Shown one piece after another: positions 1 to 64,000 of a stretch of DNA of 64,000 nucleotides. Below the pieces are notes generated by a model. It saw only the letters and a list, made by a program, of their open reading frames with translations, did not search any database and was not told where the DNA came from. The position numbers were made by a program, and so were the translations under genes. Numbering within the stretch: the stretch's first letter is position 1; the number at the start of each line of letters is the position of its first letter. The DNA is from Octopus sinensis (Eukaryota), in the NCBI RefSeq assembly GCF_006345805.1, contig NC_043009.1, positions 55,924,001-55,988,000 on the forward strand, read 5' to 3'.

Positions 1-225
1 TTCATATATAATGAGTTGATCGATCATGCCATCAGTTTTGATGATTTCAGGCTGGCTTTCAAACGATTGTTTTCTAGTGTATTAGCACTTGGTATGCATC
101 CATATTTGATGTGCAATTCGGTTTTTCTCAAATTGCATGCAGTGCTTAACAAGCAGAGACCTCTATTTAATTTTATTGACTGTAAGATGCTATCCGTTTT
201 TAATGTTAATATACAACTACTTAAA

Positions 226-419
226 GGCAGCGAGCTGGCAGAAACGTTAGCACGCTGGGCGAAATTCTTAGCGGTATTTCGTCTGTCTTTATGTTCTGAG
301 TTCAAATTTCGCCGAGGTCGGCTTTGCCTTTCGTCCTTTCGGGGTCGATAAATTAAGTACCAGTTGCGTCCTAAGGTCGATCTAAGTGACTGGCCCCTCC
401 CCCAAAATTTCAGGCCTTG

Positions 420-437
<18 letters not shown>
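226..437 (+). mobile_element. tRNA-derived SINE, family 1 (GGCGGCGAGCTGGCAGAA head)
   Basis: A-box and B-box (GAGTTCAAATT) head. More than 15 related copies occur in the window. It resembles Octopus OR-type SINEs, from memory and unverified. Confidence 0.85.
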
Positions 438-1300
<863 letters not shown>

Positions 1301-1307
1301 TTTTTAA

Positions 1308-1576
1308 AGGTGTAAACATTTTTTCACGCTAAGAGTTGCTGAAGCATGGAACAAACTGCCGGCATCAGTTGTTAGTTGTCGGAGCACTCCATCCTTCAAA
1401 ATTTCCATGCTTCTTGAGATTCGCCAAAACTGCACCTGATTTTCTCCCTCCATACACACGCAAGCATGTGTCTGACTCATACACTCTTCACTTCCCAGAC
1501 ATTTGTACATTACTGCATATGCTTTATACGCACTTTTGACATATTGTGGTGCAGCTGAGCACTGTATACAATAATT

Positions 1577-1644
<68 letters not shown>

Positions 1645-1645
1645 G
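1308..1645 (+). mobile_element. CR1/L2-type LINE 3' end with (ATT)n tail
   Basis: Encodes HFFTLRVAEAWNKLPASVVSCRSTPSFK, the typical CR1 ORF2 C-terminus, followed by a 3' UTR and an ATT tail. Confidence 0.75.
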
Positions 1646-2526
1646 TTCAGTAGTTTTATTTTTATAGCGTGCTTTCACTTCACTACCGAGCGCAGCTCTG
1701 TGTGCCTTGGGTATGTGCTGTGATTTGTTGTGATGCTCTGATGGTTATTGTATGGAAAGTGTTCTGCGTAGGATGTGTGCAGTACCTAGTAGTGCAATTT
1801 TCTGTATGTTATATGTGTTTGTAAGTCCTGGTGTTTTTGTTATGTATTTGTCTGGATATTTTTTTATCATGCCTAATGCACCTACTATGATAGGAATTGT
1901 TTCTGTTTTCAGATTCCACATTCTGGTTACCTCTATTTCAAGGTCTTTGTATTTTGAGAGTTTCTCCATTTCTTTTAGAGACACGTTGTCATCTGCCGGT
2001 ATTGATACATCAATTGGAAAGCATTTTTTTCTTCATGATCTCTGACAACTATATCTGGTCTGTTGGCCTTAATTTCTCTATCTGTGTGTATCGGCATATC
2101 CCAGAGTATGGTTGCTTTCTCGTTTTCTGTGACCTTTTCTGATGTGTGCCTATACCATCTTTTTTCTGTTGTTATTCCATAATGTTGGCATAGCTTCCAA
2201 TGTATGTAGGTTCCAACTCTGTCATGTCTGTGAATATATTCCTTCTTAGCCAGGACTGGGCAGCTAGAGATAATATGATTTATTGTTTCTTGTCCATCTC
2301 CACATATTCTGCAGTTACTTGTTATATTTCTTTTCATTACATGTTTTTGGTAATTTCTGGTGGGGAGGCTTTGGTCTTGTGCTGCAATTAAAAATCCCTA
2401 TGTTTCTGCTTTGAGTCCTGAGCTTCTCAACCATTGCTGGGATTTTTCTTTGTCTATTTCTTTTGCGTTTAGTTTAGTGCAGTATTTACCATGAAGGGGC
2501 TTTTCTTGCCATCGTTTTATCATGGT
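1646..2526 (-). mobile_element. 5'-truncated R4/Dong-type non-LTR retrotransposon (CCHC zinc knuckle plus restriction-like endonuclease)
   Basis: ORFs 1975..2337 and 1745..1984 contain CRICG..ETINHIISSC, RHD, RPDIVV and KLSKYKDL. Both ends are flanked by (TAA)n. Confidence 0.88.
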
Positions 2527-2922
2527 TCGTTATTATTATTATTATTATTATGATAGTATCTGCTGATTTAAAAGGCTACTATAATTCTACTGCAATGCAA
2601 TTCTTCCGTTATTTAACATTCTCTAAAAATGTATAAACTTTCAGAAGCTACCAATATTTTCTGTGCTATTTTAAGACTTGTTGTTGTGCTTCGTTTAATT
2701 ATTAGAATGTATTCATTCTTCAGTGAATGGCTCCTTTAAAGATAATTGGAGTCCAGCATTGGAAACTTCACAGAGAAAAATTTCTTGGAAATTACTTATA
2801 TCTGCTAATGACTTGTTAAACTATGCAAATATTGACTTAATCTCCCTTTAATTATATTTCTACAATCTCTCCGCTTCCAAACACGCTCGCAACCACACAC
2901 TCTCACACACACACTCTCTCTT

Positions 2923-2960
<38 letters not shown>

Positions 2961-3097
2961 TCACGAACACACACACGATTGTCAATAATTGAGTAAGAAG
3001 ACAGAATCATAGAGATCAGAACTACGCCAACAAAGTTATCAATATCTTTATCGAAGGTAAACAAGCAACATAAAATCTTTATTAATGATATACTTAC

Positions 3098-3350
3098 CGA
3101 TATCAGTAACCACGCCAGTAGCAGTAATTGTTTCAGGTTTCTGTTTAAATATGAAGTTTGCAAGCCATATTAAGTATACACCAATATCTATGAGACCGCT
3201 CCTGTGCAAGGAAGCCTCTGGCACAGCACCATTTGAAAGCATTATTTTATAAAACATAGTCGCATCTAAGTGGCGTATTTTTCCTATGGTTCCAGAGTCA
3301 ATTATTTCTCTAATGGCTTTGTAAACTGGGAAGAATTTGGTCCACATACC
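3098..3350 (-). CDS. DHDH: DHDH-like copy A, coding exon 4 (GMWTKFFPVY...SGLIDIGVY...KPETITATGVVTDI). Exons 5-7 are not found in the window.
   Basis: TTTCAG acceptor, G|GTAAGT donor, 253 bp. Lies inside ORF 3048..3374. Matches AIWTRFFP...GALLDIGIY...QKPEKIS. Confidence 0.92.
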
Positions 3351-3404
3351 CTGAAAGAAAAACATTTGTGACAAAAAGAAAAAAAAAAGATAAATAATAC
3401 TGAT

Positions 3405-3613
3405 TTCAAGATTTGGTACAAGGCCAGCAATTTCGGGGTAGGAGATAAGTCGATTACATCGATCCCAGTACTCAACTGGAACTTATGTTATTGGCCCCGG
3501 AACGATGAAAGGCAAAGTCGACCTCGGCAGAATTTGAACTTAGAACGTAAGGTCGGACGAAATGCTGCGAGGCATTTCGACCGGCGTGCTTCCGATTCTG
3601 CCAGCTCGCTGCC
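3405..3613 (-). mobile_element. SINE family 1
   Basis: Reverse complement of the family 1 consensus. Confidence 0.85.
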
Positions 3614-4076
3614 TTATAACAAAGAAATAATATCAAAACAGGAAATAAAATTGAGAAGAGATGGGAATGAAATAGTTATAAAAAGTTAAGAAGAACGACA
3701 TTATAAGTATATATTTTAGTCACTTTCCTTTAGGTTATTCTGTGTCATGATTTTCAATATTTTACCATTATCTTCCGTACCTTTGTATCTATTAAATCCA
3801 CTGTACAAACTTTCTTTCACTTATCAATGTTTTTTCTAATAAAATACTAAATATATTAATCTAATTCAGCTCATAGCACGAAGAGTAATTTCATTAGTCC
3901 CTTTATTTATTACTTAAGATCCAATTCAGAGTATCACAACTCTACTAAGTCTGAACAGTGATCCTTTAAATATATTTTGTTTTCATTGTTTACATACTCA
4001 TTCTTATTCTCTACTGCTATCCTTTCTGCACCGATATTTGTAAAATACTAAGGACAATCTTAGCCCCGCTGCGTAA

Positions 4077-4296
4077 GGCGGCGAGTTGGCAGAATCGTTA
4101 GCACGCCGGATAAAATATTTAATGGCTTTTAACCATCCTTTACGTTCTGAGTTCAAATTTCGCCGAGGTCAACTTTACCTTTCATCTTTCGGGATCGATA
4201 AATTAAGCACGAAGTACCAGTCAAACCCTGGGGTTCGATGTAATCGACTAGCCCCATACTCCAAAGTTTCAAACCTTGTGCATATTGTAGAAAAGA
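4077..4296 (+). mobile_element. SINE family 1
   Basis: Family 1 head and body. Confidence 0.85.
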
Positions 4297-4975
4297 ATAT
4301 TATCCACTCTGTGTAGTTATCTTTCATATCACTTTCCACTCAATGTCCAACTCTCTCTATAAACAAATGTTAGAACATACATCTCATTTTCTTCTTTGGT
4401 GTAGAGCTCAGCTCCAAACATCAGAATTTATTTCGCCACTCAATATGACGATATACCAACATACCAAATAAAGAGCCTTTATGTAAAGGGTTCTCAACCC
4501 CCCAAAAATGCATTTTAGAGTTCCAAGGGAAGAAGGTGAATTGGGACAGATATTGGCTTCACATGTTGGCACAAGGCCAGTAATATCGTGGAGGGGGTCA
4601 AGTCAATTACATCGACCCCAGTACTCAACTGGTACTTATTTTATCGACCCCAAAAGGATGAAAGATAATTTCATCTGAATTCTGAATTTGAATTCAGAAC
4701 GTAAGAAATGCTACTTCGCATGTTGCGCTAATTATTGTACCAATTCGCCTTGGACTAATATTCAGTAAAGAATAGTATCCTATAGATAACCTATCTTTTT
4801 AAGAAACAGAAATAACATCTGATGAGGAAATCTTGATAACAACATCTCTGAAAAAAAAAGCCAGATTTTTCCCGGCGGGACAGATTTTGACCAAGGATCA
4901 TCTTGATTAGTGATGATGTAGAGTTAAAGAACATTAGACGACCAAAATACTTTATTTCAATATTAAAAGTCATAC

Positions 4976-5139
4976 CTCCATGAAAAATAATTTCTTTGAC
5001 TTTGCGAGTTCAATCATTTCTTCTGTCTGCTGAGTGTTATTAGCACAAGTTTGCTCACACAGAACAGGTTTGCCATTGTTAAGCATGAGAATGGAAAGAG
5101 GATGATGGTAAAAATTGATTGCTGAAACGTACACCAGAT
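4976..5139 (-). CDS. DHDH: DHDH-like copy A, coding exon 3 (DLVYVSAINFYHHPLSILMLNNGKPVLCEQTCANNTQQTEEMIELAKSKKLFFME)
   Basis: CACAG acceptor, GAG|GTATG donor, 164 bp, phase 1/0. Homologous to the GKAVLCEKP...LFLME region of DHDH. Confidence 0.92.
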
Positions 5140-5462
5140 CTGTGAGAGAGATGGAATAAAAAGAATATCTTTTAGCTAAATGATTTATTTATCTAATTCA
5201 AATCTAATAAACAGTGGTAGCTGCTTCATTTGTTGACCAGGTCTGCACTGTGGATGCATATATGCATGTCTTTGCTTGCAGAGCTCTGCAGAAACAGAGT
5301 CACTTTGTTATCACGAAATCGTGAGTTCTATCTTACTGCACAACACCTTGGGCGGGTTGGTAAAAGTTTTATGAGTGAAATTTGTGGATGAAAACTGTAT
5401 GGAAGCCTGACATGTATATAGTGTGTGTATATGTGAATGAGTGTGTTTGTGTGTGTGTTCGT

Positions 5463-5517
<55 letters not shown>

Positions 5518-5732
5518 GGAGAAAGAGTGGGAAAGAGTAATAGAGAGAGTGTATATGTGTTTACCTTCTTCGTTTTACAAGAAAATCATTGAAACTAAGA
5601 CGTTAATGTTTGTTGACATTCCTTCTCAATAAAATCATTCGCAAGTCTAGTACTTTCATCTTTGTTTAAAAGGAAAATATTAGTTAGAAAGTAAACAAAA
5701 TAAAATACAAAATTTATTATCAGATTTAGTAC

Positions 5733-5844
5733 CTATGTTGGGATCTTTAGCAAATTCTTCGTAGCTGTCATACACATTCGGTATCTTAAACTTCTCTGCA
5801 AATTTCTTAGCCTTCTCTAAAGATTTGGATACCACCGCAGTTAT
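5733..5844 (-). CDS. DHDH: DHDH-like copy A, coding exon 2 (ITAVVSKSLEKAKKFAEKFKIPNVYDSYEEFAKDPNI)
   Basis: TTCAG acceptor, G|GTACT donor, 112 bp, phase 0/1. Matches DHDH [25 protein letters not shown]. Too short for the ORF track. Confidence 0.92.
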
Positions 5845-6199
5845 CTGAATAAAAACAGTAAAATAATTGTAATGTAAAACTGTTTTTTGAGGGGTGCAGG
5901 AATCAATGGATTGTCGTTAATGTATAGAAATAAGGATTTATAAATCTACTGATATAATATTATTAATAACAGTTGAAAACTTTGGCACAAGGCCAGTAAT
6001 TTTAGCGAGGGTGTGGATAGGTTTGTTATGTCGACCCCAGTGCGCAAGTTATGATAATGATGATGATGATGATGATGATGATGATGGTGGTGATAATCAT
6101 TATTATTATTATTATTATTATTTCGATTTTTTGCCACAAGGGCAGCTTAGGGGAGGTGAGGGTGAGTCGATTACATCAATCACCAATGTTCAAGTGGTA

Positions 6200-7680
6200 C
6201 AGTGATCCCTCGCTACTTCGTGGTTCAACTATCGCGGATTCCCTACATCACGGATTTTTAAAATATATATATATATCTGAACACTTAAAATTTTTCATTA
6301 AATCCATTAAAATATTAATAATAAATATTATTTCCTAGTCTAGGAACAACAAAACAAGAGTAAAATAGCAAAAAAGCATATACAGGTGTATTTGAAATTA
6401 AGACAGCCTGTGATTGATGCAATGGAGAGATACGACGACTCACAGCTTTCTGTTTTGTAATCTGGCCTGGGATTGGTGCTTTGACCGATGCTCAGATCCG
6501 CAGCATCTTCCCTTGTCTCTCTCTCTCGCGACCATTTCGCTTCAAGCTTTTATCCTGCAAGTCAAGGTGTATCTATTAGAGAAGGGCTTGCCATTCGAAA
6601 TTCTCCTTATGGATAACGCTGGTGGCCACGCTACTGATCTGTCGCATGAGGGCATTCAGATTGAGTTCCTACCGCCCAACACTACGTAACTTATTTAACC
6701 AATGGACCAGGTAGTTATCAGGGTATTCAAGGCCCTATACACGAGGAATGTCTTGGCGAACCTGGTTGCTTCTGTGGATACCGCCCAAGAAGACGAAGAC
6801 GGAAATTTTAACTTGAAGGCATACTAAAGGCAGTATACAATTGCTACGTGCCTCCAGAATATCCAGAAGGCATGGGAAGAAATGAAGCCTGCGACCATTA
6901 ACGCGTGCTGGAAAAATTTGTGGCCCGAGTTTATTTACGACGACAAGGGATTTACACTTGCCGAAATCCAACACTCCACAGTACAGAAAGCTTTGCAGTT
7001 GGTTGCGATCATTGGAGGTGACGGCTTTGCAGACATGACCACTGGAGACATCGATACGTTATTAGACTGCCACTCCCAGCTGCTAACCGACACAGACCTC
7101 GAAGACTAGATGAAGTCGGCCAGCGAAGAAGAAGAAGAAGAAGAAGTTGTCGACCAAACTGGCTTGACTTTGGAACGGCTATCAACCTGGCTAAAGAATT
7201 GAAAGAGAGGACGACGATATGGTTCGTTCTGTGCAATTTTACAACAAAGTCGACGAAGTCAAGAATCCCTACAATATGCTCTTTGAACGGAAAAAGAAGC
7301 AGCGGCAGCAACTTCCTATCACAATGTTTTTGCAGCCTCACAAAAAAAAAGAGCCAGTTCCTGCTGCTACTACAACGGTTGCACCTTCGGAAGAAGTGGA
7401 AGAGGTGTCCCAGGAAAGGGCACCGCCGTTAGCCTCATCAACATCATTTCTACTTCGCAGCAAATTCATCACCATCATCATTCAAATTTTACTTCAACTT
7501 CTTTCGTGTTGAGTACAGTAACAATCTTTATTTTTTTAAATCTAAAGTGTTATTGCTTAACAGTTGCCCTTGTTATTAATAGACTACTGTAATGGGCGGG
7601 TTGTTAACAGTACAGGGAGGGTTTTAAAAGTCCAAATATGCGTTAAATAAATACTGTAAATATGGTTCCCGACTTCAAAC
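6200..7680 (+). mobile_element. Degenerate Tigger/pogo-type DNA transposon (DDE_1), internally deleted
   Basis: TA|CAGTGATCCCTCG terminus. Encodes LLMDNAGGH and FLPPNTT*LI*PMDQ, with many stops. Confidence 0.85.
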
Positions 7681-8211
7681 TTTCAACCTTATGTTTTGTG
7701 GTAATAAACACGAAAAATTACCGTTAAATAACCTTTATATTAGAAACTAATGCTTCTCATTTCAATTGCGCAGATATTACATAATTCTAGATACGAAAGA
7801 GAAGTCGTTCGAAGTCCCATAACTTCACGAGAAAGAAAAGAAAGAAGGGTAGATTCTTTTTGCTTCATCTATTTTTTAAAGCATTCGTCTTTTCATTCAA
7901 AAGAAATTACAATTTCGAAAAAAAAAACAAAGAACAAAAACCGAATGCCAAATCTTTTACAAGTTTGATCTTCTCCATTTGTGTTCTTTTCTGTTCAAAA
8001 TACATTATGTCTGAGGGGGTGGTAAAACAAAGCAAAACGGCAGGGTCACTGCGAGAAAGCGTTTCGTCTAAAGTCTGCTCTACCAGGCTAAATAACAGCG
8101 GTTGAAGTTTGTTGTGAATAGAATGAAATTGTAAGCGAAAGGTATCAAGTGAAAAGTACCAAGAAGCTTAAATAAATAAATTAAAAAGAAAATGGAAAAA
8201 TCATTGCTTAC

Positions 8212-8295
8212 TGTGTGTTCTGAAGGATTCAAACATTGCAAAGCATTGCAGAAGTCGTTTGCAATCAAACCTGGCGAACATATTCCCCAGCGCAT
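8212..8295 (-). CDS. DHDH: DHDH-like copy A, coding exon 1 (MRWGICSPGLIANDFCNALQCLNPSEHT)
   Basis: ATG at 8295 and phase-0 donor GTAAGC at 8211. The peptide matches the DHDH N-terminal Rossmann strand (LRWGIVSVGLISSDF...SEH). Same 84-bp length as copy B exon 1. Confidence 0.9.
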
Positions 8296-8599
8296 TGTTT
8301 CTCTGTTTGAAATATACTTGCAAAATAAACTTGTAGCTGGTGGTTGCTCTATCTATAATAAATAATTAAGTCTATTGCGAACTTCTTTTATACAGGTCGT
8401 CTACCTCATTCAATCATTATCATTATCTCCTTTTTCTGTCGTGTGCTTAAATTAGAACTCAATATTATCATTTAACTATCATAGTCCTGTTATCAGAAAT
8501 GCCGACAGTTCTGTTAAAGATAGAAATGGTACATAAAAAGAATGTTAAATATCAGCAATGGACAAAATAATGGAAACACCTTAAACATCATAATTTTAA

Positions 8600-9490
8600 A
8601 ATATCTATAAAACCGTCGAAAGCTTGTTTATCTTTATGTTTTTTGATTTATTAGTAGTGTTGCTAAATATGTTTTGCTAAAATTGCTGTTTCTTTTCAGA
8701 TATCATCAGAAAAAAAGTAATTAAAATTCATCTATCGGACATCATATAGGTCAAATTGTTGGTGCTCGTATGGCAGGCGCTAGCGTAACGAAAAACAGCC
8801 GAAATGTTTGGTATATCAAGAAGTAATGTCTCGAAAGTAATGACAGCCTTTGAGAAAGAGGGAAAAACCTCCTAGTCGAAACAAAACTCCCGGTAGAAAA
8901 CCAGAAATTTCAGGTATGGAACGTCGGACTCTTAGGCGAATTGTTAGAAAGGATCACAAACGTACAGCTCCTAAAATTACTGTCGAGATTTATGATCACT
9001 TCGAGAACACAGTTTCCACAAAAGCTGCTCGCCGGGAGTTGCACTAAGCAGGATTTCACAGGAGGGCTGCAATCAGAAAATCACTACTTTCAAAAACAAA
9101 CTTTGCAAAGGGTTTAGAGTGGAGTAAAAAATATCTACAGAATTGGTCTCTAGAGAAGTGGAAGAATGTTATTTTCACGGACGAGTCATCTTTTACCTTA
9201 TTTCCGACAACCGGCCGAGTATACGTGTAGAGACAGCCAAAAGAAGCATTTGACGTAGACTTCCTTCTTCCAGCTGCTAAACATGGAGGAGGATCTTTGA
9301 TGATCTGGTGGGCTATATCCTCGAAGTCCGCTGGCCTAATGGTCTCCCTTCATATCGAATTAATAGTCAAGATTATTTAAGCATTTTATCTGATTAAATT
9401 CATCCTACGGTTGCGGAACTGTTTCCGGAGAGAAACACAAAGTTTCATAATGATGATGCATCAATTCACACAGCTACAGTTCCGATATTT
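8600..9490 (+). mobile_element. Degenerate Tc1-like transposase gene
   Basis: Encodes GQIVGARMAGASVTKTAEMFG, VIFTDESSF and KHGGGSLMIW, with stops and frameshifts. Confidence 0.85.
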
Positions 9491-9536
9491 CGGTTGAAAA
9501 TATAATCGTCCACGTAACACACACACACACACACAC

Positions 9537-9698
<162 letters not shown>

Positions 9699-10273
9699 GT
9701 AGGTATGTACATATATGTATGTATATATGCATATATTTATATATCATTTATATTATTATATGATCGAACGCCACACATCCTTTTCCAAGTAAGTTTTATC
9801 TTAATAATTGCGATGCGCACTCTTCTCCTCTCTCTTCTATCTCTTCTCTGTCTATCTATCTCCCACTCTTGATCTTCCTCCTTTCTGTTTTTCTCTCCCA
9901 CCCTTTCCATATTCTTCACCTCTCCCCTTCACCGTTCCCTCTCTCTCTCATTCTTCCTCCTTGACTCTCTCGTCGCTGACACATGACGAAAAGCGATCTA
10001 TCTGTCTTTCTTCCTCTTACTTCGTAAAGAGAAGACGTGCTTTTACCTGTCTCTTCTCATAGCTCGTCTTTCTAGCGTTCATAATTTTTCACATCGTCTT
10101 GGCTTAACAGCCCTCACCATTTGTTTTTACTGTTTTGTTGTCAAAGTCCTGTTTTTGTTACCACTTTCACCCTCCGTAAAAAAATCACAAATTTTATTTA
10201 ATTTGCTTTGCGGGAAGGACTGTTTTAACGAAGGTGCGTATTGTCCCTACCTTCGGACCGCGGAGTACAGAGA

Positions 10274-10313
<40 letters not shown>

Positions 10314-10899
10314 CATCCACTTTTGCGTACTCATATGGATCAGACATATTTTGTACAGCCGTATGCTCTTCCGATCGCCAACCCTTACTTCTTTCCAAGT
10401 AAGGTCAAATTTCATGATGCCTAAAGATCACGTGAACGATTGAATACAAAGAACACGTCTTGCATTAAAGTGACACTCTCATACAATTGTTGCAGATGTC
10501 ATGACAACGAGAAAATAAAACAGAAAACACACACACACGCGCGCGCGCGCGCGTATAGATATATGTATATACATATGATACATTGCTTTCGCTTTCGTCT
10601 ACCATATCCACTCGTAAGTCTTTGGTCACCACCAGGCTATAGTAGACGACACATGAGGTCTCACGCTGTAGGACTGGACCAACAACCATGTGCTAGGGAA
10701 CTTCTCACCACACACACACACATACACACACGCACAAATACAATCATGCATACGGTTATTTATAGATATATCTATGCCTGTGCATGCAAATACATGTGTG
10801 TGAATGCGTTATCCATTACTTGGAAACAGGAAGAAGGGTCAGTTTCAGGAAGATCGAGCGTGGGATAACAGAATAAAAGGAAAGAAAAGAAAACGAAGG

Positions 10900-10978
<79 letters not shown>

Positions 10979-11541
10979 ACATAATTGAAACGAAAATGGA
11001 GATTTACGATTGACTTATTTTAATTTATTAACATAATATTATTATTATTATCATATAATATGAATATAAATATCATAATCCTACAATTGTTTCAATTCAG
11101 ACCCAATGATAAATTTATCAAAATTTGTGTTTATTAGGGAAATATTTGACAAAAATTAGAGATCAGTTTTTAAGATCTCAGAACAGACTGAATTAAATAT
11201 TCTTAAAAGTACACATATTTTATGACCGTTATATTAGGTTACTTTTTTTATCTTTTGCTTGTTTCAATCATTTGACAGCGGTCATGCTGGAGCACCGCCT
11301 TTGAATACATACACATATATATTTTTTCCTATCTTGTCTGTAATAGATTTGTGACTATTCGGTGGTACAGAAGTATTTTTTGACTTATATCATTAGCGAT
11401 ATAGGTACTCATGTAGTACCCTTGTGTATATATGTACATATCTAATAATGTATGTACATATTTTATTAATTTGCCTGTACGGCTGATAATTCGCTTACCA
11501 CTTGTGATGGTATTTTAATAATACCATTCCTATATTTATTT

Positions 11542-11620
<79 letters not shown>

Positions 11621-11908
11621 CACGACGGGCTTCTTTCAGTTTCCTCCTACCAAATCCACTCACAAGGCTTTGCTCGGCTCGAGGTTATAGTAGAAGACAC
11701 TTGCCCAATGTGCCACGCAGTGGGACTGAACCTGGAACCATGTGACTGGTAGCCAAGCTTCTTGCCATGCAGCCATGCTTGCTCCTATAAATTTATTTAT
11801 TTTTCATTTATTTTATACTTTTTATTATATATCTTTTTAAGTGATTGATACTCACACTTACAAAGTAGTATATTTAATTCAGCCTGTTCTAGGGTCTGAA
11901 TTGAAACA

Positions 11909-11956
<48 letters not shown>

Positions 11957-12021
11957 GGGTCTGAATTGAAGGAACTGTAGGATTATGATATTTATATTTA
12001 CATTATATTATATTGTATTAT

Positions 12022-12072
<51 letters not shown>

Positions 12073-12289
12073 TAATATTTTTTAATAAATTAGAATATGT
12101 CAATCGTAAAGCTCCATTTTCTTTTCATTTTTGTATATTGAATATATACCGGTTTGAACTGTGGAAAGGTTTTTCTCTGCTATATTGGGTATTAAACTGC
12201 CAAAACAGAAATATTGTATGTTTCCATCCCTATAGAGGAGGCTGTTTTCCTTGTATTGGATTTTTATTTTTCGTGAGTATATATATATA

Positions 12290-12448
12290 TCACTTAACTT
12301 CTCGTTCGCGGGTGATTTTTACCAGCATTTCCCGGGACTGGCCATGGGAACGAGAATGGGCCCAAACTATGCGAACCTGTTCGTTGGCTACGTTGAGGCC
12401 CAAATATTCTCAAGTTTCACTGGTCTCACTCCTGAACTATACGGTCCG
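12290..12448 (+). mobile_element. Penelope-like element reverse transcriptase fragment
   Basis: Encodes NFSFAGDFYQHFPGLAMGTRMGPNYANLFVGYVE...PELYG (the PLE RT motif upstream of YIDD), truncated before YIDD. Flanking inverted copies lie at ~10990-11105 and ~11955-12125. Confidence 0.85.
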
Positions 12449-13180
12449 ATTGGTTATACGTGGCAAATTGGCGCCACAGAGTAAGAGACAAATTACGCCA
12501 ATATTAACCAATCAGAGTAGTGGAGATAGCGGGCTCCAGATAGTGTCCAAATGCTAGCTGTTACCTGCTACGTTCAATTGCACGCATATATAATAATGGG
12601 AGAGAGGATTTTCATCTGTGTCTACGCTACAAATCATAAGGAAGTGTAGGGTTTCGGCTTACGATTCTTTTTATTCTTTTTTATTCTTTTTTATTTGTTT
12701 CAGTCATTTGATTGCAGCCAAGCTGGAGCACCGCTTTCTTAATGAAAATTAATAATCATTCTTTTTAAATTACTATTTTAAAACTTTCTATTTCGAAACA
12801 AGTCTTTTGCTGTTATTTCATAAGGTTCAGTGCTTTAAACACAGGACGATACGGTGCCTGAATTTCTAAATACCTTAGATTATAAAAGCCTTCCATCGAG
12901 CACCACTCCGTTTGTTCCTGCCATAACAATAGTTTCGTGCTTTCTATAAATTAGCTTTCGCCATAAGTCTGCTCTGTTTGAGCTGACCAAAAGATAGCAA
13001 CGGCGATTGAAGTTTATAGCTGTAAATAATTAAGGAATTGCAAGAAGTGTCGGTTTATGAAATTAAAAATGAATAAAATATGTAAGTAAGACTATAAAAT
13101 ATGTAAATATGACTATAAAATATGTAAATATGACTATAAAAATTATTTAGTCTTCTGAAGAATTCAGACCTTGCAAAGCA

Positions 13181-13578
13181 TTACTCTTTTACTTGTTTCA
13201 GTCATTTGACTGCGGCCATGCTGGAGCACCGTCTTTAGTCGAACAGATCGACCCCAGGACTTATTCTTTCTAAGCCTAGTACTTATTCTATCGCTCTCTT
13301 TCGCCGAACTGCTAATGTTACGGGGATGTAAACACACCAGCATCGCTTACAAACACACAAACATACACAGACACATGCACACACACACACACACATATAT
13401 ATATATACATACATACGACAGGCTTCTTTCAGTTTCCGTCTACCAAATCCACTCACAAGGCTTTGTTCGGCCCAAGGCTATATTAGAAGACACTTGCCCA
13501 AGGTACCACGCAGTGGGACTGAACCCGGTAGCGTGTGGTTGGTAAGCAAGCTACTTACCACACAGCCACACCTGTGCC
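13181..13578 (-). mobile_element. tRNA-derived SINE, family 2 (GGCGCAGGAGTGGCTGTGTGG head, internal microsatellite, AGTAAAAG tail)
   Basis: Full-length copy. Related copies or fragments lie at ~11620-11790, 37520-37750, 38320-38580, 44780-44910 and 55245-55390. Confidence 0.88.
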
Positions 13579-14241
13579 TAAATCTGTTGCAACCAAACCT
13601 GCCCAACAGTCCCTAGAACATTCTTTCTCCTTCTGAAATACACTAAAAAAATGTCGAAATAACCTTTGTTATAATATTTGTTTTTAAACATGATCTCTCC
13701 GTAAATATTCGTCTGGTTGTTTAGCTTTTAGACAGCATCGCAACATATTCGCCTGTGAGAATAGCAAAACGTGTTGCTAAACATGACGTAAATACATGCA
13801 GATATGTATGTGCTAATTTTTTATCTTCGCGACAAATTTGACAATAATCTTTGCAGCAGGGTGCATTGTTTAACCTTTTGAAATACCTTGATAATTTAAA
13901 CATGTGTTTGACGGCTGTATATAATACATACAACTAGAGCTATTGTAAGTGACTAATTTTCACGGTGCTTCTTTTATTGAGGATTACTCTGGTGAAGAGC
14001 ATCATTATTCTAGAGACACGTTATATATGTGTAGGTAAAATAAGCTGTTTGTATAATGAAAAACAAAAGCTGCAGTCGGGTTACAGGTTTTCCCACGAAC
14101 TTATCACGAACTTAAAATACACATCTGAGTTTAGTAGTGACAAGGGAATGTCTGTGACAGAATCTAGAGCAAATATTAAATAGGATAATTTAGAAAAAAA
14201 GCAGCGTTCTTTTGTATATCTTGCCTACCTTTACAAATTTT

Positions 14242-14322
<81 letters not shown>

Positions 14323-14738
14323 GGCCTACAAACGCAATATAGTCAGTTGAGAAACATTTTCAAGAGAGTTAGTAAACAAAACTGATCTGTAGGGGTTGTG
14401 GTTATGGCGGCGTTGGGTAAGGGTTAAAATTAAATAAATATATAAATAAAAAGAGGGTAATATTTTGATTTAAAGATTGATATTAGTGAAGTGAAGAAAG
14501 AGTGAAAGAGAGAGGGAGGGAAGGAGAAACAGAAGCAGGGAGATAGGGAGAGGACATGAGAGAGAGAGAGATTAGCGAGAAAGAGTTACAGAATGGAGGG
14601 GACAGAATGAACAGAATCTTGGGAAAGGGTTGTAGAATGGACTATCAACATGTTTTTGTCCCATTTCTCCTGTTCAACTAAACCTTCCAGACTTCGTTGT
14701 CACCGGAGTGACTAACTCGTTGGGTCGTCACCGACTGT

Positions 14739-15050
14739 GACTGATTTTTGTTTGGGGTGTGCTTGCTTTTATAACTATCTAGAAGGATAGATATATCATT
14801 GAGAACAATAGATTTTGTTGGTGGCCTTGTTATCTGTATTCTAACTTTTGGTGACGTAGAAGAGGTTAGAAAGGGTCAAGTGGTGAAGACATTATTTCGG
14901 CCTAGCTAAAGGCATCTGGAAAATGTAAAACTGCTATCACAGAAGAAACATTGTTCCACCATGGGAGAAGTTCTGTTGCAGCGTTAATTTAAATTTGGCT
15001 ATGGTGGATCGAATCCACTTCATGCTTGCAAGATCCACTACATATGTTTT
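14739..15050 (-). promoter_or_regulatory. Putative core and proximal promoter of DHDH copy A (TATA at 14773-14766, Inr TCAGTC at 14744-14739)
   Basis: TATAAAAG lies 31 nt upstream of the Inr A (14742). The block is ~92% identical to 30343-30650 and sits upstream of exon 1 on the gene strand. The TSS assignment is inference. Confidence 0.6.
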
Positions 15051-15116
15051 CCACATATTTTCAACTCATAATTTTGCCACGTGGTGTATACTGAATCTAC
15101 AGTATTTTTGCCCCTT

Positions 15117-15195
<79 letters not shown>

Positions 15196-15419
15196 AAGAT
15201 TATATATACACATACACATACACATATACATGCACACATACATACACATACACATATACATATACATATACATACACAGGCAGACACATAGATAGATATA
15301 TACATACATACATACATACATACATACATACATACATACATACATAGAGAGATACATAGACAGCCAGCCAGCCAGACAGACAGACAGACAGACAGACAAA
15401 TAAATGGAGTTAAACACCG

Positions 15420-16130
15420 GTGTTATTCAAATTCTTTTACTTCCGAAATATGTTTCGAAGACTACTCTGGTATTATTCCAGAGGGAATAAAATGGTGTAA
15501 AACAATCTTCTCATCAGGGAAAGAAAGAAACCAAGCACATCAATAAGACATTTTAACGGAATGTGATAACTGCGTATATGATGAAGGAAACGCCATCGAG
15601 TTCTTTTAAAAAACCGTTAGTAGATATAACGTCAAAGGTAGTTTATAGAAAGTGGAGGAGAAAGAAATTAGCAGAAAAATAATAGTAGAGAGATATAGAG
15701 CGATAGGTGAATTTGAAAATAAAGCTCAAAGGCATGGAAGTAGATATATTTAGTGAAAGGGAAATGTAAGAAGACAGTTAAAGGTCAAGTTTTATAGAAT
15801 GGTAGAAATCACTTATTGGAACTAAAATTATGTTTCTGCCAAAATTTGCAACGATAAACGCGTTCTATAAACGTGATTTCAAGGGGATTCTTTTAGAATA
15901 GGATAAAAAACATTTCAGTATTACAAAGCGAACAAAAAGATTTACCTTTGTCATACGGTAAAGAAATAGAGAGAATATTCCATTCCAAATCAAATTGTTT
16001 ATGATCTTTTAGATCCCATATTAATTCAATAAACCCAACATTGTTACGTTTATTGATATGCCTAAATGTTGAGTAATGATTAGATATTCTTTTGGACAAC
16101 TGAGATGAAGAACTACCTATTTAAAAAAAG
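15420..16130 (-). mobile_element. Penelope-like element 3' part: GIY-YIG endonuclease remnant plus hammerhead-bearing terminal region
   Basis: Encodes (*)IGSSSSQLSKRISNH...LIWDLKD...WNIL...CSLCNTE (ORF 15893..16099). A hammerhead motif lies downstream on the same strand. Confidence 0.8.
15440..15522 (-). ncRNA. Type I hammerhead ribozyme motif, one stem III mismatch
   Basis: Reads UUUCC-CUGAUGA-GAAGAUU...AGUCUUC-GAAAC-AUAU-UUC-GGAAG. Stem I is 5 bp and stem II is 7 bp. Position 16.2 is U instead of G. Confidence 0.75.
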
Positions 16131-16427
16131 ACGTCAAACACGGAAGTAATTTTACATTGATAATGTAAGGCTTTCTTAACACAAAACATCTTTCACAAAA
16201 CATCTTTCACAAATCATCTCTTCACATAATAATAAGTTGTTAAATACAAATCCACTTAATGAAAATATTAACTATAATTTTGTTAACACTAGCCATTCTT
16301 AAAATAATAACAACAGCGGGGTTATTGCTTCTGAAGTTGAATCCTATCGTATACGTTTTCTTCGCAGTAATTCTAAGACAAGACACTGTTTATCGATGTA
16401 AAATTACTTCTGGGTCTATAAACACTG

Positions 16428-16497
<70 letters not shown>

Positions 16498-16793
16498 GTG
16501 TATGTGTGTATGTATGTGTGCATGTATACCTGATTACACATAAGCATGAATACTTATACATGTATGTATGTATAATTGATTATATATATGTATGTATACT
16601 TAGTCATATATATATATATATGTATGTATTCTTGGTTGTATGTATGTATGTATGTTTGCATGCATGTATGGATGGATGGACGTATATATGTGTGAGGGGG
16701 TGTAATATCAAAATTATCAATTTTAGTAAGGAAATATTTCATTTTCTTTCAACCCTCTTCTCCTTCTCTCTGTCTCTCTTCCTCTTCTCTTTT

Positions 16794-16909
16794 TTACAAA
16801 GGGGTTGTCTTTATCTGATGAGTTTCTTCAAGTTGTCGTCGAACCTCATCAATAACTTTTATAATTGACAAAGTATCAGAATGAGTGTGAGCAGGACATT
16901 CTAATTGAC
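16794..16909 (-). CDS. DHDH: DHDH-like copy B, last coding exon 7 (GQLECPAHTHSDTLSIIKVIDEVRRQLEETHQIKTTPL*)
   Basis: TTAAAG acceptor and TAA stop. Matches G.KESP...ES..LADILEEVRKAIG. The spliced CDS is 333 aa with all phases consistent. Confidence 0.88.
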
Positions 16910-17184
16910 CTTTAAAAGCAGAAGAGAGAAATGTAAAAAGAGAATTCTCGGAGTATAAACATTTTGACACAAAAAAGAAAAAGAGAGTAAAATATTTCAA
17001 TTATGCAATGAGAACACATTGAATAAAATATTGATGAATTTTACTTTGTTCGCAAAGTATTACTCCAAGCAATAGAAGTGGTAGATAATCAAATTATGAG
17101 CCACAGTATTAGTAGTAGCTTCAACAGTTATCGAAATATATGGAAGCACGCTTATATAAGCGACAGTATTTATCAAAGACTTAC

Positions 17185-17335
17185 CTTTCTCAAAACACTG
17201 GCGAACAGCTTCAGCCTCATAAGCTAATCCAGCGCTATTGGGGTAATAATACTTAGCATCAGATTTGGGGAGTGGAAATTCTCTTTCTTCTCCATTCACC
17301 TCGATTTTGGTGGGAGACCAAAATGGTCCGGGTAT
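17185..17335 (-). CDS. DHDH: DHDH-like copy B, coding exon 6 (IPGPFWSPTKIEVNGEEREFPLPKSDAKYYYPNSAGLAYEAEAVRQCFEK)
   Basis: AACAG acceptor, G|GTAAGT donor, 151 bp. Matches [21 protein letters not shown]...NGAGMSYEAKHVWECLRKG. Confidence 0.93.
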
Positions 17336-17594
17336 CTGTTGACATAGGAGTGTATGGTATATACGTTAAGACAGTTTGGTTTAATTTCTTGACTATTAAC
17401 GTTATATATGTTGGAGTTTGTACAATAATTTCATTCATAAAGAAATTAAATAAATACTTATAATTCTTCTCTAAATGTTCTTTTTTATCTGGGAAATCTA
17501 AATAATAGTCATAATAATAAAACTTCAATTGTCGGTTAACTAACTACAAGTATAATTTTAAAATTATTTATTTTTAAATGAAATGATTACTTAC

Positions 17595-17719
17595 ATAAAT
17601 TTTACCTTTACTTCCATAAATATATACGTCTCGTCTTCCTTCTATATCAAGATTATAAAACAAAGATGCTCTAGCACCATCCTTATAAGTCAGAATAATA
17701 TTGGCAGATTGATCGACAC
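17595..17719 (-). CDS. DHDH: DHDH-like copy B, coding exon 5 (GVDQSANIILTYKDGARASLFYNLDIEGRRDVYIYGSKGKIY)
   Basis: GAAAG acceptor, TAT|GTAAGT donor, 125 bp, phase 1/0. Matches GVDDTVTVLLQYPG...GTKG. Confidence 0.9.
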
Positions 17720-18222
17720 CTTTCCAAAATGAAACAAAAACACATTTCTTAGTTTTCCTTTTTACTCGGGTTGGTAAACAGTTTTTATTAATACAAGTTT
17801 ATCTGTGTTGAAAAAAATAATGAGTCTTTAAACTAAATTATTTTTATCCTAAAGCTTTATTTGCATAGGTTTCAGTCTTAATTGTGAGCGGTTTTAAATT
17901 CTCGCTCCTATCTTACAACATCTAACCGGCACTCTAATGTTCTCTGTTTGCTTTACTTTCATTAGCGAATATTTTCGTTCTGTAGTAACTTCCTTTTCTC
18001 TTCACTTATTCTAAGCGCTTTGGAAGCAAAAATATGCTTTAAATTATTCATGACATAAAAGGGCGCATGCTCCTCTTTACTAATTACCGTATGTAGATGT
18101 ATATCATTCCCTCCCCCTCTCTCGCATGACTCTTTTTTTCTATTACGTTATAGCTCACAAAATTATTGAAACCTCCATGGAGGCACTTAAGCAACACAAA
18201 ACTTTATTAAAGATATACTCAC

Positions 18223-18472
18223 CTGTATCAGCAATCGTTCCAACGGCAGTAATTGTCTTCGGTTCCTCTCTAAATATGAATCTTGAAAGCCATATTTGAT
18301 ACACAGAAGAACACAAGAGGCCTCCTCCACCCAAAGAATGCTGAGATACAATGTCTAATGAAAAGGTATCAAAAAAGAAAGCTGCATCCATGTGGCGTAT
18401 CTGTCCTATGGTTCCAGAGTCAATTATTTCTCTTAGAGCTTTATAAGCTGGGGAGAAGTTGGACCACAAAGC
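18223..18472 (-). CDS. DHDH: DHDH-like copy B, coding exon 4 (ALWSNFSPAYKALREIIDSGTIG...GGGGLLCSSVY...EEPKTITAVGTIADT)
   Basis: CCTTAG acceptor, G|GTGAG donor, 250 bp. Lies inside ORF 18155..18469. Confidence 0.92.
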
Positions 18473-19230
18473 CTAAGGAGAAAGCATTTATGTTGAAAAA
18501 AAGAAAGAATGTTTAAAGTGAGGAATAAGAATGAAAGAAAGGAACTTATGTATAAAAAGATACAAGCGAATGTTGAAAGAAATATTATAAAAGACCAGCT
18601 TATTTCTGTTATTTTTCATCATGTTATTCTGTGTTGCGATCTTTAATATTATACCACTACGTTCCTCACCTCTGTTTCTATCAAATCCGCTGTACGGCCT
18701 TTCAAAACACTTGCCAAGTTTCACAGATAAGGCACATTACTAAACGTATAATTCTATTTTACCTCTTGTTATAAATCTATTATAAATTTATAATTTCAAA
18801 TCCAATTAAGACCAATACGCCTAATACGGGAAACTACTTTTATTGCCTTCTTTTCTTACATTCTTTTTTTTGTCTTGTTTTTATTTTGTCTTCTGACATT
18901 TAATGTTCTTCTATCGTCAATGCAACGATATTTTATTAAGTCCTTAGTACAACCTTCTACTATCACCATTTCTTTACCAACCAGTTACATCTACAAAAAA
19001 TTTTAGAATATTCTTTAAATTTATTCTTCAATGAAGGTATTATTTCAAGTGTTCCACTTTACTTCATCGCCCGATGTTATCATATGCTAACGTCGTAGTT
19101 TTCTATGATAGGGGTTCTAACCTGGGTTAGAAAGAAAGGGAAATTGCGACGAATATTCAATAAATTATGATGACATTAGATTATGTATACATTGTAGCTT
19201 GCAGCTTGTTTATTATTTAATCTATTGAAA

Positions 19231-20025
19231 GGCGGCGAGCTGGCAGAATCGTTAGCACGCCGGGCGAAATGCGTAGCCGTATTTCGTCTGCATTACGTTC
19301 TGAGTTCAAATTCCTCCGAGGTCGACTATGCCTTTCATCCTTTCGGAGTCGATAAATTAAATACCTATTTCTTTATTACCCACAAGGGGCTAAACATAGA
19401 GGGGACAGACAAGGACAGACATAGGTATTAAGTCGATTACAACGACCCCAGTGCGGAACAGGTACTTAATTTATCGACCCCGAAAGGATGAAAGGCAAAG
19501 TCAACCTCGGCGGAATTTGAACTCAGAACGTAACGACAGACGAAATACCGCTAAGCATTTCATCCGGCGTGCTAACGTTTCTGCCAGCTCGCCGCCTTCA
19601 AAAAATTAAATTAAATACCAGTTACGCACTGGGGTCGATATAATCGACTTAATCCGTTTGTCTGTCCTTGTTTGTCCTCTCTGTGTTTAACCCCTTGTGG
19701 ATAGTAAAGAAATAGGTATTTCGTCTGCCGCTACGTTCTGAGTTCAAATTCCGCTGAGGTCGACTTTGCCTTTTATCCTTTCGGGGTCGATTAAATAAGT
19801 ACCAGTTACGTTTGTCTGTCCTTGTTTGTCCTTTCTGTGTTTAGTCCATTGTGGGTAGTAAAGAAATAGGTTTTTCGTCTTTCTTACGTTCAAATTCTGC
19901 TGAGGTCGATTTTGCCCTTCATCCTTTCGGGGTCTATAAATTAAGTACTAGTTGCGTAGTGGGATCAATCTAATCGACTAGCCCCTACTCCAGAATTTCG
20001 GGCCTTGTGCTTAGAATAGAAACGA
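19231..20025. mobile_element. Nested cluster of family 1 SINEs: a + copy interrupted by a - copy (~19367-19598), followed by 5'-truncated tandem copies
   Basis: The duplication AAATTAAATACC flanks the inverted insertion. Three consecutive body/tail units lie at 19610-20025. Confidence 0.85.
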
Positions 20026-20279
20026 TTATTTAATCTATTATATTCAATATATCTCATCAATAGGAAATCTATAGAAATAATCTAAGAAGTGAACACATCG
20101 CAATACTAACACGTGGCAAGACACAATATTGACTTGTAAACATTTAATGTACTTGGTAGTATAATATAGTTGCCAAAGGAAATACTTTCCTTGTCAGCAA
20201 TTAATATATATGTACTAGTTGCCAGGAATATATTTAATATGTAAATTCTCCCACCCAGTTGCGTTACACCGTTAAACGT

Positions 20280-20625
20280 CTGAGACCCCTTTCGGTCACG
20301 ACACAGACCATGGGATTGCACCTAGAAAGTTAGGTACTCCCAGGCACAAGCCCGGGCAAGGTTGTTTATGGAAGACCACCAGTCGCCCATGCATACCAGC
20401 CTCCCCTCTCCACGCCACCAGTATTATCCAAGGGAAAGGCAAAGGCCGATACAGCTTGGCACCTGTGACATCGCAACTCATTTCTACAGCTGAGTGAACT
20501 GGAGCAACGTGAAATAAAGTGTCTTGCTCAAGACAAGAGCACAACACACAGCCCGGTTCAGGATTCGAGCTCACAACCTCACGATCGTAAGCTCGACACT
20601 CTAACCACTGAGCCATGCGCCTTCC
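20280..20625 (-). mobile_element. tRNA-derived SINE, family 4 (CORE/V-like CTTGAGCAAGACACTT block)
   Basis: A and B boxes, with a 14-bp TSD ACACCGTTAAACGT at 20266-20279 and 20626-20639. Confidence 0.85.
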
Positions 20626-20929
20626 ACACCGTTAAACGTAATGGGTATTTAAGTTATGTGTTCGTGGATAGTGGATGTGGTACTGATGAAAACGCAATAA
20701 TTCCTGCAATTTGCATATACGCTTATCACCTATTTCTTCGATCGCTCCGTTGTAGTACTGGCTCTGAATTCTATAGGAAATCTACGAGTGTAGAGAACAA
20801 CTTAAAAGATTTTATTGAATATCTCTGATTACACATAACAATAAATATTTGTTTTCAATTAGTAAATATTCCTTTTATAATTATTTTTTTTTTATTTTTC
20901 TTTCATTCAAAGATTTAGATTTTTGAGCC

Positions 20930-21420
20930 GATCATGTGCGTTAAAAATTATCCATATACCTAACGTGGATTTATGTCATCTCTAAAGTGGTAGGAAAGAC
21001 ATAATATGTTATTTATGGAAAAGTTGTATCAACTAATTAGATGAAAACTAGAAATTTAAAGCAACATGTGAAGAACGACCATCCTAAACATCAGGACAAA
21101 ATATGTTTCGAATGTCATGTGAATACTTTAAAAAATGTGAAGCTGGATTCAAAAGAGCCATTCTAAGAGATGAACCAAAAGCTTTTAGAAAGTTTCTGTC
21201 ATAACATAAAAGAGGCAAGATAAAATACAAACTGCATACAAATAGGGGAAAATATAATTAAGTTTTTTTTTTTTTTTTCAAAATGGAATTTGTGTTTGGA
21301 AATGTCAGAAAGAACAATATAATGTATTGCTTTCAGTTGTGTCAACATATCTTTGTGGAGAAGATTTCCAAACCAGTTGCAAATGAAAATGAAGTAAACG
21401 GGAGGTTAAAATTGAATGCA
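20930..21420 (+). mobile_element. Degraded hAT (Charlie/ZBED-like) transposase fragment
   Basis: Encodes LKQHVKNDHPKHQDK...LKNVKLD...NQKLLES...IGENII, the pattern of the Charlie N-terminus. Confidence 0.55.
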
Positions 21421-21466
21421 TTGTTACCTTTTAAGCATTTCACCATATAGCCATGAAACGACAAAG

Positions 21467-22297
21467 GGATCTTTTCCTTTTGAACGGCAGTTTTTAACAT
21501 AATTTCTAGGTAACTAAAAAGTTTTAAACTTCGTATACTGGTAGAATGTGTTTATAAAACATCATTTTCTCTTGGCTTTATTGAGAAAATTCTATAGGTT
21601 GTAACATATTTCGTCTTTAATTTCTTGCATTTCGGCAATTTTAACCAATCACTGATGTCCATTTAGGTAAACAACGTTCTGTGCCGCATGAATATGTCCC
21701 TCCTTTAAGAAACAGATTGGGTTTATTTACATTTGTGAAGAAAAAAGATACCCTTCCCCCACCCCTAACCCTAACCCTAACTAAACCTAACTCTAACCCT
21801 AAATCTAAAATAGATTGAAATGCAATAGATCGATACTAGAGTTATAATTATGGTGACAATTTCATACGACACCGCTATAAAATCTTAGCGGTGTCGTATG
21901 AAATTTTCACCCATAATTATAACCCTAGTATCGATCTATTGCATTTCAATCTATTTTAGATTTAGGGTTAGAGTTAGATTTAGTTAGGGTTAGGGTTAGG
22001 GGTGGGGGAAGGGTATCTTTTTTCTTCACAAATGTAAATAAACCCAATCTGTTTCTTAAACGAGGGACATATTCATTATGCACAGAATGTTATTTACGTC
22101 AATGGAGGTAATTGATTGGTTAAAATTGCCGAAATGCAAGAAATTTTAGACGAAATATGTTACAACCTATAGAATTTTCTCAATAAAGCCAAGAGAAAAT
22201 GATGTTTTATAAACACATTCTACCAGTATACGAAGTTTAAAACTTTTTAGTTACCTAGAAATTATGTTACAAACTGCCGTTCAAAAGGAAAAGTTCC
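21467..22297. mobile_element. 831-bp foldback (arm-only) non-autonomous TIR element, Merlin-like termini, with internal (CCCTAA)n
   Basis: Arms of ~411 bp with an 8-nt spacer (21878-21885). Termini GGATC...GTTCC. Exact 8-bp TSD CGACAAAG at 21459-21466 and 22298-22305. The superfamily is inferred from the GG termini and 8-bp TSD. Confidence 0.85.
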
Positions 22298-22707
22298 CGA
22301 CAAAGAAACAAGCACAGCTTTCTTATTGGCTAGAATCTATCTTAGAAAAATCATTTATAATGTCCTAGAATACTTTGGAATACTTGTTAATTTGTAGTTA
22401 AAAGTAGTGAGTGGAATTTTGAAATAGAGTGAAAAAAATCACGAGGGGAAATAGTTGAGAACCATCCTTTTACATTGTTCCTCAGCCTGCTAGAAAGGGA
22501 AACTAAATCGTGCAAGATAACACCTCAGTACCTTAAGATAGGTAAGATATACCAGATAATGTTGTATCAGATAAAACCATCTCTGAGGGGGAAAAGAGAT
22601 GATCAAGACCAGAATGTTTTAGATTATGGATCCCCTTTATTAGGGCTGATGTGTATTCAAGAACAGCAACGTGCCAAAATGCACAATTTTAGAGTTAAAA
22701 GACATAC

Positions 22708-22871
22708 CTCCATGAAAAATAATTTCTTTGATTTTGCAAGTTCAATCATTTCTTCTGTCTGCTTCGTATTACAAGCACAGGGTTTCTCACATAGAACTGG
22801 TTTACCATTATTCAGCATAAGAATAGAAAGAGGATGATGGAAAATGTTGGCCGTTGAAAGGTACACAAGAT
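22708..22871 (-). CDS. DHDH: DHDH-like copy B, coding exon 3 (DLVYLSTANIFHHPLSILMLNNGKPVLCEKPCACNTKQTEEMIELAKSKKLFFME)
   Basis: CATAG acceptor, GAG|GTATG donor, 164 bp. Contains the canonical CEKP motif of Gfo/Idh/MocA enzymes. Confidence 0.94.
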
Positions 22872-22997
22872 CTATGAGTAAAACGAAATTATATTAGTTT
22901 TCTTTGCTATCAAAGTAATGCATTTGTGTAATTCAAGTGTGATATATAGAAATAATTGTTTAATATTTACACTTGTCTATCTTGCGTGTGCGTGTAT

Positions 22998-23866
22998 AAG
23001 ATGGGGTGCCGAAAATTTGTTGGATTTGGGTAAAAATAAAAAATACAGGAGAATCAGTTAATTATGATTTTATTCAACACTAGCAGTATCGCCCGGCGTT
23101 GCTCGGGTTTGTAAGGGAAATAACTATATAAGCATTTTTAGAGAGTTATAGCAAAAAATAGCAAAAAAATAGCAAAAAAATGCATTAAAAATGAAATAAA
23201 AAATGATGGTAATTTTTTTTAAATCGTTGACTCATCGTAGACATTTTTAGAGAGTTACTTCCCTTATATAATAGCGAAAAAATGCATTAAAATGGAAAAA
23301 ATGATGGTAAATTTTTTTTTTAATCGTAGACTCATGTAGACGCTTTCTTAGCCATTTCTGTTTTGGTGTCTTCAAGCCATGAAGTCGTTGTTCTAAAAGA
23401 ACGCTGGTCTCCTTGACAACGCATTACGACGTTGATTTCCTTACACTCCCTTCCCCACAGGTGCAGGTGTGAGCGTGGACGCCAACTCCGCCGCCATCGA
23501 CACACGAAAAATTATGCATTAAAATGGAATAAAAATGATGTTAAATTATTTTTAAAATCGTTAACTCATCGTAGACGCGCGCTAATAGCCAGACGGGCTC
23601 GATATGAATCACGACTATAAGATACCCGAATTTGGTTAAACTGCACCGCAAAATGTGGGAGTAGTTAGGAATCTAAATCGAAGGGGACAGACACTCACAC
23701 AACTACAGTTTTATATATATAGATATCCTTCTCTCAAATTCACACACGTATTGCAGCAGACCGTCAGTTTTTATAAGTTCTGTAAAAGAAATCGGAAGGT
23801 TGGGCCTCCAACCAAGCCATTCATGACACCCTTAAAACTAGAAACTTTTCAGCACCGCTTCGTATG
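22998..23866. mobile_element. Mariner-derived non-autonomous element split by a Helitron
   Basis: Degenerate TIRs GGGGTGCCGAAAATT and AAACTTTTCAGCACCGCTTCGTA. Confidence 0.5.
23080..23723 (-). mobile_element. Non-autonomous Helitron
   Basis: A|TCTATATATA 5' end, CCCGAGCAACGCCGGG hairpin plus CTAG|T 3' end, no TSD. Confidence 0.85.
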
Positions 23867-24285
23867 TGTGCATATATTTTAAGTGAACAATTAATTTCTT
23901 TAACTTTACGCGAATAGTTGTCATATCTATTCATATTCTATTATCGTTAGAATCATTATTGTTCACGATGATAATGCTTTTTATCGTCTTATTGAAATTT
24001 CATGTTTATTTCTCTTATTTGGAAGGAGGTGAACACAGCTATCCGGATTCTTTTTGATCCAGTGTCATCTCGTTCATGTGTTACAACATGAACGAGTTGA
24101 ACTTATCACGAACTATACATTTCTTGGTCTATTTTTTGTCGTACAGTACAAGACATTATAGTAACAGTTGTTAAAATTGAGTTTGTTTAAGACCAAAATG
24201 AAATGAAATAAATTAAAAGACCTACAATGTTTACAAAATAACATACAAAATTTACAATTGGATTTAGGCTAAATATTTTTCATAC

Positions 24286-24397
24286 CTATGTTGGGATCTT
24301 TGGCAAATTCTTCATAGCTGGTATACACATTTGGTATTTTAAATTCATCGGATAGTTTCTTAGCTTTCTCTAAAGATTTGGATACCACTGCAGTTAT
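24286..24397 (-). CDS. DHDH: DHDH-like copy B, coding exon 2 (ITAVVSKSLEKAKKLSDEFKIPNVYTSYEEFAKDPNI)
   Basis: TTTAG acceptor, G|GTATG donor, 112 bp. 32/37 aa identical to copy A exon 2. Confidence 0.93.
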
Positions 24398-26228
24398 CTA
24401 AATGAAAAGCAAAATAATGTCATGTGCAACTGAGTTTTATTGTGCAGTATATGTAATTGCAATGTTGATAGTTATATAATTTTAATGTTTGATGAATGCA
24501 AATAAATAAGGCTTTCTTAATCGACTGTTACTAACTTCTTAGACATGAGGCAGGCGATTTTGAGATGAGGGTGGTAGTTGATTACATCGATCTTTACACT
24601 TTATTGGTTGTGTAATTTATCGACTACAAAAAGGATGAAATGCTAATTAGTCCTCAGCAAGATTTAAACTCAGAACCGAAACAGCCGGAAGCAGTACCGC
24701 TAGGTATATCTGTGACGTTCTAATGATTCCGCCAATTCATTTTTCTTAGAAATAATTGTCTCTGACATAGCCAAAAGGTTTGAAATTTGGTGGAACAAAA
24801 ATAATGGAATATATCAATCCCGCCCAGTACTACTTAACTGGTACTATATGTTGCAGAACCCGGGGATGAACGTCAAATTTGACCTTGTCATGATTTGAAC
24901 TTAGAATATAAAGAGCACAAACTAAATACTGACACTCTTGGGAATCTTCAAATCAGTCGTCATCCTCACTATTATTATTATTAGGGCGACGAAGTGGTAG
25001 AATCGTTAGAGCCCCGTGGTATTTCTTCCGACTCCTTGCGTTCTGAGTTCAAATTCCGTGTTTCACTTTTTTAGGGATGATGAAATCAAGTACCAGTCAA
25101 GTACTGGAGCAGATGGTACAGGCTAAGCCTCCACCTGTCAATATTACTTGACTTGTGCCTAAATCAGAAACCATGGTAGTGAAAATCCTTCGCGGTATTT
25201 CTTCTTGATATTTACATCCTAAGTTTAATTCCAAATGCCAGTCATCTTTTAGGGGTCGACAAGATAAAATAAGTGTCAAGTACTGACTTGCCTTCTCCCA
25301 TAACAATTGTTGGCCTTGTGCCTATATTTGAAGCCTCAACTATTATTAGTATTACCATTATAATAATATTATTCTGCTTCTGGCTGTCTTTATTCGTATT
25401 ACGCTTAGGTCATCAAGAGAATTTGTAACTCGAATGTAGAAATATATAAATATAGTAAAAAGAGAGGAAGGGGACAAAGAAACGGGAATCAGTGAAAAAA
25501 TAGAAAGAGGAAACACGAAAGAGAGACAGTGGGGTGAGATAGAAAGTCTATATCACTACAGACAGTGATAGGTAGGTAGGTAGGTAGGTAGGTAGGTAGA
25601 TAGATTTGCAACAATACAAGTTCAAACGCTCAGTTTTGTCTTTTTCTTAACACCATTGTACCTAATGTGTTAACGAAAATAGGAAATAAAATTACGAAAA
25701 GATAAATGTATGTTTTAAAGACCGTCTTTTATAGTATGAATTATTCTTTGTTACACTCGGACCTTTCTATGTATATTATTATTTCTTTTTCGTGTTATGT
25801 TGTCTTCTAAAACTTGAACTATATTTGTGGTGATCCAATTTTTGAATTCCTTGCGTTATCTTCTGTTATTGACGTATTCCTAAAGATTTAAAGTTTACCA
25901 TAAATGTTTGTTTATTGTTCAGCAGTTATACTTTTTAAAATATCCTCTTTCAAAACGAAAGTTTAGCCGCTATTTCATAAAGTTAAACGTTTTAAACATT
26001 GGACGATACGCTGAATGTTTTCCTAAATACTTTTTAAAATCCTTCTATCCATGTCTAACCCGTCCATTTCTGGCATTATAGAGTTTAGTGCTCTATATAG
26101 AATACTTTTCGTCATAGGTTTGCCCCGGTTAAAGTTTGTAGTGGTAAATAATAAAGAAATTGTGAGAAATTTAAGAAGTTAAAAATGAATAAAATAAAGA
26201 GAGACAAACGTGAAATGTTATTACTTAC

Positions 26229-26312
26229 TTTGTGTTCTGAAGGATTCAGACATTGCAAAGCATTGCAGAAATCCGTTGCAATCATACCTGCCGAACAGAG
26301 TCCCCAGCACAT
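26229..26312 (-). CDS. DHDH: DHDH-like copy B, coding exon 1 (MCWGLCSAGMIATDFCNALQCLNPSEHK)
   Basis: ATG at 26312, donor GTAAGT at 26228, 84 bp. Paralogous to 8212-8295. Confidence 0.92.
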
Positions 26313-26800
26313 TTTCCCACCTTTTGAAATGTGTTAACAAAATGTCGCAAATTTCTAATCCTCTTCTCCGTAGATGTTACACTACTTTTGGCTGTTTAGC
26401 TACTAGATCTCCTTGAAATATATATGACGATAAAAGTAGCAAGAACTATTATTAGCTGAGAGAGAGAGAGAGGGGGGGGAGATAGAGGGGAGAATTGCGA
26501 GAGTGGGAGAAAGAAGGAACAGAATCGCAAATGGTGTCGAAAGGAGAATCAACATGCTTTTGTGAAACATGTGTGTAAATGCAGGCGAAATAACATTAAC
26601 ATTCTTAGCCACAGAATTCAAAATATCAAAAAGCGATAAAGTTATTCTACACTTATCAAAAGAAAATATGACCTATGTAGATATGTACAAAACATACATT
26701 TGTTAATTTTTTTTTCTTCCACGATAAACCCACTGAACTGATTTCCCGCTGCATTGTCTCACTTTTTGAAATACCCAAACGAAATAAACATGTTTTGAAA

Positions 26801-27016
26801 CTCTTTTACTCTTTTACTTGTTTCAGTCATTTGACTGCGGCCATGCTGGAGCACCACCTTTAGTCGAGCAAATCGACCCCGGGACTTATTCTTTGTAAGC
26901 CCAGTACTTATTCTATCGGTTTCTTTTGCCGAACCGCTAAGTGACGGGGACGTAAACACACCAGCATCGGTTGTCAAGCAATACTAGGGGGACAAACACA
27001 GACACACAAACACACT

Positions 27017-27056
<40 letters not shown>

Positions 27057-27221
27057 TACGACAGGCTTCTTTCAGTTTCCGTCTACCAAATCCACTCACA
27101 AGGCATTGGTCGGCCCGGGGCTATAGCAGAAGACACTTGCCCAAGATGCCACGCAGTGGGACTGAACCCGGAACCATGTGGTTGGTTAGCAAGCTACTTA
27201 CCACACAGCCACTCCTGCGCC
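26801..27221 (-). mobile_element. SINE family 2, full length
   Basis: Close to the consensus shared with 13181-13578 and 59463-59857. Confidence 0.9.
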
Positions 27222-27236
27222 TGTATCAAATACATT

Positions 27237-27405
27237 CAGGGCCGGCCCTAGGGTTGCTGGCGCCGCGTACAAGCTGACGTGTAGAAGATGACGGTCGTGG
27301 AAATTTCCTTGTCTTTGTTACGCCTTCCTTGGTTCCCCTCCCCACTCAGCACATGGTGCCCCGGGGTACTACCCGAGTTGCCGCTGGTACATTGTGCTGG
27401 CCCTG
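27237..27405. mobile_element. Short hAT-type MITE
   Basis: TIRs CAGGGCCGGC...GCTGGCCCTG, with a near-perfect 8-bp TSD (AATACATT / TATACATT). Confidence 0.7.
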
Positions 27406-27527
27406 TATACATTATAATTAGGGTTCTAGTAACTGACTAATTTTCACAATGATGCTGTTATTGATGCTTGTTCCGGTGAAGAGTATCACAATTTGAGGGA
27501 CTCGATATATATGTGTTGGTAAAATAT

Positions 27528-27758
27528 ATTTCTTTACTGCCCACAAGGGGCTAAACATAGAGGGGACAAACAAGGACAGACGAAGGGATTGAGTCGATTA
27601 CATCGCCCCCAGTGCGAAACTGGTACTTTATTTTATCGACCCCGAAAGGATGAAAGGCAAAGTTGACCTCGGCGGAATTTGAACTCAGAACGTAACGACA
27701 GACGAAATACCGCTAAGCATTTCACCCGGCGTGCTAACGTGTCTGCCAGCTCGCCGCC
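27528..27758 (-). mobile_element. SINE family 1 with TSD
   Basis: 17-bp TSD TATGTGTTGGTAAAATA on both sides. Confidence 0.9.
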
Positions 27759-27987
27759 TATGTGTTGGTAAAATAAGCTGCTTATAAGTTTTATGTCACG
27801 TATAGTGAAAAATAGCGCAGTTGGGTTACAGGTTGTCTCACGAACTTGTCACTGATTCACTACATACCTTAGTTCGGTTATGACAAAAGAGTGTCTGTGA
27901 CAGAATCTAGAGCAAATACGAAAAGGGACAATTTAGAAAAAGCAGCGTTCTTTTATACATCTTGCCTATGTTTACAAGTTTTCATAA

Positions 27988-28215
27988 TCTATGTATATAA
28001 AACTGAGAATGTGTGTGTGTGAGTGCAACACTAAAACTCGAGAACTACCCAACTGATTTCCTTCAAGTTTTACACATGCATTACTTTCAACTTTTTGCCT
28101 AATGCAAACCCGGTATTACGTGTCAAATGTGAAACAATAACATCTCTATTGTAATGTGATATAATAGTCTCACTTTTATATGCTTTCACTTTCAATAGTT
28201 TCGCTTTTAATAGTT
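27988..28215 (+). mobile_element. Helitron 5' fragment
   Basis: A|TCTATGTATATAAAACTG start, like the 5' ends of the other Helitrons. It ends in the TA array. Confidence 0.55.
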
Positions 28216-28220
28216 TCACT

Positions 28221-29290
<1,070 letters not shown>

Positions 29291-30342
29291 TCAAGGTGTG
29301 ATATAATAAATATGTAACATACGGTATAACGATAAACAGGGCAAATTTTATCCATTTCTCTGTAGACTGAAAAACTGAACAACTTTAGTCGATTTTCGAA
29401 CCTTATATATAGGTGCAGGCGTGGGCGTGCGCTAAGAAGTTTGCCTCCCAGCCACATCGTTCTGGGTTCATTATACATACAACGGCGAAACATGCGCGCG
29501 TGTGCACGCGCACATACACATACACGCACACACACACACGCACACATACACACACACACATACGGGTTCCAGCGAGTTAGGGAAAAGATTATCAAAAGAG
29601 TTAGTAAATAAAACTAATCGTGGTTAAGACTAAAACTAGATAAATACATAGATAAAAAGAGGGGCAATGAACTCCAGTAAATCAAATTTAGACATCAGAG
29701 AAAATGCAGATAGTGTTAATATTCGTCATCAGTAAGGTGGCAACCCGGCAGAATCGTTAACACTCCAGACAAAATGCTTAACCGCATTTCGTCCGTCTTT
29801 ACACCTTGGGAATAATCCTACTCATTTTGTTTTATTTTTGGTAATTCCGGATGAAAATTTGAGTTAAAACGTAACGGCAGAAATTTTATTTTAGTGTGGT
29901 TACTAATTGTAACGGGAGAAATTGATTAGTAAGCATTATTATGATGATGTTGGAGTAATGCATGATGCAACGATAAATATTTGTTGTTATGACAGCATAC
30001 TGTAAGATGTGAAAGATGGACAATGGATGAAGTTTTAAGGAAACATTTATTTACCGTTACGTTACAATACCTTGCCTTGACGGGCAGGTTTTGATACATC
30101 CAAAAGCAAGCGAAGTAAAGTTTGAGTTTGGGTTCTCTTCATTGTTTAGTAGTTATTGCTGAGACAGATAGAATGATGTTGTAAGAGAACAGAATTGGAG
30201 CTAGTGAGAGTGAGACAGTGTGGGACGTTGTCTTTCTTTTTCCCTCTGGCCGTTTTGTCTGCCTACGTCTATGATTCTAGTGGTCGGTCCACTAACTGAT
30301 GCTAGCTCTCTCTCAACTCACGAGTTTGTTACCATGGTGACT

Positions 30343-30650
30343 AAATGATTTTTGCTTGGGGTGTGCTTGCTTATATAAAGATCCAGAAGGATAGATATAT
30401 CATTGAGAACAATAGATTTTGTTGGTGGTCTTGTTATCTCTATTCTAGCTTTTGGTGAAGTAGAAGAGGTTAGAAAGGGTCAAGTGGTGAAGACATTATT
30501 TCGGCCTAGCTAAAGGCATCTGGAAAATGTAAAACTGCTGTCAGAGAAAATCCATTGTTCCATCGTGGGAAAAGTTCTGTTGCAGTATTAATTTAAATTT
30601 GGTTATGGTGGATCGAATCCACTTCATGCATGCAACATTCACTACAGACG
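30343..30650 (-). promoter_or_regulatory. Putative core and proximal promoter of DHDH copy B (TATA at 30377-30370, Inr TCATTT at 30348-30343)
   Basis: TATATAAG lies 31 nt upstream of the Inr A (30346), the same spacing as in copy A. A candidate donor C|GTGAGT follows at ~30322. Confidence 0.6.
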
Positions 30651-30679
30651 TATTTTTTGTTTACATTCTATTTGAAAAA

Positions 30680-30870
30680 TATTTCTCTAAGGGCTTTGTT
30701 AGCAGGAAAGAAGTTGGAATATAAAGCCTGAAAGAATAGCATTTATGTGAAAGAAAAATAAAGAAATAAAGATAATCGTAATATCATAATTTTTTTCAAT
30801 TTCAAATTCAACTAAGACTATTATCACTAATACTGGGAACTTCTTATATATTTTTTCTTACATTCTGCCA
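30680..30870 (-). pseudogene. DHDH-like remnant D: 5' part of exon 4 (ALYSNFFPANKALREI, then a stop) plus upstream intron-3 sequence
   Basis: TTCTTTCAG acceptor at 30730-30728. The exon piece 30727-30680 aligns to copy B exon 4. 30795-30870 aligns to B intron 3 near 18790-18865. Confidence 0.75.
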
Positions 30871-32079
30871 TTGATTTTCTCTTTCGCTGTCTTGAGATAC
30901 TTTGAAAAGAATTTCCTCTTTTATATAAGATATTTTGGAGGATAATGTCTATCTGAGCTGCACAGCTGGAGTATTATTTTGGAGAAAAAATATGTGGATT
31001 TCAAGTTTGTGTGAAAAAGTGAGCACCAGAAGTAGAGTACATTTATTGTATGATCATTTGTCAGTCACTGATCTCAAAAACATTTTCAGATAACTAATCA
31101 ATGTGATAAACAGGGATAGCTAATCTTTAAACCAGGTCCATTTTGTGTGTGCATGCGCGCGCGTATATGTTATGAATAGAATGAACATACATAACAGTAA
31201 TATGTCTTATTGTTAGAAATCCTTCATCACAAATTTTGTAATATTTAAAATCCGAAAGTATTTGGAATACCGACATGACACGCTACATAAGGAAAATTCC
31301 GCAAAGTGCTGCTGCGAAGGTTTCAAGCAATCTGTTGTGTGCCTTTATGACAGGTACCTTCACCTCTCCTGCATGACCTTCCCCAGATAAGGTGATCTGG
31401 CCGTTGACATCAGTTTGCTATCAGCAGCCATCACAGTAGCACCTTTGCTCGTTACTCCTTGTAATTATCACCTGTTTTGTGCTCTGGTGGAAATGTCAAA
31501 AAGAAAAAAAAAATGCCCATAGGTAAAAGGAAAATATAGACAAAGTAAAACAAAGAAAATGCTGGAAAAAGTAGTTGGCAGAGAGGGAGAGAGAAAAAGA
31601 ATCAAACAGAGAGACTAAATAGCTGTCAGGTTTGTCAAATATGTTTATAAATCGGACGAAATAATACAATGTTCTCGCTCACTGAGTGCTAAACGCGACA
31701 AAACGATAAAAATAAAAAATAGCAAAAATGGCGGTGCCCCAGCATGGCCACAGCTTGTGAGCTGAAACTAAATAAAATTAAAATTTAAAAAATAATAATC
31801 GAAATGAAACTGTTTCACACACACAACTTGTTACCAGTTCAAATATTTGAACCCGTCATGAAGAAAATTTCTCGTTGCAGACAAATAGGTGTAAATACGC
31901 CGATTCAGGAGCTCAGATACAACAGTCTGGATAAGGCGGTTATGAGTTGATTCTGTATCTACACCTATTTGTCTATAGCTACGAATTTTTCTCAAAAACA
32001 AAATACGGTGAATGGCTTTATTTCGAGTTCGAATATGCCTAGAGCGTATTTGAACTAGAAACAAGTTGATATTTATATT

Positions 32080-33260
32080 AATCGCTGCTTATCGCTGTCA
32101 TGGTTGCAAGAATAAAATTCGTTCGCTTTTCCAATATTATTTGGATTAACACGAAAACTATTTTTATTGAAGTTGTTTTATGATAGCTCCATTCTTCCAC
32201 TACAGCTTTAAGTTAATCGTTTTTGAAATTTGAATAAAATTTACCTCTTTTTCAGACGTGTAATGATGGAGTGCCAATTAAAAACCTAAGTTTCAAACCT
32301 ACCAAAATCGTTCGAGACATCTGTGCTGTGTATCGAGAACGTACTATTACTGAGAGAATTGCACAGAAATCGTTTATACGCATCATGGAAGAGGAATTCG
32401 ATCTCAATCTTTCCCTGTTGTGGCCAAATTTTCAGTTCAAGAAACATCAATTGAACGAACTCATCCACGAGGACCCACGCCAGTCTGCTAGGAAATTGGC
32501 CAAACAGACGGATGTACTCATTACATTCATTCGATGAGTAAAGTCCAAAACTCGATGCATGTGTGCCACTTGCTCTAAACGAAAGAGAAACACCTGCGTG
32601 GACACAAACACTTGTGTAAGTGTGCCTCGCATCATCTCCAGGGATAAAAATATTACGTCAATATGAACTATAAGAAAGAATAGTTGAGTCCCAAAAAGCG
32701 AGCAACACCTTAAGCCAAGCCAGAGCAACATCCACAAAGACAATGATTTACTTTTGGTGGGATTAGGAAGGGCAAATCCACTATGAAATGCTTGAAAACA
32801 ATCACACGGTCAGTGCAGTGTTTTACGTTCTACAAATGTACCAGTTCAACAAAATAGTCCAGCTGAAACGACCAGACCAGTGATACGGCTGTGCTTCTTT
32901 AACACAAATCACACCCCCACCCATGCCGCTCATATGGTCAGAAATGTTATTCAAGAGTTCGGTTGGGAAGTTCTACCGTGCCCACTATATTCTCTTGATA
33001 CAGCGCCTTATTACTTCTGTTCGGTCACTCTCCAACAGATTGCGAGGCGCTTCCTTCAACAAGAACTTGAAGCTGAAAAGGTTGCTCGATAAATTCTTAA
33101 ACTGAAGACCTGGTGTTTCCTGACGTCAAGGCATTCGTCAGTTAGTAGAACGTTGGTAAGAAGTCGACAACGATGAAGGGGAATATATTCTTGATCGAGG
33201 TGTTAAACTTGAAGATGAATTGCAAGAAATAAAATTAAAAGACGAACGAATTTATCTGAC
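32080..33260 (+). mobile_element. Degenerate mariner transposon
   Basis: ATGGAGTGCCAA start. Encodes RDICAVY...EDPRQSARKLA...WEVL...YSLD.AP...LVERW*EV..EGEYI, with many stops. Confidence 0.85.
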
Positions 33261-33282
33261 AACTCTATAAGAGAGAGAGAGG

Positions 33283-33314
<32 letters not shown>

Positions 33315-33576
33315 GAGAATGGTAAAAACATCGCCAGGAAGAGTGTCAAAAAAAAATCCCATGATTCCTTTGCGCGTACAAAACAATTATAAGGAAGCAA
33401 AATCCCTGGCGCAAATGTATTGGATTTCAAATTACAACTGTTCATGAAATTTAATTTTTCTTTGTGAATTGCTTTTTAAAAATGTACCCCTATGAAAAAG
33501 GTTTAGCTATTATTTCATAAAGTATGTTTTAAGCACAAGACGTCTTTCTCTCTGAATACCCATGTTATTAAAATCC

Positions 33577-33718
33577 TTGGGTTGGCAACTAAGTTCCCGC
33601 CGTTTTTTAAATTTTAAATTTTTTAAAAGGTTTAATAAAAAATAACAACTAATCAATCAATAATGTATTCACCCTTATTGTTTACAACTTCTTCCCAACG
33701 TTCAACAAGATTTTCAAT
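33577..33718 (-). mobile_element. Mariner 3' end (TIR TTGGGTTGGCAACTAAGT), truncated by the pogo element
   Basis: Encodes LVERWEEVVNNKGEYIID*. The TIR resembles the mellifera-subfamily type. Confidence 0.75.
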
Positions 33719-33719
33719 A

Positions 33720-35790
33720 GGGGAGACCGGGGTTAGTTGACTACATTTTTTACATTTTCACTGACAGAGCAATACTGTTTAACGTATTCTACTGCATCTT
33801 GTATTACACGCATATATCAACCATAGCAGAATACTTACAAAGCTAGAGATCTCATCTGGTTATTGTCTGGATTTATATTTTATGCATTTTCTAAGACCAC
33901 TTAAATGTGTCAACTTGCCCTGATACCGGGGCAAGTTGACACATATAATGCGGTATGTTGACACATGAATGCATTTTCTTGGAACATACATGTTAGTGGA
34001 CAGAATCACATGAAATAAGCTTGTTGGTTTGATCAATGGCTTTTATTACTGTTTCATTACATATCCTTATCAGAGTCACAATTTGAGCATGTGAATATTG
34101 TCATACCTGGTGTGCATGCCTCGTGAGCTCAACCTTTACAATCAGAGCATTGAAGCCACGCTTCCCTTCCTTTGCTGTCGGAAAAAGGCTCGCAGCACAC
34201 TAAGCAATAGCACTCTTCCTCATCAGAGGTATCACTTTCTTGAATTTGAACTTTTTTCTTAACAGTTGGACCTTTTCCCTTCATTGACCTGCCCTTACTG
34301 AGTCCCTTTCCTATCGTTCCTTTATCAATGTTTGTCTTCTTTTTACTTTTACTATGATTGCTCTTTTAACCGGCGAGTCAGTGAGGATTTCAGAACATCG
34401 TTTCTTTCTTCCTCTGGTTGATTCTTTCTTAGGGCCTGCTCTGGGTAGTGGACGGGTTTGAAATGGTGAAAGAAAAGACCAGGCACATATGTTGCTTGAA
34501 GGCTCAGGTGCTGAAAGTGCAGGATCCGGTCGGTCAGTGACATAGATTGGTGCAAAGTTGCTGTCTGTGAAAATGTTGCGATTAACAGGGCATATTCCTG
34601 TAGAAGAAAAGCCACTAAGAATGTTCGTCGAAGTTGCAGTCAATGGCCATGCAGTTTTGACAATACACGGAATGTCATAAATGGTCATAGTCTGGCCAGG
34701 ATGGTTGATATGCCAGTCATCAATGGCAGTGTTTGTGTACTTCTTCAGTGGTCTATAGACCGCTTTGTCCAATGGCTGTAACCTGTGTGTGCAGTGATGG
34801 GAAAGAAAGCATGGTGGTGCCATTGTCTGAAGCATAAGTCAGCCCCTCGATACTAAGGTGGGAATCGTGATTGTCCAGCAAGAGAAGGCACGGTGACTGC
34901 TTTGAACATTTCACATTCCTCACAAAGTGTTGAAGGAATTTCACAAACTGCTCCTCACACATCCAACCAGATGGATTAGCACCTCCATCGCTGCCTGATG
35001 GTCCATTGTTCAGGGAATGTGGCCTAAAGTTCTTCCGGGGAAAAACAAAATGCAGTGGTATGCTGTTTCCAGCGGAATTTACACAGCTTTCCAATGTGAC
35101 CAGAGGTCCCCTTTCCACACTTATCATTTTCCCCACTTGCTTTGTTCCTTTTCTGGCAATAATTCTATCGGGGCGCTGCACAGTTGTTATGTCAGTTTCA
35201 TCCATGTTGTAGATATTGAATGGATCAAACTTATACCGAAGAATCACCTCAGCAAGTTGGTTGAAAAACATAGCAACATTTGTCTTGTTGAAACTTGTTT
35301 CCCGTGCCAAGCTTGTTGCCTGTGGACTTCTTATAAATAAATTCTTGTGTCGTTGAAGATATCCAGAGAACCAGTCTTCACCTGCCATTTCTGTCTCATG
35401 CCAGGTTGGAGGGATATCACATCCATGTGCCTTTGACAACTGAAAAGTCAATTTCCGCACATCCTTTGGAGCAAGCCTATAGTAAATTTCTGTGGCAGCC
35501 AAAACATAAGCCTCTGACTGATTCTCGAACTCGTCGGTGAGAACTTGCCGTGGCTTTTTGTATCCACTAAGACTGTGATCGTTGTTGTTTGCTTCAGCGG
35601 CCTTGGTGCAGTAGCGAGACAGAGGTTTTAAAGGGATGCCAAATGTCCTCGAAGCTTCCCGCAAGGAGATGACACGAGCTCGGACCTGTTGAATAGCCTG
35701 TTGGATTACATCCTGTGGAAGGGTTGCCCTCTCGCTTTTGCGTTTGTAGTGTCGCACCATGACAATTGTAGATCTAGGTCTGTAAAGAGA
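33720..35790 (-). mobile_element. Pogo-like DNA transposon: HTH_psq / CENP-B-type HTH / DDE_1 / C-terminal PHD finger, with frameshifts
   Basis: ORF 34753..35760 has NMDET and LLDNHDSH. ORF 34311..34835 has HRLQPLD. A PHD remnant CLVCCEPF..WLQCSDCKG*AHEAC..FTCSNC lies at ~34070-34215. Terminus TA|GGGGAGACCGGGG at 33720; the other TIR is not found. Confidence 0.9.
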
Positions 35791-36249
35791 GAGAGAGAGA
35801 GAGAGAGGGAGAAAAAAAAAGGCATTTTAGCTCATTGCATAATCCAACAGTGAAAGCAAAACGAAGCTCTGAGTGTTTACCTACTTTTTAGTTTCAAGCA
35901 TGCCTGGTCACGGCATAATTTCATGCTTATATATCAGTGGTACAGGTTACAAAGCTGACGCAGTATACAAGCTGTTGGCGACTGTAGGTAGCGGTATGAA
36001 GATAGAATAGGTTGGTATAGATAAAGATAGCTGATCTAAAACTATAGTAAGCAATACATAAATTACTCAATGAATTGATCCAATGTACCAGACATGAATC
36101 AAATTGTTCTTAATCTCCATATCTTAAAGTATGTAATTCTTAAAAAAAAATCGAAAGACCTTAAAAACGAAAGACAAAAATTGCGAACTTAAAAGTTTGC
36201 TAAACATGTTATCTCTCTTATACAAAGTTTCGCGGGCGTCGTGTCTCGG

Positions 36250-36490
36250 TAACTGTCGACACTTTATTAGTGTATTTCAAAGGCGAAACAACGCGCTGGG
36301 GACTATGTTCGGCAAGTTTAATTGCAAACGATTTCTGCAATGCTTTGCACTGTTTAAAACCTTCAGAACATGAAATAAATAATGACTTTTTTCCTTTCAT
36401 ATTTACCTATCAATTTTTAATTTTATTAAGTGACGCAGTGACATTTTTAATTTCATTTCTTCTGTATTTGCAATTAAGAGCTTCAACCGC
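36250..36490 (+). pseudogene. DHDH-like remnant C: inverted exon 1 (36291-36374) with flanking sequence
   Basis: Reads TRWGLCSASLIANDFCNALHCLKPSEHE. ATG is ACG, the donor GT is AT (ATAAAT), and the Rossmann Gly is Ser. Intron-1 homology runs to CTTCAACCGCT at ~36490. No further exons were found. Confidence 0.85.
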
Positions 36491-36665
36491 TCTTCTTAGA
36501 TGTGGATCAGCTCAGACTGCTGATGAAAGCCATTCCATAGGGAGCATTAAACTGTAACTACGGCAGAAAAAAAAGATGGAATGGTCACAACTGGAAAGCT
36601 TCTAAAAACACGGATATTTAGGGGGAAAAAAAGACAACATATCATTTTAGTGTAAAACATTCAGC

Positions 36666-37510
36666 GGATCTTTTCCTTTTGAACAGCACATGTCAACACA
36701 ATTTCTAGTTAACTAAACATTTTTAAACTTCGTATACTGGTAGGATGTGTTTATAAAACATCATTTTTTCTTGGCTTTATTGAAAAAATTCTATAGTTTG
36801 TAAGATATTTCGTCTGGAATTTCGAGCATTTCGGCAATTTTAACCAATAGCTGACCTCCATTTGGGGTGAAAACATTCCGTACTGTATGAATGTGTCCCT
36901 CGTTTAAGAAACAGATTGGGTTTATTTACATTTGCGAAGAAAAAAAGATACCCTTCCCCCACACCTAACCCTAACCCTACCCTTAACCCTAACCATAACC
37001 ATAACCATAACTCTAACTCTAACCCTAAAATAGATTGAAATGCAATAGATCGATACTAGGGTTATAATTATGGGTGAAAATTTCATAAGACACTGCTACG
37101 GAAAATGGGATTTTTTTCTAGCGGCGTCAAATACCCGGAGATTGCCGGAGATAGGCGGAATAGAGTGAGATAGGCGGAGATATAGTGAGATAGGCGGAGA
37201 TAGGCGGAGACAGAAAGAGATAGGCGGAGTTTATTGGAGATTGCTCCAGTTTGCCGGATTTTGCCGTAGATTGCCGGAGATTACCGGAGATTGCCGGAGT
37301 TTGCCGGAGATTGCCGGAGATTGCCGGAGATTACGAGAGATTGCCGGACATTGCCGGAGATAACCGAAGATTGCCAGAGATTGCCGGGAAAAACTTTTCA
37401 AAAATTTTCGTAAAAATTTTCAAAAAACTTTCCAAATATTTTGATAAAAATTTTCAAAAAACTTTTAAAATTTTGATAAAAATTTTCAAAAAGTTTTGAA
37501 AAATTTTGAT
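36666..37510. mobile_element. One arm of the Merlin-like element, followed by an internal (GGAGATTGCC)n minisatellite and AAAATTTT-rich repeats
   Basis: 36666-37100 aligns to 21467-21877. 10-mer tandem repeats lie at 37135-37390. Confidence 0.8.
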
Positions 37511-38729
37511 GAAAATTGTGTGTGTGTGTGCTTGTGCGTCTGTTTATCCCCTCCCCCACATAGCTTGACAACCGATGCTGGTATATTTACGTCCCCGTAA
37601 CTTAGCGGTTCGGCAAAAATTACCGATAGTATAAGTACTAGGCTTACAAAGAATAAGTCTTGGGGTCGATTTGCTCGACTAAAGGCGGTGCTCCAGCATG
37701 GCCACAGTCAAATGACTGAAACAAGTAAAAGAGTAAAAGAGTAAAAGAGTTAAATATTCGTTTACTTCTTGATTATCTTCCTTATGTTAAATATCCTAAG
37801 AGTAAAATGAACACAAAGAAGTATCATTAATGTGCTAATATATCACCCAATTCTTCTCCGTATATAAAAAAAATAATAGAGAAAATGTTAAAGTTGCAGT
37901 AGAGTTGGGTTGGATCTTCATTGTTTGCTGGGGTGTACCTTCTTACAACGGTTTCGATTCATAAATACAAACGAGAAATGAATACTAGAAAATTGTGTTA
38001 AGGGAAGCTACTCTTATAAATATGAATAGAGACAATTAGAGTAGCTTCCCTTGAATAGCTATTACGCGCATTATTTTTTTTCCTTTTTTTTTTTGTCAAG
38101 GTTGAAAGAGTTTCTCATGGTCCTACAATATTCAAATAGCATTGAATAATGTAATACCAACAGTAAATTCGAAATGGAATGTTATTTTCGAGCAGTTCAT
38201 TATGTTTTACTACTTTAAGCACGTTTTTTATTCGATTCTCTATTCAAACGTATTTTCTCCAGCGAAGAGTTGGAGGAAACGCTTATTCATAAGTAGTTAT
38301 CTATATTTTTTTTCTTTTCTTCCTTTATTTGTTTCAGTCATTTGACTGTGGCCATGCTGGAGCACCGCCTTTAGTCGACTATTTGTTTCAGTCATTTGAC
38401 TGTGGCCATGCTGGAGCACCGCCTTTAGTCGACCAAATCGACCCCAGGACGTATTCTTTGTAAGCCTAGTACTTATTCTATCGGTCTCTTTTGGCGGACC
38501 GCTAAGTAACGGGGACGTAAACACACCAGCATCGGTTGTCAATCGATGTTGGGGGGGACAAACACAGATACACAAACATACAGACACACACACACACACA
38601 CACAAACACATGCGCGCGCGCGCGCACACACACACACACACATACATACATACATACATACATACATACATACATACATACATACATACATACATACATA
38701 CATACATACAGGCATATATACACAGTGTT

Positions 38730-39460
38730 TTCAAACAGAAAAATATCTACAATGAAAATTACGTTCATTTCATGAAGTTACTGTACATTGTTAATATTTC
38801 GTGTGGCTTCCCTTAGCTTGAATAATTGCTTCAATGGACTTAAAAAGAGACATGTACAAATCCTTCACCATTTTCACAAATATGGGATGACATTCTCTTT
38901 GGTTGAATTCCCACAACTCTTTAAGACTGCGTGGATTCTTCTGACGAACCTTTCTCTTTAGTTCTGTCCACATTTGCTCGATGATAGTTAAGTCAGGGCT
39001 CTCAGCTGGCCAATATTTCAATGCAATAACGCCTTCATCAGCCAGACTCTGTTGTGTTGCATGCAATCTGTGGCATGAGGCTCCGTCATGTTGAAAAATC
39101 TCACCTTCATCCAAGTCTGGTATCAAATTGTCCTTCAGCAGCTGGATGTACTTGGCACTATTCAAGTTACCGTCAACTTTCTTGAACCATCACTTTTTAT
39201 GTATCCCCAAAACATCAGACTCTTACTTCTGTTTGTGTCGTGTACCGTCGGTCGTTTCGCTTTCCTGGAGGCCTTCTGACAAATTCTCGCTTATTACTGT
39301 ACATGAAGTTCTTGGGTTTAAGGGTGTCGTGAAAGGCCTGGTTGGAAGACCAACCTTCTGAGTTCCTTTACAGGATTTAGAAAAAACTGAAGAACAGCTA
39401 CAATAAGCATGTTAATCTGAGACGGAAATATGTTGAATAAAATTATAATTTAATGACCCT
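38730..39460 (-). mobile_element. Internally deleted Tc1 (DD34E-type) transposon
   Basis: ORF 38791..39165 has FQHDGASCH...WPAESPDLTIIEQMW...IQAKGSHTKY. Confidence 0.88.
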
Positions 39461-40744
39461 CTTGTATTTTTTTTTGTTTTTTTTACTCAGAGCCAGGAAC
39501 TTCTTTTCGGCATCCTCTTGTATATGTGAATGACTTAATGTTGGTTTGCACTTATTATGTATCCACGTATGTGTGTATGAAAGTATATTTTTTTATGTAT
39601 GTATGTATGTATGTATGTATGTATGTATGTATAAAATCGGTCTTGTTATTTTTGTTTTGTACTTTTAGACGCTATAACTTAGCGTTTCAACAATTAAAGA
39701 TCGATGAAATTAGCACCAGGTTGGAATTCACTAAACTCTTGAAAGCGGTGCCACAGTATGGCCGTAATCCTGTGACTAAAACCAATAAATGAATACAAGA
39801 ATAAAGACACACTTATAATAAGATTCGCGAATATGCATTCAAGTGTGTTCATGTAAAGAGGAACAAACAAAGCATCGCTGGACTCGCTATCGTTGTCTTT
39901 TTCTTTGCAAACATCCATCTCACTTCAATAGTTTATCTATGAACAGTTTCATCATTTGGATTCACGAAATATTATGAGTGATTAATAATTTTATATGTAT
40001 AAGTTCTATCATCAAATCCGGCATATGAAGCCCAACCAGCGATCATACGTTACCATCTTCGACAGGCTGCATCGAACTGCAAACCATGGGATTCTATTTT
40101 GAAAAGATGTACTTCAGCTTCTATACTAGCTTAATACATCACTTCTTTAGGTCTTCGCTCCTTTTGGGGCCCAAACCATCGACGACTTTTCTTCCACAGT
40201 TATCGACACTGAGCTGTCTTTTCTACTCTCTCCTGTTGAATTTCTGCTCTCTCTTCTAACATTAATTCTGATTTTGCTGCACCGTGTCATACGTTTCCCA
40301 AAGGGGGAGGTTTTCTCTCCCATGTTGTGTTGGTTTTGAATTGTCATCAATTGCTTCTTCCTTTTTTTTTCTTCCTAAATAGGTGTTGTTGGCCCTACGC
40401 AAACTCATTTTTACCTCTGGGAAGCAGTGATGTATATCAGTCTGGCATTTGTATTTTGACTTGTTCAGCATGGTAAGTCGTACAAGAGTTTGGCTTCTCT
40501 GGCATAGCTGCCAGGGTCATTGAGGCGCACAAGCCTTCACACCGCAACAAGAACAAGATCATGTGTTGGTAACACATCACTTGCATTTACAATAAATATA
40601 TATATACAAGTGGACGCAGCATCATTCACACTGGATTAATTTTACTATCGTGGTCCTTTCGCTTTCATTTCTTTCGCGCTTTACTTTCACCTTTTGTTTC
40701 TTCATCCTTAAATAAGATTTAACCGATTATCCAGCATACCCTTC

Positions 40745-41375
40745 CTTTCTTTGAATTGGAAGGATGTGATGTGAAGAACATCTGACTGTTATTTCATAGC
40801 ATAGAAGCTCCCGCATTTGGTTGTTAGTAAACAATGTGTATGGTAACCATAGACTTCCAATTCATAAACATGTCAATCGTTAAAGAAGCCTGTTTTAAAG
40901 GTAAATATTATTATCATTAGATACTGTGACTATCATGTTCGGTGTAAACAAACATCAATGATTAACTTAAACATCATCTTCATGATAAACATAGACACTA
41001 TGTTAATAGTGTGAAATCGACAGAATCATTAGAGCAGCAGGCTAAGTGCCCAGTGTTATTTAACAAAGGACCTTTGTTTTGAGTTTAAATAGTCAAGTGC
41101 GCCTTTCATCTTTCAGGACTTGATAAAATACCATTCAAATATTGAAATCCATTTAACTGATTGGCCCTTCCCCACATATTTCTGCTCTTTAAATTGGAAG
41201 GATGTGATGTGAAGGACATCTGACTGTTACTTCATAGCAAAGAAGCTCCCACATTTGGTTGTTAGTAAACAATGTGCATGGTAACCATAGACTTCCAGTT
41301 CATAAATATGTCAATGATTAAACAAGCTTGTTTTAATGGTAAATATTATTGTCATTAGATACTGTGACAGTTATT
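40745..41375. repeat. Local direct duplication of ~185 bp (40750-40930 and 41190-41370)
   Basis: Two highly similar copies ~440 bp apart, separated by a degenerate SINE. Confidence 0.85.
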
Positions 41376-42396
41376 AGATACTGAGAGAAATAGACGATGC
41401 GTTAGCGGTTTATCGCCAGAATCGTTAGAGCGGTGAGTAAATTAACGGGCGTTTTTTTAGTTAACCCTTCACACTTTGAGTTCAAATTTCACTGAAGTCG
41501 ACAAACGCTTTTTTTCTTTTTTCGGGTCGATTAAATGATATCAATATATTCTTCAATCACCGCCTGAGGGGAAACCTTGCCGAGATTCGATCCACTAAAC
41601 TTTCGATTCACTTATAATGGATTTTATCTAGTTTTCCCCCTTTCTTATTGCTATCAGTTTTGTTATTAATTCCTCATTACATCAACTCTCGGGCCAGGTT
41701 TTCTGACCCCGGTGCAAAAGGTTGTTAGACTTTTCCGACTTCTGTCTCATTAAATCGTCTACTTAACACTTCAACATAAGCAGAGACAGAAAGTTCATTC
41801 CAACAGTTCGTGTCCCATTCCAACCAACTTACACAAGAAAGAAGATTTTTTTAGCCCTGGGTCGAATTAGCCTGGTTTAAGAAAACCACTTTCAAGACAA
41901 GGCTATACTTCATAACAGTCACCGCTTCCAAGCTTTCTCCACTGCTATCAACATGACAATAAAACAACTACAATAACCTACAGGGATTGTTTTAGAAATG
42001 AAAGAAATCTCGAACGTAGGAGGGTAGCAGTGAAAACTGCCTAGAGGACCGTGTAAAATAGCCGCTACAGAGAAGCGAACCCTGGATTTCCTATAGCGGC
42101 TTGTTGGTCACTTTCTTCTGTATACAAGGCAATTTTATCCGATTTCTTAAACTGTTTTCACAGCTAGTCTCCTGAGTGTGAGATTTCCATCATTTCTAAA
42201 ATATCAACTCACTCGGCACTTCAATGATCGTTTAAAAAAATACGCCTAAACTGACTACTTGGTATGTCCAGTTAATCAGCCAGTCATAAACATATCACGC
42301 ACGCATTCGACCGAATACTAATAGAAGTTTTCACGGCCATGCATTAGCGCATGTATTACTAATTTATATACATAAATACATACATACATACATACA

Positions 42397-42466
<70 letters not shown>

Positions 42467-42470
<4 letters not shown>

Positions 42471-43009
42471 TAATTAAGGGTTTAGCAACGATTTGCCTCA
42501 CCACACACCGAGTTTAGAAATAGCAGTCAAAGAGTTATGGTTATTCCTTCTACTTAAAAGGGAGATCTCAGTAAAACCACAGTACTTAAAAGGCAAACGC
42601 AGGCAAAAGAGAAAGAAATGACGACAATCATTCTATATTAAGTCACCTACGGACGTACGTTTCGAAATTAAGTCTTAGGAAAGCATAAAAATTAGATAAT
42701 TATGTCTTACCCAACTATTTTTCTCTTCAGCGTAGGACTCTACAAATATGAATAATTTTTATGTTTTCCTAAGAATATAAATAATTTTTATGCTTTCCTA
42801 AGACTTAATTTCGAAACATACGTCCGTAGGTGACTTAATATAGAATGATTGTCGTCATTTCTTTCTCTTTTGCCTGCGTTTGCCTTTTAAGTGCTGTGGT
42901 TTTACTGAGATCTCCCTTTTAAGTAGAAGGAATAGCCATAACTCTTTGACTGCTATTTCTAAACTCGGTGTGTGGTGAGGCAAATCGTTGCTAAACCCTT
43001 AATTACTTA
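42467..43009. mobile_element. Palindromic Penelope-like non-autonomous element carrying a hammerhead ribozyme
   Basis: Near-perfect ~235-bp inverted arms (TAAGTAATTAAGGG...CCCTTAATTACTTA). The hammerhead spans the left arm and the spacer. Confidence 0.8.
42646..42736 (-). ncRNA. Type I hammerhead ribozyme motif, intact core
   Basis: Reads CCUACG-CUGAAGA-GAAA(long stem II insert)UUUC-GAAAC-GUAC-GUC-CGUAGG. It has a 6-bp stem I, all core nucleotides, G10.1-C11.1 and a GUC triplet. Confidence 0.85.
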
Positions 43010-43110
43010 GTATTACTTAAACCTTCCTCGAATGGGGCTTTTACATGCCGAAATCTACTTGGTGAAATTAATGATTATTCCAAATTAATTAGTTTCACCC
43101 TATATTATTA

Positions 43111-43179
<69 letters not shown>

Positions 43180-43539
43180 GTAAATGTAATATGTGATAAT
43201 TATTCGGTAGCCATGATAAAACTCCGAGTTTCGGATGCCGAGGTCGAAATCTACGCCGCCATCTCTGCAGTTAAGTTATCCGCCCATAAGAAAACCGCTA
43301 TGGAAAATGACCGTTATACAAAGGGAAATTGCTGTGTGATTGGCCATTATTAAGACAAAAGAGCTATTCGAATGACCGCTAAGTAAGGTGAGGGGGTAAA
43401 AAGTTCATAGTATTCGCGTAAGCGCGCCTGTTCATAGCTACATATGTTCGCCCGCACATCCACGTGCGTGCGCATACATTCATCCACCCTCACTTGAAAA
43501 CGTACACATCCTCACTCGCATCCTTCGCCAAATGTATAT

Positions 43540-44640
43540 GCATATACATACAAACCCACCCACACACACGCGCACCGTAAAGGTTCATATACACGTATAC
43601 ATACGCACAGGGGCACTGAGGACAGTGCAGAGAATTCAGAAAGGGTTGGATGAGTCTAATGGGGATTATGAAGGTACGGCAACCCGGAAAACTCATTCTG
43701 ATCGGTTTGATAAGAAAATAATCCCTGAATTTGTTGGTGAGATCCAGGCTATGATTGACAAGTCAGCCAGGTCCATCGTCAGAGACATGGGAGTGTCTGA
43801 GTTTCTTATCGGGCAGGTAGTGCATGAAGACATTCGGTATTCCTCGTACAAGATGTGAAAGGGCCAATTTTTATCCCAAGCCACCAAGGACAAGAGGAAA
43901 GACCGCGCTACGAAACTTTAGAACAAACTCAAGCATCCCCTCCAACCGTACATGCTTTCTTTTTTTTTCAGACGTGAAAAATTTCTGCCAGAATGAGATG
44001 CTGGATACACAGAACAACCGTTGGTTTGCTGTGTCCCTAAAACATGTACCAAGAGTGATAAAAATCAAACATCCGGTCAACATCATGGTGTGTTTGGAGT
44101 GATCACTAGTGATGGCGACGTTATGCCTCCATTCATCTACCCACACAGCCTCAGACTCAACACAGAGGCCTACATCAAGTACCTGGAGGAGGTAGTGCTA
44201 TCCTGGGTCAAGAGTGTGGGTGCTGAAAGACCCTGTGTCTGGCAACAGGACTTTGCACCATGCCCCATAAGCTGGAGAACCCAATCATGGCTGTCAGACA
44301 ACTTCTGCCACCACATCACCTCTAACATCTGGCCACCTAACTCCCCAGACTAGAACCCCCTTTATTATTATGTGTGGGGTGCCGTTGAGCGATGGACCAA
44401 CAAAACTCCTTGTAACACCGAAGATGAACTGAAGGCAAAGATTATGGCAGCATTCACCTACTTAAACAAGGAGACCGTCCAGAAGAGCTGCAAGCGATTC
44501 TAAAGTCGTCTGGAGGCCGTAGTTGAAGCCAATAGCGATTTTATTGCAAAGATTTACTCTTCAGTATTTCAAGATATTTTTATGTAATTTAGGTAAAAAT
44601 ATCTGTCAAAATGAGATGTTAGTGTTAGTTTCATTTTTGC
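43540..44640 (+). mobile_element. Degenerate maT (DD37D) Tc1/mariner transposon
   Basis: Encodes FFSDVKNF...VMPPFI...WQQDFAP...WPPNSPD*NPLYYYVWG, with 37 residues between the second and third catalytic positions. Confidence 0.85.
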
Positions 44641-44925
44641 GTAGTTTAGACGTGTATGAGTATGCGTGCATTTGTATGAATAAGTATGTGTATGCATATG
44701 TGTATATATGTATGTAAGTATGTATGTATTGTATGCATGCATTTGTATGTATGCTTGTATACACACACACACATATATATATGCAGCAGTGCCCGTGTTA
44801 TAAGAAGCTTGATTCCCAACCACATAGTTCTGGGTTCAGTCCCACTGCGTGACACCCTCAACTATAGCCTCGGGCCGACCAAAGGCTTGTGAATGGATTT
44901 CAGTCAAGTGACTGAAATAAATAAA

Positions 44926-44959
<34 letters not shown>

Positions 44960-45058
44960 TTTTATTCTTACTTAACGCTCCATTGTATTCTTTACGTGAA
45001 ACCGATTGGTAAGAACAGCCGCGATGGATATTTAATAAAGTACTTTTCGGATAATGTG

Positions 45059-45118
<60 letters not shown>

Positions 45119-45182
45119 ATCGTCTGTATAAACATAAATCCGAAAAAAAGAAGCCCACTCTAAGTTATAGAGCAGTATATTT

Positions 45183-45443
45183 TAAAGTTAGATAAGGCCA
45201 GTTTATGGGATTACTTAGGTTTCACGTCCATAATGAACTTAGCTTTATGGTGTATCATCAGATCGCAAAACCCGTTGGTTTAAGGCCTCTCTAGCGAGTG
45301 GCCTGTCTAGAATATTCTAGAGAATACGCTAGAATATGCTAGAATATTCTAGAGAGGCCACTCACTAGCGGCGGATCTGGTACACCATAAAGCTAAGCCC
45401 TTTATGAACGTGAAACTTAATGTAATTCCACAAATCGGCCTTA
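45183..45443. mobile_element. Palindromic element with a TCTAGAATATTCTAGA core and hammerhead-like motifs in its arms
   Basis: TAAAGTTAGATAAGGCC ... GGCCTTATCTAACTTTA termini. Confidence 0.7.
45207..45266 (-). ncRNA. Hammerhead-like motif in the arm of a palindromic element
   Basis: Reads GAU-CUGAUGA-U-AC..CCAUAA..UUAUGG..GU-GAAAC-CUAA-GUA-AUC. Stems are short or imperfect. Confidence 0.55.
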
Positions 45444-45504
45444 TCTAACTTTAATTGGCGAATGTGTGGGTGAGCATGTGTGTGTTTCAAGTGAGGGTGG
45501 ATAA

Positions 45505-45567
<63 letters not shown>

Positions 45568-45839
45568 CGGATGTACTGAGTGTGCGGGCGCACATGTGTA
45601 TGTATGGACATGCGCGCTCACGCGATGACTATGACCTTTATTACTCCCTCCCCTTACTTAGCGGTCATTCTAATAGCTCTTTTGTCTTAATAACGGTCAA
45701 TCACACAGTAATTTCCATTCGTTTTAACGGTCATTTTCATAGCATTTTTTTCGATGGTCCGATAACGGAAGAGATGCCGGCGTGGGTTTCCGCCCCGACA
45801 TCCGAAACTTGGAGTTTTATCATGGTTACCGAATAACTG

Positions 45840-45878
<39 letters not shown>

Positions 45879-45879
45879 C

Positions 45880-47010
45880 ATATATAAGATAGAAGGAGAA
45901 ATAGCACTGCAGTAAATCAGTAAATCTAAAACATTTTTATGAAGGAATTTGATAAAAATTATTTTAAAAATTATATAAAGAAAATATTACCGGTTTCGAT
46001 AATAAATCCCATTTTATCAAATATCAGTTAAAATATATTTTAAAAAATTGAAGTAAAAACAGTTTATCATCTGTCTGGCGAGAGTGGTGGTCAAAAACAT
46101 GTCTGGTGATTCTTCGTTGAAGTCTTCTTTGAATGTAGTTTGGTAGAGAGTTCAAAGTGTTAGAGAATAAGAGAGGGGGTGTAGTTGTGTCGTGTCTAAA
46201 AGAAATCTTCGTGGGTTCCTGCCAAAGGAGTGGCTTAAAAGCATTAATTGAATGGGTTTTATGTTCACCTCTGTGTGTTTGTGTGTGTGTGTGTGTGTGT
46301 TTGTATGTATTGTGTTGAATGTCCTTTCAATATGTTTCAATCTTTTTTCTTATATATATACATGCCTGCACATACACACAAACACACACGCAAACATACA
46401 CACATACACAAAAAAGAAAACATCGCACAAACACACAAATATATACTCGCACACATACATACAACTGGTGACCAGACACATACACACAGGTGGAGACACA
46501 CAAAAGAATACATCTAACCCAAAGGAAAATGCTAATTCTTTCTTCAAAAAGACATTCATCACAACACACACACCCATCAACACCCAGCTGGTCACATTCC
46601 AAACATTGAAAGGACATTCAGCACAATACACACACACACACACAGGTGGACATAAAACCCATTCGATAAATGGTTTTTAGCCACTTCCTTCGCAAGACCC
46701 CACAAATATAACTTTTAGACAATAGACAACTAGACCACCTCTCTTACCCTCTAACATTTTGAACTCTATACCAAACTATATTTAAAGAAGACTTCGACGA
46801 AAAATCCCCACACATGTTTTTGTCCCCCACCGACAAGAAATAAACTGTTTTTACTTCAAATTTTAATAAAATTTTACTGATATTTGATAAGATGAGTTAA
46901 ATCGGTAATATTTTCTTTACATAATTTTTTAAATCATGTTTATCAAATTCCTTCTTAAATTGAAATGTCTTAGATTTACTTCTGTGCTATTTCCACCTCC
47001 ATCTTTTATA
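45880..47010. repeat. Old long inverted repeat (~450-bp arms), Penelope-like, with a degenerate hammerhead motif at 45981-46040 (-)
   Basis: 45881-46345 is the reverse complement of 46595-47010. The motif reads CTGATA..CGAAACCGGTA-ATATTTT. Confidence 0.65.
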
Positions 47011-47058
47011 TATAAAAATTTGATTTGTATAGATCTCTAATCTTTTTTAAGCTATCCA

Positions 47059-47131
<73 letters not shown>

Positions 47132-47553
47132 AAAAATAAGTTCAAAAAGAACAATTCAAACTATTTGAAGGATCCAAAAAGAGAGAAAAAATAATTTCCA
47201 GTAAAAAATTGATCATAAATATTTGTATTGTCTTTTGATACGTGCGTGTGTATTGAATTCAATTTTGTATTAAATTCAATTTTGATTTTAACATATTTTC
47301 TCCATTTTCATACATGTTTATACCTATAATAAAGTTTTAAAATTATATATATATATCTTTATACCTATAACGAATTTTAAAAATTATATATATATATATA
47401 TACATGCATGCATACATACATATATATATATCCATATCGATATATATGTGCATATTCATATTATATTCATGTATAAATATAATCATATATATAGACATAT
47501 ATGTACACATACAAATATACATACATGCATACATACATACATACATACATACA

Positions 47554-47619
<66 letters not shown>

Positions 47620-47807
47620 CATACATACGTATAAGATATGTACGTACGTACATATCTTATTTACCAATCCTCCAACATGTTCACATTTATTGTATTTCTA
47701 TTTGTATCCTCTCACTTATAGTCAAGTACTGTATCCTATTACCAAAATGTGTGGTCTTGTGCTTATGTAAAGAAATCAATATTAAACAATATTGTTGAGG
47801 TGAACAA

Positions 47808-47848
<41 letters not shown>

Positions 47849-48956
47849 GAGTAAACAAAATACTTGAAGCAACCAGAGACGTTTAGTTCAAGGAACGGAT
47901 GTGGAGGCGTCTGCGCCGTAATAGAAGTCACTTAGAGACATGGCTTAATAATTCAACAACGCATAAGCATACATTCATATATGCACATGTAAATGACACA
48001 CACGCACGCACACACATATCTATATATATACGTATGTATGTGTGTATATACATATATATATATGTACGTGTATATATATATATAAACAGGTACACACACA
48101 AACATAGAGACTCACATACACACATACAAAAAAAGAATATACGGACATACATTAATATTTCATTCTCACACATTTATATACAAACGAGAAGATATATACC
48201 GGACATGCGTGCACACAAGTGTGTGGGGGGGGGCGTGTTGGTTTCCGGTAGTCTCAACCTGTATTGTGCCACTGGTGTTAGAACTGATTTCGCAGAAAAG
48301 TGGATTCGGTGATGCGCAACACTTTATCCAAAGCAAACTGACGCACAGGAACTGCCTGGACTCTCGGAACGTTTGCATGGAGTTACTAAGTTGAAGAAGT
48401 GGTCACATTTAGTCATGTGTTGTCTGCCACCACCATATACGTCAAATCGCTCTGAGTGCTTCAGATAACAAGTAATCCAATATAACTCGATGGATAGTTG
48501 GGCGATTTGACTGGTAACATCGCCAAGCCTTCACCGTGGGTAAGATGGTTTTGGAAGATGAAAAAATAAAGGGTGGATGAACTCAGAAGCATCAACGGCC
48601 ATCTAAGTGCATGATATCAGCGCTGGGTTGACCATTAAGCTAAATAAGCAAGTGCTTAGGGCATTAAAAGACGTGGGGCGGGAGCACCACAGAAATTGTA
48701 AATGGTTTACGGTACAAAAGAAATCGTTTTAAACATATTAAAATAATATTCGAAGTGGTTTATATGATCGGGGATATAATTCCGATGTTCTTATGGTGTC
48801 ATAGAGAGGATCTGATCAAATACTTTGCAATTAAAAAAAAAGCAGGAGAAAAAATTTCAAATATAAATAAAATGGAAGAATACAAAATAAACACTATTTT
48901 CCATCTTACTGTTAGTTTTGTTTCATTTTGAATACTAAAAATTTATTTTATGATTT

Positions 48957-49325
48957 GTGGTAAGTAGCTTGCTTACCAACCACATGGTTCCGGGTTCAGT
49001 TCCACTGCGTGGCACCTTGGGCAAGTGTCTTCTACTATAGCCTTGTAAGTGGATTTGGTAGACGGAAACTGAAAGAAGCTTGTCGTATATATATATATAT
49101 ATATACATGTGTATGTGTGTTTGTGTATGTGTGTTTGTCCCACCAACATCGCTTGACAACCGATGCTGGCGTGTTTACGTCCCCGTAACTTAGCGGTTCG
49201 GCAAAAGAGACCGATAGAATAAGTACTAGGCTTACAAAGAATAAGTCCTGGGGTCGATTTGCTCGTTTTACATGTTTCAGTCATTTTACTGCAGCATGGT
49301 CGCAGTCAAATGACTGAAACACGTA
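48957..49325 (+). mobile_element. SINE family 2
   Basis: Matches the family 2 consensus, with an internal deletion. Confidence 0.85.
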
Positions 49326-49373
<48 letters not shown>

Positions 49374-50035
49374 TATATTTTGAATTACATATATTTGTGG
49401 GGCACTAAAATCTTTTAAAGTGCTTAGGGCTTCTGGTTTGATACCTAACTGCGCATTTAGTCTTCCAGGATGGATTGAACTCTAAGCCAACTAACCAAGG
49501 AAATGGAGAATTCTAATAGAAAAGCCTGAGATATGTTATTCATTATGCTTGTGACAAACATCTGCACTAGCTCTCTGCTGTTATCAACACTTCAATAAGC
49601 GTGGTTGGTCCTACTCAAGCCTTCATTACTGAAAACTAATCATTTGTGTGAGTAGTCTAACGGCTATAACATTTCTTTCTTTATTTTGGTACTACGGCCA
49701 TGACATAGAGGGGATAACGGCTATAACATTGGCTGTTAGATCTTCAGGCGTCGGAGTCGACAGAAGAGTCAATTATGTGGATGGGTGGACATAATAAGCT
49801 TCATATTAAATCATACGGACGCGAAAGTGTTGTATTCACGCCCGCACACACACGCACACACACACACACACACACACACTAGAAATAACTTAATTTTCTT
49901 AAGTCGTTTATTTTTCCTCAACCGATCAATGGGCCGTTTGAGCAAACCTATCAACAACGATTCTACTGGAGACAGCTGTAAGTTAAAGAAAAATATGTAA
50001 CGACCATTATCTATGCCTTGTCTTATATATGTATA

Positions 50036-50529
<494 letters not shown>

Positions 50530-50758
50530 AGAAACCATGGCGACTGAAGAAGGGGATTTTTTCTTGTGTTATTTGTCCTGTACTCCATTTTTTTGTTGTT
50601 TAAGAAAAATGTCCAGTTCCTTGGTTTTGTGTTTATGTTTTTCGTTTCTCCGTGTTCGACGTTTTTTTGATGTCCTGTACCCATATATGCGTGCATATAT
50701 ACATGTAGAGGTAGGTACGTACATATATGTATATATATATGCATATGTTTTATTTATT

Positions 50759-50825
<67 letters not shown>

Positions 50826-51037
50826 GCCGAATATCCGAACCACTAAACCACACACCTTAGTGTTGTGGGTACGAGTGAGTAGACAAACAAAAAAAGGCAC
50901 TCAACACATGTAGTAGGAGTTACATGTCTTATTCTTTAAAAGAGTTTAATTCGACTCCATGCGACTTAAAGTTTCGCGGGCTTCTAACAGAAACCAGCGA
51001 AACATTAAGTTGAATGCAGCTGAATCGAACTGTTTTA

Positions 51038-51106
<69 letters not shown>

Positions 51107-51107
<1 letters not shown>

Positions 51108-51378
51108 TTTGGGAAGTTAAGCAGTTGTGGTCGATGAAAAAGGTAGCAGTAGTACCAATAATTGTCAGAGCCCTGGGAACAGTGAGTAAAAATCTCGAGG
51201 AGTACGTGGAACAAATAGGGGCTGCATTAAGGTTGGAGCTAATGTAGAAAACGGCACTGCCTGGAACCGCTCGAAGACTCCGGGAGGTGCTCGAAAAATA
51301 AGAGGTGTTACCTTTGTTCACTGGCAGTGAACAGTTGACTCTGTAGTACATCTCCAGCGTTAGAAGCTGTGCAAAGGC

Positions 51379-51381
<3 letters not shown>
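51107..51381 (+). mobile_element. 5'-truncated R4/Dong-type LINE 3' end
   Basis: Encodes WEVKQLWSMKKVAVVPIIVRALGTVSKNLEEY...GTARRLREVL*. Flanked by (AAT)n on both sides. Confidence 0.8.
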
Positions 51382-51438
<57 letters not shown>

Positions 51439-51585
51439 CCTTTTCTACAAAGAGAAATTTGCGGGAGGGAACTAGTCGATTACATTGATCCCAGTATTCA
51501 AATGGTGCTTAATTTATCGAAACCAAAAGGATGAAAGTCGACCTCGGCAGAATTTGAACTCAGAACGTAGCTCGCCAGCATGCCA

Positions 51586-51659
<74 letters not shown>

Positions 51660-51668
<9 letters not shown>

Positions 51669-51827
51669 CCGAAATTGCAAGGATGATCCGGTTCTTGACT
51701 GAAGATAAAAGGCTTCGAATGACCCGTCCGTGTTTTCTGGTATCGTCTATCTGGCTATCTGGATGTTTTGTTGTCCCCTTTTGTATCACCTATTTGTCCG
51801 GATGTTTTGCGTTCTTGTTCCATTTTG

Positions 51828-51899
<72 letters not shown>

Positions 51900-52080
51900 G
51901 TATATGTATATATATGTTTATGTGTATATATATATATATATAAAGTTAATCCAAACATGAAAACACAAAGAGAAAATACAACAATGCGGGGACGTGGAAC
52001 AAATATAGTATTATTGGACGCTAAGGAAGGAAGGGAAGAAGGAGGGTTTTACGTTTCGAGCGGAGCTCTTCGTCAGAAAT
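51660..52080. mobile_element. Penelope-like terminal-repeat remnants
   Basis: 51660-51760 is related to the 62.2-63.2 kb repeat. A hammerhead-like motif lies at 52047-52079 (-). Confidence 0.5.
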
Positions 52081-52083
52081 ATA

Positions 52084-52886
52084 TCTCTACATATAAACGG
52101 CAATTTGTCTGTCTGTGTGTCTGTGTGTCTGTCAGGTTGTACCCTCACCCTGACCACGGCTTTCAACCGATTCTGATGAAACTTGACACACACGTAGCCC
52201 AATGTAATAATTCAAAACTAACGCAGCGAAAATTTTGAAAAGTTCCCCCAGTTCTGAAAAAAAATCGATAAATTCGACATGGGTCGAGAATCTAAGCTTT
52301 TTATATGCAACACATTTTCTACAGACTGTCTAGGGGACGCAACTCGACCTTTTTAACTCTCGGAACACGTGGGGTAAGTATCCCAAAATGTATAAAAATG
52401 TACAAAAACGGCAAAAAAGCGGGCAGCAATGTGAGTGACAACAACGAAAAAGTCAAAAGTGACCAAACTGATCAAACGAATGGAAAAGGTTTTTGATGCA
52501 CACGACAAAAGCGGTTTATAATAAACCAAGAGTTTGCAAGTAGCGTCCAAGGACCCTTAGGGTACGTCAAAAATTTAAGGTAAAACGTTTGGGGTGGTAG
52601 TTATAAAGAAAGTGTAAGCAAAAAAAGTATTCGAATAACTTGCGGCTGCAGCAGCTATTAGCAGAAGTGGCGGTGTTGGGGGTAAAGTCTCGAATGTAAT
52701 TTCTTCCTGGTAGGAATTGGTTGAGTTGAATTATCAATAGCTGTTTGATATTATTTGGGAGTGAAGAGAAGACATTGCAACCTACACATGCGCCTTCGTT
52801 CCCTAGAGGGAAAGGACTAGATTGGGATTAGTCGTTGCCTACTAGGGGCTCTTACATACCCGGGCAACGCCGGGCTATGCTGCTAG
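52084..52886 (+). mobile_element. Non-autonomous Helitron
   Basis: A|TC 5' end, CCCGGGCAACGCCGGG hairpin plus CTAG|T 3' end. Confidence 0.85.
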
Positions 52887-53195
52887 TATATATATATATA
52901 TATATATATATTGGCTAAACTGGCAACATGACCATTCCTAAATACAACAACATATATATATATAATCCGCCCAGTAAGTGTGTGCGCCCGCGCGTATGAG
53001 TGCGTGAGTGTTTATATGTATATGTATGTGTAGCTATGTATGTATATATATGCATGCACGTATGTGAGTGTTTATATGCGTGTATGTACGTTTGTGTCGG
53101 ACTATATACACATGCTTGAGTGCTTATTAATTGCTAGATGCCCCGCAAGAACAAACACACATACACACACACAATGATTATGACATATACCAGGA

Positions 53196-53446
53196 ATATA
53201 TAAAATTTAGAGAAAAACTTCTATTAAACAATTCAGTAGTGAAAGACGTTATTCACACCATATAGAAAACATTATTCTAAAAATCAATAGAGTACATAAA
53301 CAATAAATAGTATTTATTGTTTATGTACTCTATTGCTTTTTAGATTAATGTTTTCTATAGTATGTTTAACTTTTTCTATATGGTGTGAATGACGTATTTC
53401 ACTATTGAATTGTTTAATAGACGTTTTTCTCTAAATTTTATATATA
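53196..53446. repeat. AT-rich palindromic element (~110-bp arms)
   Basis: ATATATAAAATTTAGAGAAAAAC...GTTTTTCTCTAAATTTTATATAT, centred at ~53310. Confidence 0.8.
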
Positions 53447-53508
53447 TATTTGATTTAGAATTGCTAAATTGAATTTTTCCCAGTAAGTTTGGAATTATAT
53501 TCCCTATT

Positions 53509-53602
<94 letters not shown>

Positions 53603-53857
53603 TATCAGAGCGAGTTATAAACAGTAGCTACAACACATCGTGACGCTGATATCGAAAATGGCAAATATATATATATATATTGTTGTCTTTGAATGCTCGG
53701 GATGAGAGAGAGAGGGAGAGAGAGAGTGAGAGTGAGCGAGAGAGAGGGGAGGGAGAAAATGGTTAAGGAAAGAGGAAAGCAGGAAGGAAAAGTCAGTTTA
53801 ACGAAGGAGAGATGTTCGTGAGGTCAGGGACCACCGCAAGAAGCTTGTCAACAGTAG

Positions 53858-53888
<31 letters not shown>

Positions 53889-54069
53889 GAATAGTGGGTG
53901 TAGAGACATGCACATAAGCACGTCTCTCCACATCTTGATACTAGTCACTCACATTAGCCTATGATATTAGCGTTTATAACCACATACGTATCAATCTATC
54001 TATGCCCTACCAATCATATTTTTAAATATGTACGTGTGCGTGTGTTACACCTATGAAATATTAAAGTAG

Positions 54070-54890
54070 TTTAAGGCAGAAATAGGGATGACTTTTTGAT
54101 GTGACGTTTGGTTTTTCGAATAGATTCCATAAGGCTAAACCATTGTATAAGAATGCAGGAGATTGCCAAAATGGTTGAAAGGATCTCCAGACCTTGTAGT
54201 ACCATCAAATTTGGTGTGTGTTAAGGCCATGAGACATCATTCCAGATGTTTGCTTACACCATGGCCTCTAGCTCAATATGATATTATATTGTCGCCTGTT
54301 CCAGGATTCCTCATAAGTCTACTGCCGTCAACTTCAAAGTTATTGAAATAAATGGAATCTCCTCTTTTTGGCAGACTATTGATAAAGATATTTCTTTATT
54401 GCCCACAAGGGGCTAAACATAGAGGGGACAAACAAGGACAGGCAAAGGGATAAAGTCGATTACATCTACCCCAGTGAGTAACTGGTACTTAATTTATCGA
54501 CCCCGAAAGGATGAAAGGCAAAGTCGACCTCGGCGGAATTTGAACTCACAACGTAGCGGCAGACGAAATACGGCTACGCATTTCGCCCGGCGTGCTAAAG
54601 CTTCTGCCAGCTCGCCAAGGAGTTCGCAAATCCGGTACCCAAGATGCACTTTTAGTTTCATACTAATTTTTACTGGAGTAAAAGGAAACACACCAACCCG
54701 TCTGGAGCAAAGTATGGTTGAACTTGGAACCTTGGGGAGAGAATGCAAATCCTTTATTCATATTCATGCGCTACAAATGATCACGATGCCTGGGATTATT
54801 AAATTCTGAAAAACCTTCATAAGATTTAAAGGGTGGCGATTAAATCAAGATACTTTCCTTCATAGCCTTACTACCAAGTCATTGGCCGGT
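54070..54890 (-). other. Candidate endogenous viral element: degraded RNA-virus RdRP, interrupted by a SINE
   Basis: One frame reads FEVDGSR (54335-54318, motif A-like) and then, ~45 codons later, DGTTRSGDPFNHFGN (54206-54162, motif B-like). It has stops, and no GDD was seen. Confidence 0.45.
54391..54616 (-). mobile_element. SINE family 1
   Basis: Consensus match. It splits the candidate EVE. Confidence 0.88.
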
Positions 54891-55508
54891 CAAAATATAC
54901 ACTAAATTAAAAAAGAGAAAGATAAAACATATACACACCGTTTATGTGTACGTGTGTCTCGAACGTATCAGTTTACTGAGTAATTGGTCCTCTAGGACTG
55001 TCTCAATATTGAAACACTCTCCCCCATCGACACTGACACCCGCAGCACGTTTAGTTCCGTGTGTTGCTGTTTTGACGCCCAAACCCCAAAACGTGTTCAT
55101 GATTTATAGACTCACGGCTAATTGATGTAATAACCTGTTCAATGAATTGAACGAACAAGTCATTGCTACCATAAAGGAACTGTGCCAGAATTCCTAAAGG
55201 CCGTTCTTAATCCCTTACCCTGCAGTTGTTCAGTGTATGCGACACGAGGGCCGTGTGGTAAGAAGTCTGCTTCCCAACCTCATGGTTCCGGGTTCAGTTC
55301 CAGGATATGACATCTTCGGCGAATATCATCTGCTATAACAAAAACCTTTATAAGTGGATTTCATAGACGGAAACTGAAAGAAGCCCTATATATATATATA
55401 TATATATAAAAGAGAGAGAGTGTGAGAGAGAGAGAGAGTGAGAGAGAGAGAGTGAGAGAGAGAGAAGGAGAGAGTATATGTATGTATGTACTAAATCCAC
55501 TCATAAGG

Positions 55509-55552
<44 letters not shown>

Positions 55553-56616
55553 TGTCGAATGCTCTACAAGTCCGATCGTTATGCATGCGTGTTATTGATT
55601 GTTGTATTTGTCTTTGTAATTGTTGTTGTATATTTTCAAATAGTGGAAGTTAATAAATTCGCCATATTACACCTGTGGGACCCTACTGTATTGATATGTA
55701 ATACGAACCCCGTTGCCGCCGCCCTGCGCCACGCTGCCGCCTCCGGTGTATTTTCCATAAGCCATTTTGTTGATATCCGTAACTAAATGCTATCGACATT
55801 TTGCTCGATGCTCCAACGATTCTCCTAAACCACCGCTCCTTTCTGCGCGCACGGGTGGGTGGATGTATATATGTTTGGGGGCGGGGAGTATACATATCAC
55901 CCCCAGTGTAGTAAATATTAAATTTTAGGCAAGTTTTGAGAAATCCCAAATCTTATCACTTTACTGATTGATTGATCCTATAGGACTGATTCAGTATTTC
56001 TAAGATATCCTACACCCAACAGCTTCCGACCGAAACACCTCCAGCATGTCTAGCCCACCAATATGCAAGTAGTTTGTTATGACGCCTACAATGACAACCT
56101 ATTTATGATTTATAGATTCATCACGAATGGATAGAGTAACATGTTTACTGATTTGAACGAACAAGTCATTGCTACAATAAACGAGCAGTCACTGGCAGAA
56201 CTTATAAAGATGTTACTTAAACTTTTGCACTGGCGTGGTAGCGTTTTATATCATGGGGTCAGTTTTTAAGTGTGTTTTTTCCCTTGGCTTCGAGTTTGCC
56301 GCTTATATAGCAGACCCAAATGTGGTGACACCATAAAACCATCGCCCGAGGCGGACCATTCCACTCTTTTGCAAAGTTACATTACTAACCCTTTGTATTT
56401 TGTAGAATTTTAGGTTTTAAACTGGATTATAGCATGCCATTTACTTGCCTACCTTTGATCTCCACGACGACTCCTGATGGTGTCATAGGAGCAATGACGT
56501 GATATGCGGCGTGTCTTGGGTAATTCTAAACCGGGTGAAATGCATCATCTCTACCAAGACTAAACGTAACGATTTCCTTGCAGAGAGAAAGTAATAATAA
56601 GGGCACTCAGAGAGTG

Positions 56617-56960
56617 CAAACCTCCGCCAAGGCAACACCAACGTTCTCTCAACGATTAGCCAAGGATGATCTTTAAAATGAGAATATCTGAAATAAACTC
56701 GACTGCTCTCACAAACGAGAATACTAAAATGAACCCGACTGCTCTCAAAAATTTAGTAAAGAAACAGGAAAGATAATCCAGAATCCTTGTCCGGTACCGG
56801 ATCGATCCCTAAATCTATTCAGTTCGTGCCAGTCACAACACCAAACATCTCTGAAAGTTTCATCCGAATCCATCCACAAAGCGGTTCTTGAGATATCTTG
56901 TTCTCAGACAAACAAACACGACTGAAATAATACTTCCGCCTTCGCCAAAGCGGAGGTAAT
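56617..56960. mobile_element. Helentron-associated-type non-autonomous element
   Basis: AGGGCACTCAGAGAGTGCAAACCTCCGCCAAGG at one end and CTTCCGCCTTCGCCAAAGCGGAGGTAAT (subterminal repeat/hairpin) at the other. Confidence 0.55.
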
Positions 56961-57994
56961 AGTCATGTCTGATTAGGTACAAGGCCTGAAATTTAGGGGC
57001 AAGATATTAGTCTATTACATTGACTACTATGCGTTAGTGGTACTTACTTCATCGACCCCGAAAGGATGAAAGATAAAGTGAACCTCGGCGGAATTTGAAC
57101 CCAGAACGCGAAATCGGACGAAATACTGCTAACCATTTCGCCCGGCATGCTAACGATTTAAGTTCATGGAAATAATTTGAAATTAAGTGTTTTGCTCAAC
57201 AACACAATCCACTGACCAGTCAGGGAATCGGAACTAGGAACTTACGATAGTGAGTCCAAAGTTCTAACCCCGAGCCCAAGCGTTTCTGCAAATTAAATTA
57301 AACACTTTCAGAAAGAGAGATTTGAGTTAGGCTGAAGTCATACTTATTACAGAAATAGGTTAAAGTTTGTATGTTTATTTCTCATGTATACTTATGCCAG
57401 AGCAATATGTCAGCACATTGTACACCCTGTGAAGATAAGTATCACACGTCATAGGGATTACACTATGCGACATAGAAAACATTAAAAATAATCGGAAAAT
57501 ATATATTCTTATCATCTGAACACTTGTATATATTTTTTTCTACGTTTTTGTGCATGTGGTTCTTTTTCGTCATTACTGCAATAAATACGACGAAATTTAT
57601 AATTCAATGAGGAGATTTAATAACATCAAAACACGTCTGAACTTGTTTCCATGTGTGTGTATGTGCGCGCGCGCGCGCTCATGTTTAAAAGCAAACACGT
57701 ATGCGACGTATAGTAGATATCATCACAGCGTGTGCTACTGTGCTGACATTGTTTTGGTATAAGTATTTCGAAAATGGCGAAGACTTAAAAACATGAAAGT
57801 TTTGTGTTCGTTTCCACTGCTGTAAAGAAAAAACAAAAGTTATAAGAGCTCTCAAAATAGATGCTAGTGATATTCTGGGGTCCATACACCTACTGAAAGA
57901 ATTGAAATAATATTTTGAATGATCTACAGATGCTTTTTTTGCTTTTTGTTTTTGTTTATTCGAGTTCTATATGTAATTACATCTTTATATATTA

Positions 57995-58389
57995 CTAGCA
58001 GCATCGCCCGGCGTTGCCCGGGTTTGTAAGGGAAATAACTATATAAGCATTTTTAGAGATGTAAAGTATAATAGCCATCTCAATATGGCTAACCTCAAAG
58101 GGGGGGGATGTTACTGTAGCTTTTTACGTTCTGAGATTTAATAATACATTTTAGAGAGTTACTTCCCTTATATAATAGCAAAAAATGCATTAAAATGGGA
58201 AAAAATGATGGTAAATTTTTTTTTTAATCGTAGACTCATCGTAGATGCGCGCTAATACCCAGAAGGGCTCGATATGAATCACGACTATAAGATACCCGCT
58301 TTTGGTTACACTGCACCGCAAAATGTGGGAGTAGTTAGGAATCTAAATCGTAGGAGACAGACACACAACTTCACTTTTATATATAAAGA
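57995..58389 (-). mobile_element. Non-autonomous Helitron, same family as 23080-23723
   Basis: Same termini and body, with different internal deletions. Confidence 0.87.
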
Positions 58390-58798
58390 TACGCACAAGT
58401 ACATATGAATACACACACACACATAAATAATAATAATAATGAGCAGAAGATAGAAAAGTAACTTGAAGAGTGAGAGTTTAATATATTGCATACTTCAAAG
58501 TAATAAATGCCATGCACGAAACTCTCAACCGCTAAGTCACTTTTGAAGATTAAAAAGAATAATAAAAATAATACACACACATATACGTGTGCGTATGTGT
58601 GTGTGCGTAAACATCGAACAATGAGAATGAGTGCTCAACACCAAATTGAAGGATAAAGATTCTTTAACTGTGTATTAAGGCCACCATTGGTTTCAGTTTT
58701 TCAAGCCGATCGCATTGAAAAATTGGCGTTCGTCTCCACTTTAATCCAAAGTGAAATTCTTCTTAACATGCAACCAATGGTTGCCTTAACAAGCAAAT

Positions 58799-58839
<41 letters not shown>

Positions 58840-58937
58840 GTGTGCGTGTGCGTGCGCGCATATGTGCGCGTGTGTATGTGTGTATAAACTTAATGTAAAC
58901 AGCAGGTTGCAATGTTTCACAAAAAAGGAGAATTATA

Positions 58938-59370
58938 ATTGTCACTAAATGTGACTAGGATGTTAGGAAACACCTACATTGCTAGAAATAAGAGCTAAAA
59001 TGCTCTAATGTTGTAGTTAACGCACATACATGAAAACATATACACTGACAGGGACAATAATTGTCCGAAAAATACCAACCGAGAATTCTTAAGACTGATG
59101 CGTCAGTTTTGGCAATTCCCGTTGCCATCATCAGTTAAGCCAGCTCAGTATTCGGCTATTTCCGGACCTGTTTCTGATGATGGCAACGGAAATTGCCGAA
59201 ACTGACGCGTCAATCTTAAGAATTCTCGGTCGGTATTTTTCGGACAATTCTTGTCCCTCTTTATGTATATGTTTTCATTCGTGTGCGTTAACCACAGCAT
59301 TAGACCATTTTAGGTCTTATTTCTGGCAATCTATGTGTTTTTTAACACCTTAGTCACATTTAGTGACAAT
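58938..59370. mobile_element. Palindromic Penelope-like element with hammerheads in both arms
   Basis: Inverted arms of ~200 bp with a ~30-nt spacer. Confidence 0.8.
59088..59139 (-). ncRNA. Type I hammerhead motif with G12->A, with a mirror copy at 59169-59220 (+)
   Basis: Reads CUUAA-CUGAUGA-U-GGCAA..UUGCC-AAAAC-UGACGCAUCA-GUC-UUAAG. The mirror copy keeps GAAAC but has AUC and has lost the 5' strand of stem I. Confidence 0.75.
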
Positions 59371-59371
59371 C

Positions 59372-59462
<91 letters not shown>

Positions 59463-59465
<3 letters not shown>

Positions 59466-59594
59466 CGCAGGAGTGGCTGTGTGGTAAGTAGCTTGCCTAC
59501 CAACCACATGGTTCTGGGTTCAGTCCCACTGCGTGGCATTTTGGGCAAGTGTCTTCTGCTATAGCCTCGGAAACTGAAAGAAGCCTGTCGTATT

Positions 59595-59643
<49 letters not shown>

Positions 59644-59857
59644 GTGTGTATATGTTTGTGTGCCTGTGTTTGTCCCTCTAGCATTGCTTGACAACCGATG
59701 CTGGTGTGTTTCCGTCCCCGTCACTTAGCGGTTCGGCAAAAGAGACCGATAGAATAAGTACTAGGCTTACAAAGAATAAGTCCCGGGGTCGATTTGCTCG
59801 ACTAAAGGCGGTGCTCCAGCATGGCCGCAGTCAAATGACTGAAACAAGTAAAAGAGT
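59463..59857 (+). mobile_element. SINE family 2
   Basis: Head GGCGCAGGAGTGGCTGTGTGG through tail AGTAAAAGAG. Confidence 0.9.
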
Positions 59858-59939
59858 ATATATACACTCCCCCAACGCCCCAACCACAATGAAAAGAAAG
59901 AAGACGTTGCGGAATTCTGTAGAAAATTACGACTCGGCG

Positions 59940-60518
59940 AGGTACTATGCGACAAATACAACAAGGACGAATCGTTAGTCCGAAACAAAGTAACTACACC
60001 CCATGAAAACGTAACAACAAAATTCTTGACCATTTCTGTGAGCACATCATGAATTGCCCATATCAGCATATGGTAGATAGAGGATAAAAGAAAACAAAGA
60101 TTATAGATATTGCAGTACCTGAGGATGCATGCATAAGTAACAAAGAACTAGAAAAGATGAAAAAGTACAGACTATTAAAAGATGAAATTGCAAGAATGTG
60201 GACTAAGAGGAGAGCGTCTGTCAATCCCAGTTGCTGTAGGGGCACTGGAAGTACTAACAACCAAGTTCGAGAAATATGTCAGAGAAATCGGAATTGACAT
60301 GAGAGCAGGGCAATCCCAAAAATCTGTTCTGCTGGGGACAGCTAGGATTTTGAGATTGGTACATGGATGTTGAATGTCACCAACGATAATTAACAACCAA
60401 GTGTCAAAGCTTATAAGGTGTGGAAAGAGGCCCAGTGAGATCTCTTACAATAGGCTCTCACTGAATCAACCAGGGCAAACAAGACCGAGCACTCTGGGAA
60501 GTACAACAATAATAATAA
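59940..60518 (+). mobile_element. Degenerate R4/Dong-type LINE 3' end
   Basis: Encodes IIDIAVPED...KELEKMKKYRLLKDEIARMW...VAVGAL...LLGTARILR, with an (AAT)n tail. Confidence 0.8.
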
Positions 60519-60920
60519 TCCTTTCTACTATAGGCACAATGCCTGAAATTTGCGGGGAGGGGCAAGTAGGATACATAGATCCCAATGCGTAGCTGGTACG
60601 TACTTATTTCATCGACTCCGAAAGGATGCAAGGCAAAGTGGAACTTGGCGGAATTTGAACTCAGAACGTTAAGGTGGACGAAATACCTATTTCTTTACTA
60701 CCCACAAGGGGGCAAACACAGAGAGGACAAACAAGGACAGACAAACGGATTAAGTCGATTATATCGACCCCTGTGCGTAACTGGTACTTATTTGATCGAC
60801 TCCGAAAGGATGAAAGGCAAAGTCAACCTCGGCGGAATTTGAACTCAGAACGTAACGGCAGACGAAATACGGCTATGCATTTCGCCCGGCGTGCTAACGT
60901 TTCTGCCAGCTCGTCGCCTT
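60519..60920 (-). mobile_element. Two tandem family 1 SINE units
   Basis: Consensus matches at 60519-60690 and 60690-60920. Confidence 0.85.
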
Positions 60921-61388
60921 AATGACAATCTGCCACTGCCCAACTAGCTGTCTTTATCATCGTTTCTGTCGTTGAAATGTCATTGTTGTTTGTTTTAACA
61001 GCGACATCAAGTACCAAAGATGACATTTAATTAATTATAATTATCGACTGATGTAGTCACCACTCAACTAACCTCGCACAGTTTGTCAAATTTGTCACCT
61101 AAAACACGCAGGTCATTCACTTCTTCTAACCTTGAAGTCAATTTTCAGACATAATAATTAACATTTTTTTCAAATAAAGTCTAAATAATATTTGTTCTTT
61201 TAATATTTTTTTTTATCATCAACCCCATTATAAAAGAATTTATTAATATGAAAATACGTTTTTCTCTTCGTTCAAAATATTTTATTGCAAAATCGTTTCG
61301 TAGGGAAAATATTTCTTCAAAACACATGTACAAATACATATACACATACATGCACACACACAAACACAGACACCCACTCACTCACACG

Positions 61389-61432
<44 letters not shown>

Positions 61433-61517
61433 ACAAAAGCATACAGTATGACATACGGCAAAATAAAAGGAAATAAATTTTGAGGATGAACCAATCTCCA
61501 TATTTTCTATCGTTATG

Positions 61518-61578
<61 letters not shown>

Positions 61579-61789
61579 CATACACATACATACATATGTG
61601 CGTCTGTGTGTGTGTGGTGTGTGTGTGTGTGCGTGTGTAGTTACATATACAAAAGATACCATTTGTTTCACATCTACTATTGCACTTTGTAATAGACATG
61701 AAACCAACGGTAACTTATTTGATTACATACAATATAACTGTTCAAAGAGTTTTATTCCAACCTATGGGCAACTGATCGCTTTATGTATT

Positions 61790-61841
<52 letters not shown>

Positions 61842-62041
61842 CACACTAACTGAATAACTTATATATATATCCAAATCCAAAGGATGGAACAAGAACGGTT
61901 GACAATAAAACATACGGACAGATAGATGATAAAAAGACGGACAAGAACAAACAAGGACTGGTCATTCGCAGCAATCTCTTCTCAATCAAAAAAACAGAAA
62001 ATCACACCGGTTTCGGCCAAACACTTTTGCTCACCTTGTAA

Positions 62042-62101
<60 letters not shown>

Positions 62102-62171
62102 GAAATATGTTACGAAAATAAAATATAAAATACACGTGGAAATGTAAGGGTAAAACTGTAAAAATGTAAGG

Positions 62172-62199
<28 letters not shown>

Positions 62200-62207
<8 letters not shown>

Positions 62208-63240
62208 GAATGTTTTTATATATAATGAACGTGAAATACAGGAAGGACGAACACGGAACACAGACAAATCATTCGAAGCCTTCAATCTTCAGTCAGACAC
62301 CGAATCATCATAGCAAATTTCGGCTGTTCAATTCTGATATTTGCTCCAACTCGGCCAGCCCCAAGAAAAAAAACTAAGCTGTAAGCATTAGATTTCTTGG
62401 TAGAAGACAGGAATGTGAACGCACAAGACGGATGTGAATACAAGAGACGAAAACGAAATTGAAAACAGTAATGAAAAAACAAAATGTATATAACGGTGGT
62501 TGTCATACGACTTTAGACCAAATGAGACAAAACAACAACAACATAGCAGCTGGCGTAGAAATAATTACCGTTTCGGTAGCGGGGACACATGTTGGTCGAG
62601 ATACGAAGGCCAACAGAATGGTTGAAGAAGCAGCAGGTCGCAGGAGAGAGAGAAAGAGAGACAGAGAGAGAGGGAATCAAAGAGGGTGGAAGGCAGGGGA
62701 CAGAATCAGTGACCAAGAGAGAAGGAGAAAGAAGGGATTAAGGAGGATGGGAGGAAGAGGGGAGGAGGATGGGAGGAAGAGAGGGGAAGAATCGGAGGGC
62801 GCCAAAAAAGTTTGGTGAAGAAGCAATGGCGGGTAGTAAAAGACAGTGTGTATAGAAGTCGTGCAGGGTTTAAAATTGGACAAACAAACGGGGGGGTGCA
62901 CGTAACGCCGCAATAATATAAGAATGAATGTTTTTATATATAATGAACGTGAAATACAGGAAGGGACGAACACGGAACACAGACAAATCATTCGAAGCCT
63001 TCAATCTTCAGTCAGACACCGAATCATCATAGCAAATTTCGGCTGTTCAATTCTGATATTTGCTCCAACTCGGCCAGCCCCAAGAAAAAAAACTAAGCTG
63101 TAAGCATTAGATTTCTTGGTAGAAGACAGGAATGTGAACGCACAAGACGGATGTGAATACAAGAGACGAAAACGAAATTGAAAACAGTAATGAAAAAACA
63201 AAATGTATATAACGGTGGTTGTCATACGACTTTAGACCAA
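62200..63240. repeat. Direct repeat of ~315 bp (62200-62520 and 62925-63240), Penelope pLTR-like
   Basis: Near-identical copies. ORFs 62282..62506 and 63001..63225 are identical. Confidence 0.8.
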
Positions 63241-63261
63241 TATATATATACACACACACAT

Positions 63262-63845
63262 ACTAACTGAATTACCCGGCGTTGTCCGAATAACTGATGT
63301 TCTTATTCAGATTAGTAAACAATAAATATGAAGATATTTTTTTTCCATAATTATTTTTAAGTATCTATATTTTATTTTAAAATATCCAAATTGTAAGGAT
63401 AATAGAATTTAGAACTGAAAATCTGTCAATCTTGAAGCACCTCAGGGTAAACAATATTCATTGTGTAATTTTTTGTTGATGACCAAATGAATAAATTGTT
63501 GCTGCTTCCAACTCGTGAGCAACCAGCATAAAGTTGGCCGTGGGGGAAGCATGTAGTAGAGAGATGAAGTCTAACTACCTTGAAGGATTGACCTTGAGAT
63601 TTGTTAATTACCAAAACTTAATTTGACTGGAAACTGAAACCTCTTAAATTGAAATGGAACATCTGTAGGTATGAGAGGAAATTTTGGAATAAAGACATTT
63701 TCTTCTTTGTGACTACTTGGTACGATTGTTGCCTGTAGGACATGGGTCTTCATGGAAGTAACAATGAAGTGAGTTCCATTACAGAGGCGATGTGGGTCAA
63801 GATTCCTTAGCAACATAATGGAAGCATCCAGCTTTTGTGTCAAGT
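63262..63845 (-). mobile_element. Helitron 3' end with a PIF1-like helicase C-terminal fragment
   Basis: Encodes IMLLRNLDPHRLCNGT...FKRFQFPVKL / INKSQGQS...HGQLYAGCSRV...NIVYPEVL*. The terminal hairpin CGGACAACGCCGGG plus TTAG|T is at ~63262-63290. Confidence 0.9.
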
Positions 63846-64000
63846 TATGTATGTATGTATGTATGTATGTATGTATGTATGTATGTATGTATGCTTGTAT
63901 GTATGCTTGTATGTATGTGTATGTCAGGTCACTTTCGAGTGCTACTGGTAACATGTAACCCAGTACAACCTGTTGCATGGTTGGGTCGTCGGCGACTAAA

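What the first reader, a model, noticed from the sequence alone, without database searches (positions are those of the whole stretch)
5048..5056. DHDH copy A has lost the invariant EKP lysine (CEKP -> CEQT)
Seen: codons GAG CAA ACT in an otherwise intact, frame-preserving exon, whereas copy B keeps GAG AAA CCC. Established: the EKP motif is the most conserved motif of Gfo/Idh/MocA enzymes, and Lys97 of mammalian DHDH is an active-site residue (numbering from memory). A keeps the His79, Asp176 and Tyr180 equivalents. Inference: A is a pseudoenzyme or has altered chemistry. Cephalopods are known to recruit enzymes as non-catalytic proteins (GST-derived S-crystallins, ALDH-derived omega-crystallin).
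Basis: partly seen in the sequence, partly recalled or inferred. Interest (0 to 1): 0.7.

Follow-up and report, generated by a model that had tools for sequence, protein, structure and literature searches.

The report
Octopus DHDH paralogue lacking catalytic lysine
One of many tandem copies of a sugar/dihydrodiol dehydrogenase gene in the octopus genome really has swapped its near-invariant catalytic lysine for glutamine. The change is old, shared between species and sits in an intact annotated gene, so this is a plausible but unproven "dead enzyme" and not an error or a plain pseudogene.

Summary
Window 5048-5056 (minus strand) reads GAG CAA ACT (Glu-Gln-Thr), where monkey DHDH has Glu96-Lys97-Pro98.

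The window is Octopus sinensis chromosome CM016871.1. Copy A is exons 1-4 of RefSeq gene LOC115218668 isoform X1 (UniProt A0A6P7T245, 337 aa). Exons 5-7 lie just beyond the window start, so the gene is not truncated.

The same three codons occur in a second O. sinensis A-type copy and in the O. bimaculoides orthologue. Sequencing error is excluded, and the change predates the species split.

Lys occupies this position in 294 of 302 other family members, and none has Gln. Only K to Q is special: every other octopus paralogue reads EKT, and copy B's EKP is derived. Copy B itself has Cys at the Asp176 position.

Selection is mixed. Between species omega is about 0.3 and frameshifts are avoided. 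After a recent triplication in the O. sinensis lineage, copy A gained 8 replacement and 0 silent changes.

The product is listed in an octopus ink proteome, but that hit is not paralogue-resolved.

Best reading: a retained, catalytically impaired DHDH-like protein. Nothing supports a crystallin-like role. Interest is modest.

The parts
5048..5056 (-). Codons GAG CAA ACT = Glu94-Gln95-Thr96 of copy A, equivalent to Glu96-Lys97-Pro98 of monkey DHDH. Gln95 is the CAA at 5053..5051.
8212..8295 (-). Copy A exon 1 (ATG at 8295; MRWGICSPGLIANDFCNALQCLNPSEHT; Gly-rich Rossmann loop with Pro8 where the other paralogues have Ala). Donor GTAAGC.
5733..5844 (-). Copy A exon 2 (ITAVVSK...KDPNI, plus the first base of Asp66). 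Acceptor cag, donor GT.
4976..5139 (-). Copy A exon 3, carrying His77 (5107..5105, equivalent to His79) and the EQT motif. Acceptor cag, donor GTATGA.
3098..3350 (-). Copy A exon 4, carrying Trp123, the variable substrate loop (residues ~146-170), Asp175 (3188..3186) and Tyr179 (3176..3174). Donor GTAAGT. It has one extra codon relative to the other copies.
1..3097 (-). First ~3.1 kb of copy A intron 4. It is collinear with the 3.7-kb intron 4 of the O. bimaculoides orthologue up to the window edge, so exons 5-7 should lie ~1.6 kb and more beyond window position 1.
16794..26312 (-). Copy B, a complete 7-exon gene: exons 26312-26229, 24397-24286, 22871-22708, 18472-18223, 17719-17595, 17335-17185 and 16909-16797, followed by TAA. 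Its translation is identical to XP_036364279/80 (P0148, 333 aa).
22780..22788 (-). Copy B motif GAG AAA CCC (E-K-P). The Pro codon is derived from the octopus-wide ACC (Thr).
18311..18313 (-). Copy B has Cys174 at the position of catalytic Asp176 (GGGGLLCSSVY).

Best explanation
[quoted passage not shown] I call its lineage 'A-type'. A single A-to-C change (AAA to CAA) replaced the catalytic Lys of the E-K-P/T motif with Gln in the A-type ancestor. This happened before O. sinensis and O. bimaculoides split. SHOWN: the substitution is real and shared by three loci in two species. The reading frame and splice sites are kept. The fold domains, Gly-rich loop, Glu96, His79, Asp176, Tyr180, Trp125 and Trp254 equivalents are kept. 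The lineage shows purifying selection between species. INFERRED: in this family the Lys amine contacts the reacting substrate oxygen, and its replacement abolishes activity in relatives. The A-type protein has therefore most likely lost, or greatly weakened, the canonical NADP-dependent hydride-transfer activity. It probably still folds, dimerises and binds NADP(H). That would make it a pseudoenzyme, or at best a weak enzyme, kept for a non-catalytic role such as pairing with active paralogues or binding a ligand or cofactor. After a recent triplication of the B-A gene pair in the O. sinensis lineage, the copies, including this one, have been under relaxed or diversifying selection. That signal is concentrated in the substrate-loop half. 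The confidence given applies to the pseudoenzyme reading; the descriptive part (real, old, full-length, annotated gene) I hold at about 0.95.
For: Codons and reading frame. Identity of the gene: window exons 1-4 equal residues 1-204 of A0A6P7T245 / LOC115218668 X1, whose sequence is printed in Suppl. File S1 of PMC10142993. The window equals O. sinensis CM016871.1. Not truncated: intron 4 is collinear with the orthologue; the orthologue has exons 5-7; and the RefSeq C-terminus differs from the A2 and A3 copies, so it comes from copy A's own exons. Family membership and residue mapping: 2o48 at E=8e-66; Pfam PF01408 at 72 bits and PF22725 at 71 bits. Lys invariance: 154/157 and 140/145, with Glu 157/157 and 145/145. 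Role of the Lys: in a family member K106 hydrogen-bonds the reacting oxygen, and K106A loses activity (PMC5969746). Age: the A clade has 100% bootstrap support with members from both species. Constraint: the between-species path has 12 replacement and 10 silent changes, omega about 0.32, p=0.009 against neutrality. Exons 5-7 give omega of about 0.3-0.35. There is one in-frame indel in 903 nt of exon, against about 7.8 expected from the intron gap rate, p=0.004. Precedent: GFOD1 is a described pseudoenzyme of the same family (PMC11612644). Expression hint: A0A6P7T245 is a master protein in an O. vulgaris ink proteome, with 3 peptides and 4 spectrum matches, in 2 of 3 samples.
Against: No activity, cofactor-binding or tissue-expression data exist for this protein. 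Pairwise omega for exons 2-4 (window A against O. bimaculoides A) is 0.76 and cannot be told from 1. It is significantly higher than the 0.10 of a canonical orthologue pair (Fisher p=0.002). The copy-A branch has 8 replacement and 0 silent changes, and the sister copy A3 has a 1-bp deletion and Tyr179Asn. All of this also fits early decay. If ambiguous sites are counted as replacements, the between-species test weakens to p=0.056. The ink-proteome identification can be explained by peptides shared with other paralogues. The role of Lys97 in DHDH itself is taken from memory of the DHDH literature, which I could not read here. Mutagenesis in DHDH emphasised His79 and Tyr180, both of which copy A keeps.
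Confidence: 0.5

Rival explanations
1. A redundant duplicate in early decay. The A-type copies, or at least the three O. sinensis copies, are drifting towards pseudogenes. K97Q is simply a tolerated loss-of-function hit in a family with at least 9 members.
For: Omega for exons 2-4 is 0.76, not different from 1. The A1 branch has 8 replacement and 0 silent changes, and the A3 branch 7 and 0 plus a frameshift and Tyr179Asn. Relic exons of further copies lie in the window. No A-type protein turned up in the large protein database apart from the O. bimaculoides models.
Against: The ORF is open over 337 codons with canonical splice sites. There is a deficit of indels against introns (p=0.004). Between-species omega is about 0.32 (p=0.009), and exons 5-7 give about 0.3. 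Gln has been kept since before the species split without a disabling mutation in A1, A2 or the O. bimaculoides copy. The sequence distance to the other paralogues (dS about 0.5) is far too large for an unconstrained sequence to keep an open frame.
Confidence: 0.25
2. Still an active oxidoreductase with altered chemistry or substrate. His79, Asp176 and Tyr180 carry catalysis, while Gln95 only retunes substrate or cofactor positioning.
For: All other catalytic and pocket residues that can be checked are retained. Replacement changes cluster in the substrate loop, residues ~146-170, and 15 replacement against 0 silent unambiguous changes on the A1 and A3 branches (p=0.03 against neutral) could reflect selection for new specificity. 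Other family positions such as Asp176 vary naturally in constrained paralogues. Clade B0 has Cys there, with omega of 0.18.
Against: The Lys is present in 97% of 302 relatives, and none has Gln. Replacing it by Ala abolishes activity in a relative (PMC5969746). The few natural non-Lys members usually also lack Asp176, which looks like degeneration. The excess of replacement changes is not significant by the pairwise count (19 against 2, p=0.16).
Confidence: 0.2
3. RNA editing masks the genomic change. A-to-I editing of the middle A of CAA (window 5052) would recode Gln95 to Arg and restore a basic side chain.
For: Only general knowledge, from memory, that coleoid cephalopods recode very many codons by A-to-I editing. 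Nothing here is specific to this site.
Against: No data were examined. Only a small percentage of coding adenosines are edited, mostly in neural tissue and mostly at low levels. Arg is not seen at this position in any of 302 relatives.
Confidence: 0.02
4. Crystallin-like recruitment as an abundant structural or refractive protein.
For: None found. It rests only on the analogy with S- and omega-crystallins.
Against: Full-text searches pairing octopus or cephalopod terms with DHDH names found only the ink proteome list. There the protein is a low-abundance hit (4 spectrum matches) among ordinary cytosolic enzymes.
Confidence: 0.02
5. Sequencing or assembly error at 5053.
For: None.
Against: The identical GAG CAA ACT occurs in window A1, in O. 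sinensis A3 (L008) and in O. bimaculoides (L004), which is an independent assembly.
Confidence: 0.005

Closest known systems
Mammalian dimeric dihydrodiol dehydrogenase / D-xylose 1-dehydrogenase / 1,5-anhydro-D-fructose reductase (DHDH; PDB 2o48, 2o4u, 2poq, 3ohs)
   Same: Alignment is end to end (323 residues, E=8e-66). It has the same two Pfam domains and the same length class. The His79, Glu96, Trp125, Asp176, Tyr180 and Trp254 equivalents are all present.
   Different: Lys97 is Gln and Pro98 is Thr, the latter shared with all octopus paralogues. The Gly-rich loop has Pro8. The substrate loop (DHDH 148-170) is unrelated in sequence. It is one of at least 9 tandem paralogues rather than a single-copy gene.
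[quoted passage not shown]
   Same: A member of the same family in which the GxxVxCEKP consensus is degenerate and a non-catalytic role is proposed. The dimeric fold is retained.
   Different: GFOD1 (CDRT) has lost the Glu as well as cofactor-binding residues, and does not bind NAD(P). Copy A keeps Glu94 and the Gly-rich loop, so cofactor binding is probably retained. GFOD1 is an ancient vertebrate-wide gene, whereas the A-type is a young octopus-lineage paralogue.
Inositol dehydrogenases / 1,5-anhydro-D-fructose reductase / KijD10-type ketoreductases (Lys-Asp-His/Tyr catalytic set)
   Same: The same E-K-P Lys, an Asp four residues before a His or Tyr, and the same fold. Lys-to-Ala loses activity in scyllo-inositol dehydrogenase (PMC5969746).
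   Different: Only distantly related in sequence (E of 1e-11 to 1e-16). Copy A lacks the Lys.
Other octopus DHDH paralogues with non-canonical catalytic residues (clades B and B0: Asp176 to Cys; P0016: Lys97 to Ala plus Asp176 to Asn)
   Same: The same tandem family and the same genomes, with loss of one member of the catalytic set in an otherwise intact ORF.
   Different: A different residue is lost. Clade B0 is under clear purifying selection (omega 0.18), whereas A-type constraint is weaker.

Membership tests
Gfo/Idh/MocA oxidoreductase family | N-terminal Rossmann NAD(P)-binding domain with a Gly-rich loop | tested here: met
   PF01408 at 72.2 bits (cut-off 24), residues 2-120. The loop is G4-I-C-S7-P8-G9-L-I-A12, aligned to DHDH G6..S14.
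Gfo/Idh/MocA oxidoreductase family | C-terminal alpha/beta substrate-binding and dimerisation domain | tested here: met
   PF22725 at 71.1 bits (cut-off 27), residues 130-245, on the full 337-aa product. Only residues up to 204 are encoded in the window.
Gfo/Idh/MocA oxidoreductase family | E-K-P motif with catalytic Lys | tested here: not met
   The motif is E-Q-T. Glu is kept and Lys is replaced by Gln.
Dimeric dihydrodiol dehydrogenase (DHDH) subfamily | Closest solved relative is DHDH, with full-length collinear alignment | tested here: met
   2o48 at E=8.4e-66; the next hit is at 4.8e-30. The protein groups with animal DHDH proteins in searches.
Dimeric dihydrodiol dehydrogenase (DHDH) subfamily | His79, Asp176 and Tyr180 equivalents | tested here: met
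   His77, Asp175 and Tyr179.
Dimeric dihydrodiol dehydrogenase (DHDH) subfamily | NADP+-dependent oxidation of trans-dihydrodiols or D-xylose, or reduction of 1,5-anhydro-D-fructose | not testable with these tools
   Needs recombinant protein.
Pseudoenzyme | Homologue of an active enzyme lacking a residue required for catalysis | tested here: met
   Lys97 to Gln. The Lys is present in 294 of 302 relatives, and Lys-to-Ala is inactive in a relative (PMC5969746).
Pseudoenzyme | Maintained by selection as a protein | tested here: inconclusive
   Between-species omega is about 0.32 (p=0.009, or 0.056 on the conservative count), with an indel deficit (p=0.004). However, pairwise omega for exons 2-4 is 0.76, and the A1 branch has 8 replacement and 0 silent changes.
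Pseudoenzyme | Expressed as a protein | tested here: inconclusive
   There is a RefSeq coding model. It is a master protein in the ink proteome, but peptide sets shared with other paralogues can explain the reported 9% coverage.
Pseudoenzyme | Demonstrated lack of catalytic activity | not testable with these tools
   No assay data exist.
Unprocessed pseudogene | Frameshift, premature stop or broken splice site | tested here: not met
   Exons 1-4 are open with GT-AG at all junctions. The RefSeq product runs to 337 aa. The sister copy A3 does carry a 1-bp deletion.
Taxon-specific crystallin | Very high expression in the lens or other optical tissue | not tested
   No expression data are available. 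Literature searches found nothing.

The most novel reading that the evidence does not exclude
The A-type DHDH is a neofunctionalised, non-catalytic NADP(H)- or ligand-binding protein, possibly a regulatory partner that heterodimerises with active paralogues. Its former substrate loop would be under diversifying selection: unambiguous changes on the two young O. sinensis copies are 15 replacement and 0 silent. It would be produced in the ink gland. That would make it a young, datable origin of a pseudoenzyme inside a cephalopod-specific enzyme expansion.
Probability: 0.12. Interest if true: 0.55.

Novelty: new member of a known kind. Interest (0 to 1): 0.33.

Why it matters
If copy A is a retained dead enzyme, it is a young and well-bracketed example of pseudoenzyme birth. 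One point mutation hit the most conserved catalytic residue. It became fixed before two octopus species split. It sits in a lineage-specific tandem expansion in which other members have independently changed other catalytic residues. That makes the family a tractable natural series for asking how catalytic sets erode or retune after duplication.

In practice, the databases name all these proteins 'trans-1,2-dihydrobenzene-1,2-diol dehydrogenase' and merge copies A and B as isoforms of one gene. Metabolic inferences for octopus from these annotations are therefore unsafe.

Catalytic-residue loss in redundant paralogues is common, and a pseudoenzyme in this family is already described. The surprise to a specialist is therefore limited.

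Tried and rejected
1. A homologue search with the 55-aa exon alone found nothing, which wasted one of three searches.

2. An unfiltered blastn of A against B was swamped by microsatellites. It was redone with dust masking and an offset filter.

3. Copy A exons 5-7 were sought in window 1-3095 by tblastn and tblastx and were absent. I first considered truncation. I rejected it once the orthologue's 3.7-kb intron 4 and the collinear intron alignment were seen.

4. I tried to fetch the 7.5 kb between the window start and locus L006 through neighbouring genes (P0150, P0007). Both turned out to be other copies further away.

6. I took the odd N-terminus of the O. bimaculoides model P0145 as possible loss of exon 1. 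I rejected this because a 6-kb run of N lies exactly where exon 1 is expected.

7. I took the peptide SGLIDIGVYLIWLANFIFK in the ink paper's Table 2 as direct mass-spectrometry evidence. I rejected this because that table comes from in-silico digestion. The observed-peptide sheet is cut in the stored file.

8. The '337-aa' rows that start at copy B's ATG looked like B-A chimeras. They are explained by NCBI merging A and B into one gene.

9. DHDH structural and mutagenesis papers were not in the searchable library.

10. I skipped structure prediction. The tool returns no coordinates, and the alignment to 2o48 already fixes the residue equivalences.

Full report
**Observation.** The plus strand at 5048-5056 reads agtttgctc. 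On the minus strand this is GAG CAA ACT, Glu-Gln-Thr.
- It lies inside a 164-nt exon (5139..4976) bounded by cag| and |gtatga.
- The exon reads (D)LVYVSAINFYHHPLSILMLNNGKPVLCEQTCANNTQQTEEMIELAKSKKLFFME.
- A tblastn of this peptide against the window finds one paralogous exon at 22872..22708, 84% identical, with CEKP.
- phmmer against PDB sequences aligns the exon to monkey dimeric dihydrodiol dehydrogenase 2o48. The Gln falls on Lys97 and the first His of YHHP on His79.
- The full-length alignment (E=8.4e-66, 323 residues) confirms this. It also puts Asp175 and Tyr179 on Asp176 and Tyr180, and Trp123 and Trp252 on Trp125 and Trp254.

**Gene models.**
- Copy A has four exons in the window, all with GT-AG junctions and an open frame of 613 nt: 8295-8212, 5844-5733, 5139-4976 and 3350-3098.
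- Copy B is a complete seven-exon gene (26312..16797 plus TAA). Its translation is identical to XP_036364279/XP_036364280 of Octopus sinensis (P0148).
- Window 6794-36312 is 100% identical to CM016871.1 of assembly GCA_006345805.1, so the window is O. sinensis chromosomal DNA.
- The supplementary protein table of an octopus ink proteome paper prints UniProt A0A6P7T245 (GN=LOC115218668, 'isoform X1', 337 aa). Its first 204 residues are identical to window exons 1-4, including CEQT (PMC10142993).
- Copy A is therefore an annotated RefSeq coding gene. NCBI merges it with copy B as isoforms of one locus, which explains the gene rows seen.

**Is copy A truncated?**
- Exons 5-7 are not in window 1-3097.
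- The O. bimaculoides orthologue (XP_052828214.1 = P0145, in one 90% cluster with P0009) has a 3.7-kb intron 4.
- The window's 3.1 kb downstream of exon 4 aligns collinearly with the first ~2.1 kb of that intron.
- Exon 5 is therefore expected about 1.6 kb beyond the window start.
- The C-terminus of the RefSeq product differs by one residue from copy A2 and by three from copy A3. It therefore derives from copy A's own, open, exons 5-7.
- I could not fetch that DNA.

**Not an error, and old.** A pattern scan of all fetched loci gives the following.
- Ten non-A octopus copies read GAG AAA ACC (E-K-T).
- Window copy B alone reads GAG AAA CCC (E-K-P).
- Three A-type loci read GAG CAA ACT: window A1, a second O. 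sinensis copy A3 in L008, and the O. bimaculoides gene in L004.
- The ancestral octopus motif is therefore E-K-T. The A-type change is a single AAA-to-CAA transversion plus a silent ACC-to-ACT change. Copy B's Pro is a derived return to the textbook motif.
- In a neighbour-joining tree the two A-type proteins form a 100%-supported clade, sister to the B clade at 71% support.
- Clades A, B0, D, E and F each contain O. sinensis and O. bimaculoides orthologues. The expansion and the K-to-Q change therefore predate that species split.

**How unusual is it?**
- In an alignment of copy A with 157 other sequences, the Glu is invariant. The Lys position holds Lys in 154. The exceptions are Gln in copy A and in P0145, and Ala in P0016, another O. 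sinensis paralogue that also has Asn at Asp176.
- Among the best 145 new representatives of 50%-identity clusters, from a search of 1.84 billion proteins, the position is Lys in 140, Ala in 3, Leu in 1 and Val in 1. None has Gln. Four of those five also lack Asp176.
- Loss of this Lys therefore recurs at a few per cent and tends to go with further degeneration.
- In the family the Lys amine hydrogen-bonds the reacting substrate oxygen, and K106A, D191A and H195A variants of scyllo-inositol dehydrogenase lose activity (PMC5969746).
- GFOD1 is a described pseudoenzyme of the same family with a degenerate CDRT motif (PMC11612644).
- The specific role of Lys97 in DHDH is from my memory of the monkey DHDH structure papers. 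I could not read them here.

**Genomic context.**
- O. sinensis carries at least nine DHDH-like genes, most of them in a tandem cluster spanning more than 200 kb of one chromosome. The O. sinensis B0 gene lies about 18 Mb away on the same chromosome.
- A B-type gene followed by an A-type gene forms a unit that is repeated at least three times: A1 in the window, A2 in L006/L008 and A3 in L008/L007.
- A3 has a 1-bp deletion in an A5 run in exon 4 and Tyr179Asn. It is either decaying or mis-assembled.
- O. sinensis and O. vulgaris A-type copies have lost the TAA stop (TTA), which adds LGGTESQ.
- The odd N-terminus of the O. bimaculoides model coincides with a 6-kb run of N where exon 1 should be. 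I read it as an assembly artefact, not loss of exon 1.

**Selection.** Nei-Gojobori counts gave these values.

| Comparison | Region | dS | dN | omega |
|---|---|---|---|---|
| A1 vs O. bimaculoides A | exons 2-4 | 0.074 | 0.056 | 0.76 (22.3 replacement, 7.7 silent) |
| A1 vs A3 | exons 2-4 | 0.019 | 0.047 | 2.5 (19 replacement, 2 silent) |
| O. bimaculoides A vs A2 / A3 | exons 5-7 | 0.078-0.085 | 0.026-0.028 | 0.30-0.35 |
| Control orthologues B0 (P0001 vs P0152) | full length | 0.139 | 0.025 | 0.18 |
| Control orthologues B0 (P0001 vs P0152) | exons 2-4 | 0.165 | 0.017 | 0.10 |

- The pairwise A value cannot be told from neutrality (p=0.50). It differs from the control (Fisher p=0.002).
- Polarising changes with three A-type sequences separates two phases.
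- On the path between O. bimaculoides A and the O. sinensis A ancestor there are 12 replacement and 10 silent changes. Omega is about 0.32, with p=0.009 against neutral, or p=0.056 if six ambiguous sites are all counted as replacements.
- After the O. sinensis duplications, A1 has 8 replacement and 0 silent changes, and A3 has 7 and 0, in exons 2-4.
- About half of all A1 against O. bimaculoides replacements fall in residues ~146-170. That stretch aligns to the DHDH loop carrying Phe154, Leu158 and Val161. Their role as pocket residues is from memory.
- Intron alignments show about 8-9% mismatches and 36 gap openings in 4185 nt. The 903 nt of exon comparable between species carry one in-frame 3-bp indel (Poisson p=0.004).
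- Protein identity between species is not exceptional for the family: A 90.7%, B0 94.8%, D 90.0%, E 82.7%, F 95.1%.
- My reading is that the Gln-bearing gene was maintained as a protein for most of its history. The recently multiplied O. sinensis copies, including the one in the window, are now under relaxed or diversifying selection.

**Expression.**
- The only protein-level report found is the O. vulgaris ink shotgun proteome. There A0A6P7T245 is a master protein with 3 peptides, 3 unique to the protein group, 4 spectrum matches and 9% coverage. It was found at high confidence in 2 of 3 samples, and it is the only DHDH-family entry among 361 proteins.
- The A-specific peptide printed in that paper's Table 2 comes from in-silico digestion.
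- The observed-peptide sheet is cut in the stored file.
- Enumeration shows that triples of peptides shared with other paralogues could also give 9% coverage.
- Translation of copy A is therefore suggested but not proven. No evidence connects it with the lens or any crystallin-like role.

**Verdict.**
- The comparison with copy B is misleading in two ways. Thr is ancestral, and copy B lacks Asp176.
- I commit to a retained, catalytically impaired DHDH-like protein (about 0.5). Early decay of a redundant copy (about 0.25) and an active enzyme with altered chemistry (about 0.2) are live rivals.
- It is a new member of a known kind. Interest is moderate to low.

Noticed in passing
window 18311-18313 (-), copy B exon 4: Copy B (and the whole B/B0 clade: P0001, P0003, P0147, P0148, P0152) has Cys where the family has catalytic Asp176 (GGGGLLCSSVY). 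Even so, the B0 orthologue pair is under clear purifying selection (omega 0.18). The 'normal' comparator is itself non-canonical.
   Followed up: partly
P0016 (O. sinensis, 353 aa); representatives P0170, P0236, P0247, P0272, P0277: A second, independent loss of the EKP lysine in octopus (CEAP, with Asp176 to Asn). About 3% of DHDH-like cluster representatives also lack the Lys (Ala, Leu or Val), and four of those five lack Asp176 too.
   Followed up: partly
L006:19088-19171; L008:2534-5677 and 18907-26553; L007:1504-1604: The B-type + A-type gene pair is tandemly repeated at least three times in O. sinensis. Copy A3 has a 1-bp deletion in an A5 run in exon 4, Tyr179 to Asn, and a duplicated exon 1.
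   Followed up: partly
window 36291-36377 (+): An orphan, inverted relic of a DHDH exon 1 (TRWGLCSASLIANDF...). ATG has become ACG, the loop Gly has become Ser, and there is no GT donor. A similar inverted exon 1 lies upstream of P0001 in O. bimaculoides (L001:1179-1078).
   Followed up: partly
window 30647-30742 (-): A relic of the start of a DHDH exon 4 (ALYSNFFPANKALREIFFK*) with an in-frame stop.
   Followed up: no
window 34311-35760 (-): Two overlapping ORFs (335 and 174 aa) of a pogo/Tigger-like DDE transposase (the source's annotation gives a weak PF03184 DDE_1 hit), apparently split by a frameshift.
   Followed up: no
window 28220-29282: A 1-kb (TA)n microsatellite (537 copies, GC 0.21). 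Shorter copies of the same kind of repeat lie at 842-971, 11566-11620 and 15118-15358.
   Followed up: no
window 217-440, 3446-3628, 4075-4301, 4600-4704, 19222-20030, 27592-27759: A short interspersed repeat (~150-180 bp, 80-88% identity, both orientations) is scattered through the introns of copies A and B.
   Followed up: no
L008:5553-5677, L007:1504-1628, L002:5538-5662 versus L004:31169-31272: The A-type stop codon TAA (O. bimaculoides) is TTA in O. sinensis and O. vulgaris. This extends the protein by LGGTESQ (329/330 to 336/337 aa).
   Followed up: yes
L004:12552-18520 (O. bimaculoides CM046613.1): A 6-kb run of N sits where the A-type exon 1 should be. The RefSeq model XP_052828214.1 instead starts with 42 unrelated residues, probably an annotation artefact.
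   Followed up: partly
L005 / L006 gene tables; LOC115218668: NCBI merges tandem paralogues A and B (and, elsewhere, other copies) as 'isoforms' of single genes. One isoform of B appears to use the last exon of the next B copy ~34 kb downstream.
   Followed up: no

What the first reader, a model, noticed from the sequence alone, without database searches (positions are those of the whole stretch)
18299..18325. DHDH copy B has replaced the catalytic-loop aspartate (GGALLDIGIY -> GGGLLCSSVY)
Seen: TGT (Cys) at 18313-18311, where copy A has GAT (Asp, 3188-3186). WTRF is also changed to WSNF. The gene is otherwise complete and in frame (333 aa). Established: Asp176 and Tyr180 are conserved active-site residues of dimeric dihydrodiol dehydrogenase. 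Together with K->Q in copy A, neither paralogue has the full canonical set, and the losses are reciprocal. Inference: neofunctionalisation of both copies, or a regulatory heterodimer.
Basis: partly seen in the sequence, partly recalled or inferred. Interest (0 to 1): 0.7.

Follow-up and report, generated by a model that had tools for sequence, protein, structure and literature searches.

The report
Octopus DHDH paralogue with Asp-to-Cys change
The Asp-to-Cys change is real, but it marks a whole conserved, octopus-specific subfamily of duplicated dihydrodiol-dehydrogenase genes sitting in a large tandem gene family, not half of a reciprocal two-gene loss, so it is a moderately interesting enzyme-family variant rather than a surprise.

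Summary
Copy B is an intact 7-exon, 333-aa gene on the minus strand (26312..16794). TGT (Cys174) sits at 18313-18311, exactly where monkey DHDH has Asp176, and Lys97, His79 and Tyr180 are kept. The window is Octopus sinensis chromosome CM016871.1, and the gene is already a RefSeq model (XP_036364279.1).

- Octopus genomes carry at least 8 DHDH paralogues in tandem arrays, including copies with the full Lys/Asp/Tyr triad.
- Cys defines a clade (B1+B2, 99% bootstrap) found in O. sinensis, O. vulgaris and O. bimaculoides.
- That clade is under purifying selection (dN/dS about 0.21). Its B1 orthologues are as conserved (95%) as the other paralogue types.
- The B clade also lost Gly178 and Arg163.
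- Across DHDH-like proteins, Arg163 and Asp176 are lost together in about 18% of representative clusters, while Lys97 and Tyr180 stay 96-98% conserved.

Most likely copy B is still an NADP(H)-dependent oxidoreductase with a remodelled nicotinamide and substrate pocket. A GFOD1-like pseudoenzyme is the main rival. The young B2 copies are turning over: one sister copy has a stop codon and another has Cys->Gly.

The parts
16794..26312 (-). Copy B (subtype B2b): complete DHDH-like gene, 333 aa. Exons are 26312-26229, 24397-24286, 22871-22708, 18472-18223, 17719-17595, 17335-17185 and 16909-16794 (the last includes the stop).
   Evidence: Gene model with GT-AG introns. It is 100% identical to RefSeq XP_036364279.1/XP_036364280.1 (P0123). 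Pfam PF01408 and PF22725 match. The AF2 model has pLDDT 96.7, and Foldseek gives TM 0.93 to 2o48.
18223..18472 (-). Exon 4 of copy B. It encodes the pocket/lid segment and the GGGGLLCSSVY motif, and it is the fastest-evolving exon.
   Evidence: Between B2 and ObB1, exon 4 dN is 0.13-0.15 against 0.03 in exons 1-3, at equal dS. Among B2 paralogues exon 4 dN/dS is 0.7-1.9 against 0.2-0.37 for the rest; this difference is not significant (p = 0.13).
18311..18313 (-). TGT codon for Cys174, at the position of Asp176 ('site 3' of Gfo/Idh/MocA enzymes).
   Evidence: GAT->TGT needs two base changes. The codon is TGT in all Cys-bearing B copies examined.
18350..18352 (-). ATT codon for Ile161, at the position of Arg163 ('site 4', 13 residues before site 3). 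It is lost in all B-type copies. Coordinates were derived by counting 13 codons upstream of Cys174 within exon 4.
   Evidence: Alignments. The definitions of sites 3 and 4 come from PMC11612644.
22775..22795 (-). CEKPCAC segment of exon 3 (approximate coordinates). Lys95 (= Lys97) is kept. The extra Cys99 (= position 101) is found in B types only. CCC (Pro) is unique to this copy; other octopod paralogues have Thr or Ala.
3098..8295 (-). Copy A, exons 1-4 only (8295-8212, 5844-5733, 5139-4976, 3350-3098). It has CEQT (Lys97->Gln) and RSGLIDIGVY (Asp kept). Exons 5-7 lie beyond the window start.
   Evidence: The four exons are identical to UniProt A0A6P7T245 / LOC115218668 (337 aa), as printed in the supplement of PMC10142993.
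30677..30742 (-). Relic of the first ~22 codons of an exon 4 (MLFFQALYSNFFPANKALREIF, then a stop).
   Evidence: A similar relic lies upstream of B2a in L003.
36291..36377 (+). Dead exon-1 relic of a DHDH copy on the opposite strand. ATG has become ACG and the GT donor has become AT. No further exons follow in the window.

Best explanation
Shown:
- Copy B is an intact, already annotated gene of Octopus sinensis (XP_036364279.1).
- It belongs to an Octopus-specific 'Cys-type' subfamily (B1 and B2) of dimeric dihydrodiol dehydrogenase (DHDH) paralogues.
- The subfamily arose by tandem duplication after the split from Argonauta and before the split of O. bimaculoides from O. sinensis/vulgaris.
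- In its ancestor, the cofactor-side pair Arg163/Asp176 was replaced by Ile/Phe/Tyr plus Cys, Gly178 was lost, and an extra Cys was gained at position 101.
- The catalytic Lys97 and Tyr180, His79, the NADP fingerprint and the whole fold were kept.
- The subfamily is maintained by purifying selection, strongest on the Rossmann domain.

Inferred:
- The protein still binds NADP(H) and still uses the Lys-Tyr pair to oxidise or reduce carbonyl/diol substrates.
- Its nicotinamide pocket and substrate lid (exon 4) are remodelled, which changes specificity, kinetics or pH dependence. It would therefore be one specialised member of a diversified detoxification/carbonyl-reductase gene family.
- It is not one half of a reciprocal A/B pair.
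- The B2 copies, including this one, are young and in birth-and-death turnover.
For: Identity and intactness: (window 6794-36312 equals CM016871.1:55,930,794-55,960,312).

Family size and residue states.

Clade structure: B1+B2 99% bootstrap, all Octopus paralogues 99%, Octopoda 100%.

Selection:
- dN/dS is 0.21-0.23 between B2 copies and O. bimaculoides B1, at dS about 0.4.
- Exons 1-3 (Rossmann domain) give 0.07.
- B1 orthologues are 95.2% identical between O. sinensis and O. bimaculoides. That compares with 95.9 (E1), 94.8 (E2), 86.6 (D) and 90.0 (A).

Residue conservation within the B clade:
- Lys97, His79, Tyr180, Trp125 and Trp254 are invariant in all B copies.
- Cys is kept while its two neighbours vary (SS, ST, AS, TA, CS).

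Asp176 is the least conserved of the active-site residues:
- It is present in 103/121 close homologues and in 110/142 representatives.
- Lys97 and Tyr180 are kept in 96-99%.
- Loss of Asp176 is tightly coupled to loss of Arg163: 109 have both, 7 only Arg, 1 only Asp, 25 neither (p = 2e-20).
- This coupled loss is therefore a recurrent, tolerated state of the family.

Fold: AF2 pLDDT 96.7 including the motif region. Foldseek gives TM 0.93 and rmsd 1.4 A to DHDH 2o48.
Against: - There is no activity, cofactor-binding or expression data for any B-type protein.
- In related Gfo/Idh/MocA enzymes, mutating the equivalent Asp is reported to cut activity strongly (from my memory of the AFR and inositol dehydrogenase work; not retrieved here).
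- The published family pseudoenzyme GFOD1 also keeps sites 1-2 and has lost sites 3-5 (PMC11612644).
- For this particular copy the terminal-branch count is 8 non-synonymous to 5 synonymous changes, which cannot exclude relaxed constraint.
- No O. vulgaris orthologue of B2b was identified.
- Sister copies B2d and B2c carry a stop codon and a Cys->Gly change.
Confidence: 0.5

Rival explanations
1. Non-catalytic pseudoenzyme. Loss of the two cofactor-contacting residues (sites 3 and 4) abolishes or cripples hydride transfer. The protein is retained for ligand or NADPH binding, for scaffolding, or as a modulating partner in dimers with active paralogues.
For: - Human GFOD1, of the same superfamily, keeps sites 1-2, lacks sites 3-5, binds no NAD(P) and acts through a protein partner (PMC11612644).
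- B types lack sites 3 and 4 and also Gly178, which is 96-97% conserved elsewhere.
- The clade is conserved (dN/dS about 0.2), so it has some function.
Against: - Site 5 and the dinucleotide fingerprint are unchanged.
- The Rossmann domain is the most constrained part (dN/dS 0.07).
- Lys97, His79 and Tyr180 are invariant across all B copies. Full retention of the remaining catalytic residues is less expected in a dead enzyme.
- About one fifth of DHDH-like clusters across life share the Arg/Asp-less state, which suggests a working enzyme subtype.
Confidence: 0.28
2. This particular copy (B2b) is a redundant, very young duplicate drifting towards pseudogenisation. The Cys is simply inherited from the B ancestor and has no role of its own in this copy.
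For: - Sister copy B2d has CGA->TGA at codon 233, and B2c has TGT->GGT at the Cys.
- B2 paralogues show dN/dS of 0.3-0.6.
- The B2b terminal branch has 8 non-synonymous to 5 synonymous changes.
- No clear O. vulgaris orthologue was found.
- Exon relics surround the gene.
Against: - The ORF is intact and all six introns keep GT-AG.
- The non-exon-4 part still has dN/dS of 0.2-0.37.
- This copy uniquely regained Pro in the EKP motif.
- RefSeq models it as coding.
Confidence: 0.15
3. A and B have lost complementary catalytic residues (Lys97 in A, Asp176 in B) and work together as an obligate or regulatory heterodimer because no canonical copy remains.
For: - Within the window, the two genes are adjacent on the same strand and each lacks one residue.
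- The B2 -> A order recurs in the duplicated units of O. sinensis and in O. bimaculoides.
- Copy A protein is detectable in ink.
Against: - A Lys/Asp/Tyr copy and Glu-type copies exist in the same genome and the same array.
- A and B are old paralogues (dS about 0.5), each with its own orthologues.
- B types outnumber A types.
- In DHDH, as I recall the structure, each active site comes from one chain, so no complementation in trans is expected.
- Nothing was or could be tested on dimerisation.
Confidence: 0.05
4. The Cys codon is a sequencing or assembly artefact.
For: None.
Against: The same TGT is found in independent assemblies of three species and in several paralogues.
Confidence: 0.01

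Closest known systems
Mammalian dimeric dihydrodiol dehydrogenase (DHDH; monkey structure PDB 2o48/2poq/3ohs). It is also a D-xylose dehydrogenase and a 1,5-anhydro-D-fructose reductase.
   Same: - Best sequence match among solved structures: E 4e-65, aligned end to end.
- The predicted fold superposes with TM 0.93 and rmsd 1.4 A.
- The domain pair PF01408 + PF22725 is the same.
- Lys97, His79, Tyr180, Trp125 and Trp254 are kept.
- Length and architecture are the same.
   Different: - Asp176->Cys, Arg163->Ile, Gly178->Ser and Leu177->Ser.
- Extra cysteines at positions 99 and 101 next to Lys97.
- Arg37/Asp38 -> Lys/Ser; this last change is shared by all octopod copies.
- Only about 35% identity.
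- It is one of at least 8 paralogues rather than a single-copy gene.
Other Octopus DHDH paralogue types: D (P0134/P0004/P0137), E1 (P0003), E2 (P0005) and A (window copy A, P0140).
   Same: Same 7-exon structure, same chromosome arrays, 71-77% identity, and a common origin after the Argonauta split.
   Different: - D types keep Asp176.
- E types have Glu.
- A types keep Asp but have Lys97->Gln.
- Only B types have Cys176, a non-Gly residue at 178 and Cys101.
Human GFOD1, a Gfo/Idh/MocA pseudoenzyme (PMC11612644).
   Same: The same superfamily and fold. Sites 1-2 (Lys/Arg and Tyr) are kept, while the Asp of site 3 and the Arg of site 4 are replaced by small or uncharged residues.
   Different: - GFOD1 also lacks site 5 and other cofactor contacts, and it was shown not to bind NAD(P).
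- Copy B keeps site 5 and the fingerprint, and its Rossmann domain is strongly constrained.
- The two are only distantly related, and cofactor binding by copy B is untested.
Uncharacterised Arg163/Asp176-less DHDH-like proteins, for example Enterococcus faecalis oxidoreductase PDB 3e9m.
   Same: 3e9m is the second-best solved relative (E 2e-38). By the HMMER alignment it has Trp at site 4 and Gly at site 3 while keeping Lys and Tyr. It belongs to the roughly 18% of representative clusters that lack both residues.
   Different: It is bacterial and has Gly rather than Cys. As far as I know it is a structural-genomics entry with no assigned function.

Membership tests
Gfo/Idh/MocA oxidoreductase superfamily | N-terminal NAD(P)-binding Rossmann domain (PF01408) | tested here: met
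   E 5.9e-22, 79 bits against a cutoff of 24, residues 4-119.
Gfo/Idh/MocA oxidoreductase superfamily | C-terminal alpha/beta domain (PF22725 / PF02894) | tested here: met
   PF22725 matches at E 4.4e-20, 72 bits against a cutoff of 27. PF02894 scores 20.9 bits, just below its cutoff of 22.9.
Gfo/Idh/MocA oxidoreductase superfamily | EKP motif with the site-1 Lys | tested here: met
   The motif reads CEKPCAC, and Lys95 aligns with Lys97.
Gfo/Idh/MocA oxidoreductase superfamily | Site-2 Tyr/His, four residues after site 3 | tested here: met
   Tyr178 aligns with Tyr180.
Gfo/Idh/MocA oxidoreductase superfamily | Site-3 Asp (Asp176 in DHDH), which contacts the nicotinamide side of the cofactor | tested here: not met
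   Cys174, encoded by TGT at 18313-18311. The site definition comes from PMC11612644.
Gfo/Idh/MocA oxidoreductase superfamily | Site-4 Arg (Arg163 in DHDH) | tested here: not met
   Ile161 in this copy, and Phe or Tyr in the other B copies.
Dimeric dihydrodiol dehydrogenase (DHDH) clade, membership by descent | Closest solved and annotated relatives are DHDH, and the protein groups with animal DHDH | tested here: met
   2o48 is the top hit by both sequence and fold. All top named homologues are annotated as trans-1,2-dihydrobenzene-1,2-diol dehydrogenase. The protein nests within cephalopod DHDH in the NJ tree.
DHDH as an enzyme (EC 1.3.1.20 / 1.1.1.179) | NADP(H)-dependent oxidation of trans-dihydrodiols or D-xylose, or reduction of dicarbonyls | not testable with these tools
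   This needs recombinant protein assays. The active-site signature is incomplete (sites 3 and 4), so I call the gene DHDH-derived or DHDH-like, not a demonstrated DHDH.
DHDH as an enzyme (EC 1.3.1.20 / 1.1.1.179) | Homodimer through the C-terminal sheet | not testable with these tools
   Only a single-chain model was available. Arg148 is kept. Position 202 is Thr in all octopod copies, so it is uninformative.
Gfo/Idh/MocA pseudoenzymes (GFOD1-like) | Loss of the cofactor-binding residues at sites 3-5, and no NAD(P) binding | tested here: inconclusive
   Sites 3 and 4 are lost. Site 5 (Ile11) and the SxGxxA/S fingerprint are retained. Binding itself cannot be tested here.

The most novel reading that the evidence does not exclude
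The B-type proteins could be a new catalytic or regulatory type in which the active site was rebuilt around cysteine. Cys176 sits beside the nicotinamide and the Lys97/Tyr180 pair, and Cys95, Cys99 and the B-specific Cys101 (C-x3-C-x-C) flank Lys97. Cys176 could act as a nucleophile in thiohemiacetal-type aldehyde oxidation. Alternatively, it could form a redox-switch disulfide or a metal site with the neighbouring cysteines. More broadly, the coupled loss of Arg163 and Asp176 in about one fifth of DHDH-like clusters may mark an unrecognised functional subtype of this family.
Probability: 0.08. Interest if true: 0.7.

Novelty: new variant of a known kind. Interest (0 to 1): 0.35.

Why it matters
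If the B types are active, they show that the supposedly catalytic Asp of DHDH-type Gfo/Idh/MocA enzymes is dispensable when it is lost together with Arg163. This would point to a recurrent, uncharacterised enzyme subtype found from bacteria to octopus.

If they are inactive, they would be a second animal example, after GFOD1/2, of a conserved pseudoenzyme in this superfamily.

Either way, the octopus DHDH expansion has at least 8 genes, four different residues at one active-site position, and one member present in ink. It is an undescribed case of lineage-specific diversification of a xenobiotic/carbonyl-metabolising enzyme in cephalopods. It is not a major surprise, because tandem enzyme families with altered active sites are common.

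Tried and rejected
- The homologue search with exon 4 alone (83 aa) returned nothing. The full-length protein was needed.
The DHDH review and the cloning paper are not held. The role of Asp176 therefore rests on PMC11612644 and on my memory.
- Two searches for octopus DHDH literature found nothing about this family apart from the ink proteome paper.
- I first treated the O. vulgaris locus L001 as the strict orthologue of copy B. Cluster members later showed it is the B2c paralogue lineage, so the 0.52 dN/dS for that pair is a paralogue comparison.
- The apparent excess of non-synonymous change in exon 4 among B2 copies is not significant. Fisher p is 0.13, and the binomial test against neutrality gives p = 0.45. 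I make no claim of positive selection.
- Gene conversion as the reason for exon 4's divergence was rejected, because dS is uniform across exons.
- A Biopython bootstrap timed out and was replaced by a numpy NJ bootstrap.
All residue equivalences were re-checked against the PDB alignment.

Full report
**What is in the sequence**

The window is eukaryotic. A tblastn probe located DHDH-like exons on the minus strand in two sets, and splice sites were read directly from the sequence.

Copy B has seven exons: 26312-26229, 24397-24286, 22871-22708, 18472-18223, 17719-17595, 17335-17185 and 16909-16794. All introns are GT-AG, and the ORF is 333 aa. The codon at 18313-18311 is TGT, encoding Cys174 in the motif GGGGLLCSSVY.

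Several results place copy B in the DHDH family:
- HMMER against all PDB sequences puts monkey dimeric dihydrodiol dehydrogenase (2o48) first, at E 4e-65.
- That alignment has no gap around the motif. It gives Asp176 -> Cys174, Tyr180 = Tyr178 and Lys97 = Lys95.
- Pfam finds the Gfo/Idh/MocA N- and C-terminal domains.
- An AlphaFold2 model built on a 78-sequence alignment has mean pLDDT 96.7 and pTM 0.93. It superposes on 2o48 with TM 0.93 and rmsd 1.4 A.

- Copy A reads RSGLIDIGVY. The Asp codon GAT at 3188-3186 is confirmed, but GGALLDIGIY is not copy A's sequence.
- WSNF is common to nearly all octopod paralogues.

Only exons 1-4 of copy A are in the window: 8295-8212, 5844-5733, 5139-4976 and 3350-3098.

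**Where it comes from and whether it is known**

My copy B model is 100% identical to P0123, which is RefSeq XP_036364279.1/XP_036364280.1 of Octopus sinensis. Window 6794-36312 is base-for-base the reverse complement of GCA_006345805.1 CM016871.1:55,930,794-55,960,312. The gene is therefore already annotated, automatically, as 'trans-1,2-dihydrobenzene-1,2-diol dehydrogenase'.

I found no paper that discusses the octopus DHDH family or this substitution.

**The family context changes the picture**

O. sinensis, O. vulgaris and O. bimaculoides each carry many DHDH paralogues. They fall into these types:

| Type | Motif | Proteins | Other residues |
|---|---|---|---|
| B2 (333 aa) | LLCSSVY | P0123 (this window) | Lys97 kept |
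| B2 (333 aa) | LLCSTVY | P0122, P0124 | Lys97 kept |
| B2 (333 aa) | LLCASVY | P0001 | Lys97 kept |
| B1 (329 aa) | LLCTAVY | P0002, P0126, P0127 | Lys97 kept |
| A | Asp kept | window copy A, P0140 | CEQT (Lys97->Gln) |
| D | Asp kept | P0004, P0133/134, P0137 | full Lys/Asp/Tyr triad |
| E1 | Glu | P0003 | Lys97 kept |
| E2 | Glu | P0005 | Lys97 kept |

Outside Octopus:
- The single Argonauta protein has Asp.
- A decapod transcript-derived protein has Asp.
- Two cuttlefish proteins have Tyr.

A neighbour-joining tree gives these bootstrap values:

| Clade | Bootstrap support |
|---|---|
| B1+B2 | 99% |
| B+A | 88% |
| All Octopus paralogues | 99% |
| Octopoda | 100% |

The expansion is therefore Octopus-specific, and the Asp->Cys change happened once, in the B ancestor, before O. 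bimaculoides diverged.

On the O. sinensis chromosome the order, read in the direction of transcription, is:
- B2b (this window);
- A (this window and beyond);
- B2d;
- an A-like exon 1;
- B2c;
- the D type.

B2a lies 18.6 Mb away. O. vulgaris shows A -> B2c -> D.

A Lys/Asp/Tyr copy thus lies in the same array. This removes the premise that neither paralogue is canonical and that the losses are reciprocal.

**Is the Cys type maintained?**

- Nei-Gojobori dN/dS between any B2 copy and O. bimaculoides B1 is 0.21-0.23, at dS about 0.35-0.41. The Rossmann-domain exons give 0.07.
- B1 orthologues of O. sinensis and O. bimaculoides are 95.2% identical. This matches E1 (95.9) and E2 (94.8), and is higher than D (86.6) and A (90.0).
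- Lys97, His79, Tyr180, Trp125 and Trp254 are invariant in every B copy.
- The Cys is kept while the two following residues vary.

The B clade as a whole is clearly a functional gene lineage.

The young B2 copies are less clear:
- Pairwise dN/dS among them is 0.3-0.6.
- Exon 4 gives 0.7-1.9 against 0.2-0.37 elsewhere, but the counts are small and not significant.
- B2d carries a TGA at codon 233, and B2c has TGT->GGT at the Cys.
- The B2b terminal branch has 8 non-synonymous and 5 synonymous changes.

This looks like birth-and-death turnover. The window copy itself is intact, and it uniquely has Pro restored in the EKP motif.

**What else changed, and how unusual it is**

B types share four derived states:
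- Asp176->Cys;
- residue 177 to Ser/Thr/Ala;
- Gly178 to Ser/Thr/Ala;
- a new Cys at position 101 (CEK[PT]CAC).

They also lack Arg163, which is Ile, Phe or Tyr in B types.

A published structural comparison of Gfo/Idh/MocA proteins defines five active-site positions. Sites 1-2 (Lys and Tyr/His) act in substrate binding and catalysis. Sites 3-5 (Asp, Arg and a fingerprint residue) contact the nicotinamide and pyrophosphate of the cofactor. The same work shows that the pseudoenzyme GFOD1 keeps sites 1-2 but lacks sites 3-5 and binds no NAD(P) (PMC11612644).

By position, Asp176 is site 3 and Arg163 is site 4. Copy B keeps sites 1, 2 and 5 and has lost sites 3 and 4.

Conservation across the family:

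| Residue | 120 closest homologues plus copy B | 142 representatives of 50%-identity clusters |
|---|---|---|
| Asp176 | 103/121 | 110/142 |
| Lys97 | 120/121 | 139/142 |
| Tyr180 | 120/121 | 136/142 |
| Gly178 | 117/121 | 137/142 |

Cys at position 176 is otherwise seen only once, in a protein that has also lost Lys and Tyr.

Arg163 and Asp176 are lost together:

| Set | Both | Arg only | Asp only | Neither | Fisher p |
|---|---|---|---|---|---|
| Representatives | 109 | 7 | 1 | 25 | 2e-20 |
| Close homologues | 97 | 7 | 6 | 10 | 9e-7 |

These sequences are phylogenetically related, so the p values overstate independence.

The solved but uncharacterised E. faecalis protein 3e9m is also Arg/Asp-less.

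Losing this pair while keeping Lys/His/Tyr is therefore a recurrent state of DHDH-like proteins. The octopus B type is one instance of it, and is unusual in choosing Cys and in also losing Gly178.

**How it most likely works**

- *Shown:* the fold is intact, the remaining catalytic residues are conserved, the Rossmann domain is strongly constrained, and the lineage is under purifying selection.
- *Inferred:* the protein still binds NADP(H) and uses the Lys-Tyr pair, but its nicotinamide pocket and exon-4-encoded lid are remodelled. That makes it a specialised member of a diversified carbonyl/diol oxidoreductase family. Mammalian DHDH has broad carbonyl/diol specificity and reduces 1,5-anhydrofructose.
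- *Main rival:* a GFOD1-like pseudoenzyme.
I consider the heterodimer unlikely for three reasons:
  - Other paralogues, including a canonical one, are present.
  - A and B are old (dS about 0.5 in both exons 1-3 and exon 4) and are not exclusive partners.
  - As I recall the structure, each DHDH active site is built from one chain.

**Exon 4**

Between A and B, dS is the same in exons 1-3 (0.52) and exon 4 (0.56), but dN is 0.087 against 0.357. The same pattern holds within the B clade. The pocket/lid exon is where the paralogues differ. This reflects differing constraint, not gene conversion of the other exons.

**Verdict**

- The gene is annotated, but the substitution, the subfamily and the family-wide Arg163/Asp176 coupling are, as far as I could find, undescribed.
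- This is a new variant of a known kind, of moderate interest.

Noticed in passing
window 3098-8295 (-), copy A: Copy A (Lys97->Gln) is UniProt A0A6P7T245 / LOC115218668 (337 aa). The O. vulgaris ink proteome paper lists it as an identified master protein with 3 unique peptides, 4 PSMs and 9% coverage. So the Lys-less paralogue is translated. Ink proteomes also contain many cytosolic proteins, so this says nothing about secretion (PMC10142993).
   Followed up: partly
DHDH-like proteins in general (alignments): Arg163 and Asp176 (human numbering; sites 4 and 3) are lost together. Among 142 representatives, 109 have both, 7 only Arg, 1 only Asp and 25 neither. Lys97, His79 and Tyr180 stay 96-99% conserved. 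PDB 3e9m belongs to the Arg/Asp-less class.
   Followed up: partly
L006 1357-10116 (O. sinensis CM016871.1, about 34 kb downstream of copy B): There is a further B2 copy (B2d) with all splice sites intact but CGA->TGA at codon 233. It may be a pseudogene, an error, or an uncollapsed haplotype. It is followed by another A-like exon 1, which suggests a duplicated [B2-A] unit.
   Followed up: partly
L004 15863-16112 (O. sinensis B2c, P0125): The Cys codon has become GGT (Gly) in O. sinensis, while the O. vulgaris counterpart (P0001, L001) keeps TGT. Three tandem exon-1 copies precede this gene (L004 5869, 7935, 10001).
   Followed up: no
window 22708-22871 (-), exon 3 of copy B: This copy alone has CEKP (CCC). 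All other octopod paralogues have CEKT or CEKA, so it has reverted to the canonical EKP motif.
   Followed up: no
window 36291-36377 (+): Dead DHDH exon-1 relic on the opposite strand. ATG has become ACG and the donor GT has become AT. No downstream exons occur in the remaining 27 kb.
   Followed up: yes
window 30677-30742 (-): Relic of a truncated exon 4 about 4.4 kb upstream of copy B. A similar 51-nt relic lies upstream of B2a in L003 (8011-8061), so it belongs to the duplicated unit.
   Followed up: partly
window 34311-35760 (-): Frameshifted pogo/Tigger-like transposase relic. The 335-aa ORF hits DDE_1 at E 3e-7 and weakly hits HTH_psq. A second overlapping ORF continues it in another frame.
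   Followed up: partly
window 1975-2337 (-), inside intron 4 of copy A: A 120-aa ORF with a zf-RVT match (E 2e-5, just below the Pfam cutoff). It is probably the tail of a non-LTR retrotransposon.
   Followed up: partly
L002 about 28803-32416 (O. bimaculoides) and P0140: O. bimaculoides has a second Cys-type exon 4 (LLCCSVY), inverted relative to the B2-like exons 5-6 that follow it. The RefSeq A-type model P0140 starts with 'MRLKLFASVLRK', which is an out-of-frame reading of a B2 exon 6. This points to read-through transcripts or an annotation artefact. Two further exon-4 pseudo-copies with stops lie upstream (L002 3508-3771 and 7780-8037).
   Followed up: no
P0143 (representative library): A 1316-aa protein with four DHDH-like stretches is the top hit (E 6e-236, 35% identity). 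It is probably several tandem genes fused by gene prediction, so tandem DHDH arrays may exist in another organism too.
   Followed up: no
window 14200-16600 and 28600-29600: Long runs of TA/CA-type microsatellites and low-complexity sequence flank the genes and generate spurious long ORFs.
   Followed up: no
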